Source of the DNA: an uncultured Candidatus Saccharibacteria bacterium | GTDB taxonomy: Bacteria > Patescibacteriota > Minisyncoccia > UBA6257 | Assembly (NCBI GenBank): GCA_964479005.1 | Contig: CAYZJA010000002.1 | Coordinates: forward strand, 64,001 to 128,000 | Direction of reading: 5' to 3' | Length of the DNA stretch: 64,000 nt | In this document: one piece after another, positions 1 to 64,000 of the stretch | Numbering within the stretch: the first letter of the stretch is position 1 | How the letters are laid out: the number at the start of each line of letters is the position of its first letter | Program-made: the position numbers and the translations under genes | Notes under the pieces: generated by a model | What the model was told of the DNA's origin: nothing | The model's input: only the letters and a program-made list of their open reading frames with translations | The model's database searches: none

Positions 1-714
1 TTAAGTAGCACCATACCAGCATCCTTCAGTAATACAATAATCACTGCCTGGATATGAACCATATCCAGTTGCTTCCATTAAAGATACATGGAGATGATTT
101 CCCTCATCTAATACTGCCAATCCAGCTTTATTAAATTCTGCTATTATTTTTTTATTATCTTCAGAACTATTTGAAACTGAATCTATATCTACACAAGTGC
201 CATCAAGATGACAATCATCGGCTCTCCTTGGCGTATAACTTGTACTATTGCATTCAGCGTCAATACAGGCATCATTTACCCACCACTTCGGATTTATATC
301 TTTTAATAGAAGTAATTTATTTGCTAACGTGGAATCTAAATAAGCTTCTGATTGACCAAATGTATTATCATTTATTGGAATCCCCATATCTCTTATATTA
401 ACTAAATTTTTTGATATAGCCTGATCTTCTGTAGTAACTTCTAGGGTAACTTCTGATGAGGGCAGGGTTATTGTATCAGAAGAACCTTTTAGAATATCAG
501 GATTGATAGTATAAAGAATAATATAAAAAGCAAACAATAAAAGAAGTCCAATAATGGCGCCTGTGATTCTTTCTTGGGCGTCTTTTTGTTGGGCAGTATT
601 ACCTCCAGAAGTAAGGTATTGAAAACCAGCATAAACAATCATGGCAAAAGCTAAAATTCCAGCGAGGCGAAAAGCCCACCAAATAAAAGTCTCGATTAAG
701 CTTATTGGAGTCAT
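1..714 (-). CDS. VirB2/TrbC-like pilin module (signal/TM helix, 'VYAGFQYLTSGGN', second hydrophobic helix) fused to a C-terminal Zn peptidase M15-like domain
   Basis: The N-terminal ~75 aa match the pilin-like module shared with ORFs 33971-34312, 34589-35092 and 35099-36412. The C-terminus has 'CHLDGTCVDID' (H-x2-G-x3-D) and 'EGNHLHV' (E-x-x-H), as in VanY/peptidase M15 zinc sites. The stop codon lies at window position 1-3, so the ORF is complete. Confidence 0.55.
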   Translation of the reverse strand: MTPISLIETFIWWAFRLAGILAFAMIVYAGFQYLTSGGNTAQQKDAQERITGAIIGLLLLFAFYIILYTINPDILKGSSDTITLPSSEVTLEVTTEDQAISKNLVNIRDMGIPINDNTFGQSEAYLDSTLANKLLLLKDINPKWWVNDACIDAECNSTSYTPRRADDCHLDGTCVDIDSVSNSSEDNKKIIAEFNKAGLAVLDEGNHLHVSLMEATGYGSYPGSDYCITEGCWYGAT

Positions 715-723
715 AAGTTTTTA

Positions 724-1419
724 TTAAAATTGAGTAACATCGCCAGGATTAACTAGTCCAGGAATTCCTATTTCCCATTGGTAAGATTCAAAAATAGGAT
801 ATTCAATTGACTGTATGTTTGGTGGAGCTGGTGGTTCTGGCAATGTTTGCAGAAATGTCTGCAGAATTTCATTTAAAATTATTGGGCATATTTGGGTAAT
901 AAGAATAGCCATTGAGGTGCCAACTGTTGTGCCAAAAACCATTATATTTGCAGTTGCATCTGAAAGTGATTTACAGATATGCTCAATATCTACATGTTTA
1001 AGTAATAAATCTAAAATCCAACTTTTGACAAGTCCTGAAATATCATTATTTCCGTTTATTGCGCTTATAACCAATAATTTTAAGTCTTCTGGAATTACTT
1101 CATTATTCTGTATGATATTTATGAGTTCGTCTTTAACAGTATCTGTAATGTTCCCGTCATTTTGTATTGAGTTTATGAGATATGGTTTTAAATCTTCTGG
1201 AATCTCTTGACTGTTCTGTATTATGTTTATAAGTTCATTTTGAGTAAGTTCTGCTAATTCTGCGCCATCATTAAGGTTTGTTATTGTATCTAAGACCCCT
1301 TGTGGATCCAAAAAAGCCTGAGTTTGTATTGGGACTAAAAATAAACCACCTAATCCCAAATTTAATATCAAAACAATTAATACTATAGCCTTTGTTTTTT
1401 TGAAGATATTTTTAAGCAT
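724..1419 (-). CDS. secreted/membrane-anchored protein with internal ~20-aa repeats (NELINIIQNxxIPEDLK)
   Basis: N-terminal hydrophobic signal/TM, then three copies of an ELINIIQN..(E/V)IPEDLK repeat. Lies in a co-directional operon with the T4SS genes. Confidence 0.5.
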   Translation of the reverse strand: MLKNIFKKTKAIVLIVLILNLGLGGLFLVPIQTQAFLDPQGVLDTITNLNDGAELAELTQNELINIIQNSQEIPEDLKPYLINSIQNDGNITDTVKDELINIIQNNEVIPEDLKLLVISAINGNNDISGLVKSWILDLLLKHVDIEHICKSLSDATANIMVFGTTVGTSMAILITQICPIILNEILQTFLQTLPEPPAPPNIQSIEYPIFESYQWEIGIPGLVNPGDVTQF

Positions 1420-1441
1420 ATTATTTTTTATTTAAAAATGA

Positions 1442-1810
1442 TTAGACTTTTTTTGGCGATGTTGCAGACGTAAGTTTAGTTACAGACGCAAGCTTAGCTG
1501 TTTTTTTTATTGCTTTTTTAACAGGTGCTGGTGATTTTTGGAGTGCATAGACAAGTATAACAGTTAAAGTGGCAATGGGCAAAATACTGGCAAATGGTAT
1601 AAGATCTAATGCTTGACCAATAAAAATCCATGTACCTCTTATTCCGCTGATAAGTGTAATAACAAAGATATAAATGACGAGAGGCAGGACAATAACCCAA
1701 ACAAAGAGGTTAATTCCAGGAATAAATCCCAAAAAGATTTCTATAACATCTTTAATAATGGATGTTATAAGCAAGAATAAAAATATTGTTAAGCTCATTT
1801 TATTTTTCAT
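1442..1810 (-). CDS. small polytopic membrane protein (T4SS cluster)
   Basis: Three to four hydrophobic helices and a basic C-terminus; separated from its neighbours by small gaps. Confidence 0.45.
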   Translation of the reverse strand: MKNKMSLTIFLFLLITSIIKDVIEIFLGFIPGINLFVWVIVLPLVIYIFVITLISGIRGTWIFIGQALDLIPFASILPIATLTVILVYALQKSPAPVKKAIKKTAKLASVTKLTSATSPKKV

Positions 1811-1820
1811 AGAATAATAT

Positions 1821-3611
1821 TTATTCTTTTTTGAACTCCTCTTTAGCTTTCCTAATATCTATAAGTTGAGCTGGGTTTGAGGTAATAATTTGGTCTTCAG
1901 CATAAGAAGCGATAATCTGAATGGCAGCATGTTTGTCTTCTGCAAAAAAGAGACCTGTGCCAACAGAAGCTTGCAAAAGGATGGTTTTTTCTTGTTCTGT
2001 AAGATTTAAGGCTTTGCCTATGATATCAATATTCGCAGGCGACTGTCTTAGTAAAAGGGCTAAAGCAGAGTTGGTAATTAATGGTTTTCCATAAGGTGAT
2101 TTTAAAGCGTCTTCTATGTCCTGTGTAATAAAGGTTACTCCCATATAATACTTTCGCGCTCTTTTAACTAAACCAAAAAGAAAAGACGCGCTTTCTTCGT
2201 GGCGTAACAACCACCATCCTTCATCAATTATTACAACCCTTTTTCTTAAATCCTTTTTTATCATTGTCCATATGTAATTTAATACTACATACATGGCAAT
2301 AGGCCTAAGTTCTTCTTCTAATTCTCTTACGCCAAAGATAACTAAACGATTGTTAATATTAATATTCGATGGTTGATTAAGGAAGCCAGCATAGCTTCCT
2401 TTGGTGAATTTATAAAGTTTTGCAGCTAAATCTTCGCCTCCCTCGGTATTTTTAAGAACATTCTCTAGATCTTCCATTAATGGCAGATTTTTTTTCTCAA
2501 CCATATTTTCAGGAAAAATATCCCGACTTGCGTATGTTTGTACAATGGCTCTATCTAGCATAAGTTCTTCCTGAGGAGAAAGACCTTTAAGCATTAACTT
2601 AATTAGGCCAATAAGATTTAAAATATGGTTGCGAAAAACTTCTTCGCCAGTTTCCTCTTTTTTTACTGTAGGAAGTTCAAATGGATTAATATTATCATCA
2701 GAAGCAACAGATATTTTAAAGTAGCTTCCGCCAATTGAATCAGCCAAGTATTCATACTCATTTTCCGGATCAATAATCAATACATTAGTTCCTAGTAATA
2801 ATGAACGAAGGATTTCTAATTTTATAGCATAACTTTTTCCTGCGCCAGCTTGGGCAAAAACTATCATATTTGCGTTTGGTAGAACAAAGCGGTCAAAAAT
2901 AATCAAGCTATTATTATGCAGATTAACGCCATAAAGGATTCCTTTGTTTTCTGAAAGGTCTAAAGAAGAAAAAGGGAAAAGGGTTGAAGCCGGCTGTGAA
3001 TTTAAGGGAGTAGTTAATAATAATCTATCTATTCCCAATGGTAAGGAAGATTCCATTCCTTCGAATTCTCTAAAGACAGTTGGTTTTGCGTAAATTAACT
3101 GCTGCTCTAATACATTTTTGATTTTACTTTCTATTTTTATAAGTTCCTCCTTGTCATTGGCAAAAAAAGTGATATAAACACCTACTTCAAAAAGTTTTTC
3201 ACTACCTTGTTGGATAGTATCTCTTAGTTTTTCAATATTATTTAAAGCAGCTTCTAATAAGGGGTTACGAACTAATCCTCTATCTGCTTCAATGCTTAAT
3301 TGAGCTTGAATTTCTGCAGATTTTTTTCTTAAATTTCTTAAAACCTTATTAATATTAAGAGGGTGGAAAAAGATTGAAATATTAAAAGATTCATCCAAAT
3401 TAATAATTGAGGAAAACCAATTAGAGGCTAAATAATTTGGATAAGTTAGGATAAAAAGAGTTGAACAATATTTATTTCCTAATTTGAGAAAGTTAGTATT
3501 AATTTCTAATCCAGCAGGGGAAATTAAGTCCTGAAGAGTAGAAACAGCCTGGGATTGCGCTACCACTTGCGGGTTTTTAGGTTTTCTTTTAAATAAGTTT
3601 GGAAAACGCAT
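1821..3611 (-). CDS. VirB4/TrbE/TraC-like type IV secretion ATPase
   Basis: Walker A 'FAQAGAGKSYAI' and Walker B-like 'RVVIIDEGWWLL'; ~600 aa, typical of Gram-positive/CPR VirB4 homologues. Confidence 0.8.
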   Translation of the reverse strand: MRFPNLFKRKPKNPQVVAQSQAVSTLQDLISPAGLEINTNFLKLGNKYCSTLFILTYPNYLASNWFSSIINLDESFNISIFFHPLNINKVLRNLRKKSAEIQAQLSIEADRGLVRNPLLEAALNNIEKLRDTIQQGSEKLFEVGVYITFFANDKEELIKIESKIKNVLEQQLIYAKPTVFREFEGMESSLPLGIDRLLLTTPLNSQPASTLFPFSSLDLSENKGILYGVNLHNNSLIIFDRFVLPNANMIVFAQAGAGKSYAIKLEILRSLLLGTNVLIIDPENEYEYLADSIGGSYFKISVASDDNINPFELPTVKKEETGEEVFRNHILNLIGLIKLMLKGLSPQEELMLDRAIVQTYASRDIFPENMVEKKNLPLMEDLENVLKNTEGGEDLAAKLYKFTKGSYAGFLNQPSNININNRLVIFGVRELEEELRPIAMYVVLNYIWTMIKKDLRKRVVIIDEGWWLLRHEESASFLFGLVKRARKYYMGVTFITQDIEDALKSPYGKPLITNSALALLLRQSPANIDIIGKALNLTEQEKTILLQASVGTGLFFAEDKHAAIQIIASYAEDQIITSNPAQLIDIRKAKEEFKKE

Positions 3612-3614
3612 ATT

Positions 3615-4295
3615 TTATTTATTAAATTCTTCTGGAATATTTATGGATTCTCTTTCAAAAGCTTCTGGGTTGTATGAATTGAAAAATAATTCAATCAGTT
3701 CTTTAGTAGTTAATGGTCGTGATTGTAATCCCATTCTAGTTAAATTCGTAATGATATTATTTTGTCTGATTATTAATTGTTGATAATGCTGACGAAAGCT
3801 TTCATCAGAAAGAGGGATTGTGGCGGAAAATGCCTGGTGCCTTAAATTAAGCAATGTTTTATAAGCTTCTAATATTTGGCTTAACGCGGTCTTTGGTTTA
3901 ATCATAATGGGGTCATAGGGCACTATTACATAGAATTTCTTTTTCATAATATTGTTTCCAGTAACAAGTCCTTTAATGAATGTATAATAATCCTCTCCTT
4001 GCAGTTTAAGCAGATTATTTGTTTCTTGACCAATCTTTTCCTGAAGAAAATTTAAATATGATTCAATATTAACGCGCCTAGAATGAGCTACAACTTGCAA
4101 TGGAAAATCTAAGTTATTTATAAGATTACGCCAGCTCATTAACACGGAAGATTGTTCTTCTTCTGATTTTAAATCAAAATTTATACCTGATACTTCTAAA
4201 ACCGAACGGAGCGAACCGTTTTTAAGAATAACTACCCCTTTTCTAATTTGTTGAAGGGAAATGAGTGACTGGCTACTGAAAGTTTCTTTAGGCAT
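3615..4295 (-). CDS. hypothetical protein (T4SS cluster)
   Basis: 226-aa ORF tightly packed between the VirB3-like and VirB4 genes; no recognisable motif. Confidence 0.45.
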   Translation of the reverse strand: MPKETFSSQSLISLQQIRKGVVILKNGSLRSVLEVSGINFDLKSEEEQSSVLMSWRNLINNLDFPLQVVAHSRRVNIESYLNFLQEKIGQETNNLLKLQGEDYYTFIKGLVTGNNIMKKKFYVIVPYDPIMIKPKTALSQILEAYKTLLNLRHQAFSATIPLSDESFRQHYQQLIIRQNNIITNLTRMGLQSRPLTTKELIELFFNSYNPEAFERESINIPEEFNK

Positions 4296-4712
4296 CTATT
4301 TATCTAATATATCGGTTAATTGTTTAAGTGTTTTTTTGTCCAATTGTTTTTTAATCTGTGTTTTTACTGTGGGTTTAGGCTTTTGAGAAACAGAATAAGA
4401 TACTTTCGAAAAAGTTTTTTCTTTTTTCCATAGATAGTATTTTGGAAGCCAAAAATGTCTGATTGCGGCAATGGCGAGTGTATAAATAGGAACACTATGG
4501 ATTTTCCCAAATGCGAGAGAAAAACCGACTGGAGCGAGAATCATTGCTAAAATTAACCAAAGCCATGGTTTTAAAACAGAAAAAAGTAAAAGGAGGAGTC
4601 CTCCAAAAGATAATAAAATCCATAATTGGGTAAAGGTAATCCAACCCATTAATTTTGTTTCCTCTTTTATAAATTGAGGCACTTGATAAGTCATATTTTT
4701 AAGCTTTACCAA
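4296..4712 (-). CDS. VirB3/PrgI-like small membrane protein
   Basis: 138 aa with two adjacent TM helices and a basic tail; sits upstream of VirB4 in the same operon. Confidence 0.45.
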   Translation of the reverse strand: MVKLKNMTYQVPQFIKEETKLMGWITFTQLWILLSFGGLLLLLFSVLKPWLWLILAMILAPVGFSLAFGKIHSVPIYTLAIAAIRHFWLPKYYLWKKEKTFSKVSYSVSQKPKPTVKTQIKKQLDKKTLKQLTDILDK

Positions 4713-5589
4713 AAGGACTTTTTTTCTGATATTTTTTATAAGGAATAGGCTTTTGGATAGTAGGCGTTTCTTCTTTTTTTTCTTTTTCCTTTTTTAATTT
4801 AACGTCAAGGATATATGGTTTTTCTTTTTTAGTTTTCACAAAAACTTCTTCATCCTCAAATTCTTTTCCTTCACCGCTTAAAATTTTAGAGGGCGTTAAT
4901 TCTCCTATTCTTTTCTTTTCTAATATTTCCTTTTCTTCTCTTTTTGCTTCTTTGGGCGATGGGGGTTTTAAAGAGACTTTTTTCATTTCTTCAACAATCT
5001 TCGGTTGGACGGGTTTTCTCTGCATTGCCGCCAATAGCTTTGCTCTGATTTTTTCTTGTTGTTCTGAAGAAATTTTTGGAGCAACAACTTTTTTTAATTC
5101 CTCTATTTTACTAACTGGTTTTTCCACTTTTACTTCAGATGGTTCAGGCAAAGAATATTCAGGAATAATTGGTTCAGAAGGCATTTGTTCTGTAATGGTT
5201 TGTTCAATTTTTTCTTTCGTAATAGGCTTTATCTTTGAGGGCTTTTGCGGAATTCTTTGCTCTAAAGGTTGAGGTTTGTATTGGTTCAATTCTTTCTCAA
5301 ATATTTTAAAGATTTTTCCTTCAATTACTTTGTTAACAATTTGAGCTGCTACTGGAGAAATATTAATTCTTCTTTCTAATTCATTTTTGAATTGATCTTT
5401 AGATAATTGAAAAGATAAAATTTCTGTTATGATGTCCATAACACTAGAAAATTTTTCAGATGAAACTTTGCCCAAATTTAAAGCATCATCTATAATTGCC
5501 CCCATCTTGTCAGAGGCCAAAAAGTCCTGAATACGAAATGGAAGTTTATTGAATGATTTTAAGAATTTGTTTTTGTTCGTTTCTTCCAT
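4699..5589 (-). CDS. Lys/Glu-rich hypothetical protein (T4SS cluster)
   Basis: 296 aa, highly charged; overlaps the next gene by 14 nt, consistent with translational coupling. Confidence 0.45.
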   Translation of the reverse strand: MEETNKNKFLKSFNKLPFRIQDFLASDKMGAIIDDALNLGKVSSEKFSSVMDIITEILSFQLSKDQFKNELERRINISPVAAQIVNKVIEGKIFKIFEKELNQYKPQPLEQRIPQKPSKIKPITKEKIEQTITEQMPSEPIIPEYSLPEPSEVKVEKPVSKIEELKKVVAPKISSEQQEKIRAKLLAAMQRKPVQPKIVEEMKKVSLKPPSPKEAKREEKEILEKKRIGELTPSKILSGEGKEFEDEEVFVKTKKEKPYILDVKLKKEKEKKEETPTIQKPIPYKKYQKKSPFGKA

Positions 5590-5603
5590 ATTCCTCAGTA
5601 AGA

Positions 5604-7820
5604 TTAAAAAGGCAAAAATTCTGCCAAGAAACGATTTTTGTCGTATTTTCTTCTTTTGAGCTCTTGTTTAACAGTTTCTTCATTTCCGTGGATTTTGTCT
5701 TGGACAGATTTTACAAGTTTTTGTGCCCATTTTGTTTGTTTTTCAGTATCATTTGTTGACCTAAGCATAGCAGCAAAATTTCCAGCTGGAAGATTTTTAT
5801 CTAAAAGAGTATAGAAAAATCGATTGGTATGCTGTGGTCCTTTTTCTTCTAATCTTTCAAGAATGTTTTCCCAATTACCTAATTTTATATCATCAGGCGA
5901 AGATTTTAGCAGTTGTTCTGCTATAAGATTAGTGATAACACGATTTTTAGCTTCATCACGAGAGACTCCATGGAATCTTCGCTTCATCTGTTCTATTGCT
6001 TTGTCCATATCTTCAGGTTTTGTAAAGTATTTAGCATGAAGTTCTGGATGAATTTTTTTAATTCCTGAAACATTTAAATTAGGTTGATTTTTAGCTATTT
6101 CGATGAACTTGCTATCTTTTTTATAATCCAGTGATTCTTTTCCTATTAATGTGTTAACACCCAAAGCCATTCTTCCCCCATCTGTCTTATGTGCTTCCAT
6201 ATCAACTCTAATTTGATCTGGGCTTCTTCCTTTATAATCTTCTTCAATTTGTTTTAGTTCAGCTTCGCGAACTTTCCTAGGCTGCCTACCCATCCAAACC
6301 CCTATGTCATGTGTAGGCGCAAATTTGCTGTCTTCTAATTTTTTCTGAGCTTTTCTCCATGGTTCTGAGCTTACGGCTCCTTTTAATGCTTTATGACCAA
6401 GGAAGGCGCCAGCTACTGCTCCAGCCTTAGTAGTTTGTTTCATAACTAATTGAGATGCTGCTCCTCCGCTTTGGAGGGAGAAAATTAATCCTCCTACCAA
6501 AAACATAGAGAATAAAATCATTTGCACTATTGTTGAAGTTACAGAGTCTGCGCCGATTGATATTTGACTCATTCCACTCATTGCTATTATAGCAATATAC
6601 AGTATAAAACTAAAAATAACAGGAAAAAAACACCATTTTATAAATTGTTGCCACCACATTTTCCAATATTTTTCTGTATCTGGGAAAATCCAACAAGCAA
6701 AAACGATAGGGGATAAACCTAGAAGCATAATTAAAATGAATGCTCTGAAAATTATTGTCAAGAAAATAGCAAGCAAAGCAATAACAGCAAAACCTCCAAC
6801 CAATATCATTATAAAGCTGATTATGAAAAAGTTACCAAAACGTAGGCTATAACTCTCTACTTCCGTTGCTGCTGTTGTAGTTGCTGTACCAGTATCTCCA
6901 AGACCTAGAATTTTTGGCGTTTCATATTTATCCTCGCCAAATAAAACAGGAGGATCAAATGTTTTTGTATCCGCTGATTGTTGTTCTTGTTCAATATAAC
7001 TAAAACTTTCCATTATACGAGGGGCAAGGCTTTCATTTTTTTCTTGAGCAATGTTTAGAAAATATACTGAGAGATAATTAGAAGTATCTACTATGATTCC
7101 TGATATAACTAAACTGAAGTTTACTAACAAAGCAACAAGTATTAATTTCCAAAGGATTTGTTTCCAAGCATATTTTTTATAACCAAGAATAGTTGCGATA
7201 GCAATACCTATTAACCCTAAAACTAAAAGTGCGTTAACTAAATTGCGCATCATTTCCCATATTTGTATAACACCATCATTTGTAGCAAATCCGCCATAAG
7301 TTTTCGGATTTAACGCTTTTAATATCCAGCCTATTTCTAAATCTATTAATCCAGCAAACATTTTACCCAAACCTTCAAGTATGGCTTTTGTAGTAACACA
7401 CCACATGTCTGCAATCACTACTTTTATTTCGCATCCAAGCGCATCTAACCCCCAACCATACCTCGCTGCGCATTCCTGCATTCCCTCTTCAAAGTTCTTC
7501 TTACAAAGACCTTCTGGCCTTTCTTCTTGAAGTCTGGTTTTTATTGTCTGTGCTCCATGTCTTATCTCTGTTGTCCCAGGTTCAGGATTTGGAATACAAC
7601 ATTGCTCACTACCAAATCCAGGACAACTCAAAGAAGATTCAATGTAATCTTCTAAATCACTACATTTTGTTGTCTTTTTAACAACACATGTACCTCCTGC
7701 TTCTTCGCAGTCAGACCCAGCTCTTACTTGTGAAATATCAGTTTTTAAAACAGGGCTGATTAGTAATGTAAGAATAACTATGCTAAAAACCCCAATTTTT
7801 AATATATTTTTTGTTTTCAT
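5604..7820 (-). CDS. VirB6/TrbL-like polytopic membrane protein with Cys-rich N-terminal ectodomain and C-terminal soluble domain
   Basis: Signal peptide, about seven TM helices in the central region, and a Thr-rich linker 'TGTATTTAATE'; first gene of the minus-strand T4SS operon. Confidence 0.55.
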   Translation of the reverse strand: MKTKNILKIGVFSIVILTLLISPVLKTDISQVRAGSDCEEAGGTCVVKKTTKCSDLEDYIESSLSCPGFGSEQCCIPNPEPGTTEIRHGAQTIKTRLQEERPEGLCKKNFEEGMQECAARYGWGLDALGCEIKVVIADMWCVTTKAILEGLGKMFAGLIDLEIGWILKALNPKTYGGFATNDGVIQIWEMMRNLVNALLVLGLIGIAIATILGYKKYAWKQILWKLILVALLVNFSLVISGIIVDTSNYLSVYFLNIAQEKNESLAPRIMESFSYIEQEQQSADTKTFDPPVLFGEDKYETPKILGLGDTGTATTTAATEVESYSLRFGNFFIISFIMILVGGFAVIALLAIFLTIIFRAFILIMLLGLSPIVFACWIFPDTEKYWKMWWQQFIKWCFFPVIFSFILYIAIIAMSGMSQISIGADSVTSTIVQMILFSMFLVGGLIFSLQSGGAASQLVMKQTTKAGAVAGAFLGHKALKGAVSSEPWRKAQKKLEDSKFAPTHDIGVWMGRQPRKVREAELKQIEEDYKGRSPDQIRVDMEAHKTDGGRMALGVNTLIGKESLDYKKDSKFIEIAKNQPNLNVSGIKKIHPELHAKYFTKPEDMDKAIEQMKRRFHGVSRDEAKNRVITNLIAEQLLKSSPDDIKLGNWENILERLEEKGPQHTNRFFYTLLDKNLPAGNFAAMLRSTNDTEKQTKWAQKLVKSVQDKIHGNEETVKQELKRRKYDKNRFLAEFLPF

Positions 7821-7853
7821 AATATTAAATTAATGTTTAATATATTTTCTTTA

Positions 7854-8669
7854 TTATACAATATTTTTGATTAACAAGGAAGAAAGAGAAATCCATTCTT
7901 TTATGGAAAGATTTTGCGCCCTTGTATTTAGCGGCATGTTTAATTGTATGAATATTTTTTGGAGAACGTCTCTTTTTATACTGAGATTTTTGGAGAGATT
8001 ATTTATAAGCAATTTTCTTGGTTGCTTAAAACCAGCTTTTATAACTTTGAAAAAAGATTGCGGAGTTTGCCCGCCTAAATTTTGTTTCAAAATTTTAGCG
8101 GGTAAAGGAGTTATTTTAATAACAGCAGAGTCTACTTTAGGTTCTGGATAAAAAGCGGTTCTTGGAACATAGCAAATGATTTCTGGTTTTGCATAAAATT
8201 GTACAGAAGCGGATAGAAGATTCATTTTTGGTGGTTGAGCTATTATTCTTTCAGCCACCTCTTTTTGAATCATTAAAACTATTAATTTAGGTTTAATTGG
8301 ATTTTCTAAAAGTAAACGCAAAAGTCGCGAAGTTAAATAATAAGGAATATTGCCGATGGCCTTGTATTCAGTATTCAGTATTCTGTATTCAGTGTTTTGG
8401 AGGAAGTCTCGAATATCTCCTTGGATAATTTTTAAATTTAATTTGTCTTTAAAGTAATCTTTCAGGAATTTTACTAATTCTGGGTCTTTTTCAACAGCGA
8501 TTATTTCAGCACCAGTTTTCAAAAAAGCTTGAGTTAAAATGCCCTTTCCTGGTCCAATTTCTAAAATTTGATCTTTGGAGTTGATATCTGCTGCTTGGAT
8601 AATCTTTTGTATAGTCTCCTCGTCCTTAAGGAAAACTTGCCCTAATTTTTTTTGTTTTCTTGTTATCAT
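7854..8669 (-). CDS. ksgA: 16S rRNA (adenine1518/1519-N6)-dimethyltransferase KsgA/RsmA
   Basis: 'KKLGQVFLKD', SAM-binding motif 'ILEIGPGKGILT' and 'NIPYYLTS'. Confidence 0.85.
   Translation of the reverse strand: MITRKQKKLGQVFLKDEETIQKIIQAADINSKDQILEIGPGKGILTQAFLKTGAEIIAVEKDPELVKFLKDYFKDKLNLKIIQGDIRDFLQNTEYRILNTEYKAIGNIPYYLTSRLLRLLLENPIKPKLIVLMIQKEVAERIIAQPPKMNLLSASVQFYAKPEIICYVPRTAFYPEPKVDSAVIKITPLPAKILKQNLGGQTPQSFFKVIKAGFKQPRKLLINNLSKNLSIKRDVLQKIFIQLNMPLNTRAQNLSIKEWISLSSLLIKNIV
8364..8392. repeat. ~4 tandem copies of the heptamer GTATTCA (3 x 7 = 21-nt periodicity) inside ksgA
   Basis: Sequence 'gtattcagtattcagtattctgtattcag'; it encodes the duplicated 'NTEYRILNTEYKA'. Confidence 0.6.
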
Positions 8670-8736
8670 ATAGATTTTGACAAAAGTATTTATAATGGTA
8701 AAATAGAAAGGTAATTAAAATAATTATATAAAAATA

Positions 8737-9420
8737 ATGAATAAAAAAACATATACAAATTTGGTCATCATTGGTCTGGCCATAATAGCAATTGTCGCAG
8801 TCTTGCTTGTAAGAAGTAGGGGAAATCAAAATATTTATACTGGATTCTTAAAACCTGGAGAAGGCGCTTGGTCTGAAATTATGAATAGTGCAGAAAACTC
8901 ACAAAGGATAGTTTATTTAGGAGAAAAGATTGTTCATAATACACGAGCATATGGAATAGAAATTGAGTCAATTGTTTCTGAAAATGAAAGTGCTGTTACG
9001 CAGGTATGGCGGGACAGAGAATCAAATGAAATAGTGGAGATTGTTAGTAAACTAAAAGGGAAAAGCGAAGTTATTTGCGTAAACGATTCTTTAATGGAAA
9101 TACTTATACCTTCATTTAGTTCTTTGCTTCCAGCAATAAAAACACCAGAAAAATATAGTTTAAATAATGAATATACTTATGGTACTTTTACTACTAATAC
9201 CGGAAAAACAATTCAAATAGCGAAGCTCATGGACGAAAACGATATTGAGATATGGATTAGCAGTGAAGTTCCGTTTGGTATTGTAAAAATTGTAAATAAC
9301 ACAACAGGAGAAATCACAGCTTATTTACAGGATTTTGGTTTGACTGGAGGCAAGGCAAAGATTTCAGAAACAGAAATGCTTAATTGCAAAAAGATAAATT
9401 TTCCTAATTTAACAGAATAG
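8737..9420 (+). CDS. hypothetical N-terminally anchored exported protein
   Basis: N-terminal TM 'LVIIGLAIIAIVAVLLV'; followed by an 11-bp-stem hairpin at 9443-9471. Confidence 0.45.
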   Translation: MNKKTYTNLVIIGLAIIAIVAVLLVRSRGNQNIYTGFLKPGEGAWSEIMNSAENSQRIVYLGEKIVHNTRAYGIEIESIVSENESAVTQVWRDRESNEIVEIVSKLKGKSEVICVNDSLMEILIPSFSSLLPAIKTPEKYSLNNEYTYGTFTTNTGKTIQIAKLMDENDIEIWISSEVPFGIVKIVNNTTGEITAYLQDFGLTGGKAKISETEMLNCKKINFPNLTE

Positions 9421-9471
9421 ACTAAAAGATATATTTTGTTTACCCCGTTAGAAGTATTGTTTCTGACGGGG

Positions 9472-9499
9472 TTGACATTCAAACTAATCTTGATAGAAT
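9472..9499 (+). promoter_or_regulatory. sigma70-like promoter GGGG-TTGACA-N16-TAGAAT
   Basis: 'acggggTTGACAttcaaactaatcttgaTAGAAT'; lies upstream of the LysM/M23 gene. Confidence 0.45.
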
Positions 9500-9606
9500 T
9501 ATTGATAAGGCCTTTAAGAAGGCTTTTTTAATAACATTTATTCTAAATTACCATTTTTACCTGGAAAGCACAACTTAATAAAGGTATAAAAAGCGCCAAT
9601 TATTTA

Positions 9607-10686
9607 ATGTCCTTATCTTTATTAAAGATAGCAATTGGTTTGTTTTTGATTTCTTTGTTTTTCGGCAATTCTTATCTTTCTTCCCAAATTATGTTTCTTC
9701 AAAAAGAGGGGGAAGAGTTTTTAATAAAAGAAGACGGTTGCCCCATAATTTTAGAAGGCAGTTCATTTGCTAAGACGGCTTATGCCTACAGTGAATGCTT
9801 AAGTGCGGACGGAAGTCAAATTATTGAGGGCGATTTTGAAACGTATGACCCAGCCCAACAGAATTTTTTGATTATTATAAACAGCGATAGTTTTTTGGGA
9901 ATTAATTCCCCTGTTAAATTTTTATTGCCTTCATCTCAGCGCCATACAGTTTTTTCCTATGTAGTGCAGGAAGGAGATACGCCGGGTAGAATTGCGGCAA
10001 ATTTTGGAGTAAGTTTAAATACTATTTTATGGGCTAATGATTTAAAATCCAGCTCTATAATTAAACCCAATCAGGAACTCATTATTCTTCCAATTTCAGG
10101 AGTAATGCATACAGTCAAAAAAGGAGACACATTACTTTCTATAGCCAAAAAATACAGGGCATCATCTGATGAAATATTTGTTTTTAATGATTTAAAAGAT
10201 GAAGGTTCTATAAAAATCGGCCAAGAACTTATCATTCCAAGTGGTCGGCTTTCTTCAGCCACTTCTCTATCATTATCTGCTGGGCTTAAACCTATGATAA
10301 TTGATATTAGTCATTGGCCAGAGATTGATGGCTTTTTTGCTTATCCTACTTCCTTCGGCTTGAATAGAGGGATTTTCCACTATTATAATGCCGTTGATAT
10401 TGTGAGTTCTTGTGGAAGTCCTATTTATGCTGCTGCTGATGGAATGGTAGTTGAAGCTAAAGGAACAGGAAGATATAATTACGGTTATGGTAATTTAGTT
10501 AAGATTCAACATTATAACGGCACTACGACTGTTTATGGCCATCTAAGCGGATTATCTGTAAAAGAAGGAGATAAGGTTTATCAAGGAGATCTAATAGGAA
10601 AGATGGGTGACACAGGCAATGCTGAATGTTGTCATCTTCATTTTGAAGTCAGAGGAGCCCAGAATCCTTTTGTAAAAAGACGATAG
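9607..10686 (+). CDS. LysM-domain peptidase M23 (cell-wall endopeptidase)
   Basis: Two LysM motifs ('YVVQEGDTPGRIAANFGVS', 'HTVKKGDTLLSIAKKY') plus M23 motifs 'YGHLS' and 'GDTGNAECCHLHFEV'. Confidence 0.8.
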   Translation: MSLSLLKIAIGLFLISLFFGNSYLSSQIMFLQKEGEEFLIKEDGCPIILEGSSFAKTAYAYSECLSADGSQIIEGDFETYDPAQQNFLIIINSDSFLGINSPVKFLLPSSQRHTVFSYVVQEGDTPGRIAANFGVSLNTILWANDLKSSSIIKPNQELIILPISGVMHTVKKGDTLLSIAKKYRASSDEIFVFNDLKDEGSIKIGQELIIPSGRLSSATSLSLSAGLKPMIIDISHWPEIDGFFAYPTSFGLNRGIFHYYNAVDIVSSCGSPIYAAADGMVVEAKGTGRYNYGYGNLVKIQHYNGTTTVYGHLSGLSVKEGDKVYQGDLIGKMGDTGNAECCHLHFEVRGAQNPFVKRR

Positions 10687-10692
10687 GGACAA

Positions 10693-12237
10693 TTAATATT
10701 CATTCCAAGAAAATTCCGTTTTATATTGCAATGCTTCGGCAACGTGATTAAACTTAATTGTTTCTGTATTTTCTAAATCAGCTATTGTCCGGCTGATTTT
10801 TAAAATTCTGTGATAGGATCGAGCTGATAAAGAATATTTGTTGATAGCCTTTTTTAGTAAGATTTCCGCTTGTTGCTCTACTTGGCAAAATTCATTTATT
10901 TCTTTTATTTTCATTTCCCCGTTAGTAGACATACTAGGATTAATATTAATGAATCTTTGTTCTTGTATTTTACGGGCAGTAATAATCTTTTGTTTTATTT
11001 CTTCCGAGGTTTCTAGGGGGATATTGCTCTTTATTTCTTTAAATGATAAACGCGGTACATCAATAATAATATCGATTCTATCCAAAAGTGGGCCAGAAAT
11101 CTTTTTTCTATATCTAATTATATCTCCAGGGCGGCAGACGCATTCTTTATGCGAATCACCAAAATAGCCACATGGGCAGGGATTCATTGCCGCTATTAAA
11201 ATAAATTTAGCTGGAAAAGTGATTCTGTTTTGGACGCGGGATACGCAAATTTTCCCCTCTTCTAGTGGCTGCCTAAGGCTTTCCAAAACATCTCTTTTGA
11301 ATTCTGGCAATTCATCCAGAAAAAGGATTCCGCAATGAGCTAAAGTAATTTCCCCGGGCATCGGATGCGTTCCCCCTCCAATTAGCGCAGCTGACGACGC
11401 AGTATGATGCGGAGAACGAAAAGGACATTGCGTAATTAATGGTTGAGAAGGCGGGAGCAATCCGCTAATACTGTGAATTTTAGTCACTTCAAGGCATTTT
11501 TCCATGCTCATTGGTGGGAGAATAGAGAGAAAGGCTTTGGCTAGCAGAGTTTTTCCCGAACCAGGCGGACCTATCATTAAAATATTATGATTTCCGCTGG
11601 CAGCGACAACAAGCGCCCTTTTTGCTCTGGCTTGCCCCTTTATTTGAGAAAAATCCATCTCTTTATTAAAAGCACTGGGAAAATTCTTAGGGGCTTTATA
11701 AGGAGAAAGATTAATTTTGTTTTCTAAAAAAGAAATAAGTTCTTTAAGGTTTTTTATTCCAATAACTTTTAGATTTTTTGCAGCCATAGCCGCTTCGGCA
11801 GCATTTTTAGAAGGAACGAAAATATATTCATAACCGTTTTTTTCTGCCCACATAGCAATAGCTAAAACTCCGCGTACTGGTTTTACCAATCCTTCTAATG
11901 TTAATTCTCCAACGAAAATCTTTTTTTCAGGAGAAAAAGGAATAATTTGTTCAGAAGCCAAAAGATAGCCTAATGCAATAGCTACATCATAATAAGAGCC
12001 GTATTTTTTCATATTAGCTGGCGCTAAATTAATAGTAATTTTCCTATTTGCTCTTAAAGGAGATTTAGCTCCAATATTTTTTATTGCGGCTGATACTCTT
12101 TGCTTGGCTTCTTTAATAGAAATATCTGGTAAGCCGATTATATTAAAAGAATGAAGTCCATTAGATACATCAACTTCTACTTCAATTAAAGTAGTTTCTA
12201 AACCAAAAAGAGCGGCAGAGTAAATTTTAGACAACAT
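10693..12237 (-). CDS. comM: Mg-chelatase-like AAA+ protein ComM/YifB
   Basis: N-terminal 'MLSKIYSAALFGLE..IEVEVD', Walker A 'GPPGSGKT', and C-terminal ChlI-like region. Confidence 0.85.
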   Translation of the reverse strand: MLSKIYSAALFGLETTLIEVEVDVSNGLHSFNIIGLPDISIKEAKQRVSAAIKNIGAKSPLRANRKITINLAPANMKKYGSYYDVAIALGYLLASEQIIPFSPEKKIFVGELTLEGLVKPVRGVLAIAMWAEKNGYEYIFVPSKNAAEAAMAAKNLKVIGIKNLKELISFLENKINLSPYKAPKNFPSAFNKEMDFSQIKGQARAKRALVVAASGNHNILMIGPPGSGKTLLAKAFLSILPPMSMEKCLEVTKIHSISGLLPPSQPLITQCPFRSPHHTASSAALIGGGTHPMPGEITLAHCGILFLDELPEFKRDVLESLRQPLEEGKICVSRVQNRITFPAKFILIAAMNPCPCGYFGDSHKECVCRPGDIIRYRKKISGPLLDRIDIIIDVPRLSFKEIKSNIPLETSEEIKQKIITARKIQEQRFININPSMSTNGEMKIKEINEFCQVEQQAEILLKKAINKYSLSARSYHRILKISRTIADLENTETIKFNHVAEALQYKTEFSWNEY

Positions 12238-12275
12238 AATTTATGCACCCGCCGCTTTTTTGAATATTTTATAGT

Positions 12276-12659
12276 TTATTTTTTCTGGGACTTGTTTTTA
12301 TTATTGCAAATTATACAAGTTTTAGCCGCAGCATTGGCCTTTAAACGATCCAATCGGATATCTTTTTTACAGATTTCACAGCGACCATAATTATTTTCTT
12401 TAATTTTTTCCAAAGCTTCATTAACTTCTTTAAGGCGAATTTCTAAAGCATATTCTACAGCCAATAAGTTTTCATACATTTCTGTTTCTTTAACGCCTTC
12501 ATCAGGCGCAGAAGAACGGCCTCCGAGATCTGGAAATCTGGTATCGTAATCATCAGGCAGCTTCTTATCTTTATCGGCAAATTTTAACAAATCCTTTTCT
12601 AAAAGGGCTCGTTCTTGCTCTAATTTCTTTTTTAATTCGGAGAGAGTTTTTTTGTCCAT
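12276..12659 (-). CDS. DksA/TraR-family C4 zinc-finger protein
   Basis: Coiled-coil N-terminus and C-terminal 'CEICKKDI...CIIC' four-Cys finger. Confidence 0.7.
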   Translation of the reverse strand: MDKKTLSELKKKLEQERALLEKDLLKFADKDKKLPDDYDTRFPDLGGRSSAPDEGVKETEMYENLLAVEYALEIRLKEVNEALEKIKENNYGRCEICKKDIRLDRLKANAAAKTCIICNNKNKSQKK

Positions 12660-12679
12660 AATTTTAATACAGGCATTCT

Positions 12680-12712
12680 ATCATAAAATCAGAATTTTTA
12701 AAAGTCAACCCC
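12680..12712 (-). promoter_or_regulatory. GGGG-TTGACT-N17-TATGAT promoter for the DksA-like gene
   Basis: Reverse complement of 12680-12712 reads 'ggggTTGACTtttaaaaattctgatttTATGAT'. Confidence 0.4.
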
Positions 12713-12758
12713 ATGCTGATTGACCTTACATAAAAATATTGATATTATAAAAACAAAT

Positions 12759-12829
12759 GCGGGGTTAGTATAGTGGTAATATACGACATTGCCAATGTCG
12801 AGACGCGAGTTCAATTCTCGTACCCCGCT
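12759..12829 (+). tRNA. tRNA-Gly(GCC)
   Basis: Cloverleaf with acceptor GCGGGGT/ACCCCGC, anticodon stem CGACA/TGTCG and loop TTGCCAA; CCA not encoded. Confidence 0.85.
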
Positions 12830-12863
12830 CAAATTAAATAGCAATTAACAAAATAACAATGAT

Positions 12864-12902
12864 TAAAAACAACCCATTAATTAATTAATGAGTTGTTTTT
12901 TT
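12864..12902. terminator. bidirectional rho-independent terminator
   Basis: 'aaacaaccca-ttaattaattaa-tgagttgtt' stem followed by T7. Confidence 0.5.
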
Positions 12903-13160
12903 AATATCCGTTACTATCTTTTTTGTTTCTTCCATCATAATCTCTTGTAGATTTCCCAGGTAGTCATGCAAGAAATTATTTTTTTCTTCTTCATTATCAG
13001 AATTGAATATTTTTGCCATCATTGCTTTTTTTTCGTTATCTAAATTTTTATAAGCTCGCATTAATGAACGTTCTAATATAGTGTCATATATAGTGTCATA
13101 TAATTGTGAAACCGTGCTTTTCATTTCTGGAGGAAGATTGTTTAAAAATTTTTGTTGCAT
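12885..13160 (-). CDS. hypothetical small protein
   Basis: 91-aa ORF with no recognisable motif. Confidence 0.4.
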   Translation of the reverse strand: MQQKFLNNLPPEMKSTVSQLYDTIYDTILERSLMRAYKNLDNEKKAMMAKIFNSDNEEEKNNFLHDYLGNLQEIMMEETKKIVTDIKKTTH

Positions 13161-13195
13161 TTTACATATTATTTAAAATTTTAATAAATTAATTA

Positions 13196-14551
13196 TCATT
13201 TTTTCTCTTTCTTTTTACCTCCTCCGGCTTGTCCTATCAAATAATCTTCTCCCTTCATCAGAAGTCCAATAAAAAGAATTAAGATTAATGTAACAAACCA
13301 ACCAGCTGCTCCAAAAGCTGTTCCCCATGCAGATTCTTTTTTCTCAATATGTTCTTTTGCTTTTGTGATAGAATCTGGGACTTCTTCTTTTTGTTTTGTT
13401 ATCTTTTCTATTGTTTTTCTAAGCGCTTGAAATTCTTTTGTGTTTATGAGTTTTTGAACTTTTTCCTTTGTCTTTGGATCCTCAAAAAAGTTAACCAGTT
13501 CGGGCAGAACCTTGGATACTGCTTCTTTGTCAAACCCAAATTTTTTTAATTGTTCTATAATTATTTCATCTGGCGGTAATTTGTCGTGTTTCATATCTTT
13601 CTTTAGATCCTGTAAAGATTGTTTCTTCTTTTCAATTGATTCTTTCTCTATATCTGCTATTTCTGCTATAGTTTTTGACTTAATATCTGGGTTTTCTATA
13701 TTTTTAACAATAACATCAACATTGCCTTTAAAAGGTATATCTTCTGAGGCTAAAATCTGGGCTATTTCTTTGAAGGTTTTATCCTTTGAATAAAAAATAT
13801 TCTCTTTTTCTAATTGTCCATTAACAAAATTTTTTATTATTTTCAGTTTTTCTTTATCCTCAAGACCCCACTCTTTATAGTCTAAGGCCATAGTTAAGCC
13901 AACTTTGTTAACTGTTTGTGCCTTTTTTAAATCATAAAGAAATATCGATGGCTCTAATCTATTAAGTTCTGAGAAAATATTTTGGATGCCTTTATAATTA
14001 TCTAAATAGGCTGTGTCTGTCCAGTCGTCGATTAATTTAAAGTATCTTTCCGTTTTTTCTTTTTTTAATTTTTTAGTATCACATGGCATTTGCTTGATTT
14101 TTTCCAGTTCATCATAATATTCCTCTGTAATCTCTCTTTCTAAATCCTCTTTTTCCTTTTCTTTTTCTCCTTTTTTCTTTTTTGGACCCTCTTTCTTCCC
14201 AGGTTTTTTTCCTTCTGGTTTTACCTCCTTTTCTTCTTTTCCCCCCGGAGTTTCTTTAGTCTGTTTGTCTAGTGTGGTATATTTTATTTCTAACTCCTTC
14301 TTTTTTTGTATGTCGTCGGGACTAAGATATTCTTTATCATCTAATTTCTTTAATTCTTCTTCTAATGATGTTAATTCTTTATCAGTCTCTTCCTTTTTTG
14401 CATGGTCACCTTCTTTATCCTGTTCTGTTGATTCAGCGCTTTTCTCCTCAGCAGGTTTTCTCCAGATACCATTTTCAAGAACCCATCCAGGATAGGGAGG
14501 TTGTTCTTTAGATGGTTCTAATGGAGTATTTGGTATTTGTTCAAATCTCAT
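13196..14551 (-). CDS. highly charged coiled-coil-like protein with C-terminal TM anchor
   Basis: K/E-rich 451 aa ending in 'GAAGWFVTLILILFIGLLM' and a basic tail. Confidence 0.5.
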   Translation of the reverse strand: MRFEQIPNTPLEPSKEQPPYPGWVLENGIWRKPAEEKSAESTEQDKEGDHAKKEETDKELTSLEEELKKLDDKEYLSPDDIQKKKELEIKYTTLDKQTKETPGGKEEKEVKPEGKKPGKKEGPKKKKGEKEKEKEDLEREITEEYYDELEKIKQMPCDTKKLKKEKTERYFKLIDDWTDTAYLDNYKGIQNIFSELNRLEPSIFLYDLKKAQTVNKVGLTMALDYKEWGLEDKEKLKIIKNFVNGQLEKENIFYSKDKTFKEIAQILASEDIPFKGNVDVIVKNIENPDIKSKTIAEIADIEKESIEKKKQSLQDLKKDMKHDKLPPDEIIIEQLKKFGFDKEAVSKVLPELVNFFEDPKTKEKVQKLINTKEFQALRKTIEKITKQKEEVPDSITKAKEHIEKKESAWGTAFGAAGWFVTLILILFIGLLMKGEDYLIGQAGGGKKKEKK

Positions 14552-14565
14552 AATATTTTTTGCTA

Positions 14566-15180
14566 CTATTTTTTGTTTTTTATAATCTCATCAATAATTC
14601 CATATTCTTTTGCTTCTTCAGGAGTAAGCCAAAAATCCCTGTCAGTTTCTTTTGATATTTTCGCGATAGGTTGTCCAGTATGTTTTGCCAAAATCTGATT
14701 TAATTGTTTTTTAACACGAAGAATTTGTTTTGCCGCGATTTCTATTTCTGTAGCCTGACCTCCTGCTTCTCCCATTACCTGATGAAGAAGAAGCTCTGCA
14801 TTAGGAAGGGCAAAGCGTTTGCCTTTTTTACCAGCAGCTAAAATGACAGCGGCGCCAGAGGCGGCCATGCCCAAGCAAAGCGAGGAAACATCACATTTAA
14901 CATATTGTATTGTGTCGTAAATTGCCAGGGTAGAAGTAACTGATCCTCCTGGGGAATTAATGTAAAGGAGGATGTCCTTTTTTGGGTCTTGATGTTCCAA
15001 AAATAACAATTGAGCAATAATAGTATTAGCTAGAGGGTCATCAATTGGACCTCCCAAGAAGATGATTCTTTCTTTCAAAAGTCGGGAATAAATGTCATAA
15101 ACCCTTTCTCCAATAGCGGATTTTTCAATAACAGTAGGAACAAGAACCATATCATTTTGATTTTGAGAAAAATTCTTCAT
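14566..15180 (-). CDS. clpP: ATP-dependent Clp protease proteolytic subunit
   Basis: '[18 protein letters not shown]' and '[16 protein letters not shown]' (Ser-His-Asp triad context). Confidence 0.9.
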
Positions 15181-15206
15181 ATTTATTTGTTTACAGTAAT
15201 ATATTT

Positions 15207-15240
15207 AATATAGTGGTTTTTAAATCTTTTGTCAAACCCC
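15207..15240 (-). promoter_or_regulatory. GGGG-TTTGACA-N17-TATATT promoter for clpP
   Basis: Reverse complement reads 'ggggtTTGACAaaagatttaaaaaccacTATATT'. Confidence 0.4.
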
Positions 15241-15282
15241 ATGCCTTTGAAAAATAAAATAAAATTAGTATAATGAATTCAT

Positions 15283-15969
15283 ATGGAAGAAAAAGAATTA
15301 TCTATTATTATTCCCGTCTATGAAAAAGGGAAGTGGATTAGTAATACAATTAAATCTCTACTTGAACATTTTCCTCGGGCAGAGATTATTATAATTAATG
15401 ACGGTAGCAAAGATGATACGCAAAAGATAAGAGATATATTTGGCGAGAGAATTGTTTACTTAGAAAACGAAATGAATTACGGGAAAGGATATAGTTTACG
15501 GAAAGGATTTAATAAAGCGCAAGGAAAATATTTGATTTTTACTGATGCTGATCTGCCTTTTAACGTTGAATATATAGACAAAGTATTTGAAGAATTAAAA
15601 AAGAAAAAATCTATAGTAATTGGTTACCGCAAACGATTCTATAATGATAGATTTTACAAAAAGCTTATTAGGCCTTTCTTGTATTTAACATTAAAAATCT
15701 TGTTTGGTTTTAAATATCGTGATACTCAGTGTGGTTTGAAGGGATTTGCCAAAGAACAAGGTAAAAAAATATTTGCCCTTAGTATTACAAATGGTTTTGT
15801 GATTGATATAGAAATACTTTATTTAGCCAAAAGATTAGGTTATTCAGTGGATAAAGCTGAAGTAAAACAAGGGATTTTTTCTGATTCATCCACTTTTTAT
15901 CTTTCTGGTATGTTGCGAATGGTTTTTGATTTATTAATAATAAAATTTCATCACTATGAAATACCTTAA
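15283..15969 (+). CDS. family 2 glycosyltransferase (polyprenyl-phosphate sugar synthase, DPM1/GtrB-like)
   Basis: 'LSIIIPVYE', 'IIINDGSKDDT' and the 'FTDADL' DxD motif. Confidence 0.8.
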   Translation: MEEKELSIIIPVYEKGKWISNTIKSLLEHFPRAEIIIINDGSKDDTQKIRDIFGERIVYLENEMNYGKGYSLRKGFNKAQGKYLIFTDADLPFNVEYIDKVFEELKKKKSIVIGYRKRFYNDRFYKKLIRPFLYLTLKILFGFKYRDTQCGLKGFAKEQGKKIFALSITNGFVIDIEILYLAKRLGYSVDKAEVKQGIFSDSSTFYLSGMLRMVFDLLIIKFHHYEIP

Positions 15970-18043
15970 ATTTCAAAGGATTTCTGTTATCCTGGTTTTT
16001 ATCTTTATTTTTGGTTATTTAATTTCTCAAATTCCGTGGAATTTAATCTTTACTGATACAATGGTTGGTGGAGGAGACACAGGTTCTCATAATTATGTTG
16101 TTTATTATGCTCAAGAGATTTTTCCAAAAATAAAATGGTGGTCTCCTGATTGGTATGCTGGTTTTCCTTTTCTATATTTTTATCCCCCGCTCCTTTATTA
16201 CACAACAATACTATTAAGTTATGCCATTCCTTTAAATATTGCCTTTAAATTAATTACACTTTTAGGAACATTTCTTTTGCCTTTAACTGTTTTTCTTTGT
16301 TTGTTATTTCTTGACTTCAAATTTCCTATCCCTTCTTTAGGGGCTCTTCTGAGCTTAAGCTATTTGTTTCTGGAAAAGTTTTCTATTTATGGCGGTAATA
16401 TCCCGAGTACTTTATCAGGGGTGTTTTCATATTCTTTTGCTTTTGCTCTTTTCTTTTTATTTATTGGCTTATTAGTAAAAGGAATAAAAGAAAATCGTTA
16501 TTTAATTATTAATATTTTTGTTCTTTCTTTAATGATTTTATCCCATCCCTTCTCTGCTATGGTTGCTGTTTTATTTGCAGCGATTATTTTTTTACAAAGT
16601 GTAATAAAAAAAGAAGCAAAGAAAGTTTTTTTGTATTTAATTAAGGTTTTTGGTTTAGCTTTTGGTTTAACTGCTTTTTGGTCACTTCCTTTTTTAGGTC
16701 TTCTTTCCTATACATCAAAAATGAGTTGGACCAAAATAATTAAATTTGAAGAAATTTTTCCAGCCTCTTTAATGATTTTTCAGATCATTGCGATATTAGG
16801 AATAATTTATGCTTTTCTTAAAAAAGACAAAAAACTTTTTCCTCTTGTTTTTATTATTTGCGTTTCTTTGATACCATTTCTTTTTCTTAATAATTCCAGT
16901 ATATTGAACGCCAGATTTTTGCCATTTATTTTAATGGCTAGCTTGATGATTGCCGCGTATACCTTAGGAAGCTGGATACAATATATAAAAAAACCATTTG
17001 TTTTTATTGTTTTGCTAGTTTTTTCCGGCTATATGTTATTTTTCTATCTTCCTTCAACAATTTCTTATATTCCTTTTTGGATGAAATGGAATTATGAAGG
17101 ATTGCAAAGTAAGGATGCTTGGCCAGAATTAGAAAGTCTTTCTGGCTATTTAAAAGATCTTCCTTATGGAAGAGTAATGTGGGAATACCGTTCTGAATAT
17201 GATAAATTTGGCACTCCTCGCGTTTTAGAAAACCTGCCGATTTTTACTAACAAACCAACTTTTGAAGGTTTGTTAATTGAGTCTTCTGTTTCTGGCTATT
17301 TTCATTTTATTAATCAAGCTGAAACAACCAAAACGCCTACTTCAGCTATTGCTGGATTAGAATATCCGTCTTTTAATTTTGAAAATGGAGCAAAGCATTT
17401 GCAGTATTTTGGGGCTCAATATTTTGTCGCGTATACATCTGAAATTAAAGAGTTGGCTGACGAACATTTTATCAGAATGTCTGATGTTGGTGGATTTAGA
17501 GTTTATAAGATTCCAGATTCTGATTTGGTGGAGGTTATTCCTGATATTAACTTAAAATTGAAAACAAAAAAGTGGTTAGACGAGTCAATTGATTGGTATA
17601 AAAAAATGGACTTATCTCAGCCCATAGTTTTTTATCAAAATAAAAAAGAATTAGAGGATATAAGGGGCTATATTCAGCAAAAGGAACTAACAGAGAATGC
17701 AATCGTTGAAATAAAAGAAATAAAAAATGATTCTTTAATTTTTTCAACTGATTATTTAGGAATGCCTCATTTAATAAAATATAGTTATTTTCCCGGTTGG
17801 CAAGCAAAAGGAGCAAAAGGCCCTTATTTAATTAGCCCATCTTTTATGATGGTGATTCCTTTTCAAAATGAAGTAACTTTAAAGTATTCTTATAATATTT
17901 GGGATAAAATTGGCTTTGTGATGTCTCTAGGTAGTTTTATGATGATTCTATTGTTGTTGCGAAATTTGTCTTTTTGGCAAAGCCAAAAGGGCGATGCGAA
18001 GCAATCCAAAAAGATTACTGAGTCGCTTCGCTCTTCACAATAA
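15956..18043 (+). CDS. large polytopic membrane protein, GT-C-like glycosyltransferase candidate
   Basis: More than 10 TM helices in the first 400 aa and a ~290-aa C-terminal soluble domain; overlaps the GT2 gene by 14 nt. Confidence 0.55.
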   Translation: MKYLKFQRISVILVFIFIFGYLISQIPWNLIFTDTMVGGGDTGSHNYVVYYAQEIFPKIKWWSPDWYAGFPFLYFYPPLLYYTTILLSYAIPLNIAFKLITLLGTFLLPLTVFLCLLFLDFKFPIPSLGALLSLSYLFLEKFSIYGGNIPSTLSGVFSYSFAFALFFLFIGLLVKGIKENRYLIINIFVLSLMILSHPFSAMVAVLFAAIIFLQSVIKKEAKKVFLYLIKVFGLAFGLTAFWSLPFLGLLSYTSKMSWTKIIKFEEIFPASLMIFQIIAILGIIYAFLKKDKKLFPLVFIICVSLIPFLFLNNSSILNARFLPFILMASLMIAAYTLGSWIQYIKKPFVFIVLLVFSGYMLFFYLPSTISYIPFWMKWNYEGLQSKDAWPELESLSGYLKDLPYGRVMWEYRSEYDKFGTPRVLENLPIFTNKPTFEGLLIESSVSGYFHFINQAETTKTPTSAIAGLEYPSFNFENGAKHLQYFGAQYFVAYTSEIKELADEHFIRMSDVGGFRVYKIPDSDLVEVIPDINLKLKTKKWLDESIDWYKKMDLSQPIVFYQNKKELEDIRGYIQQKELTENAIVEIKEIKNDSLIFSTDYLGMPHLIKYSYFPGWQAKGAKGPYLISPSFMMVIPFQNEVTLKYSYNIWDKIGFVMSLGSFMMILLLLRNLSFWQSQKGDAKQSKKITESLRSSQ

Positions 18044-18054
18044 CAAGAGAAAAA

Positions 18055-19335
18055 TTATTGTTTTTCCAGTATTTGAAATACTTTTTCATTACGCACTATT
18101 CCTAATGCGAATTCTTTTAAGTCTTCAGGATTAATTTTTTCTTTAACTTTTGGGTCAGGAATTTGTTGTAAGATTTCATTAACTTTTTCTTTTATTTCGT
18201 CTTCAGATACTTCAATTTTTTCTAAAAGACCGATTTCTCTTAAAACCAAAGACGAGAAAACTCTTTTTTTTGCCAGTTCTTGGAAATCTTTTCTTAACTC
18301 TTCTTCCGTTTTTTTAATTTGTTCAAGATATTTTTCAAAAGTTAATTGGATTTTTTCAAGCTGAGATTTTAATTCTTCCATCATTTTCTCAATTTCAGTA
18401 TGAATGAGAATTTCAGGAATATCTACTTTAGCATCTGTTATTATTTTATCCAAAACCGCTAAACGCCATTTTTCTTTTTCTTTTGTTTCTTTTTCAATCT
18501 TAAGTCCTTTTAGAATGTTCTTTTTTAATTCTTCTAAATCTTTAAATTTTCCCAATTCTTGAGCAAACTTATCATTTAAAGGAGGTAGTTTTTTTTTCTT
18601 TATTTCTTTGAGAGAAATTTCAACAGAAAGTTTTTTGTCTTGTAAATCTTTTTGAACCCAAGATTTTGGTACTGTTATATTAAAAATTTTATTTTCTCCT
18701 GTTTTCATTCCAATTAAATTTTCTTCAAACCCCGGAATAAAATGTCCTTTTCCTAATATAAAAGAATAGTTTTTATCTTCACCATTTTTAATTAAGCTCT
18801 CCTTTTCTTTAATTTGATAGTCAATGGTGACAATATCTTCTTTTTCAGCTGGACGTTCTACTTTTTCTAAAACAGAGCGGGAGTTTTGCAGCCATAGTAA
18901 CGCGTCATTGATTTCTTTTTTCTCTATTGCAACATTCAATTTTTTCGCCTGCATATCTTTGGCGATTTTTTTATAATCAGGCAAATTTAAATTAGGAATA
19001 ATAGATATTTCTGCTTTAAACTCTACATCCTGATTAGGAATTATTTTAGTGATGTTAATAGATGGATACCCAATTGCTTGAATTTCTTTTTCTTTGATAA
19101 TTTGCGGATAGAATTTTTCAATAGCTAAGCTGGCTGCTTTTTCATAAATTTTTAAGGGGGAAAAATGGTTTTCTGCGATTGACAGAGGGGCTTTACCGAC
19201 GCGATATCCGTTAACTTTAAGATCTTTATTAAGGTCTTTTAAGGCAATATCTTTAAAAGGTAAAAGATCTTTTTTATCAAGATTGACAATTATTTCAATT
19301 TTTGATTTTGGAAGGGAGTTAATTTTTATTTTCAT
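18055..19335 (-). CDS. tig: trigger factor
   Basis: N-terminal 'VNGYRVGKAPLSI' (FRKGKVP-like ribosome-binding motif), central PPIase-like region and helical C-terminus. Confidence 0.75.
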   Translation of the reverse strand: MKIKINSLPKSKIEIIVNLDKKDLLPFKDIALKDLNKDLKVNGYRVGKAPLSIAENHFSPLKIYEKAASLAIEKFYPQIIKEKEIQAIGYPSINITKIIPNQDVEFKAEISIIPNLNLPDYKKIAKDMQAKKLNVAIEKKEINDALLWLQNSRSVLEKVERPAEKEDIVTIDYQIKEKESLIKNGEDKNYSFILGKGHFIPGFEENLIGMKTGENKIFNITVPKSWVQKDLQDKKLSVEISLKEIKKKKLPPLNDKFAQELGKFKDLEELKKNILKGLKIEKETKEKEKWRLAVLDKIITDAKVDIPEILIHTEIEKMMEELKSQLEKIQLTFEKYLEQIKKTEEELRKDFQELAKKRVFSSLVLREIGLLEKIEVSEDEIKEKVNEILQQIPDPKVKEKINPEDLKEFALGIVRNEKVFQILEKQ

Positions 19336-19352
19336 AATTGCAAATTTATTGT

Positions 19353-20618
19353 TTAATCTTCTTTAATAATTTGTTTTGTTTTTTCTGTTTTTCTTTTGTC
19401 TTTTGTTTTATCAAGCTTCTTTTCTTCTTTGGTGTCAGCTACTCCTCCTTCTATTGTTTCTTCTGGCGCAAGAGCAGAGCGAATATCGATTTTCCAGCCA
19501 GTAAGTTTTGCCGCTAAACGAACATTCTGACCATTTTTACCAATAGCTAAAGAAATTTGATCAGGAGGAACGAATACTCTTACTTCTCTTTTCTCGGAAA
19601 TAATTTCGGCTTCTTTAATTTTTGCTGGACCTAAAGCAGACGCAACATATCTAGTTGGTTCTTCAGAATAAGGAATAATATCTATTTTTTCACCGTTTAA
19701 TTCGTCAATAATAGTTGTTACCCGTGTTCCTTTTTGCCCAACGCAAGCGCCTACTGGATCTACGTTTTCATCTTTGGAATCTACAGCGATTTTTGTTCGA
19801 TTTCCCGGTTCACGGGCGATAGATTTTATTTCTACTACTCCCTCACTTATTTCAGGAACTTCCATTTCAAAAAGATAAGAGACAAATTTTGGATGACAAC
19901 GGGAGAGCAGAATTATCGGTCCTCGCCCTTTTTCTTCTAATCGAAGAATATAGAATTTTTTTCTTTCCCCTGCTTGGTAATGTTCGCCTGGTATTCCCTC
20001 ATTGGCATAGAGGACGCCAAATGTTTTTCCTAGATCAACATAGATATTTTTTCTCTCTATTCTTTGGATGATTCCGCTTACTACCATTCCTTCTTTTTCT
20101 TTAAATTCTGAAAGGATTGTTTCTTTTTCTAATTCCTTGAGTTTTTGTAGGATAACTTGTTTGGCAGTTTGGGCAGCTATTCGGCTAAAATCGCTTTTTA
20201 CATCTAAAGGAGTAACTATTTCTTCATCGATTTTAACATTTGATTTTGTCTTTTTCGCTTCTTCTAAAAAGATATGCCTTTCAGGATTAAATTTGATTTT
20301 TCGATTCTCATCTTCATCAACTTCGTTTTCATTTTTCTTCCCCCCACTTTTTTTTGTTGAATCAATTTTTTCTTCTTTTTCTTCCTCCTCTTCAGCAATA
20401 ACAGAAGATTTATCAACAACAATTTTTACTTGCGAGAATTTTACTTGCCCATCATCAGGATTAATTTCTGCCCGAATAACTTGTGTTTTTTTGCCATATT
20501 CTTTTTTATAAGCAGCAGCAAAAGCGACCTCTAAAGCTTCGAAAACTTTTTGTTCCGAAAGTCCTTTCTCTTCGGCAATCTGACGAATTAATGGTTTTAA
20601 GGTTTTTAGATCTAACAT
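19353..20618 (-). CDS. nusA: transcription termination/antitermination factor NusA (with acidic insertion)
   Basis: N-terminal 'LIRQIAEEKGLSEQKVFEALEVAFAAAYKK', S1 region, and KH motifs 'GACVGQKGTRV' and 'IGKNGQNVRLAAKLTGWKIDI'. Confidence 0.85.
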   Translation of the reverse strand: MLDLKTLKPLIRQIAEEKGLSEQKVFEALEVAFAAAYKKEYGKKTQVIRAEINPDDGQVKFSQVKIVVDKSSVIAEEEEEKEEKIDSTKKSGGKKNENEVDEDENRKIKFNPERHIFLEEAKKTKSNVKIDEEIVTPLDVKSDFSRIAAQTAKQVILQKLKELEKETILSEFKEKEGMVVSGIIQRIERKNIYVDLGKTFGVLYANEGIPGEHYQAGERKKFYILRLEEKGRGPIILLSRCHPKFVSYLFEMEVPEISEGVVEIKSIAREPGNRTKIAVDSKDENVDPVGACVGQKGTRVTTIIDELNGEKIDIIPYSEEPTRYVASALGPAKIKEAEIISEKREVRVFVPPDQISLAIGKNGQNVRLAAKLTGWKIDIRSALAPEETIEGGVADTKEEKKLDKTKDKRKTEKTKQIIKED

Positions 20619-20705
20619 TTTATTTTAAATTAATTTTATTAAGAAAGACCGCCTTTGGGCGATCTCATCGTTACTTTTAGTAGCTTATCTTGTTTTTTCT
20701 GAAAA

Positions 20706-20826
20706 GTCAACCCCGTTAGAGATTTAAGTTAGTTAATTTATTTTCAATGACCATAGCCGAGAGGCGGCTTCGCCTTATGGTTTTTATATTATTGAAAAGC
20801 TGGGTTGAATCTCTAACGGGGTCAAC
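20706..20826. repeat. 16-nt inverted-repeat pair (GTCAACCCCGTTAGAG ... CTCTAACGGGGTCAAC) flanking the divergent nusA/yraN intergenic region
   Basis: Arms at 20706-20721 and 20811-20826; the 5' arm, read on the minus strand, gives GGGG-TTGACT, the -35 for nusA. Confidence 0.55.
20751..20786 (+). terminator. hairpin plus T5 (terminator-like) inside the nusA/yraN intergenic region
   Basis: 'ccatagccgagaggcg-gctt-cgccttatgg-ttttt'. Confidence 0.35.
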
Positions 20827-20876
20827 CCTCCACGCTAAGATTTGTAATTATGGGATAAAAATATTAAAATAAAAGG

Positions 20877-21254
20877 ATGAGGATAGGAAGAATTGGTTCT
20901 TTTGGAGAAGATAAAGCAACAACTTATCTTCAAAATAGCCATTATCAAGTTATACAAAGAAATTTCCAAAGGAAGTGGGGTGAGATTGATATTATTGCAA
21001 AAGATAAAAAAACAAAAGAATTAGTTTTTGTAGAAGTTAAAACAAGACAATTAAATTATGCTTATAGTTTAAACCCAGAAGAGGCATTAACTTCAAAGAA
21101 GGTTCGTCGTTTAAAGCGGGCCTTTTTAAGTTATTTAATTCAATATAATTTAGAAGATAAACCCTGGCGCTTTGATTTTATTGCTATAGAAATAGATAAT
21201 TTTAATTCAGAACCAATAATTCGGCATTATAAAGATATATTTTTACAATTTTAA
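20877..21254 (+). CDS. yraN: YraN-family (UPF0102) endonuclease
   Basis: 'GEIDIIAKD...LVFVEVKTR' core of UPF0102. Confidence 0.7.
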   Translation: MRIGRIGSFGEDKATTYLQNSHYQVIQRNFQRKWGEIDIIAKDKKTKELVFVEVKTRQLNYAYSLNPEEALTSKKVRRLKRAFLSYLIQYNLEDKPWRFDFIAIEIDNFNSEPIIRHYKDIFLQF

Positions 21255-21263
21255 ATTAAATTG

Positions 21264-21467
21264 ACTTTGTGACACGGTAAACATTGTGTGAAACAAAGTG
21301 TGAAACAATATTAACAAAGCCATTTCCTAATTTTAGACTAAAAATCTGGCTTATTTATGGGCAAACCAAGTAATTTAGGCAGCTTTTATCTCTATTAAGC
21401 CAAAACCCTAATTAAAAATAGTTACTTTGTGACACGGTAAACATTGTGTGAAACAAAGCGTGAAACA
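21264..21467. repeat. two 43-nt direct repeats (ACTTTGTGACACGGTAAACATTGTGTGAAACAAAGYGTGAAACA) 116 bp apart
   Basis: Copies at 21264-21307 and 21424-21467, one mismatch; each contains a GTGTGAAACA / GTGAAACA sub-repeat. They lie immediately 3' of the minus-strand tRNA cluster. Confidence 0.7.
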
Positions 21468-21496
21468 CCGTAAAACGGCGTGAAGGAAATTATTTG

Positions 21497-21681
21497 TGGA
21501 CTCAGCGAGAATCGAACTCGCGTCTTCGCAACTTGCCCCCACACCATTATATTAGTGGACCCGAGGGGAATCGAACCCCTATCTCGGCAATGCGAATGCC
21601 GTGTAATACCATTGTACTACGGGCCCGTATTTTATGGTGTGGGGGTAAAAATGCGGTATATTACCACTATACTATGAGCCC
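21497..21681 (-). tRNA. split/intron-containing tRNA whose 5' and 3' halves flank a nested tRNA-Ala (anticodon possibly UUU)
   Basis: 5' half GGGCTCA-TAGTATAGTGGTAATATA-CCGCA (21627-21681). 3' half TGCGA-AGAC-GCGAG-TTCGATT-CTCGC-TGAGTCC-A (21497-21545). The halves have perfectly paired acceptor stems and D/T arms near-identical to tRNA-Gly at 12759. The intervening ~130 nt holds the complete tRNA-Ala flanked by complementary CCCCCACACC/GGTGTGGGGG. Confidence 0.45.
21556..21626 (-). tRNA. tRNA-Ala(CGC)
   Basis: Acceptor GGGCCCG/CGGGTCC with G3:U70, loop TTCGCAT, T-arm AGGGG-TTCGATT-CCCCT; no encoded CCA. Confidence 0.8.
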
Positions 21682-21885
21682 ATTAATTAAATTCACATTA
21701 TTTAAAATTATCTAAAATAGCATAGCAAAGATTTTAGATTTAAACAAATTTAAAGAAATAAAAAAGGAAGAAGAGAGGGGAGGTTCTTGTTCTGTCTTTA
21801 CCCTGAGATTTTACAGAGGAAGTACAATTACCCTTTTAGGAGATAAGTATCTCAACCTTGGCTTCTTCCTTATTTATATTCCCCT

Positions 21886-22083
21886 TTATTTAGATAGAAG
21901 ATCATTAAGCATTTCTTTGATAATCTCTTCACCAAATTCTTTCAATTCTGATAGGGGGATATTAGTGGCTTTGGCCATGTTACCTAACTCTCGTTTCATA
22001 TCTGGTCCGAGTCGCATACCTTCACGATTGAGCCGATACTTCAAGAGAATTAAAGCAATTTCACCTTTTCTTTTTTCATCCAT
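21886..22083 (-). CDS. small hypothetical protein (65 aa)
   Basis: ORF preceded by a perfect 9-bp inverted repeat at 22120-22140. Confidence 0.35.
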   Translation of the reverse strand: MDEKRKGEIALILLKYRLNREGMRLGPDMKRELGNMAKATNIPLSELKEFGEEIIKEMLNDLLSK

Positions 22084-22119
22084 GTTTTTAATTTAGTTAA
22101 ATTAATCGATCTTTATAGA

Positions 22120-22140
22120 ATAGAGTTCTTTGAACTCTAT
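22120..22140. promoter_or_regulatory. perfect palindrome ATAGAGTTC-ttt-GAACTCTAT (operator-like)
   Basis: Lies ~40 bp upstream of the minus-strand small ORF start. Confidence 0.4.
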
Positions 22141-22231
22141 TTGTTCTAAGTATACGTCTATTCTATTATTCTGTCAAGGTGGAAAATAATGATGGCTAAG
22201 GTTATAATCTTAGCCATTAACTAATTAATAG

Positions 22232-22302
22232 TCGGGGAACCGGGACTTGAACCCGGACTAAATCCTCCCAAAGGACTCGTGCTACCATTACACTATCCCC
22301 CG
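22232..22302 (-). tRNA. tRNA-Pro(TGG)
   Basis: Acceptor CGGGGGA/TTCCCCG, loop TTTGGGA, T-arm CCGGG-TTCAAGT-CCCGG. Confidence 0.85.
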
Positions 22303-22317
22303 ATATGTTTTTAACAG

Positions 22318-22391
22318 TGCCCTCGGCAGGACTCGAACCTGCACTCTTGTCCTTAGAAGAGACCTGCTTTATCCAATTAAGCTACGAGGGC
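22318..22391 (-). tRNA. tRNA-Arg(TCT)
   Basis: Acceptor GCCCTCG/CGAGGGC, anticodon loop CTTCTAA, T-arm GCAGG-TTCGAGT-CCTGC. Confidence 0.75.
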
Positions 22392-22534
22392 AATTCTTTT
22401 TGAGCTTATCTTCATTTGAGTTGCAGGGATGTCTGGTTTCTATTTTATCATACTTTTACTTGAAATAAAAGTTTTTTTGATTTATAATAAAGTAAAAGTG
22501 GGGCTTATATTTTAAAGATGAGAATAATGTATAT

Positions 22535-23701
22535 ATGCCCAAAGTAAAATGTAGAGTTTGCAAAAAGATATTCTATATCAAATCCAATTGGCTTAAAAGA
22601 GGATGGGGAAAATATTGTTCGAGGAAATGTCAGTACAAATCCCAATTGAAAGGAAAATTTGTGGTTTGCGCCTATTGCGGTAGAAGGGTATATCGATCAC
22701 TTGCTGAATTGCGCAGAAAATCTAAGGCAGGAGTTTATTTTTGTAATTTATCCTGTCATTGCGCTTGGAAAAATAAACAAAGGAAAAGTAAGGGAAGATT
22801 TAAATTACAAAATTTATGGGGACCGTGGTGTAATAGTAGCACTAGGACCTGTGGCGTCCTCGGTACGGATGCAAATTCCGTCGGTCCCCCATTTTTCTTT
22901 CTAAAATTCTTAAAGCCCAAGAAGAAAAAAAATAATCTTTTATTTCTTAAGCGGCCACCAAAGAAAATTCTTTATCATTTTTATTGGAAAAAGAATTATA
23001 CCCAAACAGAGATAGCTAAAATTTTTAATGCCACCCACACTAGCGTGAAAAGATGGTTTAATTATTATAAAATCATGGTGAAGTACCGAACTCTATCTTG
23101 TGGCCATAATCCCAATATTTTAAGAAATTTAAAATTAGGTCGTACAGATAAAGCTATTAGAAAATCGGCAGAAGCAAGAAGAATTTATTCAAAAGAAAAA
23201 CTTATTGAAAAAATAAAAGAATTTGTACAAAAAGAAGAAAGAATTCCTACAAAGAACGAATTTATTAATAATTCCTCTTATCCAGATTATGTCACTTACA
23301 GGCATTATTTTGGCACTTGGAATAATGCCATCAAGACAGCGGGCTACAAGCCAAATGAACAATGGTTTGCCTCAGGACATTTATTTGCTAAAGATGGGCA
23401 CAAATGTAATTCAATTTCAGAAATAATCATTGACGATTGGTTTTTTGAAAATGATATTTCTCATACGAGAGAGTGTTTATACCCAGAAGGACGATATCGC
23501 TGTGATTTTATGGTTGGCAATACTTTTATTGAATTTTTTGGTTTATTTAATGCTTCCATTGTTAACCCAAGTTATATTGAAATCGTTAAAAGAAAAAAAG
23601 AAATATGTAAGAAATTTAATATTGTCCTCATTGAACTCTATGAGAAGGATCTTTATAAATTAGATCAATCCTTGGGAGCAAAGATTGGATTAAAAGTATA
23701 A
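22535..23701 (+). CDS. composite ORF: 2x zinc-ribbon N-terminus, HTH, 'YRHYFGTWNNAIKTAG' motif and a DUF559/Vsr-like PD-(D/E)xK endonuclease-like C-terminus; contains a tRNA-His-like sequence in-frame
   Basis: N-terminal 'CRVCKK..YCSRKC' and 'CAYCGR..CNLSCHC'. HTH 'YTQTEIAKIFNATHTSVKRW'. C-terminal 'SEIII..RYRCDFMV..IEFFG..KKFNIVLIEL' resembles DUF559. A 388-codon open frame is unusual in AT-rich DNA, but codons 95-119 coincide with a GC-rich tRNA-like cloverleaf, so the true start or boundaries are uncertain. Confidence 0.4.
   Translation: MPKVKCRVCKKIFYIKSNWLKRGWGKYCSRKCQYKSQLKGKFVVCAYCGRRVYRSLAELRRKSKAGVYFCNLSCHCAWKNKQRKSKGRFKLQNLWGPWCNSSTRTCGVLGTDANSVGPPFFFLKFLKPKKKKNNLLFLKRPPKKILYHFYWKKNYTQTEIAKIFNATHTSVKRWFNYYKIMVKYRTLSCGHNPNILRNLKLGRTDKAIRKSAEARRIYSKEKLIEKIKEFVQKEERIPTKNEFINNSSYPDYVTYRHYFGTWNNAIKTAGYKPNEQWFASGHLFAKDGHKCNSISEIIIDDWFFENDISHTRECLYPEGRYRCDFMVGNTFIEFFGLFNASIVNPSYIEIVKRKKEICKKFNIVLIELYEKDLYKLDQSLGAKIGLKV
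22818..22889 (+). tRNA. tRNA-His(GTG)-like cloverleaf with non-canonical D- and T-loops
   Basis: G-1:C73 and acceptor GGGACCG/CGGTCCC. Anticodon stem AGGAC/GTCCT with loop CTGTGGC. T-stem ACGGA/TCCGT with loop TGCAAAT (no TTC). D-loop AATAGTA (no GG). Confidence 0.5.
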
Positions 23702-23791
23702 AAGGCGATAGAGGATTGACCCGCACACCATAACGAATACTAAGTGCCTTTGGCGCTAAGATACGAAGTATGTGCTCGTTTGGTATCAGGG

Positions 23792-23819
23792 TTGACAAAT
23801 TATTTTTCTTTGTTATAAT
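23792..23819 (+). promoter_or_regulatory. consensus promoter TTGACA-N16-TATAAT
   Basis: 'cagggTTGACAaattatttttctttgtTATAATggg'. Confidence 0.55.
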
Positions 23820-23822
23820 GGG

Positions 23823-23888
23823 AATGCTATCGTTTAGAGATATTAAATAGCTTGCTATCTAATTTCAAAAAGCGATAGCATTTTTTTT
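23823..23888 (+). ncRNA. ~60-nt structured transcript (long hairpin with inner stem) ending in T8; sRNA or transcription attenuator candidate
   Basis: 'aatgctatcg...agata..tatct...cgatagcat' followed by tttttttt; begins ~5 nt after the -10 of the consensus promoter. Confidence 0.45.
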
Positions 23889-23957
23889 ACCGCAAAAATA
23901 TGAAGAGTAATCCTTCACATTTTTTAAATTCATAATATTTGGTATAATATAAATATT

Positions 23958-24266
23958 ATGAAAATAGATTGGAACAAAAAAATCGGAATGCAGGAAGAAA
24001 ATTACGGTTTAACGGTATTTGTTGGAGGGTTAATGCAAATAGTTTTTGGATTTAGTTTTGGTTTAATTCCTTTAGCCATTTTTATTATTACAGTAATCGC
24101 TTTTGTTTTAAGTTTGAAACATGACAGATACGAACCTTTTAGAAGAAGAATGAGTTTTATCGGTTTAGGCATTGTGATTACAATGGTTTTACTTTATTTT
24201 GTTTTTGGCTGGGTAGGAATTATTGGGACATTAGTAATGCCAAAATATGTTTCAATGTTAAGGTAA
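23958..24266 (+). CDS. small membrane protein (3 TM)
   Basis: Hydrophobic segments; a terminator hairpin follows at 24280-24310. Confidence 0.45.
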   Translation: MKIDWNKKIGMQEENYGLTVFVGGLMQIVFGFSFGLIPLAIFIITVIAFVLSLKHDRYEPFRRRMSFIGLGIVITMVLLYFVFGWVGIIGTLVMPKYVSMLR

Positions 24267-24279
24267 AGCAGAAATTTAA

Positions 24280-24310
24280 AACAGCCCCGATTTATCGGAG
24301 CTGTTTTTAT
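24280..24310. terminator. bidirectional rho-independent terminator
   Basis: 'acagccccgat-tta-tcggagctgt' stem followed by ttttta. Confidence 0.5.
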
Positions 24311-24321
24311 TAGTTACTTTT

Positions 24322-26448
24322 TTAATCTTTGCGCATAATCTGATGACGTGTATATGCCAACCAAATATCACGAATTTTACTTTCTACTCTAACTAAAGCA
24401 AGCTGTCCTTTAGGATTAAATTTCAGATAATACCAGATTATTAAAGCTGATATTAAGCTGATAATAAGAGATATTAACAAAGTGTTCAAAGGGCCTGTGC
24501 GGATTGTGGCAGCGCCTGCTACTAATCCATAGGTAATTGAAGCGCTATCTGTTATTTTAGTTTCATTGTCTGCTGTTACTTCAGCAGTATTGGTGTAAGT
24601 CAAATAAGTTCCTGAAGAAAGGCTGATAGCTTGGAATACAATTGCTTTACTAGCTCCTCTATAAATTGTTCCTAACGATAATCCGGTGGTAGCAATCGTA
24701 TCTGATTGTACTATGCCATTAATTTTAGTAGTACCAGGCATATAACTAAGTACAGAAGGCATAATATCTTTTAAGCTTACGTTATAAAGATCTTTATTAT
24801 TGCCAGCAGTTATAGTTAAGTGGAATTCAATTACATCGCCTTCAGTAACACGAATAACTTTTGAATATACTCTATCCCCAGAAGAAAGATTTCTTCCTAA
24901 TTTTGTCAAATTAAGGTTAGTGCTTATAGAAGTTACGTAGATCGTAACAGAGCGTGTGATTTGTCCGCCACTACCATAACAAGTTAAGCGATACGTTGTA
25001 TCAGAATTGGGAGAAGTAGATTCATATCCACTAGTTGATTTACTTCCGCTCCATCCATTAGAAGCAGTACAGTAGTTAGCATTAGTGGAGGTCCAGCGAA
25101 GATATGTAGATTCTCCTTGAGTAATCGTATATTTATCTGCCCAGAGATTAAGTGTAGGGGTATTAGTGTATTGTCCACTGACATTTACACTACAAGAAGT
25201 ACTTGCGCTTCTATTTTGTGAATCATGAACAGTTAAATAAGCTGTGTAATTACCATATGAACTAAAACTTTTTTGACTATATGAAGTACTACCATAAGTT
25301 GCCCCAGACCAATAATATGAATAATTTCCTGAACCACCAGAAATATTACTAGAAAAAGTAACTGTTTGGTCCGTTTGGGCTGGATTAGGGGAGGCAGAAC
25401 AAGAAACAGATAGAGATTGATTTGTTTGTTGACAAGCATTAGCACAATCATTATATGAAATATAAGAGCCAGAAGTTGTTTGATAACATTGATGGGTAGA
25501 ATAATTACAAGAATATCTTGTTTGGGCAATGCAGTTATTTTGGCAATTATTTAAAGAAGTGTAAGGACCAGAAGTTGATTGATAACATTGCCATGTAGAA
25601 GTATTGCATGCATATCTAGTTATGGGTGTTTGGCAAGCATTTGCACAATCATTTAAATTAGCATAAGCCCCATTAGTAGCTACATAACATTGATAAGTAT
25701 TTGTATTACAGGAATATCTTGTTGGTGCAATACAGTTATTTTGACATGTGCTTAAAGAGGTATATTGTCCATTAGAATCTACCACACATTGATAATTAGA
25801 ATTGCAAGTGTATCGAGTTACAGGCGGCTGACAATTAGTTGTGCAATCATTTAAATTAGCATAAGCCCCATTAGTAGCTACATAGCATTGATAAGTATTT
25901 GTATTGCATGAATATCTTGTTGGAGATGGAGGTGCCTGAACATAAACCGTAGCGCTATCAGTGACCGTATCGTAATGGCAGTTACTATTACAAGTGATTG
26001 TAAAAGCAGTAGTTTTAGTAAGATTATTAATAGATTTATTTCCATTAAGAGTTACGCTACCACTCCATTGATAATTATACGGAGAAGCAGATGCAGTACA
26101 GTAATTAGTATTAGAAGAAGTCCAGTGCAAAGTAGCAGAACTATTGTATGGAACAGAAGTCGGGGCAGCAGAAATATTTACTGATGGGGAATGGCAAATA
26201 GTAGTGGTTGTGGTAGGAGGACAGGTTGTTGTAGTGGTGCAAGGAGGTTGTGTAGTTGTAGTTGTGGTAGGGGTAGGATAATGGCAATCAGGATAATGGC
26301 AAGGTGGATAAGTAGTTGTAGTTGGACCCGTAACAATTATAGAAGCATCTACAAAAGATGGACTTATTAATGTAAATAGCAAAATAGCCCCTAAGACAAA
26401 GCTTGGGATTATATATTTTCTAAGAGTTCTATAAAAAAGCTTGTTCAT
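24322..26448 (-). CDS. large secreted Thr/Cys-rich repeat surface protein with C-terminal TM anchor (possible sortase substrate)
   Basis: Signal peptide and poly-Thr linkers (TPTTTTTTQPPCTTTTT). About six tandem copies of a ~34-aa repeat 'RYSCNTNTYQCYVATNGAYANLNDC..NCQ'. C-terminal '..TIRTGPLNTLLISLIISLISALIIWYYLKFNPKG'. Confidence 0.6.
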   Translation of the reverse strand: MNKLFYRTLRKYIIPSFVLGAILLFTLISPSFVDASIIVTGPTTTTYPPCHYPDCHYPTPTTTTTTQPPCTTTTTCPPTTTTTICHSPSVNISAAPTSVPYNSSATLHWTSSNTNYCTASASPYNYQWSGSVTLNGNKSINNLTKTTAFTITCNSNCHYDTVTDSATVYVQAPPSPTRYSCNTNTYQCYVATNGAYANLNDCTTNCQPPVTRYTCNSNYQCVVDSNGQYTSLSTCQNNCIAPTRYSCNTNTYQCYVATNGAYANLNDCANACQTPITRYACNTSTWQCYQSTSGPYTSLNNCQNNCIAQTRYSCNYSTHQCYQTTSGSYISYNDCANACQQTNQSLSVSCSASPNPAQTDQTVTFSSNISGGSGNYSYYWSGATYGSTSYSQKSFSSYGNYTAYLTVHDSQNRSASTSCSVNVSGQYTNTPTLNLWADKYTITQGESTYLRWTSTNANYCTASNGWSGSKSTSGYESTSPNSDTTYRLTCYGSGGQITRSVTIYVTSISTNLNLTKLGRNLSSGDRVYSKVIRVTEGDVIEFHLTITAGNNKDLYNVSLKDIMPSVLSYMPGTTKINGIVQSDTIATTGLSLGTIYRGASKAIVFQAISLSSGTYLTYTNTAEVTADNETKITDSASITYGLVAGAATIRTGPLNTLLISLIISLISALIIWYYLKFNPKGQLALVRVESKIRDIWLAYTRHQIMRKD

Positions 26449-26538
26449 ATTTTTATGTTTTTATTTCTATATTAAAGATTTCCATAATATTATCACATAA
26501 AGATATAACTGTCAAGGAGTAATGGATTTAGCATGGAC

Positions 26539-26566
26539 TTGACAAATCACAAAAATGTAGTATAAT
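26539..26566 (+). promoter_or_regulatory. consensus promoter TTGACA-N16-TATAAT
   Basis: 'gacTTGACAaatcacaaaaatgtagTATAATtta'. Confidence 0.5.
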
Positions 26567-26633
26567 TTAATTAACATCTTAGTATTTTAGCATCATTGAT
26601 AATTTAATAAATGAAAAAAAGGAGATAGATAGA

Positions 26634-26762
26634 ATGAGAATCAAAAAGGCATATCTTTTATTAGTAATTATAGGTTTTGTAATATTGCTAATTGGTTTTT
26701 GTGTTTATGACAAGGGGCCTACAAAAATATATAGAGTTTACGAATTTTCTTTAGAAAGATAA
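26634..26762 (+). CDS. small membrane peptide (42 aa), not in the supplied ORF track
   Basis: Strong RBS 'aaaaaggagatagatagaATG'; 'MRIKKAYLLLVIIGFVILLIGFCVYDKGPTKIYRVYEFSLER'; downstream of the consensus promoter. Confidence 0.3.
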   Translation: MRIKKAYLLLVIIGFVILLIGFCVYDKGPTKIYRVYEFSLER

Positions 26763-26802
26763 GAGAGATAAAGAAAGAAATAAAAAAAAGGAGGAAAAAG
26801 AA

Positions 26803-27252
26803 ATGAAAGGAATGAAAAGAAAAGTACTATTTTTTGTTTTAGTAATTTTGCTGGGAGGTTTGTTGACAGGGTGTAATATTGTAATTACTGCACCTGATTG
26901 TTGCCCGTCTCAAATCGAGTGCAGCCTTACTGTAGTGGCAGACTCTTCAGAGGTATATGGAGAAATTGTTGTCAATGGTCAACGAACTGGAAAGTATATA
27001 TTACCTGGTCAATCAATAATAATTTACGGAGTTCTTTGCAATCAGATTGCGACGATTTCTATAGTTGATAATTGTGGGTATTGGTCGCACGAGGAGAATA
27101 TTTACATAATTCCAGGGTCAAACAACTATGTTGTCTTTAGTTACTGGGGTCCATACGGTGTATACAAGGAACAGCAGAAGGAACAGAATGACTATCAGGG
27201 ACAGAACGATTGTCATTGTCATTGTATGAGTATGATGAGTACGAAGGATTAA
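26803..27252 (+). CDS. lipoprotein
   Basis: Signal peptide with lipobox 'LLTGC'; RBS 'aaaggaggaaaaagaaATG'; Cys/His-rich tail. Confidence 0.55.
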   Translation: MKGMKRKVLFFVLVILLGGLLTGCNIVITAPDCCPSQIECSLTVVADSSEVYGEIVVNGQRTGKYILPGQSIIIYGVLCNQIATISIVDNCGYWSHEENIYIIPGSNNYVVFSYWGPYGVYKEQQKEQNDYQGQNDCHCHCMSMMSTKD

Positions 27253-27282
27253 ATAAGGGCTAAGAAGTTAGTAGTACAAAGT

Positions 27283-27323
27283 ATCAAGCTTGTTCAGTAA
27301 GTGGGCAAGCTTGATTTTTTTTA
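27283..27323 (+). terminator. rho-independent terminator
   Basis: Perfect 10-bp stem 'atcaagcttg..caagcttgat' followed by T8. Confidence 0.6.
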
Positions 27324-27456
27324 AATTCAATTTTCGTTTTGACATATAATATTGTTATTTGTCAGGAGGTGATAAATGTGGTATAATATAAATATAATTA
27401 GAAATTTATTAAAATTAATAGAAATTGATAGAAATTTATTGTAATATATATTAAAT

Positions 27457-28443
27457 ATGAAAATGTTATCTAAAATTAAAAATTGGTTTTTGCCGACTAA
27501 AGAGAATAATTTTCAGCCAAGCGTTTTAAGCGACAGGGCGATTTCTGTTTTTATACTTTTATTTTTATTGGTAAAAGTTATTTTTAGTTTTAATTTAATA
27601 TTAGTAAAACAGTCTTCTCTTTTTGCCGATATTAGCGCTCAAAGAATAATATTTTTAACTAATGAAGTTCGTCAGCAATATGATTTGCCTCTTGTGCAAG
27701 AAGATTCATTATTAAACAAGGCTGCCCAGGAAAAGGCTCAGGATATGTTTAAAAATAAATATTTTAGTCATTATAGCCCAGCTGGAACTTCTCCTTGGCA
27801 TTGGATAGATAAATCTGGATATGATTATTATTATGCTGGGGAAAATTTGGCAATGAATTTTTTAGACACCGAAGAAGTAATAGAAGGATGGCTTAATTCC
27901 CCTTCTCATAGGGAAAATCTTTTGAATAAAGACTATAAAGACATGGGAATTGCTGTTGTTTCAGGAGATTTTAATAGTGAAGGAATTAACAGGATTTTGG
28001 TAGTGCAGATGTTTGCTTCTAAAGCCAAACCATCAATTCCTGTAGCTATGGCTCAAGTTCCTCCAGAGGTTATTCCTTCTGAGGAAATTTTGGAAGAAAA
28101 CAAAGTTTTACCTGAAACAACGGAAACAACAATTCAGACGATTATTGGGGTTGCAGAGGAACAGGCGAAAGATATAACCAGTAAACAGGTTTTAGCGCAA
28201 AAAAATGTATTAGCTCAAATTAATAATAATACAAGAAATCAGGTAGAAACAACGAATAAAGTTATTGCTGGGTTTATAATTCTTTTGGGGGTAATGGCTA
28301 TTGCGGGAATTATTTTGCAGCAGAAAACAATTAGTTTTGGTCTTTCCGAACTCGTTTTAAGAAGCGCAATTATTATTATTTTAGGCGTGTCGTTTACCGC
28401 TTTTCATTTAGAGAATTTAATAGGACACTTGATGATATCTTAA
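27457..28443 (+). CDS. CAP/SCP/PR1-like domain exported protein with C-terminal TM segments
   Basis: N-terminal TM, then 'GENLAMNF..EEVIEGWLNSPSHRENLLNKDYKDMGIAVV' (CAP domain HxxN/GxN motifs), then a C-terminal hydrophobic region. Confidence 0.65.
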   Translation: MKMLSKIKNWFLPTKENNFQPSVLSDRAISVFILLFLLVKVIFSFNLILVKQSSLFADISAQRIIFLTNEVRQQYDLPLVQEDSLLNKAAQEKAQDMFKNKYFSHYSPAGTSPWHWIDKSGYDYYYAGENLAMNFLDTEEVIEGWLNSPSHRENLLNKDYKDMGIAVVSGDFNSEGINRILVVQMFASKAKPSIPVAMAQVPPEVIPSEEILEENKVLPETTETTIQTIIGVAEEQAKDITSKQVLAQKNVLAQINNNTRNQVETTNKVIAGFIILLGVMAIAGIILQQKTISFGLSELVLRSAIIIILGVSFTAFHLENLIGHLMIS

Positions 28444-28488
28444 TTGTTATTTGTTGATTGTTACTTGTTATTTGCTATTATGTAGGAT

Positions 28489-29175
28489 ATGTTTAAAGAT
28501 TTAAAGCTTTTTTTTCAGATTTTTTTTATAATTTTTATAATTTCTTTTTTTATTTTTAATGGGGCTGCTTTTTTTGATTTAGTAAATTATAAAATTAATA
28601 AATCAACAGAAGTCATAAAGCAAGAATTAATTCGTACTCCTTCTTTTTTAACTAATTTGCCTACACTTGAGGGAATACAATCTTTAATACCAAGCATTAT
28701 TTCACCTGTAATTAGGCCTATTCCTCCTGAAGCAAAAAATGCCAATATTTTAGAAATACCTCAGTTTAATATTAAAGCGCCAATTTTGGAGGTGGAAACA
28801 GCTGATTCAGAGACAATTTATAAAAAATTAAGACAAGGCGTTGTATTATACCCAGGTTCTGATATTCCTGGTAAGGGTTATTCTATTATCGTAGGGCATA
28901 GCTCACAATATCCTTGGGATCCAGGCAGATATAAATCAGTGTTTTCTTTATTAAACCAATTAGAGCAAGGTGATAAAGTTTATGTATTTTGGGATCAAAG
29001 ACCATTAGTTTTTGAAGTAAAAGAGAAAAAGATATTTTTGCCTTGGCCCAAAGGAACAGAAAGCACTGAAATTATTTTTCCGCCAAGCGATGAGAGAACT
29101 TTAATCTTACAAAGCTGCTGGCCTGTAGGCGTTGCCTCTAAAAGAGTGGCAGTGAAAACGGTTCTTGTAAGATAA
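28489..29175 (+). CDS. sortase-family transpeptidase
   Basis: N-terminal TM, 'IIVGHSS' (His), 'TLILQSCWP' (TLxTC catalytic Cys) and a conserved Arg near the C-terminus. Confidence 0.7.
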   Translation: MFKDLKLFFQIFFIIFIISFFIFNGAAFFDLVNYKINKSTEVIKQELIRTPSFLTNLPTLEGIQSLIPSIISPVIRPIPPEAKNANILEIPQFNIKAPILEVETADSETIYKKLRQGVVLYPGSDIPGKGYSIIVGHSSQYPWDPGRYKSVFSLLNQLEQGDKVYVFWDQRPLVFEVKEKKIFLPWPKGTESTEIIFPPSDERTLILQSCWPVGVASKRVAVKTVLVR

Positions 29176-29219
29176 TCTTTTTTTTGTTATGCTAATTTGG
29201 TTCGTTCCAAAATTATAAT

Positions 29220-29294
29220 GCCGTCATCGTCTAGCTTGGTTTAGGACACGGGGCCTTCAATCCCGTAACATGGGTTCAAATCCCATTGACGGCA
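29220..29294 (+). tRNA. tRNA-Glu(TTC)
   Basis: Architecture parallels E. coli tRNA-Glu (TC-GTCT..AGGAC-A, variable TAAC). Stem CGGGG/TCCCG with loop CCTTCAA, which has C rather than U at position 33 as parsed. Confidence 0.7.
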
Positions 29295-29313
29295 CTCTTC
29301 ATTTTTCTTATTT

Positions 29314-30435
29314 ATGACAATTTTAGGAATTGAGAGTTCTTGTGATGAAACGGCTGTTGGTGTTTTAGAAATAAAAAAAATCAAAGCCGGTTTTTTTATT
29401 AATCCACTTTCTAATGTAGTAGCTAGCCAGATAAAAATACATAGAAAATATGGAGGAGTGGTGCCTATGTTAGCGAGCAGAGAGCACACAAAGAACATTT
29501 CAGTAGTAACTAAAAAAGCGCTAAAAGAAGCATTCGGTTCTGAAAAAGATATTGTTCAAAAAATAGATCTCATAGTTGTTACAAAAGGCCCAGGGTTAAT
29601 TTTATCTCTTTTGATTGGAGTTAATTTTGCCAAAACATTAGCTTGGAAGTGGAATAAACCAATAATTGGGATTAATCATTTGGAAGGCCATCTCCATAGT
29701 TTCTTGTTGCCGCAAAAAACTAAAAATTTAAAACAAATACACAATACAAAATACAGAGCACAGAAGACAAAATCTGTCTTTCCATCAATTTGTCTTTTAG
29801 TTTCTGGGGGAAATACACAATTAATTCATGTAAAAGGCATTGGAAAATATAAAATTATTGGAGAAACTCGCGATGATGCCGCTGGAGAATGTTTTGATAA
29901 AGGAGCAAGAATTTTAGGCCTTAGTTATCCAGGAGGGCCGAGCATTGCTGCTGAAACAGCAAAATTAAAAATTAAAAATTTAAAGTTAAAAATTAGCTTT
30001 AGTCTTCCTCGGCCTATGATTGATTCTGAGAATTATGATTTTTCTTTTTCCGGACTTAAAACCGCTTTACTTTATTTAACTCAAGATATTGGGCCAAAAA
30101 AGGTGAAAAAATATCGTCAAGCTATTGCTTATGAGTTTCAGGAAGCTATTGTTGATGTTTTAATTAGGAAAACAATAAAAGCTGCTAAAGAATTTAAAAC
30201 GAAATCCATTATTTTAGCTGGCGGTGTCTCTGCCAATAAACGATTAAAAGAAAAATTTCAAGAAAGGTTAAAAAAGGAAAAATTGAATATTAAATTGCTT
30301 GTTCCAAAATTGGAATACGCAACTGATAATGCTATAATGATAGCGCTTGCGGGATTTTTCCAATATATTAAGCATGGTAAAAAATCTTTGAGCTGGAAAA
30401 GGATTAAAGCAGATGCAAATTTAAGATTGAGATGA
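29314..30435 (+). CDS. tsaD: tRNA N6-adenosine threonylcarbamoyltransferase TsaD (Kae1/Gcp family)
   Basis: 'MTILGIESSCDETAVGV', 'GINHLEGH' and 'LVSGGNTQL'; ends with a TGA stop. Confidence 0.85.
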   Translation: MTILGIESSCDETAVGVLEIKKIKAGFFINPLSNVVASQIKIHRKYGGVVPMLASREHTKNISVVTKKALKEAFGSEKDIVQKIDLIVVTKGPGLILSLLIGVNFAKTLAWKWNKPIIGINHLEGHLHSFLLPQKTKNLKQIHNTKYRAQKTKSVFPSICLLVSGGNTQLIHVKGIGKYKIIGETRDDAAGECFDKGARILGLSYPGGPSIAAETAKLKIKNLKLKISFSLPRPMIDSENYDFSFSGLKTALLYLTQDIGPKKVKKYRQAIAYEFQEAIVDVLIRKTIKAAKEFKTKSIILAGGVSANKRLKEKFQERLKKEKLNIKLLVPKLEYATDNAIMIALAGFFQYIKHGKKSLSWKRIKADANLRLR

Positions 30436-30454
30436 ATATAATATAACAAGAACG

Positions 30455-32644
30455 TTGAAATTGATATGTAACTATTTCAATTATAAAATAGTGAATAAAA
30501 TTTACGAACCACAAAAAACCGAGCAGAAAATTTACCGACTTTGGAAAAAGTCGGGCTATTTTAATCCTGATAAATTACCTAACAAAAAAAGCAAGCCGTT
30601 TTGTATTATAATGCCTCCGCCTAATGCAAATGCCCCTTTGCATATTGGGCATGGAGTTTTTGTCACTTTGCAGGATATAATAATTCGTTATCAGAGAATG
30701 AAAGGAAGAAAGGCTTTATGGTTGCCAGGCACAGATCATGCCGGGTTTGAAACTCAAGTTGTTTTTGAAAAGAAATTAAAAAAAGAAGGAAAATCTGGTT
30801 TAGATATGCCGCGCGATGAATTTTATAAAGCGGTTTGGGAATATACACAAAAAAATAGAGAAGTTGTTAAAAAACAATTAGAACAGTTAGGCGCTTCATG
30901 TGATTGGTCTCGTGAAAAATTTACTCTTGATAGAGATATTCAAAAAATCGTTTATCAAACATTAGAGCGGTTATGGAAGGATAAATTGCTTTATCGCGGC
31001 AAAAGAATAGTTAATTATTGCCCCAAACATAAAACAGCCTTTTCTGATTTGGAAGTCAAGTATAAAGAAGAGAAAGGAAGATTATATTTTGTGGAATATA
31101 GATGTAGAGACAAAAATGAATCAATCACTGTTGCCACTACAAGGCCAGAAACTATTCCTGGCGATGTTGCCATTGCTGTTAATTCTAATGATAGAAGATA
31201 CAAAGAGTTAATTGGGGAAAGCGTGATAGAGCCTATTACCAAAAGGGAAATTCCTATTATTAGTGATGAGGCTGTGGATATTGATTTTGGCACTGGTGCA
31301 TTAAAAATTACGCCAGCCCATGATTCTTTAGATTTTGAAATTGGGCAAAGGCATAATTTAGAAACAAAAGAGACATTAGATTTTGATGGGTATTTCAATG
31401 AATTAGCCGGTCCTTTAGCAGGATTAAATATCGCAGATGCGAGGGAAAAATCGGTTGATATTTTAAGAAAAAACAGGGCATTAGTTAAAGAAGATGATTA
31501 TGTTCATGAGATTGGCCATTGTTATAAATGCGAGACAGTTATAGAGCCAATGTTGATGAATCAATGGTTTATAGCTGTAACAAAGTCATTGCCTAAGACA
31601 AAAGAATCTTTACGTGATTTAGCTGTTGACGCAGTAAAGAATAAAAAAATAAAGATTATACCAAAACATTTTGAAAAAGTCTTTTTCCATTGGATGAAGA
31701 ACATAAAAGATTGGAATATTTCGCGCCAAATTCGTTGGGGAATTCCAATCCCTGCTTATTATTGTGATGACTGCGGAAAATCTTTTATTAAAGCGAAAGG
31801 AAATGTATCAAATTGTATTTATTGCAAAAGCGGAAATATTAAAAGCGATTCAGACGTATTAGATACTTGGTTTTCTTCAGGGCAGTGGCCGTTTGCCACT
31901 CTTTTAACATCTAAAAATAAAAAGGATTTTAAAACTTTTTACCCAACTGATGTAATGGAAACAGGCTGGGATATTTTATTTTTTTGGGTGGCAAGGATGA
32001 TAATGTTTGGAATTTATTGCACAGGAAAGATTCCTTTTAAGGCTGTATATTTGCATGGATTAGTAAGGGATAAAGATCGCCAAAAAATGTCTAAATCCAA
32101 AGGTAATGTAATTGACCCTTTGGCAATTGCTAAAATTTATGGAACAGACGCTGTAAGGATGGCTTTAATAATTGGCAATACTGCTGGCAGCGATATTATT
32201 ATTTCCGAAGAAAAAATCAAGGGATATCGTAATTTTGCAAATAAAATTTGGAATGCATCCCGCTTTGTTTTGATGAATTTAAAAAATTTTGATGGGAAAA
32301 AATCTGCTTTAACTACGCAAGACAAGAAGCTTTTAAAAAATTTGGAAATTATAAAGAAAAAAATGACTCACCATTTGGATAATTTTCATTTTTCTTTGGC
32401 AGGAGAATTAATTTATCATTATTTTTGGCATACTTTTGCTGACAAGATAATTGAAGAGATGAAAAATAGAATTAAAGATAATAAAGATAAAAAACAGGCA
32501 CAGTATGTACTTTACAAGATTCTTATTGATTGTTTGAAGATGCTTCATCCATTTATGCCATTTGTGACAGAAGAAATATGGCAGAAAATCCCTCGATATA
32601 AGGACAAAAGAGCAGATTTATTAATAATAGAAAAATGGCTTTAA
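30455..32644 (+). CDS. valS: valyl-tRNA synthetase (short form lacking C-terminal coiled coil)
   Basis: 'PPPNANAPLHIGHG' (HIGH), 'WLPGTDHAGFETQ' and 'KMSKSKGNVIDP'. The start codon is uncertain (TTG at 30455, or downstream). Confidence 0.8.
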   Translation: MKLICNYFNYKIVNKIYEPQKTEQKIYRLWKKSGYFNPDKLPNKKSKPFCIIMPPPNANAPLHIGHGVFVTLQDIIIRYQRMKGRKALWLPGTDHAGFETQVVFEKKLKKEGKSGLDMPRDEFYKAVWEYTQKNREVVKKQLEQLGASCDWSREKFTLDRDIQKIVYQTLERLWKDKLLYRGKRIVNYCPKHKTAFSDLEVKYKEEKGRLYFVEYRCRDKNESITVATTRPETIPGDVAIAVNSNDRRYKELIGESVIEPITKREIPIISDEAVDIDFGTGALKITPAHDSLDFEIGQRHNLETKETLDFDGYFNELAGPLAGLNIADAREKSVDILRKNRALVKEDDYVHEIGHCYKCETVIEPMLMNQWFIAVTKSLPKTKESLRDLAVDAVKNKKIKIIPKHFEKVFFHWMKNIKDWNISRQIRWGIPIPAYYCDDCGKSFIKAKGNVSNCIYCKSGNIKSDSDVLDTWFSSGQWPFATLLTSKNKKDFKTFYPTDVMETGWDILFFWVARMIMFGIYCTGKIPFKAVYLHGLVRDKDRQKMSKSKGNVIDPLAIAKIYGTDAVRMALIIGNTAGSDIIISEEKIKGYRNFANKIWNASRFVLMNLKNFDGKKSALTTQDKKLLKNLEIIKKKMTHHLDNFHFSLAGELIYHYFWHTFADKIIEEMKNRIKDNKDKKQAQYVLYKILIDCLKMLHPFMPFVTEEIWQKIPRYKDKRADLLIIEKWL

Positions 32645-33354
32645 CGCTTATTTTAGCTAGTTTATGCGGTATTTTACCAATAGTCTTATGGTTAATATTT
32701 TTTCTTTGGCAGGATATTAAAAAACCAGAACCTTTGCGATGGATAGGTATTCTTTTTTTATTAGGAATGGCTATTACGCCTTTTGTCTGGTTTTTGGAGA
32801 ATTATTTTATTGATTTGTTACAAATTGATATTAATGTTGCGCTTCCTTTTTTTGTTTCCGCTTTTGTTTATTTAGTCGTAGCAGGAATAGAAGAATTGGC
32901 TAAATTTTTTAGCGCCGCTTTACTTTTAAGGAAAAACAAATATTTTGATGAGGCTATAGACGCGATGATTTATTTGATTGTTTTAGGATTAGGATTTGGA
33001 GTGGTAGAAAATATTTTGATTTCTTATCAGGAAATTTCTTCTGGAGGACATTTTTTATCAACTTTTCAAATAACAACCTTGCGTTTTATTGGGGCTAATC
33101 TTCTTCATGCCTTAAGTTGCGGATTAATAGGTTTTTTCTGGGCTTTAAAATTAGTTACTGGGAAAAAGAGATATTTAGGCATTGGTTTAACATTAGGAAT
33201 TTTATTGCACTGGGTCTTTAATATTGCTATTATAAATTTAGGTGGCGACGCAGTATTTTTAATAAGTTTAATTTTGTTTCTTGTTGGAGTCGTCGTTCTT
33301 TGGGCATTTGATGTTCTTAAACAAATTAAAAAACCAATAGCAATTAAAAAATAA
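32635..33354 (+). CDS. PrsW-like intramembrane protease family protein
   Basis: Polytopic membrane protein with 'IEELAKF' and 'NLLHALSCG...HWVFN' motifs resembling PrsW/YpdC. Confidence 0.5.
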   Translation: MALTLILASLCGILPIVLWLIFFLWQDIKKPEPLRWIGILFLLGMAITPFVWFLENYFIDLLQIDINVALPFFVSAFVYLVVAGIEELAKFFSAALLLRKNKYFDEAIDAMIYLIVLGLGFGVVENILISYQEISSGGHFLSTFQITTLRFIGANLLHALSCGLIGFFWALKLVTGKKRYLGIGLTLGILLHWVFNIAIINLGGDAVFLISLILFLVGVVVLWAFDVLKQIKKPIAIKK

Positions 33355-33386
33355 CAACTAACAAATAACAAATAATAAATAATAAG

Positions 33387-33779
33387 ATGGTAGAAAAAAC
33401 AAAGTCAGAAGATGTTAAAAATACTAATCCATGGCCATCATCAGAAGAAGAAGGGGAATTGGCAGTTGATCTTTGCGAAAATAAAGATGAACTAATTCTT
33501 CAGGCGGTAATCGGTGGAGTAGTAATAAGCGACTTAGATATTTCAATTACTAATGATATGATTACTATTCGAGCTGAAAGAAATAGAGAAAATAAAGATA
33601 AAATTGAAAAAGTTTATTATGACGAATGTTTTTGGGGTCCGTTTTCCCGTTCTTTAATTCTTCCCCAGGAAATAAATGCGGATAAAGCAAAGGCAACAAT
33701 CAAAAATGGCATGCTAACTATTCATTTGCCTAAACTAATGAAAACTAAAAGAAAAACTTTAAAGATTGAAGAAGAATAA
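33387..33779 (+). CDS. Hsp20/alpha-crystallin small heat-shock protein
   Basis: 'AVDLCENKDELILQAVIGGVV..ITIRAER' alpha-crystallin domain and C-terminal 'IKI'-like motif. Confidence 0.8.
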   Translation: MVEKTKSEDVKNTNPWPSSEEEGELAVDLCENKDELILQAVIGGVVISDLDISITNDMITIRAERNRENKDKIEKVYYDECFWGPFSRSLILPQEINADKAKATIKNGMLTIHLPKLMKTKRKTLKIEEE

Positions 33780-33813
33780 TAGTGAGTAGATTATTGCCGC
33801 GGTGGCGGAATTT

Positions 33814-33898
33814 GCGGACGTGGTGAAATTGGAAAACACATAGGACCTAGAATCCTATGCCGAAAGGCTTGTGGGTTCGAGTCCCACCGTCCGCACCA
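33814..33898 (+). tRNA. tRNA-Leu(TAG), class II, CCA encoded
   Basis: Acceptor GCGGACG/CGTCCGC, anticodon stem ATAGGA/TCCTAT with loop CCTAGAA, long variable arm. Preceded by a 17-nt partial duplicate of its 5' end (33797-33813). Confidence 0.7.
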
Positions 33899-33970
33899 GT
33901 TCAATAAAATTAAAAACCCCGTTTTAACGGGGTTTTTAAATGATAGCCGAAAAATTACCAAACAATTTTT

Positions 33971-34312
33971 TTAAAAGGTAACTGTTTTTCCGAGAAATGT
34001 ACCTACTACATACATTAATCCTTTAGCTAATAATGCTACACCTATACCTATTAAAGCATGTACAAGACCACTTAATGCTTTTTTTGCTTTTTCGTCATCT
34101 CCTGCAGCAGTGATATAGAGCCACCCTGAATAGACAATGTAAAGTGCTGCTATAAAGAGCACAATATTAAAAAACCACTGTACAGTTTTTTCTAGAAGAG
34201 TCCAAATGTCAACTCCGGTTGCTGATGGAAGATCTTGTACAGTATAGGCGCCAAAAACAGGGATAGCTATCAACATTGTCATGGCTAAAATAGGCAAAAT
34301 AATTTTTTTCAT
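33971..34312 (-). CDS. VirB2/TrbC-like pilin (stand-alone pilin module)
   Basis: 113 aa: signal peptide, 'IVLFIAALYIVYSGWLYITAAGDDEKAKKALSGLVHALIGIGVALLAKG', two hydrophobic helices. Confidence 0.55.
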   Translation of the reverse strand: MKKIILPILAMTMLIAIPVFGAYTVQDLPSATGVDIWTLLEKTVQWFFNIVLFIAALYIVYSGWLYITAAGDDEKAKKALSGLVHALIGIGVALLAKGLMYVVGTFLGKTVTF

Positions 34313-34370
34313 TTTTTTATTTGATTAAAATTAGTTTCATATTCGACCTTTTTTCTTTAATGTAAATTAT

Positions 34371-34470
34371 AACAACCTTTCGCTAAAACTCAAGAACGTT
34401 GAATTAAAACTAGTAAGTTTTAATATTAACAACCTTTCGCTAAAACTCAAGAACGTTTCAATCAAAATGT
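34371..34470 (+). repeat. tandem copies (one full ~57 nt, one partial) of the repeat AACAACCTTTCGCTAAAACTCAAGAACGTTGAATTAAAACTAGTAAGTTTTAATAT
   Basis: Full copy at 34371-34427, second copy starting 34428; a third copy in inverted orientation lies at 46243-46300, and the core CAAGAACGTTGAA occurs at 30447-30459. Confidence 0.7.
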
Positions 34471-34588
34471 ATCATTTCAATTATTTAATATATATTGAAA
34501 TATATATTAAAATTAAAATAAAAGTATTTTAATTATAGCAAATTGCAATCGTGATATCAACATAAATTTTAATTTTCAAAAGGAGAAT

Positions 34589-35092
34589 TTATATTTGAAT
34601 AGACTCAGGAAGTTCATTATCTATTTCTTCTATTTCTTCAGATTCTCCAAAAATAAATTCTTCAATAATAGTGGGCACGCTGCTGGCTATTAGAACAACG
34701 CCAAATCCTATTAAAGCCCAGATAAGAGCCTTTTGCGCAGTTTTTACTTTGTCTTCATTTCCAGCAGAAGTGATATATAAATATCCCGCATAAACTACTA
34801 AGATTGCAGTGATTGGAATAGCCAATCTAATTAAGAAATTAATGATATTTTTTATTAAAGAGGTAATATCACCTGTTTCTCCATATGGGTTGATATATAA
34901 ACCAGTAGACGTTGGACTACTATCATTGGTAGAACCAACTTCTTCTTCGGTGTTTCCGATTTCCACATCAATAGGAATCTCTGCCTGACTTTGTATTGGG
35001 CTTAAAAATAAGCTTAACAATACTAAATTAATAATTAGAATAGTTAATAAGACGATATTTATTTTTGTAGAATTTTTTGACATTGATTTCAT
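34589..35092 (-). CDS. pilin-module protein with N-terminal acidic extension and acidic C-terminal tail
   Basis: N-terminal TM, acidic linker, then 'LAIPITAILVVYAGYLYITSAGNEDKVKTAQKALIWALIGFGVVLIA'. Confidence 0.5.
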   Translation of the reverse strand: MKSMSKNSTKINIVLLTILIINLVLLSLFLSPIQSQAEIPIDVEIGNTEEEVGSTNDSSPTSTGLYINPYGETGDITSLIKNIINFLIRLAIPITAILVVYAGYLYITSAGNEDKVKTAQKALIWALIGFGVVLIASSVPTIIEEFIFGESEEIEEIDNELPESIQI

Positions 35093-35098
35093 AATTGG

Positions 35099-36412
35099 TT
35101 AATTATTATTAAACTCACATTTTCCTCCTGGTCCAAAAGTGTTTGTGAATTCACAGTCTCCAAGAGAAATACATTCGTCTTTATCGCAAACATTAAACAA
35201 ACCTATTCCACAGTTTTCACATTTAGATTCTAGTTCTATTTCTGGTTCTGTCTCTGGTTCTACTGGGCTGACGGGTGTTTCATCGTCTTCTGAGATACAA
35301 TAAGCAAAAGATTTACCTTCTGGGCTTGGGCTATTAATATTGCTTTTTCCAAAATCACAATGCCATCCATTCCCATAAATTTCTCCTGGCGGATTGAGTA
35401 ATTTACTTGGTTCTACGGCAAGACAGAAACCATCTTTTATCTTTTTTTCTATTCCACACTCAGCTGCTCCAGAAGCTTGATTACAGTTCTGATCCCACTC
35501 AGGGCACATAATTGGATATTCAATCCATTCTCCATCTAAATCGGGATATTTTTCTTCTATTTCATCTTTCTTCTCATTAATTTGTTCTTCAGGAGGAGTA
35601 TAATCAGGATCAATAATACAATCAATATATAAAGTGCCTGTTGGAGGGTAGCAAGGATTAATCTCTGAGCCAGTAGGGCTAGTATCTCCTACAAATTTAC
35701 AATATCGTCCTTTTCCATTGCTTATTATTTTATCTTCGGTTGTAATTGAATGTTCTCCTGGTTTGCATTTACTTCTATCTAATTTAAATCCATCTGCGCA
35801 TTCACGGGAGATTGTTATAGGTAAACACATTTGATTTGAATCACTAATAGTGTATTGTACAGCATTTTCCCATTCTTCTTCCTCATCAACTTCATCAACA
35901 TCCTCCTCATCAGGAATTACGTCTTCTTCTCCTTCGCTGGGAGTTGTACCGTCTTCAGGCAGATCAAGTATAGAGCCAGGTTCAGGGCATTCTATATGAA
36001 ACCAAGTTCCTGTATAATCATCACCACCCATTTGTTTGATTGTCCAAAATACAGTATTAACAATTATCCAAGCAGTCAAAATAATAATTAATCCTATAAT
36101 AGCATTTGTTATAATTTGTTGTCCAGCCTTAAGATTTTCTTCCTTACCAAGAGAGAATATCCAGCGAAATCCTCCATAGACAATAAATCCAATTATGATA
36201 AGAAAAGCCATTTCTAAGGCAAATTCTAAAACATTTTGCGTTAAGACCAATAAATCACAAGTAGTACAAGCCTGCTCACCAGGACCTCCACACGGAACCA
36301 ACCCAGCAGCGCTTGTTAAAGAAGGTGTAAAAAGCAGGAGAGTCAGGAGAGAAAAAACAATTAATTTATTATTTAATTTTGTATGTTTTATGTTCCGCGT
36401 TCCACGTTTCAT
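35099..36412 (-). CDS. pilin-module protein fused to a ~300-aa Cys-rich acidic extracellular domain (adhesin/tip-like)
   Basis: Signal peptide and 'AFLIIIGFIVYGGFRWIFSLGKEENLKAGQQIITNAIIGLIIILTAWII'. The C-terminal domain has more than 20 Cys and a poly-acidic stretch 'EDVDEVDEEEEWE'. Confidence 0.5.
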   Translation of the reverse strand: MKRGTRNIKHTKLNNKLIVFSLLTLLLFTPSLTSAAGLVPCGGPGEQACTTCDLLVLTQNVLEFALEMAFLIIIGFIVYGGFRWIFSLGKEENLKAGQQIITNAIIGLIIILTAWIIVNTVFWTIKQMGGDDYTGTWFHIECPEPGSILDLPEDGTTPSEGEEDVIPDEEDVDEVDEEEEWENAVQYTISDSNQMCLPITISRECADGFKLDRSKCKPGEHSITTEDKIISNGKGRYCKFVGDTSPTGSEINPCYPPTGTLYIDCIIDPDYTPPEEQINEKKDEIEEKYPDLDGEWIEYPIMCPEWDQNCNQASGAAECGIEKKIKDGFCLAVEPSKLLNPPGEIYGNGWHCDFGKSNINSPSPEGKSFAYCISEDDETPVSPVEPETEPEIELESKCENCGIGLFNVCDKDECISLGDCEFTNTFGPGGKCEFNNN

Positions 36413-36428
36413 GTTTCACGTTTTATGT

Positions 36429-37742
36429 TTATTGTTTTTTATTCCAAAAAAGATTAATTCTATCAGATGCGGTGATTATTGCTTGAATCGGGGATTTGCC
36501 TTTATGAGTAACATCTTCTATCATTTCTTTAAATATTTGATTAATTTCCTGAAAATTATATTGATGCCAATTTTGGCTTGTTAGAATTTGTCTTGTGAAT
36601 ATTCCACTAGCAGGTTCATTAACATAATTTTGAATTAAGTCTAATCTGGCAGGGGGGTTTTTTGTTTGAAGATAATAGAATTTAGCGGTATTCTGTTGCG
36701 CAAGAAATTTTAAAAACGTCCAACATACTTCAGGGGATTTTGAATTTTGAGAAACCACTAAACTCATTGTATCCCCATAATTTATCTTGTTGGAAGAATT
36801 GGCAGTAAATTGTGGCAGAGAAGCAATACCATAATTAAGATTAGGATTGTACTCTCTTATAATCTTTTGGGCTTGATTATATCCAATTAACATAGCAGTT
36901 TCCCCTTTACTAAAAGCAATTACCGAATCAGTAAAGTTATCATTCCAAGTATAGTAACGGGAACGAGAGTCACTAAATTGAGTATAAAATTTTAATGCTT
37001 CTTCGCAAGGCAAAATTTTTTTGCCATTGATCAATGAATCATATCTAAAAGTTGTTTGTTTTTTATCTATATCAACAATATTACCGCCATATTGCATTAT
37101 TAAAGCCGATATAATATCAAAATTCCATCGAACATTATAAGGAGATCCCAATGCGATTGCTGCTCGTGTAATCTGTCCTTGATTATTAATTCTGCGCAAA
37201 CGGGAAATTAAATTAAGAACTTCTTCCCATGTGGCAGGGGGGAGAGCAATATTATAATAGTTTAAAATATCCTGATTATAATAAAGGGCTAAACTATCAA
37301 CATATAAAGGAACACCAAGCAAATAGTCACCTTTTACCAATTCATTTTTTGCTATTTGAGGATAGGTTTGGTCTAAATCAAATAAGTTTAAATCTTTATC
37401 CTTTTTTAAGTCCAAATGGGAAATTTTATTTTGATAGTAAGGAAGATTGCTATTCCAAAGCATAAAGATATCTGGAGCTTGATTATCACTAAAAGCTTTT
37501 AGGAGATTTTCATGATAAGTGTCTTCGTCTTTTAATGTATAATTAATACGAGTGTAAGGATATTTCTTTTGAAAATTATCAATTATCGGTAAAAATGTTT
37601 TAGAATCATCCAATATCCCCCAAATTTCTAAACTAACAGGTGTTGGTCTGGTTCTCTGAAATCTTATTCCTAAAAAAATAATAGAAATAATAATTAAACC
37701 GGCGACTAATAGAATCTTTTTTTGGCGTGAAGTTAATGTCAT
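36429..37742 (-). CDS. extracellular solute-binding protein (ABC transporter, family 1-like)
   Basis: N-terminal TM anchor and ~430-aa periplasmic-binding-protein-like size and composition; weak motif support. Confidence 0.5.
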   Translation of the reverse strand: MTLTSRQKKILLVAGLIIISIIFLGIRFQRTRPTPVSLEIWGILDDSKTFLPIIDNFQKKYPYTRINYTLKDEDTYHENLLKAFSDNQAPDIFMLWNSNLPYYQNKISHLDLKKDKDLNLFDLDQTYPQIAKNELVKGDYLLGVPLYVDSLALYYNQDILNYYNIALPPATWEEVLNLISRLRRINNQGQITRAAIALGSPYNVRWNFDIISALIMQYGGNIVDIDKKQTTFRYDSLINGKKILPCEEALKFYTQFSDSRSRYYTWNDNFTDSVIAFSKGETAMLIGYNQAQKIIREYNPNLNYGIASLPQFTANSSNKINYGDTMSLVVSQNSKSPEVCWTFLKFLAQQNTAKFYYLQTKNPPARLDLIQNYVNEPASGIFTRQILTSQNWHQYNFQEINQIFKEMIEDVTHKGKSPIQAIITASDRINLFWNKKQ

Positions 37743-38278
37743 TTATCTACTAATTTTGTTAGAAATCCATAGTGAGTTAATCCTAAAGATAACTCTCTTT
37801 CTACTCGAAAACCAGATTTTTCCAGTAAATCAACGCTTTCGTCTTTGCTAATTGGATAAAGTTTTTTTTGCGAAGGTAATTTATCAGGATACCATTCTAT
37901 AAGGACTAAATAACCTTCCAATCTCAATACTCTTTTTGCCTCTTGAATTAAACTTTCTTTTTTCTCAATTTCAAAAAGGATATTGGATATTAAAACCAAG
38001 TCGCAAGAATCATTTGGCAAGTTGCTTCCCCGTGTATCTTCTAAATTTGCCCAACGGGGCTCTATAATATTAAAAAGCCCTTCTAATTTAGAACGGAATT
38101 CCAAAGCTTCTAATGAAGGCTTCCAGATGTCGAGAGCTATTACTCTCCCAGAAGGTTTTAAGCACTTAGCTATTGCTAAGCTAAAATATCCTGCGCCGCT
38201 GCCAAAATCAGCAACAGTCATCCCTTCTTTTAAAGGAAGGGTTTTAACTATTTCATCTGGATTAAGAAAAGAAGTCAT
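37739..38278 (-). CDS. class I SAM-dependent methyltransferase
   Basis: Motif I 'VADFGSGAGYFSLAIA' and motif II 'DLVLISNIL'. Confidence 0.7.
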   Translation of the reverse strand: MTSFLNPDEIVKTLPLKEGMTVADFGSGAGYFSLAIAKCLKPSGRVIALDIWKPSLEALEFRSKLEGLFNIIEPRWANLEDTRGSNLPNDSCDLVLISNILFEIEKKESLIQEAKRVLRLEGYLVLIEWYPDKLPSQKKLYPISKDESVDLLEKSGFRVERELSLGLTHYGFLTKLVDK

Positions 38279-38303
38279 AATATTTATATTATATCAAATT
38301 CTT

Positions 38304-40787
38304 TCACAATAGAGTAATTGCAGCAATTTTATCTCCTTGATCTAATCTCATAATTCTTACTCCTTGGGTTGAACGTCTTAAAATAGATATGCCGTTAAGA
38401 GGCGCTTTGAGGATTTGTCCTTTTTGGGAAACAGCAATTAAAGATTCTTCGCCTTCCACTAAACAGGATTTTATAAGATCCCCTGTTTTTGCTGTGATTT
38501 TCATTGTTTTTATTCCATGCCCTCCCCTTTTTTGTTTTCGATATTCTTTTAGGTTTGTTCTTTTTCCAAATCCATTCTCACTAATTACAAGAATTTGTTT
38601 TTTTGTTTTTTCTTCTTTAGTTTTGATAACAATTAAACTAATTACATTGTCGTTAATAGAAAGTTTTATTCCTATGACTCCGCTTGCTGAACGGCCGATT
38701 GCTCTGGCATCTTTTTCAGAAAAACGTATAGACTGGCCTTTATTAGTAGCTAAAATTATTTCGTCATTCTTATTACATAAAGCAGCGCCGATAAGCCTGT
38801 CATTTTTCATAAGTTTTAGGGCTATAATTCCTCCTTTGCGGATATTGTCATATTCTTTAAGCAAGCTTTTTTTAATGACACCTTTTTCCGTAGCCATTAA
38901 TAAGTAAGTGGAAGTAATTTCTGCTTGCTTTGAAGGATAATTTAACAAAACAATAATCTTTTCTTCAGGATTGAGATTTAGATAATTCTGAATAGTTTTT
39001 CCACGCGATGTACGGGAGGTTTCTGTAATTTCAAAAGCGCGCAATTTAAAAAGACGTCCTCGGTCAGTGAAGAACAAAATTGCATCCCTTGTATTACAAG
39101 AAACAAGATGGGTTAAAATATCTTCTTCATTTTTTGCTTCGTAAGCTGTAACTCCTTTTCCTCCTCTTTTTTGTCCCCGTAAAACATTTGGATTAAATCG
39201 CTTCACATATCCATTTTGGGAAAAGGCAATTAATGTTTCCTGCGATGGAATAAGTTGTTCTTCAGTAATGGCTTCAGGCAGATATGCCCGTACTTCTGTT
39301 CGTCGTTCATCCCCATATTTTTCTTTTAGTTTTTTAATCTCTTCTTTAATAATATTAGAAATTCTTTTTGGCTCTTTCAAAATCAATGTATATTCTTTTA
39401 TTAATTTTTGTTTTTCTGCTAATTCTTCTTCTAGTTTTTTTCTTTCCAATTTAGCCAGATTTTGAAGCCTCATTTCCAAAATAGCATTTGCCTGAACCTC
39501 ACTAAAATGATATTTAGCTATAAGTTTTTTTTGCGCGTCTTCTTTGTTTTCAGATGCTTTTATTAATTTGATAATATTATCAATATGATCTAAAGCTTTT
39601 GAAAGCCCTTCTAATATATGCCCTCTTTCTCTTGCCTTTTTGAGCAAATATTCAATGCGTCGCTTAACAATGTCTTTCCGGTGTGTAACATATTCTTCCA
39701 GGATGTCTTTTACTGAGAGAACTTGAGGCTGCAATCCGTTTTCTGTCAGAGCCAGCATATTTAAATGAAAATTCTTTTCTAGAGACGTAAATTTAAATAA
39801 TTGATTGAGAATTCTTTTTGGGATTACATTGCTTTTTAGTTCAATAACAACTCTGAGCCCTTCTTTATCAGATTCATCTCTAAGGTCTTTTATTCCTTCA
39901 ATTCTTTTTTCTTCCACCAAATGAGCGATATGAGTTATTAACTCAGCTTTATTTACTTGGTATGGGATTTCTGTAACAATTATCTTTTTTATTTTATCTT
40001 CTATGACTTCTGTTCTGGCTCGACAGATTATTTTGCCCTTTCCATTTGCATAAGCCTCCAAGATATTTTGTTTTCCAAAAATAATTCCTCCAGTTGGAAA
40101 ATCAGGGCCCTTAATAAAATTCATCAAATTTTCAACCGAAGCGTGTGAATGGTCTATTAAATATATGAGAGCATCTGCTACTTCTTTTAAGTTATGAGGA
40201 AGAATGTTTGTTGCCATTCCTACGGCAATACCCATAGTTCCATTTAGGATAAGCTGTGGTAATTTTGCTGGTAAATATTTAGGTTCTGTTCTTGTACCAT
40301 CATAATTAGATATAAAGTCTACGGTTTCTTTTTCTAAATCTTCTAACAATTCCTCGGCTAAAGGAGTTAATTTCACTTCAGTATATCTCATAGCAGCTGG
40401 AGGATCTCCATCAACGCTACCAAAATTTCCCTGCCCTTTGACTAAGGGATAACGCAATGAAAAATCTTGAGCCATTCTTACTAAGGCGTCATAAACAGCA
40501 ATGTCGCTATGCGGATGGTATTTTGCCAAGGTGTCTCCTACTACCGCAGCTGATTTTCTAGATTTTGAACCAGAACTTAAACCTAATTCATGCATAGCAA
40601 AAAGAATTCGTCTTTGCACTGGTTTAAGGCCATCTCTTACATCAGGTAATGCTCTGGAAATGATAATAGACATAGCATAATCCAAATAGGACTCTCTAAG
40701 TTCTTCAGCTATGTCTCTTGGTTGAATTGATTGGGCTTTTTCTTTTTTTTCTTCCTTTTTCTTTTTCATAGAATTCATATAAATCAA
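38304..40787 (-). CDS. gyrA: DNA gyrase subunit A
   Basis: '[28 protein letters not shown]' and an active-site Tyr region '[10 protein letters not shown]'. Confidence 0.9.
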
Positions 40788-40806
40788 CGAATTCCGAACC
40801 TAAAAT

Positions 40807-41415
40807 TTACTGTTTATTTAATACTATTAATTTTGTTTCTCCTGGTAAATTATTTTTTCTAATAACTAATTTATCTAAAACTTCCGTTTTTTTGCTTATG
40901 GCTTTAAGGAATTTATCAAGCGAGTCTAATTTAATTTTTAAATTAGGCAAAGCATAATGCATAGGAATAATTATTTTCGGTTCTATTTGATTAATTAGAG
41001 AAATTGCTTCTTCGTAATTTATAGTATCATGTCCTCCTATGGGAACAAGGAGAATATCAACATTCGCAACTTTCTCTAAGAGTTCTTCTTTTAAATTCTT
41101 TTTCTCCAAATTTCCTAAATGACAAAGCGTTACGCCTTCTGATTTTATAAGATAAATTGTATTGGATTTTTGCGTTATTCCTTCAATAAAAATTCCTTTT
41201 GTTTCTATTTCCCCGGACCCTTCAAGTGTTAAGGGATCGCCCATAATAACACTTTTATTATTGTGGTTTTCTTGTTGTTGAGTAATGAGAAGAATGTCGC
41301 ATTTAAATCGCGGAGGTTTTAAGCCAGTTGTTAATTTAGAATAAGGATCAATAGCAATAATTTTATTTTTGCTGTCAATGCGAAAATAGGAATGACCGAA
41401 CCATTGAATAATCAT
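40807..41415 (-). CDS. MBL-fold metal-dependent hydrolase (UPF0173-like)
   Basis: 'MIIQWFGHSYFRI' N-terminus typical of the YtkL/UPF0173 family; His/Asp ligands. Confidence 0.6.
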   Translation of the reverse strand: MIIQWFGHSYFRIDSKNKIIAIDPYSKLTTGLKPPRFKCDILLITQQQENHNNKSVIMGDPLTLEGSGEIETKGIFIEGITQKSNTIYLIKSEGVTLCHLGNLEKKNLKEELLEKVANVDILLVPIGGHDTINYEEAISLINQIEPKIIIPMHYALPNLKIKLDSLDKFLKAISKKTEVLDKLVIRKNNLPGETKLIVLNKQ

Positions 41416-41443
41416 AATATTTTTATTTTAGCATAAATATAGC

Positions 41444-42229
41444 TCAATTCAATTTTTTAAACACTCGAATACTAAGGAACGTTATAGCAATATTAAAAGC
41501 AAGAAGAAAAAGGATACATACAGGCAAAGAATGCGTAGTCATAAGTAAAATTTCTTCATTATTTAAGGACTTGGAAAGAACAACCCAGCGCAGAGCATCT
41601 ACACTATAAGCCAAGGGATTATAATTAGCCATTGTTGCCATCCAAGAGGGAACATTTTTTAGAGGGAAAAAAGCCCCAGACAAAAAAGCCATTGGTGCGA
41701 TAATTATTTGGGAGAGAATAGAAAAACTTTCCATTTTTTTTAAACGGGAAGCGAAAAAAATTCCCAAAGCGGCCATTCCATAGCCAATTAGAAAAATAAC
41801 AAGAACAATTTTTATAAATGAAGGTATGCCAATATTAATACCCAAATAGGGCATTATGAGTAGAATAAGAACACCTTGCAAAAGTGCGGTTGTAGTTGCC
41901 CCTAAGATTTTTCCTAAAGCAATATATGATCTACTAATGGGAGAAACCAGGATTTCTTTTAAAAATCCGAATTCTCTATCCCAAACAATAGACATAGTGG
42001 ACGAAATGGCCATAATGCTAACGCTTAAACCTAATATTCCAGGAAAAAAGAATTGCACAAAATCATAATGTAAAACGGGTGTAGGAAATATTGCTTTTAA
42101 TCCGGTACCAAAGAATATTAAAATTAGAAGGGGTAAAAATATAGAAGTAAAGAATTTCAAAGAATTGCGTAAATAAATGAGCACTTCTCTATACCAGATC
42201 ACATAAAGAGTTTGTAATTTTTTATTCAT
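41444..42229 (-). CDS. ABC-2 type transporter permease
   Basis: Six TM helices; overlaps the upstream ATPase gene by 8 nt. Confidence 0.7.
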   Translation of the reverse strand: MNKKLQTLYVIWYREVLIYLRNSLKFFTSIFLPLLILIFFGTGLKAIFPTPVLHYDFVQFFFPGILGLSVSIMAISSTMSIVWDREFGFLKEILVSPISRSYIALGKILGATTTALLQGVLILLIMPYLGINIGIPSFIKIVLVIFLIGYGMAALGIFFASRLKKMESFSILSQIIIAPMAFLSGAFFPLKNVPSWMATMANYNPLAYSVDALRWVVLSKSLNNEEILLMTTHSLPVCILFLLAFNIAITFLSIRVFKKLN

Positions 42230-43322
42230 CGTTTTTCTGTTTTTGGTTTTTTTCTTCTACTCCTGGCGAATTAAAAAGAGTAAATAAAGAAGATATATCA
42301 AATCCTTGATTTTCCTCTTCTTCTAATTTTCCATTAATTTCTTCTCTTATTTTTCTACCCGTAATTTCCAAAAAGACATCTTCTAAAGTAGGCTGTCTTA
42401 ATTGCATTGAAGTGATATGAGGGCTAATAGCCTTTACTAATATTGGCAAGAACTTATTACCATTATCTATTTCAATTCTTAATTCTTTGCCAACCCATTT
42501 AATTGGATATTTAGGAAATTTTTTTCGGAATTCTTTCTCAGCTTGCTTATTATTTTCAGTTTTAAAAATAATGATATCACCACCGATCATCCTTTTTAAA
42601 TTCTTTGGAGTATCAATAGCTACAATTTTCCCGTGGTCTATAATAGCGATTCTGTCGCATCTTTCCGCCTCATTTAGATATTGGGTGGTTAAAAAAATGG
42701 TTGTATTTTTTTTATTCCTTACAGTAAAGATATAATCCCAGATTTTTTTTCGTGTTTGCGGGTCTAATCCAATAGTTGGTTCATCCAAAAACAGAATTTG
42801 AGGCCAATGTATCAAAGCCCGGACAAGTTCTAACCTTCTTTTCATGCCGCCGGAGAATGTTTCAACTTTCATTTTTCTTTTACTCCAAAGTTCGCATAGC
42901 TTTAAGACCTCTCTTTTCCTTTGGATGAAGTCTTTTTTAGAAATTCCGTAAAGCATGGCATGGAGATAAAGATTTTCTTCGGCAGTTAAATGATTATCCA
43001 GGGTAGTATCCTGAAAAACCAAGCCTATAGATTTTCTTACAGAATCAGGTTCGTTTACTGCATGATAACCATTCACATATGCTAATCCAGAATCAGGCAA
43101 AGCAAGTGTGCAGAGAATGTTAATCGTTGTGGTTTTACCCGCTCCATTAGGGCCCAAGAAACCAAAAACTTCACCTCTTTTTACAGAAAAAGAAATCCCG
43201 TCAAGGGCTGTTATATGTTTATATCTTTTTTTGAGATTTTTTACTTGGATAACCTCAAGGATATTGTTTTGCTTTTCTTCAATTTGTTCGGATTTTTCTG
43301 ATAAATCCTTCATAAAGTTCAA
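42222..43322 (-). CDS. ABC transporter ATP-binding protein
   Basis: Walker A 'GPNGAGKTTT', signature 'FSGGMKRRL' and Walker B 'ILFLDEPT'. Confidence 0.85.
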   Translation of the reverse strand: MNFMKDLSEKSEQIEEKQNNILEVIQVKNLKKRYKHITALDGISFSVKRGEVFGFLGPNGAGKTTTINILCTLALPDSGLAYVNGYHAVNEPDSVRKSIGLVFQDTTLDNHLTAEENLYLHAMLYGISKKDFIQRKREVLKLCELWSKRKMKVETFSGGMKRRLELVRALIHWPQILFLDEPTIGLDPQTRKKIWDYIFTVRNKKNTTIFLTTQYLNEAERCDRIAIIDHGKIVAIDTPKNLKRMIGGDIIIFKTENNKQAEKEFRKKFPKYPIKWVGKELRIEIDNGNKFLPILVKAISPHITSMQLRQPTLEDVFLEITGRKIREEINGKLEEEENQGFDISSLFTLFNSPGVEEKNQKQKNDE

Positions 43323-43343
43323 TTAAAAATATTTTTGATATTT

Positions 43344-44354
43344 TCAGATTAACCCCATTTTTTCTTTTACCTCTTTGAGTGTTTGTTTGGCAATTTGAGA
43401 CGCATATTTTTTTCCTTGTTTTAAAATTTCATCTACTATTTCAGGTTGCTCTTCATAATATTTTCTTTTTTTCTGGATTGGTTTTAATTCTTTATATATC
43501 GCTTCAGCAAGTTGATCTTTTAATCCTTTATATTTAATTCCTGAGCTAAGATAAAGTTTTTTATAAACTTTCTTTTTTTCCTTGCTTTCAAACAGTTCTA
43601 TTAACATCAATAAAACGGCCACGCCTCCTTTTTCTGGTATTTTTTTGCCTTTTCCTGAATCTGTTGGAACTTTTGCCAGCTTTTTCTTGATAGTAAGCAG
43701 ATCGTCAATTAGATTAATATAGCTGTCTGACTTTGATTTTGACATTTTTCCTTCACCAGTTAAAGAAGGGATATAAGGAAATGGCATAAGATATGTTTGA
43801 GGTTCAGGAAATGTTTGGCCAAAATGACGGTTGAAAGCTCGCGCAATTTCACGTGTTACCTCTAAATGAGGCGCTTGATCTTTGCCAACTGGAACAAATC
43901 GAGCTTTATACAAAAGAATATCTGCCGCCATAAGAATTGGATAATAAAAAAGCCCCATATTAATATATTTTGGCTGTTCTTTTTTTTTATCTTTGTATGT
44001 TGGTAATTGCTCTAAGCGGGATACAGGATAAATCGTTCCTAATAAATAGGCTAATTCTACATGTTCTGGAATTTGGGATTGGATTATTAAGTGGCATTTT
44101 TTAGGATCTAAACCGCATGCTAAATATTCTAAAACTACTTCCCGAATATTACCTTGAAGAGTTTTTGCGTTATATGGGGAAGTAATACCATGAAGGTCTA
44201 CAACTGCGTAGATACAATCATAATTCTTTTTGTTTTGGAGCTCAATATACCCCTTTAAACCGCCTAAATAATTACCCAAATGAAGAAAACCAGTAGGTCT
44301 GCTGCCGGAAAAGATTCGAGTTTTTAAATTGTCTTTTTTCACTTTTTTATTCAT
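43344..44354 (-). CDS. trpS: tryptophanyl-tRNA synthetase
   Basis: 'SGSRPTGFLHLGNY' (class I HIGH-type) and 'KMSKSK'; ~330 aa. Confidence 0.8.
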   Translation of the reverse strand: MNKKVKKDNLKTRIFSGSRPTGFLHLGNYLGGLKGYIELQNKKNYDCIYAVVDLHGITSPYNAKTLQGNIREVVLEYLACGLDPKKCHLIIQSQIPEHVELAYLLGTIYPVSRLEQLPTYKDKKKEQPKYINMGLFYYPILMAADILLYKARFVPVGKDQAPHLEVTREIARAFNRHFGQTFPEPQTYLMPFPYIPSLTGEGKMSKSKSDSYINLIDDLLTIKKKLAKVPTDSGKGKKIPEKGGVAVLLMLIELFESKEKKKVYKKLYLSSGIKYKGLKDQLAEAIYKELKPIQKKRKYYEEQPEIVDEILKQGKKYASQIAKQTLKEVKEKMGLI

Positions 44355-44359
44355 AGATT

Positions 44360-44433
44360 TGGAGCGGGTAACGGGGATCGAACCCGTGCCTGAATCTTGG
44401 AAGGATTCTATACTACCACTATACTATACCCGC
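44360..44433 (-). tRNA. tRNA-Gly(TCC), CCA encoded
   Basis: Acceptor GCGGGTA/TACCCGC, loop CTTCCAA, T-arm CGGG-TTCGATC-CCCG. Confidence 0.85.
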
Positions 44434-44511
44434 AAGTAAACAAAAGAGATCTTTAAAGACCTCTCTTTATTTTAACTCTTATTTTTCCAAAAATCAATCC
44501 TTTTTTTATCC

Positions 44512-46242
44512 CTATATCTCTTTTAATGCTTGTATTCCTAATATTTCTAATCCTTTTTCAAGGACACTAGTGATTGTCTTTAGAAGAACAAGTTGGGCGT
44601 TTTGTCTGGCTTTATTTTTTTCTTTTAACACAGGTATAGCTTCATAATATTTGTTAGTTAAATCCGCCAATGATAAAAGGTAAGTAGCTAAATTGTTTGA
44701 TGAATATTTTTCAGCGCTGGTTTGAATTATTTCCGGAAATTCAGATAATTTTTTAATGAGATAAATTTCCAATTCATTGGTTAATAATTTGCAATCATAT
44801 TTTCCGATTTTTTTGGCTTTAGTAAGAATTTTATTTATACGGGCATAGGCATATTGAAGATAAACACTGGTATCTCCTGAAAAATCAAGCATTTTTTTCC
44901 AATCAAAAACAATATCAGAAGCGCGAAATGATTTTAAATCATTAAATTTTAAAGCCCCAACTGCAATTGTTTGGGCTAATTCTTTTTGTTTTGGCAGTGA
45001 CCATTGGGATTTTTTCTCTTTAATTATTTCCAATGATTTTTCAATTATCTGATTAATAACCTGTTCAAGAGGGATAATTTCTCCTTCTCTAGTAGAGAAC
45101 TTTTTCTTTTTTTCTGACAATATCAAGCCAAATTTAATATGAACCAATTCGGTTTTTTCTTTTGGAAAAATAATTTTTGATAGAGTAAAAAGTTGTTTAA
45201 AATGAACGTCTTGTTCATTGCCAACAACATAAAGAATTTTTGCAGGATGGTATTTTTTGAAACGGTATTTTAGCAAAGCCAGATCGCGAGTAAGATATAA
45301 GCTTGCTTTGTCTGATTTTTGAATTAAGGCAGAAGGAAGATTAAATTTTTCTAAAGGAACAATAAGCGCTCCTTTGCTTTTTTGCGCCAAATTCTTTTTT
45401 TTCAAAAGATTCACTAATGGAATCAAATCTTTTTCAAGAAAGCTCTCGCCTAAAAGAAGGTCAAACTTAATATCCAAAAGTTTATATATTTTTTGAAAAT
45501 CTTTAATTGATTCTTTTTTAAACCACAGCCATAATTCTTTGTTTTCTTTATCACCTTTTTCTAATTTTTTGAATTCTTCCTGTCCTAATTTTTCTAAATC
45601 CGGATTATTTTTTATCTCCCCATGGAATTTTATATATAAAGCAAGAAGAGTAGGAATAGGATTTTTTTCTATTTCTTTTTTCCGCCCCCAAAGCTTATAA
45701 GCGGCAATTAATTTTCCAAATTGAGTACCCCAATCGCCAAGATAATTCCAGCGAATCACTTTATAGCCCAATGTCTCATATAAATTAGCCAATGTTTCAC
45801 CAATGATTGTGGAACGTAAATGCCCAATATGCATTGGTTTGGCAATATTAGGTGAGGAATAATCAATTATTATCGTTTTGTTTTTACCTATTTTTGAAAG
45901 TCCAAATTTTGTTTTTTGTTTATATATGGTTTCTAATTCTTTTTGGATAAATTCTTTATTAACGAAAAAATTAATAAAACCATTTTTAGCTAATTCTACT
46001 TTTGTTATTTCTTTTGGCAATTTTTGCTGCATCTCGTCTATTAAAATTTGGGCTATTTCAAAAGGAGATTTTTTAACATCTTTGCTAATGGAAAAGGCTA
46101 TAGTTGTACTGTAGTCTCCATATTGCTCGTTTTTTGGTATTTCTAACGAAACATCAGGAATAGAAGAAAGAGGCCATTTATTTTTTATGGCTGTTTTTTC
46201 GCATGATTTTTGAACGAAGTTTTTGATTGTTTGTTTTAGCAT
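44512..46242 (-). CDS. argS: arginyl-tRNA synthetase
   Basis: 'SSPNIAKPMHIGHLRSTIIGETLANLYE' (HIGH) and the class I ArgS anticodon-binding C-terminus. Confidence 0.85.
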   Translation of the reverse strand: MLKQTIKNFVQKSCEKTAIKNKWPLSSIPDVSLEIPKNEQYGDYSTTIAFSISKDVKKSPFEIAQILIDEMQQKLPKEITKVELAKNGFINFFVNKEFIQKELETIYKQKTKFGLSKIGKNKTIIIDYSSPNIAKPMHIGHLRSTIIGETLANLYETLGYKVIRWNYLGDWGTQFGKLIAAYKLWGRKKEIEKNPIPTLLALYIKFHGEIKNNPDLEKLGQEEFKKLEKGDKENKELWLWFKKESIKDFQKIYKLLDIKFDLLLGESFLEKDLIPLVNLLKKKNLAQKSKGALIVPLEKFNLPSALIQKSDKASLYLTRDLALLKYRFKKYHPAKILYVVGNEQDVHFKQLFTLSKIIFPKEKTELVHIKFGLILSEKKKKFSTREGEIIPLEQVINQIIEKSLEIIKEKKSQWSLPKQKELAQTIAVGALKFNDLKSFRASDIVFDWKKMLDFSGDTSVYLQYAYARINKILTKAKKIGKYDCKLLTNELEIYLIKKLSEFPEIIQTSAEKYSSNNLATYLLSLADLTNKYYEAIPVLKEKNKARQNAQLVLLKTITSVLEKGLEILGIQALKEI

Positions 46243-46300
46243 ATTTATATTGAAACTTACTAGTTTTAATTCAACGTTCTTGAACGAAGCGAGAGGTTGT
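46243..46300 (-). repeat. third copy of the ~57-nt repeat, filling the whole uppP-argS intergenic space
   Basis: Minus strand reads 'AACAACCTCTCGCTTCGTTCAAGAACGTTGAATTAAAACTAGTAAGTTTCAATATAAAT-ATG(argS)'; contains TTGAAT-N17-(C)AATAT promoter-like hexamers. Confidence 0.65.
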
Positions 46301-47058
46301 TATATTAAGATTACCATGCTTAATATTATTAAATAAAGAGAAAACCAAAAGTATTTTCCTCTTTTCAATATCTTTTCTAAAATTTTTAAACTGATAATTC
46401 CTACAAAGAATGAAATTAACATCCCTAGTCCGCCTAATAAATAATTATTTTCTCCTTGTTGCATCAATGCAGGCAGTTGTAAAATAACGGCTCCAAAAAT
46501 AACAGGGAGAGCCAAAAGAAAAGAAAATTTGTAGGCAATTTCCGGCTTTAATTTTCTTAATAACCCTGCAGAAATAGTAAATCCAGAACGAGAAATGCCA
46601 GGGAAAAGGGCAACTGCTTGGGCAATTCCTATTATTAAAGCATCAAGCCATGATATTGTATCTTTTTGTGCTTTTGAATATTTGGTTGAGAAAAGAAATA
46701 AGGCAGTAATTAAAAAAGATAAACCGATAAATTTCAAAGACATAAAGCTTTGCTCTATCTTTGTTTGGAAGAAAAAACCAAAAATTGCAGCTGGAATTGT
46801 TCCAATAATAATAAGTTTAATTAATTGCCAATTTTTATTATGTAATATTTCTTTAATTTCTTGCCAAAATACTGCCAATATTGCTCCTAATGTTCCAAAA
46901 TGGAGAAGGGCGCTAAAAGCTATTGAAGCTTTTGGCAAATTCCAGAGAATTTGCAGTACCGCTAAATGACCAGAACTGGAAATTGGCAAAAACTCAGTTA
47001 TGCCTTGAGTAATAGCTAAAATAATTGTTTGAAATATATTCATATTGTTTGTCGGCAC
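46300..47058 (-). CDS. uppP: undecaprenyl-diphosphatase (BacA/UppP)
   Basis: 'ITEFLPISSSGHL' and C-terminal 'PGISRSG' motifs. Confidence 0.85.
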   Translation of the reverse strand: MPTNNMNIFQTIILAITQGITEFLPISSSGHLAVLQILWNLPKASIAFSALLHFGTLGAILAVFWQEIKEILHNKNWQLIKLIIIGTIPAAIFGFFFQTKIEQSFMSLKFIGLSFLITALFLFSTKYSKAQKDTISWLDALIIGIAQAVALFPGISRSGFTISAGLLRKLKPEIAYKFSFLLALPVIFGAVILQLPALMQQGENNYLLGGLGMLISFFVGIISLKILEKILKRGKYFWFSLYLIILSMVILI

Positions 47059-47089
47059 GTCTGACGTGCTAAGACCACGTTAAACGTGG

Positions 47090-47160
47090 TCGGGCCGCCG
47101 AGATTTGAACTCGGGCTAAATCCTCCCGAAGGATTCGTGCTACCGCTACACTACGGCCCG
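47090..47160 (-). tRNA. tRNA-Pro(CGG)
   Basis: Acceptor CGGGCCG/CGGCCCG, loop TTCGGGA, T-arm CCGAG-TTCAAAT-CTCGG; preceded by two palindromic hairpins at 47050-47089. Confidence 0.8.
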
Positions 47161-48696
47161 TTATTCTACATAATATTTCTTTTTAATTTCTTTTTCATTT
47201 TCTTCTAAAAGATTTTTGTATTTTTCTTGGGCTATTTTTTGTTTTTTCTTTAATTCATTTTCAGAAAGCTGGTTTAATTCTTTCGCCTCTTTTTTTAAAT
47301 ATTTTTTATTATTCTTTTTAGAATCATCCAATACTTGTTCCAATAAAATACTTAAAATTGCTCCGATTTTAGGACTTGATTCAATGCGCAATGTTTTAAT
47401 TATATCATTACCATTTATTTTTAATATTTTAAGAGATGGTTGTTGTCCTCCCAATTCCTGTAATACTTTTTCTACGCGAAATAGAAAGTGACGAAGACGA
47501 AAAGGAAGAGCTTTGGGACATCCAGATCCTATTCTATCAGCTTCTCTTACTTGAGCTAATTCTTGAATATTTTCTTTTCCGATTTTAACTAATAATCTGC
47601 GTATAGCAGCGTCTGTAGTAATTTCCGGGTCATAAACAAAGCCGTGATAACGCACTAATTTAATAATCTTTTCTGCTTTATCTTTGGGAAATTTTAGACG
47701 GCTAAGAATACGGGCTGTAATTTTTGCTCCCTGCCATTCATGGTTATAAAAAGTAGCGTCTATACCTTCACCTTCTTTAGTATATGGTTTTCCAATGTCG
47801 TGAAATAAACTGGCAAATCTTACTTCTAGACTATACCCTTTTTCGCAGGCATATTTTAGAGAGCGCCAAGCATGTTCCCAAACAGTATAAATATGGTGTT
47901 TGTTTTGAGTTACCCCAATGCTTTTTTCTAGTTCGGGCATAATTTGTTTTAGCAAATTATTTTCTTGTAAAAGAAAAATTCCTTTAACAGCTTGCGGGGA
48001 ATTGATAATTTTAATTAATTCATCCCGAATTCTTTCTTTAGAAATAAAGCTGAGAAGAGAAGTATTATCTTTTATGGCACCCAATGTTTGTGGCTCTATT
48101 TGGAAATTTAATTCGCAGGCAAAACGAATAGCTCGCATTAAGCGCAAGCCATCTTCAGAAAACCGTTCTTTTGGGTTTCCTACTGCTCTGATAAGTTTTT
48201 TTTGCAGGTCTTTTTGTCCATTAAAAGGATCAATAATTTTATAACTTGCAGCTTGCAGCTTATAACTTTTTTCTTTAGTTTTAAGTTTTAAGTCTTGCGT
48301 TTCAAGACGAAGAGCCATTGCATTGACAGTGAAATCACGACGATTTAAATCCTCTTCAATTGTTTCAGCAAATTCTATTTTGTCAGGATGGCGCTTATCA
48401 CTGTATTTCTCTTCTTTTCTAAAAGTAGTGGCTTCAATAATTTTTAAATCTGGGTTTTTTGAATCAGTTTTTATTAAAACAGTACCAAATTCATTTTCAC
48501 AAACACTCTCAGGAAAGAGTTTTTGAATTTGTTCAGGCGAGGCATTGGTAGTAATATCCCAATCCTTTGGATCCCTTTTTGATTCTTTGGTTTTACTTAG
48601 GATAAGGTCTCGGACACATCCCCCGACAATATAGGCCTCAAAATCAGCTTGACTCAGTTTTTTTATTATTTCTAATACTTCTAACGGCATTTGCAT
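47161..48696 (-). CDS. cca: CCA-adding tRNA nucleotidyltransferase with HD domain
   Basis: 'GGCVRDLIL' Pol-beta NTase head and an HD motif 'HDIGK'. Confidence 0.8.
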   Translation of the reverse strand: MQMPLEVLEIIKKLSQADFEAYIVGGCVRDLILSKTKESKRDPKDWDITTNASPEQIQKLFPESVCENEFGTVLIKTDSKNPDLKIIEATTFRKEEKYSDKRHPDKIEFAETIEEDLNRRDFTVNAMALRLETQDLKLKTKEKSYKLQAASYKIIDPFNGQKDLQKKLIRAVGNPKERFSEDGLRLMRAIRFACELNFQIEPQTLGAIKDNTSLLSFISKERIRDELIKIINSPQAVKGIFLLQENNLLKQIMPELEKSIGVTQNKHHIYTVWEHAWRSLKYACEKGYSLEVRFASLFHDIGKPYTKEGEGIDATFYNHEWQGAKITARILSRLKFPKDKAEKIIKLVRYHGFVYDPEITTDAAIRRLLVKIGKENIQELAQVREADRIGSGCPKALPFRLRHFLFRVEKVLQELGGQQPSLKILKINGNDIIKTLRIESSPKIGAILSILLEQVLDDSKKNNKKYLKKEAKELNQLSENELKKKQKIAQEKYKNLLEENEKEIKKKYYVE

Positions 48697-48830
48697 ATTT
48701 ATGACTTTTTTACTATAATTAAAATACTTTTATTTTAATTTTTAATATATTTTAACGTATATTAAATAATAAACAATTAGTATAGTACGTTCTTCTAATC
48801 ATAAAGCAAAACAACTTTTTTTTCAATCAT

Positions 48831-48904
48831 GCCCTCGTGGTGTAACTGGATAACATTTCTGTCTTCGGAACAGAAGATTGCAGGTTCGAATCCTGCCGAG
48901 GGCA
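48831..48904 (+). tRNA. tRNA-Arg(TCG)
   Basis: Acceptor GCCCTCG/CGAGGGC, stem TTCTGT/ACAGAA with loop CTTCGGA, T-arm GCAGG-TTCGAAT-CCTGC. Confidence 0.75.
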
Positions 48905-48921
48905 CGACATAAATTGTTTAA

Positions 48922-48992
48922 GCCCCCATAACTCAACGGCAGAGTAGTGGCCTCTTAAGCCATTAATCCAGGTTCGAATCCTGGTGGGGGCA
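48922..48992 (+). tRNA. tRNA-Lys(CTT)
   Basis: Acceptor GCCCCCA/TGGGGGC, loop CTCTTAA, T-arm CCAGG-TTCGAAT-CCTGG. Confidence 0.8.
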
Positions 48993-49004
48993 CAAATCTT
49001 TTTT

Positions 49005-49089
49005 GGAGGGGTGGCAGAATGGTAATGCGCCAGTCTTGAAAACTGGTGCCCGTAAGGGCTTGCAGGTTCGAGTCCTGTCCCCTCCGCCA
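49005..49089 (+). tRNA. tRNA-Ser(TGA), class II, CCA encoded
   Basis: Acceptor GGAGGGG/CCCCTCC, loop CTTGAAA, long variable arm GCCCGTAAGGGC. Confidence 0.8.
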
Positions 49090-49100
49090 TATTTATTAAT

Positions 49101-50588
49101 ATGAAAGATAAAAATAAACAATTAGGTTTAGTTTCACGTCCTCCGATTATCGTTGTTTTGGGGCATGTAGATCATGGCAAAACAAGTCTTTTGGATTATA
49201 TTAGAAAAACAAAAATTGTTGAAAAAGAATCAGGAGGGATTACTCAACATATTGGCGCTTATGAAATTGAAGTAGAAGGCAAAAAAATCACTTTTATTGA
49301 TACTCCTGGACATGAAGCATTTTCTAAAATTCGTTCTCGGGGAGCAAAGGTCGCTGACATCGCTATTTTAGTAGTTGCTGCTGATGAAGGAGTAAAAGTG
49401 CAAACGAAAGAATCATTAAAGGATATAAAGGAAGCTCAGATTCCTTATATTGTGGCAATTACAAAAACTGACAAAGAGGGAGTTAATTTAGAAAAAGTAA
49501 AAAATGAATTATCTGAAGCAGGAGTATTATTGGAAGGCCGGGGCGGCGATGTTCCTTTTATTGGTGTTTCTTCAAAAACAGGACAAGGCATTGATGAATT
49601 TTTAGAACTTATTCTTTTGTTGTCAGAGATGCAGGAATTAAAAGCTAATCCAAACAATCAAGCTTCAGGCGTTGTGATAGAATCCCATTTAGACCGCTTT
49701 AGAGGAAATACAACAAGTTTAATTATTACTAATGGCACCCTTCATCTGAAGGATAATATAAAAGCAGATCAGATTGAAGGAAAAGTAAAAATTTTGGAAA
49801 ATTTTCAAGGAAAATCTATTCCTGAAGCGACTTTTTCCTCACCAGTGAAAGTACTTGGTTTTGAAAAGCCAGTATCAGTAGGAGCAAAGTTTTTAACTGG
49901 GAATGAATCTGTCCTGAGCAGTTCGGCCCTGAGCGAAGCCGAAGGGTCAAGAGTAGTTGGAAAAGAATTAGGAAATAAGGATTCAAAAATTAAAATCCCA
50001 ATTATTATAAAAAGTGACACATCTGGTTCAGGCGAAGCATTAGAACAAATCATAGCGCAATTAGGAGAAAAAAATGATTGGTCCTTTCTGCTCTTAAAAA
50101 ACGAAACTGGTGATGTTTCTGAAAGTGATTTTAAAATAGTTCCATCAGGAAAAACCCTAATTATATGCTTTAGGGTCAGAAAAAGACCAGAGACAAATAA
50201 TATTCTTTTATCTAACAAAAATTTATTGTTGGTTGAAGGGAGTGTTGTCTATGAAATTGAAGATAAGATTAAAGAATTAGTAGAAAATGAGTTTATAAAA
50301 AAACCAACAGAAGAAATTCTTGGGAAATTGGAAGTTTTAGCTATTTTTAATCCCATAAAAGGTAGTCAATTAATAGGGGGAAAGGTTATTGAAGGCAAGA
50401 TTCAAAATAAAATTCGTTTTCGTTTGTTGCGTGAAGAAGAAATAATTAGCCAAGGCAAAATTTTAAATCTGCAAAAAAATAAGGCTGATGTTTCGAATAT
50501 TAATGCAGGTGAAGAATGTGGTTTAGTGGTTAATTGTCCAGAGCAAATAGAAAAAGGAGATTTACTTGAATTTTTTAGAAAAATTTAA
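49101..50588 (+). CDS. infB: translation initiation factor IF-2 (short form beginning at the G domain)
   Basis: '[15 protein letters not shown]', 'DTPGHEAF' and 'TKTDK'; 495 aa; starts 11 nt after tRNA-Ser. Confidence 0.85.
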
Positions 50589-50603
50589 TAAGATTATATT
50601 AAT

Positions 50604-50675
50604 GGCCTGGTAGCCAAGTGGTAAGGCGTGAGTCTGCAAAACTCTTATACGTGGGTTCGATTCCCACCCAGGCCT
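50604..50675 (+). tRNA. tRNA-Cys(GCA)
   Basis: Acceptor GGCCTGG/CCAGGCC, loop CTGCAAA, T-arm GTGGG-TTCGATT-CCCAC. Confidence 0.8.
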
Positions 50676-50695
50676 CGAGTTTAAATGATTTTGTT

Positions 50696-50778
50696 GCCCA
50701 GGTGGCGGAACGGTTTACGCGGAGGACTTAAAATCCTTGACTCTTAAGAGTTTGTGGGTTCGAATCCCACCCTGGGCA
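50696..50778 (+). tRNA. tRNA-Leu(TAA), class II
   Basis: Acceptor GCCCAGG/CCTGGGC, loop CTTAAAA, long variable arm. Confidence 0.8.
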
Positions 50779-50783
50779 CTAAA

Positions 50784-50814
50784 AAAACATCCCGTTGGAA
50801 AACGGGATGTTTTA
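50784..50814. terminator. bidirectional rho-independent terminator
   Basis: Perfect stem 'aacatcccgtt-ggaa-aacgggatgtt' flanked by A and T runs. Confidence 0.65.
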
Positions 50815-50838
50815 ATTATTAATTACTATAAACTATTT

Positions 50839-51345
50839 TTATCTTAATATTTCCATTACTGTTTCTTTTATACCGAACTCTTTTGCCGATTCCTTATCAG
50901 CAAACCAAATATCTACTCTTGTATTGGTAAAACGCTCATGCATTTTATCGTCAACAGTGAAAATCTTATCTCTGAATAGTTCGGGGAATCTTACTTTTGT
51001 CCCAAATGGTAAAAAATTAGAAGCAACAATTCCATCATAAACCCATGCGCCAGAAGCGGTGATAAAGGGAGAATCATCTGTTTGGTCTGGAGTAGAAGAG
51101 TATGCTGTGACAGTAATTTTTCTTGTTTCAATTGAGGGCTGAAGAGAATAAGCAGCTGTAAAAAAGGTATCATTTGAATCATGATAAAATTCTTCATTGT
51201 CAGCGCTAAGAATTTCTTGTTCAGAGCTATTAATAATAGTAGACGGTGATCCTTCTACTATTAATCCTGACCAAGGGCTAAAAAAGCTAAAACTTAGGAC
51301 CAAGACAAGAATTCCGGATTTTGCAGCTTTATTAAGAATATCCAT
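50839..51345 (-). CDS. exported 3D-domain (MltA-like/YuiC-like) cell-wall-binding protein
   Basis: Signal peptide; 'ITVTAYSSTPDQTDDSPFITASGAWVYDGIVASNFLPFGTKVRFP...VDDKMHERFTNTRVDIWF' matches the three-Asp 3D domain. Confidence 0.6.
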   Translation of the reverse strand: MDILNKAAKSGILVLVLSFSFFSPWSGLIVEGSPSTIINSSEQEILSADNEEFYHDSNDTFFTAAYSLQPSIETRKITVTAYSSTPDQTDDSPFITASGAWVYDGIVASNFLPFGTKVRFPELFRDKIFTVDDKMHERFTNTRVDIWFADKESAKEFGIKETVMEILR

Positions 51346-51493
51346 AATATTTTAATTTTACATTAAAAAACTCCCTTTTTGGGAGACTTTTTAGATTTTA
51401 GCATATAAATAATTTTTGTCAAGGGTCAGGTTGCATTTTTTGTTTCTTTCAGATAAACTTATTAATACCAAATATTTATAAAAATAAATTTAA

Positions 51494-51581
51494 GGAGGGT
51501 TGGCTGAGTGGTCCAAAGCAGGAGATTGCTAATCTTCGGTCGTGTAAAAGCGGCCCGTGGGTTCGAATCCCACACCCTCCG
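51494..51581 (+). tRNA. tRNA-Ser(GCT), class II
   Basis: Acceptor GGAGGGT/ACCCTCC, loop TTGCTAA, long variable arm. Confidence 0.8.
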
Positions 51582-51744
51582 CTAAGACAAATCTTTTATT
51601 AGGTAGATTCGGATGAATGGTTCGAATCCACGTCCCCCAGCAAATTAGAATCGCCAAAAAGGCCTCTGCTTACTGCCAGGCAGGATTTTATGTCTTAAAT
51701 ATTGCTTTAGTCAGAGGATTATGATAATATAAAGATATTAAAAT

Positions 51745-52005
51745 ATGCTTACTGCAAAACAAAAAGAAAAAGTTATTGAAGAATTTGCTACTCATAAAAA
51801 AGATACTGGATCTCCTGAAGTGCAGATTGCTTTATTAACCAAAGAAATAAAATTATTAAGCAAGCATTTAAAAAAACATCCCAAAGATTATCATTCAAGG
51901 AGGGGTCTTTTAGGCATGGTTTCTGATAGAAGAAGGCTTCTTTCTTATTTAAAAAAAGTATCGCTTCGTCGTTATAACAAAACGATGAAGAAACTTGGTC
52001 TCTAA
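51745..52005 (+). CDS. rpsO: 30S ribosomal protein S15
   Basis: '[40 protein letters not shown]'. Confidence 0.9.
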
Positions 52006-52582
52006 TTTATTTATGCTTATAAGACACAAAAATCAACGAATAGTAGTTTTGATAGATGTTCAAAATCTTTATCATTCTGCGAAGAATCTTTACGGCGCCA
52101 GAGTAAATTTTAAGAATCTTCTTTTAGAAGCAACAGCTGGTCGCCAATTAATTAGGGCAATTGCATATGCTACTAAAGCTGATGAGCCTGGCGAGGCTTC
52201 TTTTTTTGATGCTTTGGAAAAGGCTGGAATAGAAGTTCAATTAAAGGATCTACAAGTTTATCCTGATGGAACAAAAAAGGGAGATTGGGATGTAGGCTTG
52301 GCAGTAGATGCTATCAGATTATGTGTTAATGTTGACGTGTTAGTTTTAGTGAGTGGAGATGGGGATTTTATTCCTCTGGTAGAATATCTAAAAGCATTAG
52401 GAAAGCAGGTTGAACTTATGGGATTTGGAAAAACTTCTTCCTTTCGCTTGAAGGAATTAGTTGATGAATTTACAGATTTAGATTCCCGCCCAGATTATTT
52501 TCTCTTTAAATCTCAAAAACAAGGTTTTGCGAAAAAATTACCCAATATTATTAAAAGTAGGTTTAAAAGGCATCATAAATAA
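51995..52582 (+). CDS. NYN-domain (LabA/DUF88-like) putative RNase
   Basis: '[17 protein letters not shown]', '[12 protein letters not shown]' and '[25 protein letters not shown]'; overlaps rpsO by 11 nt. Confidence 0.75.
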
Positions 52583-52612
52583 AATAAATAAAACAGAATT
52601 AAAATAATACAA

Positions 52613-54730
52613 ATGGAAAAAAAAGAATATCAATTAAAAATCGGAGATAAAATTATAAGTGTAGAGTTTTCTAATCTTGCCGAACAATCCAATGGCTCAG
52701 TAATAGTAAGGATGGGGGATACTGTGGTATTAGCTTCTGCAGTGATGGGTAAAGCAGATAGAATGGATTTAGACTACTTTCCTTTAATGGTTAATTATGA
52801 AGAAAAATATTATGCTGCTGGTAAAATTTACGGCAGTCGTTTTCTTAGAAGAGAATCTCGACCATCAGACAGCGCGATTTTGACTAGCCGTCTTATAGAC
52901 AGAACCATTAGACCTCTTTTCCCCGCTAATATGAGAAGGGATGTTCAGATCGTAATTACTTGTTTGTCAATTGATGAGGAGAATGATCCTGATATATTAG
53001 GAATTATTGCTGCTTCATTAGCTTTAGACACTTCTAATATTCCATGGCAAGGACCAATTGCGGCAGTTAGAATTAATTGGTCAGAAAAAACAGGATTTAT
53101 TATTAATCCAACTTACAAGCAAAGAGAAGAAGCTTCTTTGAATATGGTAGTTTCAGGTCCTGATAATGTAATAAATATGTTAGAAGCAGAATCTAAAGAA
53201 GTTCCAGAAGACATTGTGAAAGAGGCTATAAAGATAGCTCAGAAGGAAATTCAGAATCTTAATAAAGAATTAAGTAGCATTATTATTAAAGAGGGCTCTC
53301 CTAAACAGGACATCATTTTAAAAGAATATGATAAAAATATTAAAGAAGAAGTAAGAAACTTTTTAAAAAATAAATTAGAATCTGCTATTTATGTTGTAGA
53401 TAAGAATGAAAGAGAGAATAATCTATTCCTTTTAAAAGAAGAATTGATAGAGCATCTGAAAAATAAAGATTACGCAGAGGAGAGTTTGATTGATGCTAAA
53501 TCTATTTTAGAGGAGGAGATTGATGAAGTTGTGCATAAAAATATTTTAGAAAAAGAGAAAAGGCCTGATTTACGGAAATTAGATGAAATTAGGTCTTTGG
53601 AAGTGGCTATTGATATTTTGCCGCGGCCTCATGGTTCAGCTTTATTTATGAGAGGTAAAACTCACGTTTTGTCAGTTGTTACTTTAGGGGCCCCAAGCGA
53701 TGTTTTGCTTTTGCAGGGAATGGAAATTTCAGGTGAAAAAAGATTTTTGCATCATTATAATTTTCCAGCTTATTCATCAGGGGAGATAGCGCCTTTAAGA
53801 GGCCCTGGTAGGAGAGAAATTGGACACGGCGCTTTAGGCGAAAAGGCTATTTTACCAATGATTCCTTCACAAGAAGAATTTCCTTATACAATTCGAGTAG
53901 TCTCAGAAATTTTATCTTCAAATGGCTCTACTTCTATGGCAGCTACTTGCGCCTCATCATTAGCTTTAATGGCGAGTGGAGTTCCAATTAAAGAGCATAT
54001 TGCTGGGATTGCTATGGGTTTGATAATGGATAAAAATAATCAATATAAAATTTTAACTGATATTCAAGGGTTTGAAGATCATTATGGAGATATGGATTTT
54101 AAAGCAGCTGGAACCAAGGATGGAATAACGGTTTTGCAAATAGATGTGAAAATAAAAGGTGTAGGATCAAAAATTTTGGAAGAAATTTTAGATAAAGCTA
54201 AAGATGCAAGACTTTTTATTTTAGAAAAGATGAATAAAGTTATTTCTGAATCAAGAAAAGATCTTTCTCCTTTTGCTCCAAGAATATTTATTTTAAAAAT
54301 AAAACAAGAACAAATTGGTAACCTCATTGGTCCTGGCGGCAAGATTATAAATAAGATTATTGAGGATACTGGCGCTGCTATTGATATTAATGATGATGGC
54401 ACTGTTTTTGTGACAGCTTCTGATGAGGAAAAAGCCCAATCAGCAATTTCCAGAATTAAAGAAGTAACCAAAGAATTTTTAACAGGCGAATTGGTGCAAG
54501 GGACTGTGTCAGAAATTAGGGATTTTGGGGCTATTATAAATTTAGGCGGTCGCAAAGAAGGACTTCTTCATATTTCAGAATTAGCTTCCCGTCATGTAGC
54601 TAAGGTGGAAGATGTTGTTCATGTAGGCGATACTTTAAAACTAAAGATTAAGAAAGTGGAGCCAAACGGCAAGATCTCTCTTTCCTTGAAAGACGCTTCT
54701 GACAAAAATGATAAAAGTAAATTTTCTTGA
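52613..54730 (+). CDS. pnp: polyribonucleotide nucleotidyltransferase (PNPase)
   Basis: Two RNase PH-like domains, KH 'IGNLIGPGGKIINKI', and S1 'GELVQGTVSEIRDFGAIINL'. Confidence 0.9.
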   Translation: MEKKEYQLKIGDKIISVEFSNLAEQSNGSVIVRMGDTVVLASAVMGKADRMDLDYFPLMVNYEEKYYAAGKIYGSRFLRRESRPSDSAILTSRLIDRTIRPLFPANMRRDVQIVITCLSIDEENDPDILGIIAASLALDTSNIPWQGPIAAVRINWSEKTGFIINPTYKQREEASLNMVVSGPDNVINMLEAESKEVPEDIVKEAIKIAQKEIQNLNKELSSIIIKEGSPKQDIILKEYDKNIKEEVRNFLKNKLESAIYVVDKNERENNLFLLKEELIEHLKNKDYAEESLIDAKSILEEEIDEVVHKNILEKEKRPDLRKLDEIRSLEVAIDILPRPHGSALFMRGKTHVLSVVTLGAPSDVLLLQGMEISGEKRFLHHYNFPAYSSGEIAPLRGPGRREIGHGALGEKAILPMIPSQEEFPYTIRVVSEILSSNGSTSMAATCASSLALMASGVPIKEHIAGIAMGLIMDKNNQYKILTDIQGFEDHYGDMDFKAAGTKDGITVLQIDVKIKGVGSKILEEILDKAKDARLFILEKMNKVISESRKDLSPFAPRIFILKIKQEQIGNLIGPGGKIINKIIEDTGAAIDINDDGTVFVTASDEEKAQSAISRIKEVTKEFLTGELVQGTVSEIRDFGAIINLGGRKEGLLHISELASRHVAKVEDVVHVGDTLKLKIKKVEPNGKISLSLKDASDKNDKSKFS

Positions 54731-54794
54731 CATTTATTTTTATGGTATAATATAAATAAATATGAGCAAGCTTAAACTTTAATTTTTTAAAAAC

Positions 54795-55949
54795 ATGCCA
54801 GAAAATTTTTCTTTACCTTCTAATGTTTCTAATGAAGATTCTGGAGCAACTCCAGAACAATCTTCTGGGCAAGTTCCTGAACAAGAGGAACCAGAACAAA
54901 AATTTTCTCCTCCACCTTCAAATGTTTTTATAAGAACATCGCAGTCAGACTTAGAAAAAATTAAATCTGAAGGAGGAGCAATTTCAGGAATGCCGCCTCC
55001 ACCTCCTCCTCCACCATCGTCTCTTCCTGTCACTCCTACTCCTGTTTCTTCTATGGAACAAGAACCCAGTATGCAAGATAAGCAAGCAGAGCCTAGTATG
55101 CAGCCAGAACCAGCTTTTTCTGAGTCAGAGCCTTCTTTTGCACCAGAAGCGCCAGTTGGAATGTCTGAGTTTCCAACTACTGAGGAAGAACCTCCACAGA
55201 AAAATAAATTATTGCCCTTTATCATTATAGGTGTATTAATCGTGGCAGTAGCTGCATTAGGATATTTTTATCTTTGGCCTAAGTTTTTTGAAGCTAAACC
55301 CGCTGTTACTACTACGACAACTACAACTACAAGCACAACAACTACAACTCTAGCTGCTTCACCATATCCTCAAATCAGTGGTCCGTTTCAAAAATCCCTT
55401 TTTAATATAGAAATTAGCGGTTCAGATGTTGTCAAGGCTATAAAAGATTCAGCCACTTCTGAAATGGCTGCTCCTGGAACTTTCAAAATTCTTATTCCTA
55501 AAGTACACAATGATGCTCTTACAAACGAAGAAGTAGTTCTCTCTCTTATTCCGCAATTACCAACAAGATTAAAGCCTTATATGTTGGCTCGTAAATACTT
55601 AGTTTATTCTTACTATGGAGCAGTTAATCCATCGCTTGGTTTAATTATTGATATTGGAGAAGAAAGTAAAGAGGAAGTGAAATCTATTTTCTTAGCTTGG
55701 GAAAAAAGACTAGGAATTTTGAATGATTTGAAAGATTTTTTTCTTGTAAGTATTCCTAAGAAAACTGCCAATGATTTTAAAGAAACTACTAATGCAGGCG
55801 CAGAAATTCGTTACTTTACTTATTCTGGGGAAGAAGCAGCAATTACTTATGCTTTTTCTGATACATATCTTATAATGAGTTCATCTTTAGAATCAGTGAA
55901 TAGCGCTATTTCTCATCTTCAAGGTATAACCGAACCAATCTATCCATAA
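54795..55949 (+). CDS. Pro-rich / Thr-rich single-pass membrane protein
   Basis: 'PPPPPPPPSS', TM 'LLPFIIIGVLIVAVAALGYFYLW', poly-Thr 'TTTTTTTTSTTTTTL', and a C-terminal globular domain. Confidence 0.45.
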   Translation: MPENFSLPSNVSNEDSGATPEQSSGQVPEQEEPEQKFSPPPSNVFIRTSQSDLEKIKSEGGAISGMPPPPPPPPSSLPVTPTPVSSMEQEPSMQDKQAEPSMQPEPAFSESEPSFAPEAPVGMSEFPTTEEEPPQKNKLLPFIIIGVLIVAVAALGYFYLWPKFFEAKPAVTTTTTTTTSTTTTTLAASPYPQISGPFQKSLFNIEISGSDVVKAIKDSATSEMAAPGTFKILIPKVHNDALTNEEVVLSLIPQLPTRLKPYMLARKYLVYSYYGAVNPSLGLIIDIGEESKEEVKSIFLAWEKRLGILNDLKDFFLVSIPKKTANDFKETTNAGAEIRYFTYSGEEAAITYAFSDTYLIMSSSLESVNSAISHLQGITEPIYP

Positions 55950-56033
55950 GAACCTGCTTCGCAGAACCTTGTTTCTCACTTTGTTCGAAATAAAATTGAT
56001 TTTTAGTTAAGTTTAATATAAGATAGTATTGCT

Positions 56034-57842
56034 ATGAATAAATTAGCTAAGTCTTTTTTAATAGTGTTTCTCCTTTTTTTGGCTCTTTCTTTGATTTTTT
56101 CTGCTATAGGGGACACGTCTTTAGAAACAAAAAAAGTAAGTTTTTCTGAAGCGATTGAATCTTTAAGAGAACAAGAAATAACAAAAGTCGTAATTCACCC
56201 TAGCCGCATTAATATTTTTCTTGAGGATGATACTGTTTTAGTTACAGAAAGGGAAATAAATGTTTCTTTTCCAGAAACTCTTCAAAGCTTTGGCTTTTCT
56301 CCAGAAGAAATATCTTCTTTAAATATAGAGATTGAGGGTGATGGCGCGTCAGCTATCTTCTTTACTATAATATTACCGATACTTATCCCGATTCTTTTAA
56401 TAGGGTTTTTGTTGTTTTATACTCTTCGTCGTGCTAATCAGGGAGCAATGCAGATTTTTTCTTTTTCTCGTTCTAATATTAAATTATTTTCTCCTTCTAA
56501 AGACAGAATTACTTTTAAAGATGTGGCTGGTCTGAAAGAGCCTAAAGAAGAATTAAAAGAAGTTGTTGAGTTTTTAAAAACCCCAAAGAAATTTCATGAT
56601 TTAGGAGCTAAAATTCCTCGCGGAGTTCTTTTGATGGGGCCTCCTGGTTCAGGGAAAACATTATTAGCCCGAGCAGTAGCAGGAGAAGCAAAAGTGCCCT
56701 TTTTTCATATTTCTGGGTCAGAATTTGTAGAAATGTTTGTTGGAGTAGGAGCTAGTCGTGTGAGAGATACTTTTGCTACAGCTAAAAAAGCAGCTCCTTC
56801 AATTTTGTTTATTGATGAGATTGATGCTATTGGCAGGGTAAGAGGCGCTGGTATTGGTGGAGGTCATGATGAAAGAGAACAAACCCTGAATCAGATTTTA
56901 GTTGAAATGGATGGTTTTGACAGGGATACTAAGACTATAGTGATTGCCGCGACAAACAGGCCAGATGTTTTAGATCCAGCTTTATTGAGGCCAGGACGTT
57001 TTGATAGACGAGTAATTTTAGATTTGCCTAGTATTAATGATAGGGAAAAGATATTAGAAATTCATGTTCAAGGTAAAATCATAGCCCCATTAGTTAATTT
57101 AAGGGAGGTAGCAGAACGAACTCCGGGTTTTTCTGGCGCTGATTTAGCTAATTTAACAAATGAAGCCGCTATTTTGGCAGCCAGAAGAAATCAAAAAGAT
57201 ATTACCCAGAAGGAATTATTAGATTCTATAGAAAAGGTTATTTTAGGTCCAGAGAGAAAAAGTAGAGTTTTGACAAAGAAAGAAAAAGAAATTACTGCTT
57301 ATCATGAAGCTGGCCATGCTTTAATATCCGCTTTATTTCCTAATACAGCTCGCGTAAGAAAAATTTCTATTATAACGCGAGGAAGAGCAGCTGGTTATAC
57401 AATGCGAATGCCAACTGAAGAAAAATATATGAAAACCAGCTCGGAATTTCTAGATGATTTGTCTGTTCTTTTAGGAGGATATGTAGCTGAGGAGATTAAA
57501 TTTAAGGATATATCAACTGGCGCTGCCAATGATTTAAAAGAGGCGACAAATATAGCCAGAGCATTAGTAACAAAATATGGTATGAGTAAGAAAATCGGAC
57601 CAATTTCTTTTGGGAAAACAGAAGAACTAGTGTTTTTAGGCAAAGAAATTGCTACAGAAAGAGAATATTCTGAAGAAACAGCAGCTAAAATAGACAAAGA
57701 AGTAGTTGGTATTCTTAAAAAGTGCTATAATCGCACCAAGAAATTACTTAAGAAAAACAAAGACAAGCTAGAACGAATTACCAAAGAATTGATTAAAAAA
57801 GAAACTTTGGAAAAAGAAGAATTTGAAAAATTGGTAAAATAA
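56034..57842 (+). CDS. ftsH: ATP-dependent zinc metalloprotease FtsH
   Basis: Two N-terminal TMs, Walker A 'GPPGSGKT', SRH region, and zinc site 'HEAGHAL'. Confidence 0.9.
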
Positions 57843-57856
57843 AAACTTTTAAAAAT

Positions 57857-57931
57857 GCGCACGTAGCTCAGTGGTAGAGCGCCGCCCTTATAAGACGGTG
57901 GTCGCAGGTTCGATCCCTGCCGTGCGCACCA
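57857..57931 (+). tRNA. tRNA with anticodon TAT (Ile2-type, UAU), CCA encoded
   Basis: Acceptor GCGCACG/CGTGCGC, stem CCGCC/GACGG (one C-A mismatch), loop CTTATAA, T-arm GCAGG-TTCGATC-CCTGC. Confidence 0.65.
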
Positions 57932-57933
57932 AG

Positions 57934-58007
57934 GGGTGATTAGCTCAGTGGTTTAGAGTGCTTCGTTGACATCGAAGAGGTCGCTGGTTCAATTCCAGCA
58001 TCACCCA
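57934..58007 (+). tRNA. tRNA-Val(GAC)
   Basis: Acceptor GGGTGAT/ATCACCC, stem CTTCG/CGAAG with loop TTGACAT, T-arm GCTGG-TTCAATT-CCAGC. Confidence 0.8.
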
Positions 58008-58012
58008 CAAAA

Positions 58013-58037
58013 TCGCCTAATATTTAGGCGTTTTTTA
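58013..58037 (+). terminator. rho-independent terminator after the tRNA pair
   Basis: 'cgcctaa-tat-ttaggcg' followed by T6. Confidence 0.6.
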
Positions 58038-58076
58038 TTTGTTAGTAATATCTGCTTTTGTTATAATTAAAATACC

Positions 58077-59267
58077 ATGAAGATTTTTTATGCTTTGGAG
58101 ATTTTTTTACCTCATATTTCTGGTGTAACAATTTCTACAGAGAGATTAGCTGATTATTTTAGCCAGAATAAAAAAAACAAGGTTTATATAATTACCGCTT
58201 CACCTGATGGGGATTTTCAAATTGATTCAGATTCCCATAATTATACTATTATACGAATTAAATCCCATGCAAATCCTATAAGAAAGAAACTGAAAGTCAG
58301 TTATTTAGCTTCATTGCATATTAGAAAAATATTAGATGAATTTAAGCCCGATATTATTCATATTCAGGATCCTTTTTTTATTTCCCAGTCTTTGGCCTTT
58401 GAAGCGAAAAAAAGGAAGATTCCTGTTATTGCCACACAGCATTCTTCTTTAAAATTTCCTTTGTCTTATTTAAAATTGCCTAAATTTTTACAAAAGACAA
58501 CAGAAAAAACAATGGCAAAAGTTTTAGCGGCTTTTATTAACAATTATTGTAAGATTTTAATTACGCCGAGTGAATTTATTAAGAAGCAAGTCATTAAATG
58601 GGAAATAAATATTCCAGTGGAAGTTGTTTCCAACGGAGTCAATCTTGGTACTTTTATTAAAAGTCGGATTTCCGAGGAATTTTTAAAAAAATATAAGATT
58701 GAAGATTTTATTTCCAAACCCATTGTTCTTTATAGCGGGCGCATTGATAAAGATAAAAATTTAGAGACTCTTATCAAAGCGATTCCATTGGTTTTAAAAG
58801 AAGTTGATGTTAATTTTCTTTTTTTAGGGGGCGGTGATTTGAAAGAAGAGCTGATTTGCCAGTTGGCGCATAAAGACTATTCTTTTAAAGAAAACGTGTG
58901 TTTTTTAGGACCTATTAAGCCTCAAGATTCAGATTTGACGAAATTTTATCGCTTAGCCACTCTTTTTGTAATGCCATCTCCAATTGAAGCTCAAAGTTTG
59001 GCGACAATGGAAGCAATGGCCTCTGGTCTGCCTGTTGTTGCTGCTAAAAAAGGCGCTTTGCCAGAATTAGTGAAAAATAGAGAAAATGGATTTTTAGTAG
59101 AAACGTTTAATCCAAAAGAATACGCTGAAGCGATTATAGAAATTATTAAAAACAAAAATTTAAGGAAAAAATTAGGAAAAAAGAGCTTAGAATTAGTTGT
59201 TTCCCATGATTTTGAAAAAACTTTTCAAAAAATAAAGAAAATTTATGCCAAAAATTATAAAAGTTAA
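58077..59267 (+). CDS. family 4 (GT-B) glycosyltransferase
   Basis: C-terminal 'EAQSLATMEAMASGLPVVA' (E-x7-E motif region), as in GT4 enzymes. Confidence 0.8.
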   Translation: MKIFYALEIFLPHISGVTISTERLADYFSQNKKNKVYIITASPDGDFQIDSDSHNYTIIRIKSHANPIRKKLKVSYLASLHIRKILDEFKPDIIHIQDPFFISQSLAFEAKKRKIPVIATQHSSLKFPLSYLKLPKFLQKTTEKTMAKVLAAFINNYCKILITPSEFIKKQVIKWEINIPVEVVSNGVNLGTFIKSRISEEFLKKYKIEDFISKPIVLYSGRIDKDKNLETLIKAIPLVLKEVDVNFLFLGGGDLKEELICQLAHKDYSFKENVCFLGPIKPQDSDLTKFYRLATLFVMPSPIEAQSLATMEAMASGLPVVAAKKGALPELVKNRENGFLVETFNPKEYAEAIIEIIKNKNLRKKLGKKSLELVVSHDFEKTFQKIKKIYAKNYKS

Positions 59268-60225
59268 AGAGCTTTCCAAGCCTATTCGTTTAGATAAATA
59301 TTTAAAGGAGAAAATAAAGGATATTTCTCGTGAAAAGATTATTCATTGTATTAAAAAAGGGAAAATAAAGATTGAAGGTAGAACTAAAACTAAGCCGAGT
59401 TTTATTTTAAAAGGGAAAGAAAAGATTTTATTAGAAATTTCTGATTTTCTAAGCTCAACTAAAAAGTTATCTTTAATAAAACCTCAGTCTGTTTTTCCTG
59501 AACCAAAAATTTTGTATGAGGATAAAGATTTATTAATTATTGATAAGCCCGCAGGAATAATAGTTCATCCGACTGTTAATAATATCAATAATCCGTCAAT
59601 TGCGAGTTGGTTTTTACAAAAAAATCCTTCTGTTTTTAATGTAGGCGAAAATTCATTAAGACCGGGTATTGTGCATCGTTTGGATAAAGAAACATCAGGC
59701 ACGCTTATTCTTGCTAAAAATAATTTTATATTTAATTATTTTAAAAATCTTTTCAAAACAAGAAAAATAAAAAAGAAATATATTGCATTAGTAAAAGGGG
59801 AGATTAAAAGGCAACAAGGAATAATAGATCTGCCCTTAATACGTTCCAAAAAATCACCAATAAAAAGGAAAGTTGTGGTTAAGAAAGATAAAGGGAAAAT
59901 GACTTTAACAAAATATAAGGTTCTAAAGCCATATAAAGGGTATACGCTTCTGGAGATTTTCCCTCAAACTGGTCGTACGCATCAAATAAGAGTGCACTTG
60001 GCAAGTATTGGTTTTCCTGTGGTTGGCGATAAGGTGTATGGCAAGCTGAAAAAATTAAATAAATTAAATTTATCCCGCCATTTTCTTCATGCCCAAACAG
60101 TTTCTTTTATTTTGCCTTCTGGAAAATTGATTAAAACAGAAGCACCTTTACCAGAGGATTTAAAGAAAATACTGCAGCAATTAGAACCTAAAATTGACGA
60201 AAGCCATTTATCTGTGTTAAGGTAA
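59245..60225 (+). CDS. RluA-family 23S rRNA pseudouridine synthase (RluD-like, with S4 domain)
   Basis: 'HRLDKETSGTLILAKN' catalytic Asp motif and an N-terminal S4-like region. Confidence 0.8.
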   Translation: MPKIIKVKELSKPIRLDKYLKEKIKDISREKIIHCIKKGKIKIEGRTKTKPSFILKGKEKILLEISDFLSSTKKLSLIKPQSVFPEPKILYEDKDLLIIDKPAGIIVHPTVNNINNPSIASWFLQKNPSVFNVGENSLRPGIVHRLDKETSGTLILAKNNFIFNYFKNLFKTRKIKKKYIALVKGEIKRQQGIIDLPLIRSKKSPIKRKVVVKKDKGKMTLTKYKVLKPYKGYTLLEIFPQTGRTHQIRVHLASIGFPVVGDKVYGKLKKLNKLNLSRHFLHAQTVSFILPSGKLIKTEAPLPEDLKKILQQLEPKIDESHLSVLR

Positions 60226-60250
60226 TAGCAATAGATTAAAATTATTAAAT

Positions 60251-60574
60251 ATGACTGAAATAAAAGCAGAAGAAATAAAACCTGGAATGTACATTAAGAT
60301 TTCTAAGAGCATTAAAGATGGGGATAAAGAAAAAACGCAGCATATAGAAGGGTTAGTAATAGCAAGAAAGCATGGCAAAGAACCAGGCGCCACTATTACT
60401 ATAAGAAGAATAATGGATGGAATAGGCGTGGAATGGATATTACCTGTTTTTTCTCCAAAAATAAAGAAGATTGAATTAGTTAGAGCTGCTCGAGTAAGGA
60501 GGGCAAAATTGTATTTTCTTAGAGATAAATCTCAGAAACAGATTCGCGCTAAATTGAAAAAAGAGGTCAAGTAA
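60251..60574 (+). CDS. rplS: 50S ribosomal protein L19
   Basis: 'PGMYIKI..IEGLVIARKHG..GATITIRRI' and 'RRAKLYFLRD'. Confidence 0.85.
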   Translation: MTEIKAEEIKPGMYIKISKSIKDGDKEKTQHIEGLVIARKHGKEPGATITIRRIMDGIGVEWILPVFSPKIKKIELVRAARVRRAKLYFLRDKSQKQIRAKLKKEVK

Positions 60575-60584
60575 TATTTTGTTT

Positions 60585-60667
60585 GCGCGGGTGGTGGAAT
60601 GGTAGACACGCATCTTCGAGGGGGATGTGTCCGCAAGGACGTGGAGGTTCGAGTCCTCTCCCGCGCA
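60585..60667 (+). tRNA. class II tRNA, most likely tRNA-Leu (anticodon GAG as parsed; CGA not excluded)
   Basis: Architecture parallels E. coli tRNA-Leu: GCGCGGG-TG-GTG-GAATGGTAGA-CAC, stem CATCT/GGATG, loop TCGAGGG, variable arm TGTCCGCAAGGACG, T-arm GGAGG-TTCGAGT-CCTCT. Confidence 0.6.
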
Positions 60668-60676
60668 CATAAAAAT

Positions 60677-61675
60677 ATGTTTTTTTCAGAATCTAATCAG
60701 ACTATTAAAGCGGTAAAAACAGCTACACCTTCAGTGGTAGCTGTTTTAATGTCTAAAGAATTGTCAAAAATTAAAAAAGATATAGGAGCAGATACAGCAA
60801 GATATTTAGTTGATGAAAAAGGTATGGTTAAAATTGGCGGATGTTCAGGTTTTTTTGTTTCCTCTAATGGCTATATTTTAACAAATCGTCATATAGTCGA
60901 AGATGAAGAAGCTTCTTATACTGTAGTTTGGCAAAACAAAATTTATTCATGCCAGATTTTGGTTAGAGATAAAATAACTGATATTGCTGTGTTGAAAATT
61001 GATGGCAATAATTTTCCTTATCTGAAATTTGCCAATTCTTCAGAATTAAAATTAGGGCAGACTGTTATGGCTATTGGCAATGCCTTAGGTGAATTTCAAA
61101 ATACTGTTTCCCGTGGGATTATTTCAGGGCTTTCACGAGACATAAAAACAGAAATTGGAGAAGATATTCAAGAATTTTTTGGTTTGATTCAAACAGACGC
61201 GGCCATTAATCCTGGAAATTCTGGCGGGCCTTTAATCAATCTTTCAGGAAAAGTTATAGGCATTTGCACAGCAGTGGTTTTAGGTGTGGAAAATATTGGT
61301 TTTGCTATTCCTGTTAATCAAGCTAAAAGTATTTTGGAGGATGTAAAAAAACATGGGAAGTTATGCCGTCCCAGTTTGGGGGTGAGATATTTTTTGATTG
61401 ATGAAGAGATGCAAAAACTTCATCATTTTTCTTTTGATTATGGCGCTTTTATTATTTATGAGACAATTCCCGGACGAGGTGGAATAGTTTCTGGAGGAGC
61501 AGCAGAAAAGACCGGGTTAAAAGAGGGTGATATTATATTGGAAATTAATAATGAAAAAATAACCAAACAATTTAATTTATCTCGAATTTTAGCGCAATAT
61601 AAAATTGGCGATGTAATTAGAATTATTTATTGGAGTAAACAAGAGAAAAAAGAAATTCAGGTTAAGTTACTCTAA
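60677..61675 (+). CDS. htrA: HtrA/DegP-family serine protease with PDZ domain
   Basis: 'GFFVSSNGYILTNRHIV' (His), 'TDAAINPGNSGGPLIN' (Ser) and a C-terminal PDZ. The supplied ORF start at 60599 overlaps the tRNA; the ATG at 60677 (MFFSESNQ) is preferred. Confidence 0.8.
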   Translation: MFFSESNQTIKAVKTATPSVVAVLMSKELSKIKKDIGADTARYLVDEKGMVKIGGCSGFFVSSNGYILTNRHIVEDEEASYTVVWQNKIYSCQILVRDKITDIAVLKIDGNNFPYLKFANSSELKLGQTVMAIGNALGEFQNTVSRGIISGLSRDIKTEIGEDIQEFFGLIQTDAAINPGNSGGPLINLSGKVIGICTAVVLGVENIGFAIPVNQAKSILEDVKKHGKLCRPSLGVRYFLIDEEMQKLHHFSFDYGAFIIYETIPGRGGIVSGGAAEKTGLKEGDIILEINNEKITKQFNLSRILAQYKIGDVIRIIYWSKQEKKEIQVKLL

Positions 61676-63821
61676 GATTAGTGGTTTTTTGAGTAAATTC
61701 TTGAAAATTGGCCAGCAATAAAGGCCATTTTTTTAATGTTGGATCTTGCTGGAGAATTTCTTGCGCTTGTTTATGAATTTTTTCTATTAATTCTTTATCA
61801 AGAAGCGAGCTCATAACTAAGTCAGGGATTCCAGATTGTTTAGTGCCTAAAAATTCCCCAGGTCCTCTTAAAGAAAGATCCATTTCTGCTAAGCGGAATC
61901 CATCATTACATTTAACCAATATTCTTAGACGACTGGTAATAGAATGATTAGGCGATTCAGAAAAGAGAAAACAATAAGATTGATAATGAGATCTGCCTAT
62001 TCTGCCTCTAAATTGATGCAATTGCGCTAAGCCAAAATGTTCTGCTCCCTCAATTATCATTAGGGATGCGTTTGGAATGTCAACGCCTACTTCTATTACG
62101 GAAGTAGATACCAAAAGGTTGATTTTGTTTTCTTGAAAATCTTTCATCACAATTTCTTTTTCTTTTGGCTTCATTTTTCCATGTAGCATAGCAACATTTA
62201 AATCAGGGAAGATTTTTTCTGATAATTTTTTGTATTCTTTTTTAACTGCTTTTACTTCATAATTTAGTCGTTCTGATAAAGTGATTAGGTCTTTTGCCCT
62301 AATATCAGATGTTTCTGTTTCTTCAATTCTTGGGCAAATAACAAAAGCTTGCCTGTCTTTATTAATTTCTTCACGAATAAAACCATAAACTTCTTCTCTG
62401 CCTTTTGGAGTAATAACTTTGGTAATTATTTCTTTTCTTCCTTTTGGCAGTTCATCTAACACAGAAAGGTCTAAATCTCCATAAAAAGCCAGAGCCAAAG
62501 TACGAGGAATAGGCGTGGCTGTCATTGATAAAAGATGCGGCATTTCATTTTTATTAGCGTTTTTAGCAATAAGTTTTTTTCTTTGCTCTATGCCAAAGCG
62601 ATGCTGTTCATCAACAATAATTAATCCTAAGCGGCTAAAACGGACATTCTTTTGAATAAGAGCATGAGTTCCGATTACAAGGATGGGATTTGAGGAAGCA
62701 ATGATTTTATTTAATGATTGTTTAGAAATTTTATCTTCTAATCCATCGTCATAAATTTTTGTTGTTGAAGATGTTAGGAGGGCGATTTTTACTTGAAATG
62801 GTTTAAGAATCTTTTTAAATTCATTAAAATGTTGTTTAGCCAATATTTCTGTTGGGGCCATTACAGCCACTTGATATCCTGATTTTATTATTAATAAACT
62901 TGCGGCAACAGCGACTATAGTTTTTCCAGAGCCTACTTCTCCTTCTAAAAGCCGATTCATGGGTCTTTGATGAAGATTTTTAGCGATTTCCCATATTGTT
63001 TTCCTTTGACATTCAGTGAAAGGAAATGATAGAGAACCTGTAAATGATTGAAGAAGAGGAATATTAAGGTTAATTTTTGGGGTTTTTAAAAGGGCGTTTT
63101 TTCTTTTTATTTTTAAAAGATAAAGTTGGGAAAGTAATAATGATTCAAAAACAAATCTTCTCTTTGCCTTTTTTGCCAAAAGTAAAGATGACGGAAAATG
63201 AACTTGATTAAGTGATTCTTGGAGCCCAATTAGCCGATGTTTTTTAAGTATAAAATTAGGAAGCGTATCTTCTATATTTTGGGTCAATTCCAGAAGTGGT
63301 TTAATAAAATAACGCAGCGCTTTAGAGCTTAGGCCTTTTGTTTCTGAATATATAGGGATTAAGCGGCCAGTGTGTTTAAGCTCTTGATAAAATTCTTTTT
63401 CCAGTTTTTGCTTTGAGATGATTTCATAAGATGGACTGGAAAGGATTAACTTTTTTCCTTTTCCTTTTACTTTTCCTGACAGAGAAAGAGTTGCGCCTAA
63501 AGGTATATTTTTTAATAAATAAATTTGATTAAACCAAATTGCAGTAATCTGGCCTGTGTCATCTTCAATTACAGCCTCAATAATAATCATTTTTTTTCTG
63601 AATGTCCGTCTGGCATTAATTTTTTTAACAGTTCCTATTATTGAGCACTTTTCTTCTGGTTTTATTTCATTTATTTTTTTAATTTTGGAAAAATCTTCGT
63701 AACGAAAAGGAAAATACCAAAGTAAATCTTTTATTGTTTTTATTCCTAATTTTTCCAAGTATTTTAAATAACGCGGACCAATACCGCGTAGTTCTGATAC
63801 AGGGTTAGAGAGTTTAATCAT
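61662..63821 (-). CDS. recG: ATP-dependent DNA helicase RecG
   Basis: 'NPVSELRGIGPRYLKYLEKLGIKTIKDLLWYFPFRYED' wedge region, Walker A 'GEVGSGKT' and DEQH box 'LIIVDEQHRFG'. The supplied start at 63896 overlaps tRNA-Arg; the internal Met at 63821 (MIKLSNPV) is preferred. Confidence 0.85.
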   Translation of the reverse strand: MIKLSNPVSELRGIGPRYLKYLEKLGIKTIKDLLWYFPFRYEDFSKIKKINEIKPEEKCSIIGTVKKINARRTFRKKMIIIEAVIEDDTGQITAIWFNQIYLLKNIPLGATLSLSGKVKGKGKKLILSSPSYEIISKQKLEKEFYQELKHTGRLIPIYSETKGLSSKALRYFIKPLLELTQNIEDTLPNFILKKHRLIGLQESLNQVHFPSSLLLAKKAKRRFVFESLLLSQLYLLKIKRKNALLKTPKINLNIPLLQSFTGSLSFPFTECQRKTIWEIAKNLHQRPMNRLLEGEVGSGKTIVAVAASLLIIKSGYQVAVMAPTEILAKQHFNEFKKILKPFQVKIALLTSSTTKIYDDGLEDKISKQSLNKIIASSNPILVIGTHALIQKNVRFSRLGLIIVDEQHRFGIEQRKKLIAKNANKNEMPHLLSMTATPIPRTLALAFYGDLDLSVLDELPKGRKEIITKVITPKGREEVYGFIREEINKDRQAFVICPRIEETETSDIRAKDLITLSERLNYEVKAVKKEYKKLSEKIFPDLNVAMLHGKMKPKEKEIVMKDFQENKINLLVSTSVIEVGVDIPNASLMIIEGAEHFGLAQLHQFRGRIGRSHYQSYCFLFSESPNHSITSRLRILVKCNDGFRLAEMDLSLRGPGEFLGTKQSGIPDLVMSSLLDKELIEKIHKQAQEILQQDPTLKKWPLLLANFQEFTQKTTNLRVT

Positions 63822-63834
63822 AGTGTTATGTAAG

Positions 63835-63911
63835 TGGTCCCCTCGGCAGGACTCGAACCTGTAATCTCCAACTCCGCAAGTTGATGCTTTGTCCAATTAA
63901 GCTACGAGGGG
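63835..63911 (-). tRNA. tRNA-Arg (anticodon GCG as parsed), CCA encoded
   Basis: Acceptor CCCCTCG/CGAGGGG, stem TCAAC/GTTGG with loop TTGCGGA, T-arm GCAGG-TTCGAGT-CCTGC; body nearly identical to tRNA-Arg(TCT) at 22318. Confidence 0.7.
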
Positions 63912-64000
63912 AAGCATGTTTTAAAAATATCACGAAAGAGTCATATTTTCAAGGAATTTTCTAATATTTTTCTTTTGTGATATGATAAATCCAAATGGAA

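Follow-up and report, generated by a model that had tools for sequence, protein, structure and literature searches.

A Patescibacteria-type type IV secretion system beside dnaA in a small Paceibacteria genome: probably a vertically inherited machine for host contact

The window analysed here, a stretch of 64 kb from a genome of ~0.55 Mb (~552 kb), probably harbours a vertically inherited, non-mobile chromosomal type IV secretion system (T4SS) of a Paceibacteria bacterium, a derivative of the MPF-FATA lineage that would build a tube for contact with a host cell. It is a compact form of the Patescibacteria T4SS already published in papers from 2023 to 2025, which these ultra-small CPR bacteria have beside the origin of replication. 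The operon encodes a split VirB4 (g4 and g5), an anchor resembling PrgI/VirB3 (g3) and a channel protein with the VirB6 fold (g1). Genes for VirB2-like pilins are found in the operon itself, where g8 joins one to a LAS zinc peptidase fold, and in a distal array of three genes. The operon is located between rsmA and the jag-yidC-rnpA-rpmH/dnaA block, as in most Paceibacteria.

Eight tightly packed and intact ORFs occupy positions 1-7820 on the minus strand, separated from g8 to g1 by 9, 22, 10, 3, 0, ~4 (a 14-nt overlap if g3 begins at TTG) and 14 nt. The preliminary description had delineated these eight co-directional genes with minimal gaps correctly, but the region as drawn omits the pilin array of the same system at 33971-36412, 26 kb from the operon. 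The features are as follows:

g1, 5604..7820, minus strand: 738 aa, extended VirB6/TrbL-like polytopic membrane protein
g2, 4699..5589, minus strand: 296 aa, Lys/Glu-rich soluble protein
g3, 4296..4712, minus strand: 138 aa from TTG, or 132 aa from the ATG at 4694 (the gene callers' start), PrgI/VirB3-like
g4, 3615..4295, minus strand: 226 aa, detached VirB4 N-terminal domain (TrsD/TraD-like)
g5, 1821..3611, minus strand: 596 aa, VirB4 ATPase body
g6, 1442..1810, minus strand: 122 aa, small polytopic membrane protein
g7, 724..1419, minus strand: 231 aa, secreted or membrane-associated repeat protein
g8, 1..714, minus strand: 237 aa, VirB2-like pilin hairpin with a zinc peptidase fold
Array pilin 1, 33971..34312, minus strand: 113 aa, signal peptide and hairpin (PF18895, E 3.4e-12)
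Array pilin 2, 34589..35092, minus strand: 167 aa (PF18895, 6.5e-8; TrbC/VirB2 PF04956, 2.9e-4)
Array pilin 3, 35099..36412, minus strand: 437 aa (PF18895, 9.7e-9)

The predicted motor of the system is g5, which scores 356 bits against the NCBIfam equivalog NF045971 (conju_CD1110, cutoff 325), with further matches to PF19044 (1.7e-24), PF12846, PF01935 and PF03135 (P-loop_TraG, AAA_10, CagE_TrbE_VirB). Walker A (AQAGAGKS) and Walker B (VVIIDE) motifs are present, and the VirB4 ATPase initially proposed from its GAGKS signature is thus a family member by HMM as well. More than 7800 homologues were found, 50-95 % identical across Paceibacteria, and the closest are all from this class. The preceding gene g4 had been called hypothetical; the ORF is present, but the label no longer fits, as its product aligns with the N-terminal domain of fused VirB4 proteins. 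It matches NCBIfam TrsD (1.2e-9) and the N-terminal positions of VirB4_plasma, CD1110 and VirB4_CagE, carries a precomputed PF26593 TraC-like annotation, and shares 41 % identity with P0117, a fused VirB4 of 788 aa, over residues 4-220 of the latter. The two genes are in frame across the junction TAA AAT ATG, and VirB4 is split into a TrsD-like N-domain and an ATPase. A genome scan confirmed at least 599 related stretches by tblastn, and all gene-order counts refer to the best 80 of these at least 599 loci; the g4 family is present in 77 of the 80.

The stop codon of g3 abuts the start of g4, and the VirB3-like assignment made earlier rests on a Pfam PrgI match below the gathering score (E 3.5e-5, 24.7 bits, cutoff 27) and on a conserved position directly upstream of the VirB4 genes in 72/80 best loci. 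The VirB6/TrbL-like call for g1 likewise holds: the protein has a VirB6 fold, with a Pfam TrbL match just below the gathering score, and consists of a signal/TM helix, a Cys-containing extracellular N-domain (~25-190), a five-helix VirB6 core (~194-449) and an all-helical cytoplasmic C-terminal domain (~480-738). The Lys/Glu-rich character ascribed to g2 is evident from its composition (K 18.6 %, E 13.5 %); it lacks a TM segment and has a conserved N-terminal domain of ~100 aa followed by a low-complexity tail. No match was obtained in Pfam, NCBIfam or PDB, and an iterated HMM recovers the family in 61/80 best loci, always between VirB6 and PrgI, which points to a conserved accessory of the Paceibacteria operon. 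A similar accessory role is suggested for g6, the small membrane protein of the preliminary description, with three to four hydrophobic helices, a basic tail and no match in profile libraries; its family occurs in 49 of the 80 best loci, always directly downstream of VirB4 at a median gap of ~30 nt. The possibility that g6 is a pilin was rejected, since hhalign does not find it pilin-like.

The product of g7 has a signal-peptide-like N-terminus, two 36-aa repeats (19/36 residues identical) and a conserved motif, YQWEIGIPG, at its C-terminal end; g7 and g8 are in frame, with TAA TAA between them (CAA TTT TAA TAA AAA CTT ATG). In the relative L011 a single 479-aa ORF comprises a signal, a variable region, WEVGLPG, the pilin hairpin and the LAS domain, while in L009 and L010 a g7-like protein, with the same motif at its end, is encoded on its own, and the L010 pilin gene lacks a peptidase domain. 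The signal and repeats of the secreted repeat protein noted earlier are borne out, and g7 is collinear with, and corresponds to, the N-terminal portion of what relatives make as one pilin precursor. It evolves rapidly and is detectable in only 2 of the best 80 loci.

g8 consists of a VirB2-like pilin hairpin (3-75; T4SS_pilin PF18895, 32.1 bits, cutoff 26.6), a disordered linker (80-98) and a Hedgehog/DD-peptidase (LAS, M15A-like) domain (100-237), and has no signal peptide of its own. The top structural matches of the C-domain are the Hedgehog N-domain, VanY, VanX and MepA, at 11-20 % sequence identity to the solved structures. The pilin-M15 fusion first proposed is upheld at the level of fold and motif (H169-x6-D176, H207-x-H209, E204), but no Pfam M15 or HH_signal model matches. 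The putative catalytic residues are invariant; the first His of H-x-H is not kept among homologues. Of 1.84 billion representatives, only 13 clusters contain a match to the domain. Not every Hedgehog-like domain is an active enzyme; g8 is presumed to act as the system's cell-wall hydrolase. In other Paceibacteria the operon-linked pilin hairpin recurs in fusions with unrelated peptidoglycan-active domains: 50 such proteins with C-terminal extensions include Pfam matches to VanY (3), NlpC/P60 (3), M15_3 (2), M15_4 (2) and YkuD (2), and one each to SLT, CHAP, Amidase_5 and Extensin-like_C. These fusions strengthen the proposal that g8 may substitute for VirB1/PrgK.

The distal array adjoins an Hsp20 gene (33387-33779). 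Its first pilin shares 28 % identity with the pilin module of g8, including the common positions VY.G...G...K...A.IG, and most likely serves as the subunit of the pilus shaft. The second comprises a signal peptide, a spacer, the hairpin and an acidic tail; the third has a signal peptide, the hairpin, an acidic linker and repeated Cys-rich extracellular modules. Only the hairpin of the third matches other loci, and its C-terminal part has no Pfam match; the Cys-rich module resembles an insert in the g8 homologues P0130 and P0134.

The genomic context is that of a core locus. Housekeeping genes lie on both sides, rsmA upstream and, as seen in contig L001, jag-yidC-rnpA-rpmH on the other flank, followed by dnaA ~2 kb beyond the window start. 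Among the best 80 of at least 599 loci, 47 extend far enough to look for dnaA, and 42 of these have it within 8 kb downstream, at a median distance of 5.2 kb; rsmA is upstream in 36 of 48. In its identity to homologues, VirB4 keeps pace with DnaA or surpasses it (85 vs 81 %, 79 vs 76 %, ~50-57 vs 45-53 %). A scan of ORFs of at least 110 aa, covering all but a few that overlap annotated genes on the opposite strand, detected within the 64 kb none of the relaxase, coupling protein (T4CP) and VirB11 genes that the preliminary description had also missed, and no integrase either, leaving no full conjugative element nearby; a VirD4-like gene could lie elsewhere in the ~552-kb genome. Nor was a P-loop motif present in seven ORFs checked by regex (six without a family match and a 91-aa ORF at 12885-13160), or a VirB8-like protein recognised. 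The recurrent position and gene order, and a VirB4 as conserved as DnaA, identify a vertically inherited core system rather than an integrative and conjugative element (ICE). Two genes common in the class, encoding a beta-rich 'mid' protein (64/80 best loci) and a TolB-like propeller (49/80), are absent from the operon, and the system could be a reduced one.

Mechanistically, VirB4, VirB3 and VirB6 would form a membrane translocon and drive the stand-alone pilins to assemble into a pilus or tube of the VirB2 type. On its pilin anchor, the peptidase would cut peptidoglycan cross-links locally, in the role of VirB1/PrgK, in the cell's own wall and possibly that of the host, and the tube would touch a host bacterium in the service of an epibiotic lifestyle. 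A role in DNA uptake or host interaction, as opposed to classical conjugation, had been anticipated for this minimal set, and that reading is supported by the VirB4 assignment and by the lack of a full conjugative element nearby; classical conjugation is very unlikely. Southlakia epibionticum cannot grow as an epibiont without its T4SS and pilin genes (Wang et al. 2023, Cell, PMC10633639), and a cultivated relative is reported to extend tubes toward the host envelope, which by cryoEM they apparently penetrate, and to take up host RNA (bioRxiv 10.64898/2026.06.21.733656). The most likely use of the tube, put forward tentatively, is that of a conduit acquiring host macromolecules, while pure attachment appears rather improbable.

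The best of the competing explanations, possible but unlikely, is an exporter of effectors or toxins, which would be either injected into the host bacterium or simply released, comparable to the 89K system of Gram-positives or the effector T4SSs of diderms. Wang et al. suggest that the S. epibionticum (Se) T4SS 'may instead export proteins' (PMC10633639), and the surface-exposed parts evolve fast, as expected of host-facing machinery (identity to the closest relatives: g7 34-66 %, g8 55-83 %, VirB6 39-44 %, VirB4 79-94 %). However, the operon has no linked coupling protein or substrate receptor, candidate effector genes are absent in and beside it, and the systems known to work without a T4CP either take up DNA or export substrates from the periplasm (review PMC12857230). 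A ComB- or Ced-like DNA-uptake machine for natural transformation is quite improbable. It would accord with the missing T4CP and relaxase, as in ComB, with comM at 10693-12237, 3 kb from the operon, and with a weak NCBIfam match (1.7e-11) of VirB4 to CedB, which imports DNA in archaea, but this match reaches only 43 bits against a cutoff of 700. Moreover, transformation of S. epibionticum needs comEC, which is dispensable for viability, while its T4SS is essential (PMC12857230, PMC10633639), so the essential role there is not transformation.

A degenerating operon without a working machine is very improbable: the nonsense codons between g7 and g8, the signal-less g8, the two lost genes and the peptidase-free L010 pilin would fit decay, but all eight ORFs are intact, VirB4 shares 94 %, 85 % and 79 % identity with its counterparts in relatives, many lineages retain short g8 forms that have no signal peptide and are 40-91 % identical (e.g. 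P0121, P0126, P0136, P0140, P0158, P0175), the putative catalytic residues are retained, and identical proteins occur on several independent metagenome contigs. That the locus is an ICE, or a part or decayed remnant of one, is scarcely credible despite the descent of the system from MPF-FATA conjugation machinery (PMC12102498) and best VirB4 matches to conjugal-transfer families (CD1110, Mycoplasma ICE Mbov_0397, TraC), given the fixed chromosomal position across many species, the conservation of VirB4, the absence of mobility genes from the 64 kb, a uniform GC content (~0.32-0.34) and relaxases in only 103 of 3,035 genomes (PMC12102498).

Among known systems, the T4CP-less T4SSs (H. pylori ComB, archaeal Ced, B. 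pertussis Ptl) are likewise VirB4-driven without a linked coupling protein or relaxase, but there is no sequence-level membership, as the CedB score illustrates, and both ComB and Ptl come from diderms and include VirB7-10. The Hh/DD-peptidase (LAS) family unites the MEROPS M15A-type zinc peptidoglycan peptidases and the Hedgehog N-terminal domain (PMC6027127, PMC8052667); g8 departs from it in its low identity, its lack of Pfam matches and its non-conserved first H-x-H histidine. With the monoderm MPF-FATA systems (pCF10 PrgH-PrgL, pGO1/pIP501 Trs/Tra, C. difficile CTn CD1110, Mycoplasma ICE Mbov_0395-0397) the locus shares the order VirB6-(x)-VirB3-VirB4-hydrolase, the absence of outer-membrane core genes and the best NCBIfam matches (CD1110, above cutoff; Mbov_0397, TrsD, MMCAP2_0566 and the Mbov_0395 pilin-like protein). 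Those systems are plasmid- or ICE-borne with relaxase and T4CP, most lack VirB2-like pilins, and their SLT/CHAP or NlpC/P60 hydrolases sit on a simple TM anchor, whereas the system described here is chromosomal, core and equipped with pilins, and places a LAS peptidase on a pilin hairpin.

The S. epibionticum ML1 T4SS (SEML1_0006-0019; PMC10633639) has in common PrgI, VirB4, a VirB6-like protein extended by a helical domain, a PF18895 pilin array, an origin-proximal position (there by locus tags) and an Hsp20 adjoining the array. It belongs to the class Saccharimonadia and differs in having six pilins inside the cluster, a peptidase and a lysozyme encoded separately downstream of virB4, and an NTF2-like (VirB8-like) protein, of which no counterpart was found here; essentiality has been demonstrated for the Se T4SS alone. 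The closest counterpart is the Paceibacteria arrangement in the survey of 3,035 genomes (Quinonero-Coronel et al. 2025, Microb Genom, PMC12102498), which reports the same components (VirB4, TrsD, PrgI/VirB3, VirB6, PF18895 VirB2-like pilin), proximity to dnaA, rnpA, rpmH and ksgA/rsmA, few relaxases or linked T4CPs, and many VirD4-like genes far from virB4. Assignment to the Patescibacteria clade is provisional and made here by components, location and closest VirB4 homologues. The survey describes neither the hairpin-hydrolase fusion, nor the g2 and g6 accessory families, nor the g7/g8 architecture. What the present analysis adds to the published system is the distal pilin array, the fusions of pilin hairpin and hydrolase, the in-frame g7/g8 architecture and a lineage that dispenses with two genes common in its class.

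[quoted passage not shown] In order of transcription, and headed by the gene that lies upstream, they are:

7854-8669, minus strand: rsmA/ksgA, 33 nt upstream of the operon
5604-7820, minus strand: g1, VirB6-like protein, 738 aa
4699-5589, minus strand: g2, Lys/Glu-rich protein, 296 aa
4296-4712, minus strand: g3, PrgI/VirB3-like protein, 138 aa when begun at a TTG (132 aa from the ATG at 4694 that gene callers choose)
3615-4295, minus strand: g4, VirB4 N-terminal domain, 226 aa
1821-3611, minus strand: g5, VirB4 ATPase body, 596 aa
1442-1810, minus strand: g6, small membrane protein, 122 aa
724-1419, minus strand: g7, secreted repeat protein, 231 aa
1-714, minus strand: g8, pilin hairpin with a peptidase fold, last gene of the operon, 237 aa

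The operon and rsmA/ksgA may be read as one transcript. A consensus scan of 1-9700 for promoters and terminators returned nothing above chance, promoter-like sites being rarer than in shuffled sequences; neither a promoter on the minus strand nor a terminator inside the operon was convincing. The GC content is uniform across the window (0.30-0.36), and DNA tandem repeats in 1-8000 are limited to short, low-scoring rows; the repeats of g7 are detectable at the protein level alone and not as DNA tandem repeats. An Rfam search of the whole window found no regulatory RNA near the operon and matched tRNAs only. The Rfam-confirmed tRNA genes number 17 within 12759-63911, in a genome of ~0.55 Mb, with small clusters at 48831-49089, 50604-50779 and 57857-58008. 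ARAGORN alone reports a tRNA-Leu (60585-60668) and a tRNA-His (22819-22890), the latter, not confirmed by Rfam, within a plus-strand ORF with the homing-endonuclease-associated HNH_repeat (22535-23701).

The motor of the system is readily identified. g5 scores 356 bits against the NCBIfam equivalog NF045971 ('VirB4-like conjugal transfer ATPase, CD1110 family', cutoff 325) and contains both a Walker A (AQAGAGKS) and a Walker B motif (VVIIDE), which confirms the VirB4 ATPase that had been proposed, with GAGKS as its Walker A. Further matches are to P-loop_TraG (PF19044, 1.7e-24), AAA_10, DUF87 and CagE_TrbE_VirB (PF03135, 2e-6), and the best curated family is the CD1110 type of MPF-FATA. Most matches among its close homologues are nameless, and every named one comes from a Paceibacteria, Parcubacteria or Patescibacteria metagenome-assembled genome (MAG). 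g4 is a genuine ORF, as described earlier, but is not 'hypothetical': family and alignment matches identify it as the N-terminal domain of VirB4, split off as a gene of its own. Three VirB4 models match it with their N-terminal positions, and it also hits the TrsD/TraD family (1.2e-9 against TrsD NF041427, below the 200-bit cutoff of that model), and in a fused VirB4 homologue of 788 aa residues 4-220 align with g4 while residues 216-786 match g5. The TrsD-like gene found beside virB4 in T4SSs of the Patescibacteria clade is thus represented here by g4. At the g4/g5 junction (3609-3617) the two genes share a frame, separated by TAA and one codon.

[quoted passage not shown] By tblastn, 77 of these best 80 of at least 599 loci have g4, 65 have g3, 56 have g1 and 49 have the g8 hairpin, in a gene order that never changes; iterated HMMs recover g3 in 72, the pilin in 62, g2 in 61 and g6 in 49, at fixed positions. 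The g4/g5 split is ancient, since a separate g4 is so nearly constant, and the shared frame may be a coincidence. The remaining translocon components are more divergent. g3 reaches PrgI only marginally (E 3.5e-5, 24.7 bits, gathering score 27), and its family keeps its position near VirB4 throughout those 72 loci, which lends the assignment some support. g1 has the character of a polytopic VirB6/TrbL-type channel protein; its sequence match to TrbL is itself marginal. The soluble, Lys/Glu-rich g2 and the small polytopic membrane protein g6 match nothing in Pfam, NCBIfam or PDB sequence profiles, and sequence searches of the same three libraries revealed no VirB8-like (NTF2-fold) component among g2, g6 and g7. 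A kinship of g6 with the pilins was ruled out, as hhalign finds it unrelated to the pilin profile.

The terminal gene, g8, joins a pilin to an enzyme. Its N-terminus passes the cutoff of the T4SS_pilin family (PF18895) with 32.1 bits, and a model built on a 44-sequence alignment (pLDDT 87) predicts a two-helix hairpin (residues 3-75) that a disordered linker (80-98) connects to a compact C-terminal domain. For this domain the top 15 Foldseek matches are all Hedgehog N-domains (probability 0.96-1.0), and a PDB sequence-profile search likewise returns only Hedgehog N-domains (E 0.004-0.06). H169, G172, D176, E204 and H209 are invariant among the homologues and together with H207 supply an H-x6-D, an H-x-H and a Glu, the signature that defines the Hh/DD-peptidase (LAS) superfamily (PMC6027127). 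The predicted domain hence combines the LAS fold with its zinc-ligand motif and catalytic Glu. The initial label of 'M15 peptidase' therefore holds for superfamily, fold and motif but fails for the curated family: no Pfam family, M15 and HH_signal included, matches the domain at E values up to 10, and proteins resembling it form only 13 clusters among 1.84 billion representatives. The suggestion that g8 substitutes for the VirB1/PrgK-type wall hydrolases is favoured, given a putative peptidoglycan-active domain that is encoded in the operon and, in the model, tethered to the membrane by the two-helix hairpin. Unlike such a functional likeness, homology is absent, as the SLT domain of VirB1 and the peptidase domain of g8 are not related. 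Two genes off the operon, on the plus strand, lies a LysM-LysM-Peptidase_M23 protein (9607-10686), a homologue of which is found by tblastn upstream of virB4 in seven related loci; a predicted second wall hydrolase of the neighbourhood, it could also serve the T4SS.

g7 and g8 share a frame and are separated only by TAA TAA AAA CTT (712-726). g7 ends in YQWEIGIPG, and many homologues carry this motif, conserved as Y.WE[IV]G[IVL]PG, in one protein directly in front of the hairpin. A recent fission of one gene was considered and partly withdrawn, because the clade has three architectures: a single 479-aa ORF that encodes a signal, a variable region, WEVGLPG, the hairpin and the LAS domain (locus L011, VirB4 79 % identical), a pair of genes in which g8 itself bears a signal peptide (L009, 94 %), and a 166-aa pilin without peptidase (L010, 85 %). 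Short g8 forms lacking a signal are maintained at 40-91 % identity, so that the split is probably not recent damage but something that these lineages tolerate.

The system extends beyond the operon, since a tandem array of three pilin genes 26 kb away belongs to it:

33971-34312, minus strand: pilin 1, 113 aa, plain signal and hairpin (PF18895, 3.4e-12)
34589-35092, minus strand: pilin 2, 167 aa (PF18895, 6.5e-8)
35099-36412, minus strand: pilin 3, 437 aa, with Cys-rich modules (PF18895, 9.7e-9)

With g8 the window thus encodes four PF18895 pilins, as befits a T4SS of the Patescibacteria clade; the hairpins of the array share 28-35 % identity with that of g8. An Hsp20 gene (33387-33779) abuts the array, and in Southlakia epibionticum (S. 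epibionticum) the Hsp20 gene SEML1_0020 abuts a pilin array in the same manner, which hints at an ancestral linkage of T4SS, pilins and hsp20 that was broken in the lineage of the window. The Cys-rich module (...EC.DG..L....C.......GW.C.F.G....GTL..YC...) is present in two copies in the 437-aa pilin (residues ~190-400), and in some homologues of g8 (proteins P0130, P0134 and P0139) it is inserted where the hairpin gives way to the peptidase; it has no Pfam match and looks like an extracellular module that has been shuffled.

Two genes common elsewhere are absent from this lineage. Among the best 80 of at least 599 loci, 64 encode a beta-rich membrane protein ('mid') between g6 and the pilin gene and 49 a membrane-anchored TolB-like propeller after the pilin gene (TolB, E 1e-12); examples lie downstream of VirB4 in loci L012-L088 (L013:12081-12779 and L013:13609-14724). 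The window holds no homologue of either, and the class-wide 'mid' family has no significant match among PDB sequence profiles. The 437-aa pilin is not a relocated version of the ninth gene of other operons, which is the TolB-like propeller.

Is this a mobile element? Where the best 80 of at least 599 loci have enough flank, 42 of 47 have dnaA downstream, at a median of 5.2 kb from the end of VirB4, and 36 of 48 have rsmA upstream. On contigs that carry the identical VirB4 (among them L001), the sequence beyond the window's start continues from g8 into convergent jag, yidC, rnpA and rpmH, with a divergent dnaA ~2 kb away, and the operon accordingly occupies the position near dnaA, rnpA, rpmH and ksgA that is characteristic of Paceibacteria. 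VirB4 is conserved to the same degree as DnaA (identities of 85 versus 81 %, 79 versus 76 % and ~50-57 versus 45-53 %). The window represents 64 kb of a 551,616-bp (~552-kb) source sequence, and nearly all of its remaining ORFs of at least 110 aa were scanned for families, either live against Pfam or through the precomputed Pfam annotation of the contig genes, a few that overlap annotated opposite-strand genes being left out. Those with matches fall into housekeeping or surface categories (ClpP, trigger factor, NusA, TsaD, LeuRS, GyrA, an ABC transporter, TrpRS/TyrRS-type, ArgRS, UppP, CCA-adding enzyme, IF-2, PNPase, FtsH and RecG). Among the scanned ORFs there is no relaxase (MOB), no coupling protein (T4CP; VirD4, TraG or TcpA) and no VirB11, in agreement with the initial impression, and seven ORFs checked by regular expression (six without family match and one of 91 aa) have no Walker A motif; a VirD4 gene farther away in the genome is conceivable. 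The check for an integrase or a full conjugative element near the operon, called for at the outset, found no integrase or recombinase in the window and only housekeeping flanks, and the insertion context is constant across species. The operon is a core chromosomal locus and not a mobile element; an integrative conjugative element is rejected on the family scans of window ORFs of at least 110 aa and the synteny survey. Also encoded in the window are a Lys/Glu-rich ORF of 451 aa with a C-terminal TM helix (13196-14551, minus strand) and a Pro/Thr-rich ORF of 384 aa with a central TM helix (54795-55949, plus strand), both without family match or P-loop, and a surface-protein cluster (24322-29175) comprising a 708-aa DUF11/PKD protein (24322-26448), a CAP/SCP-domain protein (27457-28443) and a sortase (28489-29175).

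The fusion of pilin and hydrolase is by no means restricted to the window. The best 80 of at least 599 loci contain 65 operon-linked pilin-family ORFs, 50 of which continue for at least 90 aa beyond the hairpin. Within these 50, Pfam recognises VanY (3), NlpC/P60 (3), Peptidase_M15_3 (2), Peptidase_M15_4 (2) and YkuD (2), and Extensin-like_C, Amidase_5, SLT and CHAP once each; as these are domain counts aggregated over proteins, at least 8 of the 50 are involved. The recognised peptidoglycan-active heads come from mutually unrelated families, and the Hedgehog-like head of the window is found in only four of the 65. Interchangeable wall hydrolases tethered to a pilin hairpin would, on these domain assignments, be an under-described feature that is worth pursuing. 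Surface parts also evolve fast relative to the motor: in the closest relatives identity is 34-66 % for g7, 55-83 % for g8 and 39-44 % for VirB6, as against 79-94 % for VirB4. Fast surface change and hydrolase swapping together are to be expected of an enzyme facing the host wall, without proving that this one does. It is conceivable, if rather doubtful, that the hairpin is a delivery handle whose exchangeable peptidoglycan-cutting head acts on the wall of the host and not on that of the bacterium itself. The operon-linked 'pilin' would then join the T4SS tube, or sit at its tip or base, and display the head, which would be swapped, and g7 and g8 re-split, when lineages change hosts. Such a pilus-borne wall drill would open a route for withdrawing cytoplasmic material from the host.

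How, then, might the system work? If it follows what is established for T4SSs in general and described in the cited papers, VirB4 (g4 and g5) would dock on VirB3 (g3) and VirB6 (g1) to form a membrane translocon and power the extraction of VirB2-like pilins and their polymerisation into a tube. The LAS peptidase, tethered by its hairpin, would open the peptidoglycan locally, and the tube would contact the host bacterium. Functional statements of this kind all draw on homology and on what experiments have shown in CPR bacteria of other classes. The preliminary description pointed to proposals of DNA uptake or host interaction rather than classical conjugation for such minimal sets, and a core locus without linked DNA-processing genes supports its non-conjugative reading. 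The acquisition of macromolecules from the host is the likeliest of the options, if still a tentative choice, and is ranked first because a coupling protein is lacking, because the T4SS is essential in the auxotroph S. epibionticum, the sole genetically tested CPR bacterium, where Tn-seq found T4SS and pilin array essential for epibiotic growth (Wang et al. 2023, PMC10633639), and because observations of tubes and RNA uptake point the same way. In a cultivated relative, tubes are reported to extend toward the host envelope and by cryoEM apparently to penetrate it, and host RNA is reported to be taken up (bioRxiv 10.64898/2026.06.21.733656). Export of proteins comes next, as a possible though unlikely use, and a role in attachment only is less probable still. 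DNA uptake of the transformation type appears improbable; comEC is dispensable in the Saccharibacterium S. epibionticum (PMC10633639). Conjugation, with neither relaxase nor coupling protein among the scanned ORFs, is very improbable indeed.

The locus is a correctly identified example of a kind of system that has already been published. In a survey of 3,035 Patescibacteria genomes, their VirB4 proteins form a monophyletic clade nested in MPF-FATA, TrsD, PrgI/VirB3, VirB6 and PF18895 pilins are widespread near virB4, relaxases occur in only 103 genomes and T4CPs are mostly distant from virB4, while the Paceibacteria T4SS lies close to dnaA, dnaN, rnpA, ksgA and rpmH (Quinonero-Coronel et al. 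2025, PMC12102498). That survey does not mention pilin-hydrolase fusions such as the putative one in g8. A 2025 review regards these systems as unique among monoderm T4SSs for their essentiality and possible pili (PMC12857230). The Patescibacteria T4SS is the first to be reported essential for its own carrier, and its substrate bears on how CPR epibionts feed on their hosts. To this picture our locus contributes not a new type of system but a clean and compact Paceibacteria example, and the hydrolase on its pilin hairpin, exchanged across the class for enzymes of unrelated families, offers a testable handle on whose wall is cut, what cargo the pilus carries and how host range might be encoded.

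Follow-up and report, generated by a model that had tools for sequence, protein, structure and literature searches.

What are the two nearly identical direct repeats that lie between yraN and a tRNA cluster in this DNA, and why have they been kept? In the window, by which we mean the whole 64-kb stretch analysed here, a repeat search identified a direct repeat of 44 nt in two copies that are 98% identical (Table 1), each reading ACTTTGTGACACGGTAAACATTGTGTGAAACAAAG[T/C]GTGAAACA. An earlier note on this DNA had described near-identical copies of 43 nt with one mismatch; the single mismatch stood (T at 21299 versus C at 21459), whereas the length had to be corrected. The note had offered three readings, namely an array of binding sites for a protein, att-like duplications and a degenerate repeat-spacer unit. 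The first is supported below by half-sites of parS within the repeats and by perfect parS in relatives, and the other two are not. The copies start 160 nt apart, leaving 116 bp between them, and they sit where the note had placed them, between the yraN stop (21254) and the 3′ end of a minus-strand tRNA (21497). With up to three mismatches allowed, no further copy of the 44-mer was found in the 64-kb window, and 0 of 100 dinucleotide-preserving shuffles contained a match to it. The window contains six copies of the octamer GTGAAACA, where 1.6 would be expected; four of them fall within the repeats (21288, 21300, 21448 and 21460), where both extra half-sites are perfect in both copies, matching the reiterated half-sites seen earlier. 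The sequence reported to trail the second copy, CCGTAAAACGGCGTGAAGG, was likewise recovered at 21468-21486, and a related locus (L064) carries GTGTGAAACA where the window has the degenerate half-site of the tail. No credible ORF spans the repeats, the overlapping ORFs being only 26-44 aa long. The repeats also explain the breaks of k-mer assemblies at this locus: the k=31 contigs of five independent assemblies, all of this organism, end at 21293, inside copy 1, because the repeat is longer than 31 nt, and a sixth contig, from a JGI metagenome, is identical across the whole locus.

Table 1. Window coordinates of the repeat modules, the segment between them and the neighbouring genes
Feature	Position	Strand	Basis and remarks
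nusA	19353-20618	-	Pfam and synteny; conserved syntenic anchor; strand on which a U-tract follows the central hairpin
yraN (UPF0102)	20877-21254	+	Pfam PF02021, 3.6e-24; left neighbour
Module A, left 44-bp composite repeat	21264-21307		Direct repeat; in register, base for base, with modules of relatives
parS-derived 16-mer of module A	21268-21283		TGTGACACGGTAAACA; four mismatches to TGTTTCACGTGAAACA, palindrome lost
Half-parS, second direct unit of module A	21288-21295	+	Motif count and module alignment; perfect GTGAAACA
Half-parS, third direct unit of module A	21300-21307	+	Motif count and module alignment; perfect GTGAAACA, 12 bp on
Conserved 100-bp central element	21308-21407		Ungapped 100-column alignment, 16 species
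Hairpin remnant	21347-21402		Basal stem TGGCTTA (21347-21353) / TAAGCCA (21396-21402); interior decayed
Module B, right 44-bp composite repeat	21424-21467		Direct repeat and module alignment
parS-derived 16-mer of module B	21428-21443		
Half-sites of module B	21448-21455, 21460-21467		
Tail 3′ of module B	21468-21487		Small palindrome CCGTAAAACGG, then degenerate extra half-site GTGAAGGA

The repeat is shared with other genomes. Metagenome contigs were scanned for an exact match to 28 nt of it, which returned 12 contigs, and the half-site pair GTGAAACAAAGNGNGAAACA was scanned against one genome per GTDB species, which returned 70 loci. Twenty-seven of these belong to Patescibacteria (Paceibacterota or Minisyncoccia) and represent about 26 species, with some record titles among them that look mis-binned; many of the 27 have two pattern matches, 138-200 nt apart. 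The other 43 matches, all outside Patescibacteria, are single, have no adjacent palindrome or parS, and look like chance occurrences or coding repeats. Separately, seven SAR116 genomes (L027, L028, L030, L045, L053, L069 and L073) share an AT-rich intergenic motif, ...AAAACTGTGAAACAAAGTGAGAAACATTTTGT..., which was caught by the half-site pattern and has no adjacent parS. The search of related genomes that the earlier note had proposed thus yielded further copies in about 26 species and 12 metagenome contigs, and the unexplained local duplication that it envisaged for a repeat unique to this locus is clearly not what was found. With the window proteins as tblastn queries, the module loci were found to have the gene order clpP-GT2-PTPS-tig-nusA-(yraN)-module in common, where GT2 is a glycosyltransferase and PTPS a PTPS-related membrane protein; NusA identity among these loci is 60-94%. 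About a dozen loci keep the repeats though yraN is missing or frameshifted, so that the conserved neighbour is the region upstream of nusA, not yraN. YraN was also considered as a junction-resolvase-like partner of the palindrome and was rejected because yraN is absent or frameshifted in many module loci.

Alignment of 45 distinct instances gave the module consensus AAAATGTTTCACGTGAAACATTGTGTGAAACAAAGTGTGAAACA. The module consists of a 16-bp palindrome, TGTTTCAC joined directly to GTGAAACA, followed by TTGT-GTGAAACA-AAGT-GTGAAACA. Counted together with the palindrome's right arm, GTGAAACA stands three times in direct orientation with a 12-bp period. This octamer is the right half-site of parS and the reverse complement of TGTTTCAC. 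The sequence TGTTNCACGTGAAACA is parS, the highly conserved chromosomal site of ParB/Spo0J, which is found mostly in the ori domain (PMC7022226), and several further papers contain the exact 16-mer TGTTTCACGTGAAACA. Among the related loci, 13 carry perfect canonical parS, in up to six copies per locus, against a chance expectation of about 2e-6 per 8-kb locus. It stands at the module offset (-20) in L026, L032, L034, L035, L039, L056, L068 and L085, and beside module B, not at the module offset, in L011, L012 and L014. Palindromes one or two mismatches from parS were found in L022, L052, L059, L064, L065 and L077, and the intermediate palindrome TGTTTCACGGTAAACA in L052, L064 and L065; such intermediates connect the canonical parS palindrome with the variant in the window. 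A bare parS makes up the right-hand cluster of three loci (L026, L059 and L082). Recombination between the repeats would be expected to leave what locus L009 has, a single module and no central segment. As an observation in its own right, L085 (about 140-800 of that locus) has six perfect parS in about 650 bp, paired on either side of a 129-aa ORF that has no Pfam match and adjoins yraN; the central hairpin element is absent there.

The palindrome has become TGTGACACGGTAAACA in about a dozen species-level loci, those of the window and its closest relatives; there it has four mismatches to parS and has lost its symmetry. Across the 64 kb, no site comes within two mismatches of parS, and the best match outside the module 16-mers has three, which is at chance level. 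The window 16-mers therefore fall outside the one or two mismatches to TGTTNCACGTGAAACA that identify parS by sequence; their flanks and synteny are identical to those of relatives with perfect parS, and they are positional homologues of parS, although by the sequence criterion alone they are not parS. In sister species the palindrome of module B differs (TGTTTGTCGCCAAACA or TGTTTATCGCTAAACA), and some of these species have an extra perfect parS inserted beside module B. Because the module B palindromes of sister species differ, the near-identity of the two window copies reflects homogenisation or duplication between modules. Conservation was about 1.97 bits per position for the half-site pair versus 1.26 and 1.42 for the palindrome arms, a difference biased in favour of the half-sites because the loci were retrieved with that same pattern.

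The chromosomal position was established from contigs encoding the leftmost proteins of the window, which place the origin gene set, rpmH-rnpA-yidC-jag followed by divergent dnaA-dnaN-dciA, about 2 kb left of the window start. By coordinate mapping, window position 1 lies about 1.7-3.6 kb to the right of two spacers, rpmH-dnaA and dnaA-dnaN. These spacers carry DnaA-box-like 9-mers, and neither parS nor half-sites were found in them. With the dnaA-flanking spacers about 2 kb left of the window, the modules lie about 23 kb from the presumed oriC, that is, in an origin-proximal position and at a distance typical of parS. This distance fits with there being no GC-skew switch or DnaA-box cluster at the locus itself. 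The modules also offer a sequence marker for the origin-proximal region in these poorly assembled genomes. The window segment right after the origin genes (1-7820) holds a type IV secretion/conjugation-like cluster, with a T4SS pilin, a VirB4/TraC-like ATPase and a TrbL-like protein.

The parS/ParB pair is the main chromosome-segregation system of bacteria. The modules are homologous to parS, conserved, clustered, syntenic and origin-proximal, and, as far as sequence can tell, the two 44-bp repeats are probably a conserved protein-binding module derived from parS, an origin-proximal, centromere-like site at which ParB is predicted to dock. The ancestral module would have combined a full parS palindrome with two right-hand half-sites at 12-bp phase, and two such modules in direct orientation would flank a hairpin-type element. 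ParB dimers would nucleate on the modules; the full site, where present, would load ParB clamps, and the phased half-sites may add low-affinity contacts that retain or concentrate ParB beside the loading site. The origin region would thereby be marked by the partition complex for segregation, and perhaps also for the loading of SMC. In the lineage of the window, function would be carried by the half-site array or by a ParB of co-evolved or shifted specificity. Several points count against this reading. The window 16-mers are non-palindromic and four mismatches removed from parS. Canonical ParB clamp loading is thought to require both half-sites in inverted orientation, and we know of no demonstrated role for direct half-site arrays. 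ParB and Soj gave no match in the 64-kb window, in the flanks of about 5 kb on either side of it or in the retrieved loci, in a search for ParB, Soj and DnaA that relied on motif regexes and on tblastn with Spo0J and Soj queries.

What appears new here is the composite: a full parS with two phased direct half-sites, duplicated as a unit, with a conserved hairpin element between the two. The locus descends from chromosomal parS, a known kind of site, and would work as such sites do. It shares with the chromosomal parS of ParB (Spo0J) in ParABS systems the exact 16-bp TGTTTCACGTGAAACA in the ancestral module and the arrangement in clustered, intergenic, origin-proximal sites. It differs in that each full site is fused to two direct half-sites in 12-bp phase, in that two modules bracket a conserved hairpin element, and in that the palindrome of the window lineage has decayed by four mismatches. 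Half-parS sites, GTTTCAC/GTTCCAC, are occupied in vivo by ParB of P. aeruginosa and other species (PMC5961200), and the literature still treats the purpose of half-parS binding as open (PMC7022226, PMC5961200). The octamer GTGAAACA contains the GTTTCAC heptamer that ParB occupies in vivo (PMC5961200), a point of likeness to half-parS binding in P. aeruginosa (GTTCCAC/GTTTCAC) and by V. cholerae ParB2 and Burkholderia ParBs. Known half-parS sites are scattered and mostly intragenic, whereas those of the modules are phased, stand beside a full site, are intergenic and are conserved across species. Bipartite layouts are familiar from plasmid centromeres: R1 parC has two iteron blocks flanking a promoter core, in P1 parS an IHF site has ParB boxes to its left and right, and F sopC consists of tandem 43-bp repeats. 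These resemble the present locus as bipartite clusters of short direct-repeat binding sites around a central element, and differ from it in belonging to plasmid systems with other binding proteins and motifs; no similarity to the composite module was found in the plasmid collection. Perfect parS is a known phenomenon in phi29-like Firmicutes phages. The phi29-like phages of Bacillus and Clostridium carry perfect copies of TGTTTCACGTGAAACA, sometimes two in tandem, and differ from the locus in having full palindromes only, with no phased half-sites or central element, and in having Firmicutes hosts. Multiple perfect parS were seen in Bacillus phage Chedec 11 (L100), Clostridium phage phiZP2 (L101) and about 180 other phage records; in phi29-like and related Firmicutes phages they occupy 8-11 places per 18-kb genome, and phiZP2 has two copies 28 bp apart. 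The phage collection contained plain parS only and not the composite module. The searchable literature yielded neither the composite sequence nor, in the part searched, any paper on parS or ParB in Patescibacteria.

A more specific proposal, which we put forward tentatively and regard as rather doubtful, is that Paceibacteria-type Patescibacteria have a distinct centromere, in which a phased direct half-parS array with a 12-bp period is a selected part of the ParB assembly site, duplicated around a conserved element and outlasting the decay of the palindrome. If so, such a centromere would imply that ParB engages DNA in ways beyond symmetric clamp loading, either by open-dimer or filament-like binding or through changed specificity, and it would allow the purpose of half-parS binding to be tested in a natural setting. 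The locus is a compact, conserved, natural construct in which a full site and phased half-sites occur together, twice, and some lineages show it with the full site decayed. If the modules prove to be ordinary parS with decorative flanks, the finding becomes routine annotation.

The segment between the modules is itself conserved. The central element contains the conserved blocks ATATTAACAAAGCCATTTC, TTGGCTTA, ATGGGCAAACC and TATTAAGCCAAA, and a covariance model built from distant relatives matched the window at 21341-21405 (60.7 bits, E=1.4e-12). According to this model there is one copy per locus, always between modules, except in L022 and L077, which have two because the [module + element] unit is duplicated, and in L009, L033, L046 and L085, where the element is absent. 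Distant relatives have a hairpin of 55-60 nt whose base, TGGCTTAACCATG...CATGGTTAAGCCA, hardly varies and whose inner stem shows compensatory substitutions; in L065 and L068 it folds at -34 to -37 kcal/mol (z about -7.5 to -7.9). The window hairpin, of which only the 7-bp base is left, folds at -10 kcal/mol (z about 0), and for the window group RNAalifold recovered only the invariant basal stem, with no covariation. G-U pairs in the hairpin number 40 on the plus strand versus 48 on the minus strand and show no strand bias. A-runs flank the hairpin on both sides of the plus strand, so that in relatives an AUUUUUU follows it solely on the minus strand, where nusA and the upstream tRNA operon are also encoded. 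At gathering threshold, Rfam returned only tRNAs in the window and its relatives, and at E<=10 nothing meaningful in the window, L064, L065, L068 or L081; a simple terminator scanner made no call on the central hairpin in the window or in relatives. A 13-codon ORF (MGKPSNLGSFYLY) inside the element is not conserved in relatives. Our best guess is that the element would terminate or attenuate leftward transcription, on the nusA strand and ahead of nusA, or would be a small RNA. It is not part of the putative ParB site, and could in principle extrude as a cruciform. An integron attC was considered for the element, given that the hairpin ends of relatives (GCTTAAC...GTTAAGC) fit RYYYAAC/GTTRRRY, and was rejected: the element is single-copy, syntenic and not a cassette, and the window group does not fit the motif.

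The modules could also be operators or promoters for the central element, taken as a small RNA gene; a regulator other than ParB would bind them, and the likeness to parS would be a case of sequence reuse. We consider this unlikely, though less so than the remaining alternatives. The tandem duplication of [module + element] in L022 and L077 looks as if one module belonged to each element; the element is conserved, of fixed length and covaries in its inner stem in relatives, and weak -35/-10-like matches overlap parS in L035. However, a second module usually lies 3′ of the element with nothing conserved beyond it to transcribe, and in the window that module abuts the 3′ end of a tRNA on the opposite strand. 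Moreover, L009, L046 and L085 have modules without the element, a promoter scan gave no convincing sigma-70 promoter at the window modules, and the hairpin has no G-U strand bias.

Less probable still is a role of the repeats themselves at the RNA level, as hairpins that terminate or process the convergent transcripts of yraN and the tRNA operon. The locus does lie between convergent genes, the plus-strand repeat folds as a 14-bp hairpin (-11.4 kcal/mol), and A and T runs flank canonical palindromes in some relatives. This folding is nevertheless no better than that of shuffles (z -1.4 for the plus and -1.2 for the minus strand), and a terminator scan gave no match at the repeats. In many lineages the palindrome arms vary without compensation while the unpaired half-sites stay fixed, and the exact identity to a known protein-binding site would be left unexplained.

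Direct repeats that bracket a discrete segment beside tRNA genes had suggested att-like duplications to the earlier note. They could be target duplications or recombination sites of a small integrated or excisable element, and the single module of L009, without a central element, is what recombination between them should leave. We hold this to be very improbable. The arrangement, including the 116 bp, is ancestral and syntenic across about 26 species; the repeats contain no tRNA-derived sequence; and no integrase or recombinase was found by Pfam among the flanking genes. As attL and attR, the repeats would enclose an insert of just 116 bp that is non-coding and conserved, with no similarity to tRNA. 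The loss in L009 is explained by ordinary homologous recombination between 44-bp repeats.

A similarly slight chance attaches to the repeats being part of a replication origin, as variant DnaA boxes or iterons. The clustering of 8-9-mers in both orientations, the perfect TGTGGATAA boxes beside the cluster in L033 and L074, and the nearness of the origin could be taken that way. The DnaA-box-like sites are instead in the rpmH-dnaA and dnaA-dnaN spacers, 23 kb off; DnaA boxes are not enriched in the window (20 versus 17.7 expected) and none is at the locus; GC skew does not switch at 21.3 kb; and TGTTTCACA agrees with TTATCCACA at only 6 of 9 positions. Of the hallmarks of oriC, neither a cluster of TTATCCACA-like boxes, which would lie beside an unwinding element, nor a GC-skew switch was found at the locus.

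The degenerate, minimal CRISPR-like repeat-spacer unit of the earlier note is hardly credible, for although there are two long repeats with a unique segment between them and Patescibacteria do have unusual RNA-guided systems, the "spacer" is 116 bp long and conserved across at least 16 species rather than variable, there are never more than two or three units, Rfam CRISPR repeat models do not match the repeats, none of 10 proteins checked (about 13.2-26.4 kb) has a Cas-type Pfam domain, and the repeat is a known protein-binding site. MraZ boxes, which AAAGTGT repeats resemble, were rejected as well, on the grounds of a 12-bp rather than 10-bp spacing, no dcw operon downstream and units that are contiguous and in phase with perfect parS.

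Several features close to the modules are of interest in themselves. On the minus strand, a tRNA-Ala(CGC) gene (21555-21626) is nested in the anticodon loop of an outer tRNA-Ala-like gene (21497-21681, with G3:U70), which is homologous to the uninterrupted tRNA-Ala(CGC) of L031, L066, L072 and L081. The insert, of about 114 bp, is bounded by 12-bp GC-rich inverted repeats, CCCCCACACCAT and ATGGTGTGGGGG, and the whole 186 nt is predicted to fold as a cloverleaf within a cloverleaf (-80.8 kcal/mol, z -6.4). In L064 the identical insert interrupts another host gene for tRNA-Ala, and L007 and L076 have a diverged one with compensatory changes. The insert falls short of the length of a group I intron, and a 2026 paper on tRNA introns of Patescibacteria does not describe it. 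The insert may be a miniature mobile element that targets the anticodon loops of tRNA-Ala genes and carries a replacement tRNA, and it may merit more attention than the repeats. Further GC-rich inverted-repeat elements of this kind, without tRNA cargo, were seen upstream of nusA in L007 (about 1900-2000 of that locus; CCCCACATCA...TGGTGTGGGGG) and by tRNA-Pro in L080 (CCCCGTACCA...TGGTGCGGGG, then ...GGGGCAAG), which suggests a family of small elements with conserved ends. The nusA-yraN spacer (20690-20830) contains a 20-bp inverted repeat, GTCAACCCCGTTAGAGATT / AATCTCTAACGGGGTCAAC, around a GC-rich hairpin (GACCATAGCCGAGAGGCGGCTTCGCCTTATGGTT) that could be a structured leader or a small RNA upstream of nusA. 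To the right of the tRNA genes, ARAGORN called a tRNA-His at 22819-22890 (+), which the Rfam tRNA model did not report and which lies inside an ORF (22535-23701); this ORF encodes 388 aa with a homing-endonuclease-associated HNH_repeat domain and is 84-89% conserved in L015, L050 and L079.

What the first reader, a model, noticed from the sequence alone, without database searches (positions are those of the whole stretch)
22818..22889. tRNA-His-like cloverleaf (G-1, GUG) with degenerate D/T loops embedded in-frame in a ZnR-HTH-DUF559-like endonuclease ORF
A 72-nt GC-rich island folds into a tRNA-His cloverleaf: the extra G-1 pairs with C73, there is a 7-bp acceptor, and the anticodon is GUG. 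Its D-loop lacks G18/G19 and its T-loop is TGCAAAT rather than TTCRANY, unlike every other tRNA in the window. It lies inside an unbroken 388-codon frame (22535-23701), which is unusual in AT-rich DNA. That frame encodes two zinc ribbons upstream of the cloverleaf and, downstream, an HTH, a 'YRHYFGTWNNAIKTAG' motif and a PD-(D/E)xK/DUF559-like domain. Possible explanations: a genuine tRNA-His splitting two genes; a tRNA-like insert or target site inside a homing-endonuclease-like gene within the tRNA island; or an atypical tRNA co-opted into coding sequence.
Basis: partly seen in the sequence, partly recalled or inferred. Interest (0 to 1): 0.7.

Follow-up and report, generated by a model that had tools for sequence, protein, structure and literature searches.

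The report
tRNA-His nested inside homing-endonuclease gene
A working histidine tRNA gene sits in-frame inside the coding sequence of a mobile endonuclease-like gene in a Parcubacteria (CPR) genome; dozens of related lineages keep both the tRNA and the reading frame intact, and I found no bacterial precedent in the literature searched.

Summary
Window 22818-22889 is a tRNA-His (G-1, GUG, C73; ARAGORN; Rfam 53.6 bits). It lies in-frame (codons 95-119) in the unbroken 388-codon ORF 22535-23701.

- **Conservation.** 31 related loci (18 distinct tRNA sequences) keep the tRNA at the same codon phase.
- **tRNA under selection.** 99.5% of stem positions pair, and 12 of 22 pairs show compensatory changes.
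- **Frame under selection.** pN/pS is 0.24-0.39 on both sides of the tRNA. All flank length changes in intact copies are multiples of 3. No conserved start codon follows the tRNA.
- **Peptide.** The tRNA-encoded peptide falls in a predicted disordered linker between two zinc fingers and an HTH / HNH_repeat / nuclease module.
- **Mobility.** Relatives lacking the gene have tRNA-Arg(tct), a 3-21 nt spacer, tRNA-His and a terminator at the same site. Occupied alleles equal this plus one insertion on each side of the tRNA. Sister copies lie wholly downstream of tRNA-His, and paralogues abut tRNA-Pro genes. Pseudogenised and recombinant copies exist.

Best reading: a homing-endonuclease-like element has colonised both flanks of the genome's ordinary tRNA-His gene. 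One transcript is either processed to tRNA or translated through it. That expression mechanism is inferred, not shown.

The parts
22460..22488 (+). Sigma-70-type promoter-like site, TTGAAA-17-TATAAT. It probably drives the ORF and the embedded tRNA in this clade.
   Evidence: 11 of 12 matches. No + strand promoter-like or terminator-like site was found between the ORF start and the tRNA.
22523..22528 (+). AATAAT, a -10-like hexamer 6 nt before the ATG. It has the same geometry as the TATAAT-N6-ATG seen in most homologous loci, which suggests a leaderless mRNA.
   Evidence: Function is inferred.
22535..23701 (+). Single 388-codon ORF (stop included) encoding a homing-endonuclease-like protein: zinc fingers, tRNA-encoded linker, HTH, HNH_repeat, Vsr-like nuclease.
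22535..22792 (+). N-terminal domain (aa 1-86) with two Cys4-type (FCS/MYM-like) zinc-binding units. It corresponds to 'insertion A', upstream of the tRNA.
   Evidence: The cysteines are invariant or nearly invariant. pLDDT is 82-89. Weak zf-MYM match. pN/pS 0.34. Insertion mapping.
22800..22817 (+). The 18 nt directly 5' of G-1 (TTAAATTACAAAATTTAT), read as codons. It resembles the native tRNA-Arg/tRNA-His intergenic spacer (the tRNA 5' leader) of empty-site relatives.
   Evidence: the empty-site spacer is TTAAATATGAAATAAGATAT, and L022 has TTAAATCATTAAAAAATTTAT. Synonymous divergence is reduced here.
22818..22889 (+). tRNA-His(GUG) with encoded G-1 and C73, 72 nt = 24 codons' worth, spanning codons 95-119 of the ORF.
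22793..22945 (+). Predicted disordered inter-domain linker (aa 87-137). It contains the tRNA-encoded peptide WGPWCNSSTRTCGVLGTDANSVGPP and a Lys-rich tail.
   Evidence: pLDDT < 50 for residues 87-137. For residues 120-145, pN/pS is 0.39 at pS 0.73.
22961..23068 (+). Helix-turn-helix DNA-binding domain (aa 143-178).
23186..23350 (+). Homing-endonuclease-associated repeat (Pfam PF18780, aa 218-272).
   Evidence: 50.6 bits against a cut-off of 26.
23366..23677 (+). C-terminal Vsr-like / PD-(D/E)xK-fold nuclease domain (aa 278-381). Invariant residues: D287, H289, E296, D300, H310, D324, E333, K354.
22317..22391 (-). tRNA-Arg(tct), the syntenic partner of tRNA-His. It is co-directional and directly upstream in most related loci and in empty sites, but inverted in this clade.

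Best explanation
The element is the genome's ordinary, functional tRNA-His gene. A free-standing homing-endonuclease-like gene (HEG-like) has come to occupy both of its flanks. The result is one ORF that runs from the zinc-finger module, through the native about 20-nt tRNA leader and the 72-nt tRNA, into the HTH / HNH_repeat / Vsr-like nuclease module. The tRNA sequence is translated as part of a disordered linker.

**Shown by comparison:**
1. the tRNA is under tRNA-type selection;
2. the single reading frame across it is under protein-type selection;
3. the gene is a patchy, recombining, sometimes decaying insertion at a conserved tRNA-Arg/tRNA-His site;
4. its relatives sit next to tRNA-His or tRNA-Pro genes.

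**Inferred:**
- A single promoter just upstream of the ATG (leaderless in most lineages) makes one transcript with two exclusive fates.
- If RNase P and 3' processing cut out the tRNA, the cell gets tRNA-His and the mRNA is destroyed. The 5' half has no stop codon and the 3' half has no start codon.
- If a ribosome reads through before processing, the full-length endonuclease is made, probably at a low level.
- The protein most likely cuts HEG-less tRNA-His loci at a tRNA-flank junction that the insertions disrupt, and it spreads by repair-mediated copying.
For: **tRNA function**
- tRNA-His detected by ARAGORN and Rfam.
- across 18 distinct sequences, 99.5% of cells pair, against about 45% when partners are slid. 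12 of 22 pairs change on both sides. G-1:C73 and GUG are invariant.
- it sits at the position of the only tRNA-His seen in the HEG-less relatives' loci examined. L124's free-standing tRNA-His differs by 1 nt from L022's embedded one.

**Single translated frame**
- same codon phase in all 31 loci.
- distances measured from frame-independent anchors are 49/55/58/67 nt upstream (all = 1 mod 3). Downstream they are 23/50/56/59/62/68 nt (all = 2 mod 3). The one exception is a copy degraded elsewhere as well.
- pN/pS is 0.34 (zinc fingers), 0.39 (linker after the tRNA) and 0.24-0.26 (HTH to nuclease).
- no conserved in-frame start codon between the tRNA and the HTH.
- the tRNA-encoded peptide lies in a segment with pLDDT < 50.

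**HEG nature**
- PF18780.
- best fold match is I-Bth0305I, then Vsr and TnsA.
- 4 of 4 sampled neighbours with the same HtrA-like flank lack the gene. They have tRNA-Arg(tct), a 3-21 nt spacer, tRNA-His and a terminator.
- the occupied allele L022 equals the empty allele plus a 377-nt insertion upstream of the native spacer. A second insertion of about 858 nt lies between the tRNA and the native terminator.
- sister copies lie wholly downstream of tRNA-His.
- paralogues abut tRNA-Pro(ggg/cgg).
- frameshifted, stop-containing or deleted copies (L007/L045, L023, L036, L044) keep an intact tRNA.
- mosaic P0038.
- distant relatives on viral contigs.

**One transcript**
- a promoter upstream of the ATG, and none found between the ATG and the tRNA.
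- a TATAAT-like box 6 nt before the ATG in most lineages.
- the native terminator now follows the ORF stop.

**Not an assembly artefact**
- the identical ORF was assembled in five independent sequencing runs.
Against: - There are no expression data. Neither mature tRNA-His from this locus nor a peptide spanning residues 95-119 has been observed.
- A folded tRNA inside an mRNA should be an RNase P / 3'-processing substrate, so the yield of full-length protein could be very low.
- Endonuclease activity, its target and homing are all untested. The EDxHD catalytic residues were not mapped onto this sequence, and there is no sequence-level match to any nuclease family.
- Only 64 kb of the genome could be scanned, so a second tRNA-His elsewhere is not excluded.
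- How an endonuclease gene came to straddle the tRNA is unresolved. Neighbour-joining trees do not polarise the embedded and downstream forms, and recombination blurs them.
- L037's embedded tRNA has a very odd T-loop. Neither ARAGORN nor Rfam called it at the thresholds used.
Confidence: 0.7

Rival explanations
1. There are two independent genes, a small zinc-finger protein and a nuclease protein, separated by a tRNA. The unbroken frame across the tRNA is chance or a gene-calling artefact.
For: Two of the three frames of the tRNA sequence are stop-free (read). Open frames can extend by chance through a tRNA, as at tRNA-Leu(gag).
Against: There is no stop between the zinc fingers and the tRNA in any of 18 distinct sequences. 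No conserved start codon follows the tRNA. At least 8 flank length changes are all multiples of 3 in intact copies. The linker after the tRNA shows pN/pS 0.39 at pS 0.73. tRNA-less sister genes encode the same zinc-finger, linker and HTH-nuclease modules as one continuous protein. The loci were found with C-terminal peptide patterns, so they were not selected for frame continuity.
Confidence: 0.03
2. The cloverleaf is a pseudo-tRNA or tRNA-like relic that now serves only as coding sequence or as an mRNA structure. The real tRNA-His is elsewhere.
For: The elbow is non-canonical (A18, G55). It is the lowest-scoring tRNA in the window and the default whole-window Rfam run does not list it. ARAGORN misses the homologous tRNA in 5 loci (L007, L020, L021, L037, L045). 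Some lineages have C54/C58 or G54/G58 T-loops.
Against: Compensatory changes occur in the acceptor, anticodon and T stems, with 99.5% pairing. G-1, C73 and GUG are invariant. The same A18/G55 tRNA-His stands alone at the orthologous site of a HEG-less relative, next to tRNA-Arg(tct) and with its own terminator. No other tRNA-His is present in the window or in any fetched locus. The tRNA stays intact where the ORF decays.
Confidence: 0.03
3. The protein is not a selfish homing endonuclease but a host factor tied to tRNA genes. It could be a regulator or nuclease acting on tRNA-His/tRNA-Pro loci or transcripts, since Vsr-like RAP/FASTK domains act on RNA. On this view the nesting couples its synthesis to tRNA-His transcription.
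Against: The gene is absent from 4 of 4 sampled close relatives that share the flanking genes. There are about 80 protein clusters, against more than 7,700 for the neighbouring HtrA-like gene. Pseudogenised copies exist, as do mosaic recombinants. The best fold match is a bona fide homing endonuclease. The domain make-up (HTH + PF18780 + nuclease) is typical of modular homing endonucleases.
Confidence: 0.1
4. The tRNA behaves like an excisable insert. It is cut out at G-1 and C73 (exactly 72 nt, 24 codons) and the mRNA halves are rejoined. Alternatively, the downstream half is translated by non-canonical initiation. Either way the tRNA sequence itself is never translated.
For: The excised piece is a multiple of 3. 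tRNA-less sister proteins have a shorter linker that lacks exactly this region.
Against: No RNA-ligation pathway of this kind is known for bacterial mRNAs (own knowledge). The frame constraint applies equally to plain read-through. No candidate start codon is conserved. Nothing in the data requires this reading.
Confidence: 0.05

Closest known systems
EDxHD / Vsr-like homing endonucleases (prototype I-Bth0305I, PDB 3R3P; PMC3239194)
   Different: There is no detectable sequence match. The composite EDxHD residues have not been mapped. I-Bth0305I sits in a group I intron in a phage recA gene. Here the gene is free-standing, chromosomal and in CPR bacteria, carries zinc fingers and a PF18780 repeat, and its ORF contains the adjacent host gene (a tRNA).
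Free-standing homing endonuclease genes in tRNA gene clusters (phage T4 SegB; PMC2330249)
   Same: An endonuclease gene is lodged between tRNA genes. It shows presence/absence polymorphism among relatives and is inherited together with flanking tRNA genes.
   Different: SegB is a GIY-YIG enzyme in a phage and occupies an intergenic slot. No tRNA lies within its reading frame.
Intron-encoded homing endonucleases in tRNA genes (I-Ssp6803I in a tRNA-fMet intron, own knowledge; group I introns in Patescibacteria tRNA genes, PMC13011429)
   Same: A tRNA gene and an endonuclease gene are physically interleaved, and RNA processing is required to obtain the tRNA.
   Different: The topology is inverted. 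There the endonuclease ORF sits inside the tRNA gene and a ribozyme removes it. Here the tRNA sits inside the endonuclease ORF, there is no intron, and maturing the tRNA would destroy the mRNA.
Mixed tRNA-mRNA transcripts (E. coli thrU-tyrU-glyT-thrT-tufB and secG-leuU operons) and the mitochondrial tRNA punctuation model, including mitochondrial tRNA/protein gene overlaps such as Armadillidium vulgare (all own knowledge)
   Same: tRNAs and protein-coding RNA are made from one transcript and separated by RNase P and 3' processing. In some mitochondria, tRNA genes overlap coding sequence.
   Different: In those bacterial operons the tRNAs lie outside the ORFs. The mitochondrial overlaps are mostly partial, terminal overlaps between different genes. 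Here a complete tRNA lies in the middle of one bacterial ORF, in-frame, with selection on both.

Membership tests
Bacterial tRNA-His | Cloverleaf with four helices maintained by compensatory change | tested here: met
   22 pairs, 99.5% of cells paired, 12 pairs with changes on both sides, slid controls 43-54%. Rfam scores 53.6 bits.
Bacterial tRNA-His | GUG anticodon, genome-encoded G-1 pairing with C73 | tested here: met
   All are invariant in 18 distinct sequences: G-1:C73 is GC in 18 of 18, and columns 34-36 are GTG.
Bacterial tRNA-His | Canonical elbow (G18 G19 / U54 U55 C56 ... A58) | tested here: not met
   A18 and G55 occur in 17 of 18 sequences, while G19 and C56 are kept. L003 has G18 with U55, so positions 18 and 55 change together. 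Some lineages have C54/C58 or G54/G58. The same A18/G55 form occurs as a free-standing tRNA-His (L124).
Bacterial tRNA-His | Expressed, processed and histidylated | not testable with these tools
   Needs tRNA-seq or a northern blot, plus an aminoacylation assay.
EDxHD / Vsr-like homing endonucleases | Vsr-like nuclease fold | tested here: met
EDxHD / Vsr-like homing endonucleases | Composite catalytic motif E, D, H, D (PMC3239194) | tested here: inconclusive
   Invariant acidic and His residues exist (D287, H289, E296, D300, H310, D324, E333). Residue-by-residue superposition on 3R3P/Vsr was not available. No sequence-level hit to the family.
EDxHD / Vsr-like homing endonucleases | Site-specific DNA cleavage next to the insertion site, and homing | not testable with these tools
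   Only indirect signs: empty and occupied alleles at one site, decaying copies, mosaic copies.
DUF559 (Pfam) | Match to the Pfam DUF559 profile | tested here: not met
PF18780 HNH_repeat (homing-endonuclease-associated repeat) | Match above Pfam's gathering score | tested here: met
   50.6 bits against 26, residues 218-272.
Free-standing homing endonuclease gene (operational definition) | Not inside an intron or intein; patchy presence at a conserved site among close relatives; degenerate copies | tested here: met
   Empty sites L121-L124. Insertion mapping. Pseudogenes L007/L045, L023, L036, L044. No intron or ribozyme match in the region.

The most novel reading that the evidence does not exclude
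The nesting is adaptive for the selfish gene rather than a tolerated accident. By wrapping its ORF around the cell's sole tRNA-His gene and supplying that gene's promoter, the endonuclease gene does three things. It makes its own deletion risky. It borrows an essential gene's transcription. It uses tRNA processing (RNase P and 3' maturation competing with the ribosome) as a built-in switch that holds endonuclease synthesis to a trickle. This would be a new mode of gene overlap and post-transcriptional control in bacteria: the inverse of an intron-encoded homing endonuclease, with the host gene inside the parasite. The unusual, fast-evolving elbow of this tRNA (A18/G55, C54/C58) could tune how fast RNase P wins that competition.
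Probability: 0.3. Interest if true: 0.9.

Novelty: new variant of a known kind. Interest (0 to 1): 0.8.

Why it matters
- **Dual use of one stretch of DNA.** The same 72 nucleotides appear to be selected both as an essential tRNA and as codons of a protein, on the same strand, over a divergence of 50-90% protein identity. I found no bacterial precedent in the literature searched.
- **A natural test system.** It could show how ribosomes and tRNA-processing enzymes compete for one transcript.
- **A third topology for endonuclease/host-gene association.** Known arrangements put the endonuclease gene inside the host gene or beside it. Here it sits around the host gene.
- **A pattern in CPR genomes.** It points to tRNA clusters of Parcubacteria as landing sites for a whole family of endonuclease genes, specific to tRNA-His or tRNA-Pro flanks.
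- **Annotation.** Gene callers annotate the ORF as a hypothetical protein, and tRNA finders can miss this tRNA. ARAGORN missed it in 5 related loci, and the default whole-window Rfam run did not list it. Such genomes could wrongly appear to lack tRNA-His.

Tried and rejected
- **Coding constraint on the odd loops.** I asked whether A18/G55 is forced by stop-codon avoidance. It is not: canonical G18/U55 would also be stop-free in this frame, and L003 has them.
- **Self-immunity mutation.** I asked whether A18/G55 protects against the endonuclease. This is weakened, because the HEG-less L124 carries the same tRNA.
- **Separate start for the C-terminal half.** There is no conserved ATG/GTG/TTG.
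- **Internal promoter or terminator next to the tRNA.** None was found by the consensus scan. Divergent CPR promoters cannot be excluded.
- **Remnant tRNA in tRNA-less sister genes.** There is no DNA similarity, only a clean gap.
- **Second example in the window.** tRNA-Leu(gag) in a 366-codon open frame turned out to be a chance upstream extension of an HtrA-like gene.
- **Embedded tRNA-Pro in paralogues.** The tRNA is outside the real ORF in every case inspected.
- **Polarity of embedded versus downstream forms.** A neighbour-joining tree was uninformative. tRNA-less forms scatter across it, apparently because of recombination.
- **Family libraries.** PHROGs and NCBIfam gave nothing beyond the PF18780-like region and weak HTH hits.
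- **Sequence profile against PDB.** It found only the HTH and a zinc finger.
- **Literature.** Searches for a bacterial tRNA inside an ORF returned nothing relevant.
- **Not possible.**
  - Scanning the rest of the 551-kb contig for another tRNA-His.
Full report
**1.

- ARAGORN finds tRNA-His(gtg) at 22819-22890. Rfam's tRNA model scores 22819-22889 at 53.6 bits against a gathering score of 29.
- Reading the sequence: G-1 is 22818. The 7-bp acceptor stem is 22819-25 with 22882-88. C73 is 22889. The anticodon is GUG.
- The D-loop is AAUAGUA (A18, G19) and the T-loop is UGCAAAU (G55).
- All 18 other tRNAs of the window have GG and TTCRA.
- The 388-codon ORF 22535-23701 is unbroken. The tRNA occupies codons 95-119, and G-1 is the second base of codon 95.
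- CCA is not encoded. This is also true of several other tRNAs in the window.

**2. The arrangement is conserved, not a local accident**

- A protein search returned 82 clusters. About 40 are full-length at 52-87% identity, all from Parcubacteria/Patescibacteria metagenomes.
- In the alignment, most carry the peptide 'W(G/R)(S/P)WCNSS...CG...(D/G)A(N/H)(S/P)..(P/L)P'. This is the translated tRNA.
- I fetched DNA with patterns taken from the C-terminal domain, so the loci were not selected for continuity across the tRNA.
- 31 loci carry the tRNA inside the ORF, representing 18 distinct tRNA sequences. G-1 is always at the same codon position.
- The identical ORF was assembled independently in five sequencing runs.

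**3. The tRNA is under tRNA-type selection**

- On the 18 distinct sequences, the cloverleaf I wrote down is paired in 99.5% of cells.
- 12 of 22 pairs change on both sides: 4 of 8 acceptor pairs, 5 of 5 anticodon-stem pairs and 3 of 5 T-stem pairs.
- Sliding the partners by 1-3 columns drops pairing to 43-54%.
- G-1:C73 and GUG never vary.
- The elbow oddity is systematic: A18 with G55 in 17 sequences, and G18 with U55 in L003.
- Rfam scores two copies that ARAGORN missed at 44-45 bits. L037's copy, which has a GGCAGAA T-loop, was not reported.

**4. The reading frame across the tRNA is under protein-type selection**

| Segment (window residues) | pN/pS | Note |
|---|---|---|
| Zinc fingers (1-88) | 0.34 | |
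| Linker after the tRNA (120-145) | 0.39 | pS 0.73 |
| HTH (146-185) | 0.26 | |
| Middle (186-280) | 0.24 | |
| Nuclease (281-388) | 0.25 | |
| tRNA segment (95-119) | 0.51 | pS only 0.37, as expected if the RNA constrains silent sites |

These values sum over 15 intact loci.

- Using anchors found in any frame, the distance from the 'AWKN' motif to G-1 is 49, 55, 58 or 67 nt. The distance from C73 to the 'KRPxKK' motif is 23, 50, 56, 59, 62 or 68 nt.
- Every value preserves the frame. The exception is L007 (58 nt downstream), which carries further frameshifts elsewhere.
- No in-frame ATG/GTG/TTG is conserved between the tRNA and the HTH. The conserved C-terminal 250 residues can therefore only be reached by translating through the tRNA.
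- tRNA-less sister genes encode the same modules as one continuous protein with a shorter linker.

**5. What the protein is**

- An AlphaFold model built on 57 homologues has mean pLDDT 76. It gives confident domains at residues 1-86 (two zinc-binding units), 143-178 (HTH), about 205-268 (helical, PF18780) and 278-381 (alpha/beta nuclease).
- Residues 87-137, which include the tRNA-encoded peptide, have pLDDT below 50. The tRNA therefore sits in a disordered linker, where an arbitrary 25-residue peptide should be tolerated.
- I-Bth0305I defines the Vsr-like 'EDxHD' homing endonuclease family, which has N-terminal modular DNA-binding regions (PMC3239194).
- Sequence libraries give only PF18780 (E = 2.5e-13) and weak HTH and zinc-finger hits. 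Pfam DUF559 is not matched.

**6. It behaves as a mobile insertion at the tRNA-His locus**

- In most related loci the gene is preceded by a co-directional tRNA-Arg(tct) and followed by a convergent HtrA-like protease gene. In the window's clade the tRNA-Arg/Pro/Ala block is inverted.
- I used the protease to find relatives (more than 7,700 clusters) and read four long contigs.
- All four lack the endonuclease gene. They have tRNA-Arg(tct), a 3-21 nt spacer, tRNA-His, a hairpin terminator and then the protease gene.
- One of them, L124, has the A18/G55 tRNA-His. It differs by 1 nt from the embedded tRNA of L022.
- Aligning L124 with L022 shows that the occupied allele equals the empty allele plus two insertions:
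  - 377 nt (promoter, ATG and zinc fingers) between tRNA-Arg and the native about 20-nt spacer;
  - about 858 nt (linker, HTH, repeat, nuclease and stop) between the tRNA and the native terminator.
- The ORF therefore reads through the native tRNA leader and the tRNA itself.
- Sister genes at 52-57% identity (L038-L042) lie entirely downstream of tRNA-His, 21-114 nt from it.
- More distant paralogues (about 40-45% identity in the repeat and nuclease) almost always abut tRNA-Pro(ggg) or tRNA-Pro(cgg), in either orientation, without nesting.
- Decayed copies with an intact tRNA exist: frameshifts in L007/L045 and L036, a stop in L023, and deletions in L044.
- P0038 is a mosaic. Its C-terminal half is 87% identical to an embedded-type gene, while its HTH region (76%) and shared linker motif match a tRNA-less type.
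- Distant relatives occur on viral contigs.
- Together these are the usual signatures of a free-standing homing endonuclease gene. The closest described analogue by location is T4 segB in the phage tRNA cluster (PMC2330249).

**7. How it probably works (inference)**

- In the window, a near-consensus promoter (TTGAAA-17-TATAAT, 22460-22488) precedes the ATG. The scan finds no + strand promoter or terminator between the ATG and the tRNA.
- In most other lineages a TATAAT-like box lies exactly 6 nt before the ATG, with a TTTTAC-like -35 element. This suggests a leaderless mRNA that starts at the AUG. The window has AATAAT in that position.
- The native terminator follows the ORF stop.
- So tRNA-His is most simply made from the same transcript as the protein. 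The zinc-finger codons serve as its about 280-nt 5' leader and the nuclease codons as its 3' trailer.
- Processing at G-1 and C73 would yield the tRNA, a non-stop 5' fragment and a start-less 3' fragment. Only unprocessed transcripts could give the full protein.
- This predicts low endonuclease output tied to an essential, well-transcribed gene.
- By analogy with other homing endonucleases, I infer that the enzyme recognises a tRNA-His flank junction that its own insertions disrupt.
- None of this has been observed directly.

**8. What remains open**

- **Origin.** Possibilities include relocation of the 'spacer + tRNA' unit into the linker of a downstream-type gene. Another is fusion of complementary remnants of two endonuclease copies that invaded the two flanks. 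No intermediate was found, and trees do not polarise the states.
- **Elbow.** Why this tRNA-His lineage has an A18/G55 elbow, with still odder T-loops in some embedded copies, is unexplained. Neither the coding frame nor the presence of the endonuclease gene requires it.
- **Second tRNA-His.** Only 64 kb of the genome could be scanned.

**9. Novelty and verdict**

- The endonuclease is a new, sequence-divergent relative of Vsr-like homing endonucleases.
- The association of such genes with tRNA genes is known.
- A complete, functional tRNA gene nested in-frame inside the ORF, with both maintained by selection across many lineages, was not found in the literature I could search. I know it otherwise only as partial overlaps in some mitochondria (own knowledge).
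- I rate it a new variant of a known kind, of high interest. The comparative facts are strong. The expression mechanism is a testable inference.

Noticed in passing
L008, L009, L047-L096 (for example L049 2800-3656, L066 3907-4842): A paralogous family of 250-300 aa proteins carries the same PF18780 repeat and nuclease, preceded by either zinc fingers or an HTH. It almost always sits within tens of nt of a tRNA-Pro(ggg) or tRNA-Pro(cgg) gene, co-directional or divergent. This suggests a wider family of endonuclease genes specific to tRNA-gene flanks in CPR bacteria.
   Followed up: partly
L121-L124 (for example L124 6116-6282): These are empty alleles of the site: tRNA-Arg(tct), a 3-21 nt spacer, tRNA-His, a terminator and a convergent HtrA-like gene, with no endonuclease gene. 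L124's free-standing tRNA-His already has the A18/G55 elbow.
   Followed up: yes
window 60585-60668 and 60599-61675: tRNA-Leu(gag) lies in a 366-codon sense open frame. This is only a chance upstream extension of an HtrA-like protease gene whose real start follows the tRNA. The upstream L19 gene ends with a stop before the tRNA. It served as a negative control for the finding.
   Followed up: yes
window 23792-23888: A perfect sigma-70 consensus promoter (TTGACA-16-TATAAT with TG) is followed at once by a long-range hairpin, ATGCTATCG (23824-32) with CGATAGCAT (23873-81), and a T-run. This could be a roughly 60-nt small RNA or a leader upstream of the membrane-protein ORF 23958-24266. There is no Rfam match.
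   Followed up: no
window 23702-23790: A stretch of about 90 nt right after the ORF stop looks richer in G+C than its surroundings on reading the sequence; composition was not computed. It has no ORF, no terminator and no Rfam match. In some relatives (L002, L018) the ORF runs on a few codons into the equivalent region.
   Followed up: no
window 57857-57931: tRNA-Ile with anticodon TAT (UAU). This is uncommon in bacteria, which usually decode AUA with a lysidine-modified CAU tRNA (own knowledge).
   Followed up: no
L007 1125-1196, L020 425-496, L023 2265-2336, L029 528-599, L037 741-812: Some embedded tRNA-His copies have T-loops CGCACAT/CGCGCAT (C54, C58) or GGCAGAA (G54, G58). They thereby lose the near-universal U54-A58 pair. 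ARAGORN misses several of them, and Rfam did not report L037's copy.
   Followed up: partly
L004 6561-7259, L039 4060-4794, L123 571-1077, L121 1-140: Further small HTH, HNH_3 or faint LAGLIDADG-like genes sit directly beside other tRNA genes in the same clusters (tRNA-Arg(cct), tRNA-Leu(taa), tRNA-Leu(gag)). The tRNA clusters of these genomes may be general landing sites for endonuclease genes.
   Followed up: no
window 22231-22391 versus L004, L022 and others: In the window's clade (W, L001, L002, L017-L019, L044) the tRNA-Arg(tct)/tRNA-Pro(tgg)/tRNA-Ala(cgc) block lies on the opposite strand to the ORF. In other lineages tRNA-Arg(tct) is co-directional and directly upstream. This implies an inversion next to the element, and the window then uses a different promoter (22460-22488).
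   Followed up: partly
window 1-64000 (Rfam run): The default-filter, gathering-threshold Rfam scan of the whole window lists 17 tRNAs. It omits tRNA-His (22819) and tRNA-Leu(gag) (60585), both of which ARAGORN finds. tRNA-His scores 53.6 bits when a 4-kb stretch is scanned. This is a filter effect that could leave such tRNAs unannotated.
   Followed up: partly
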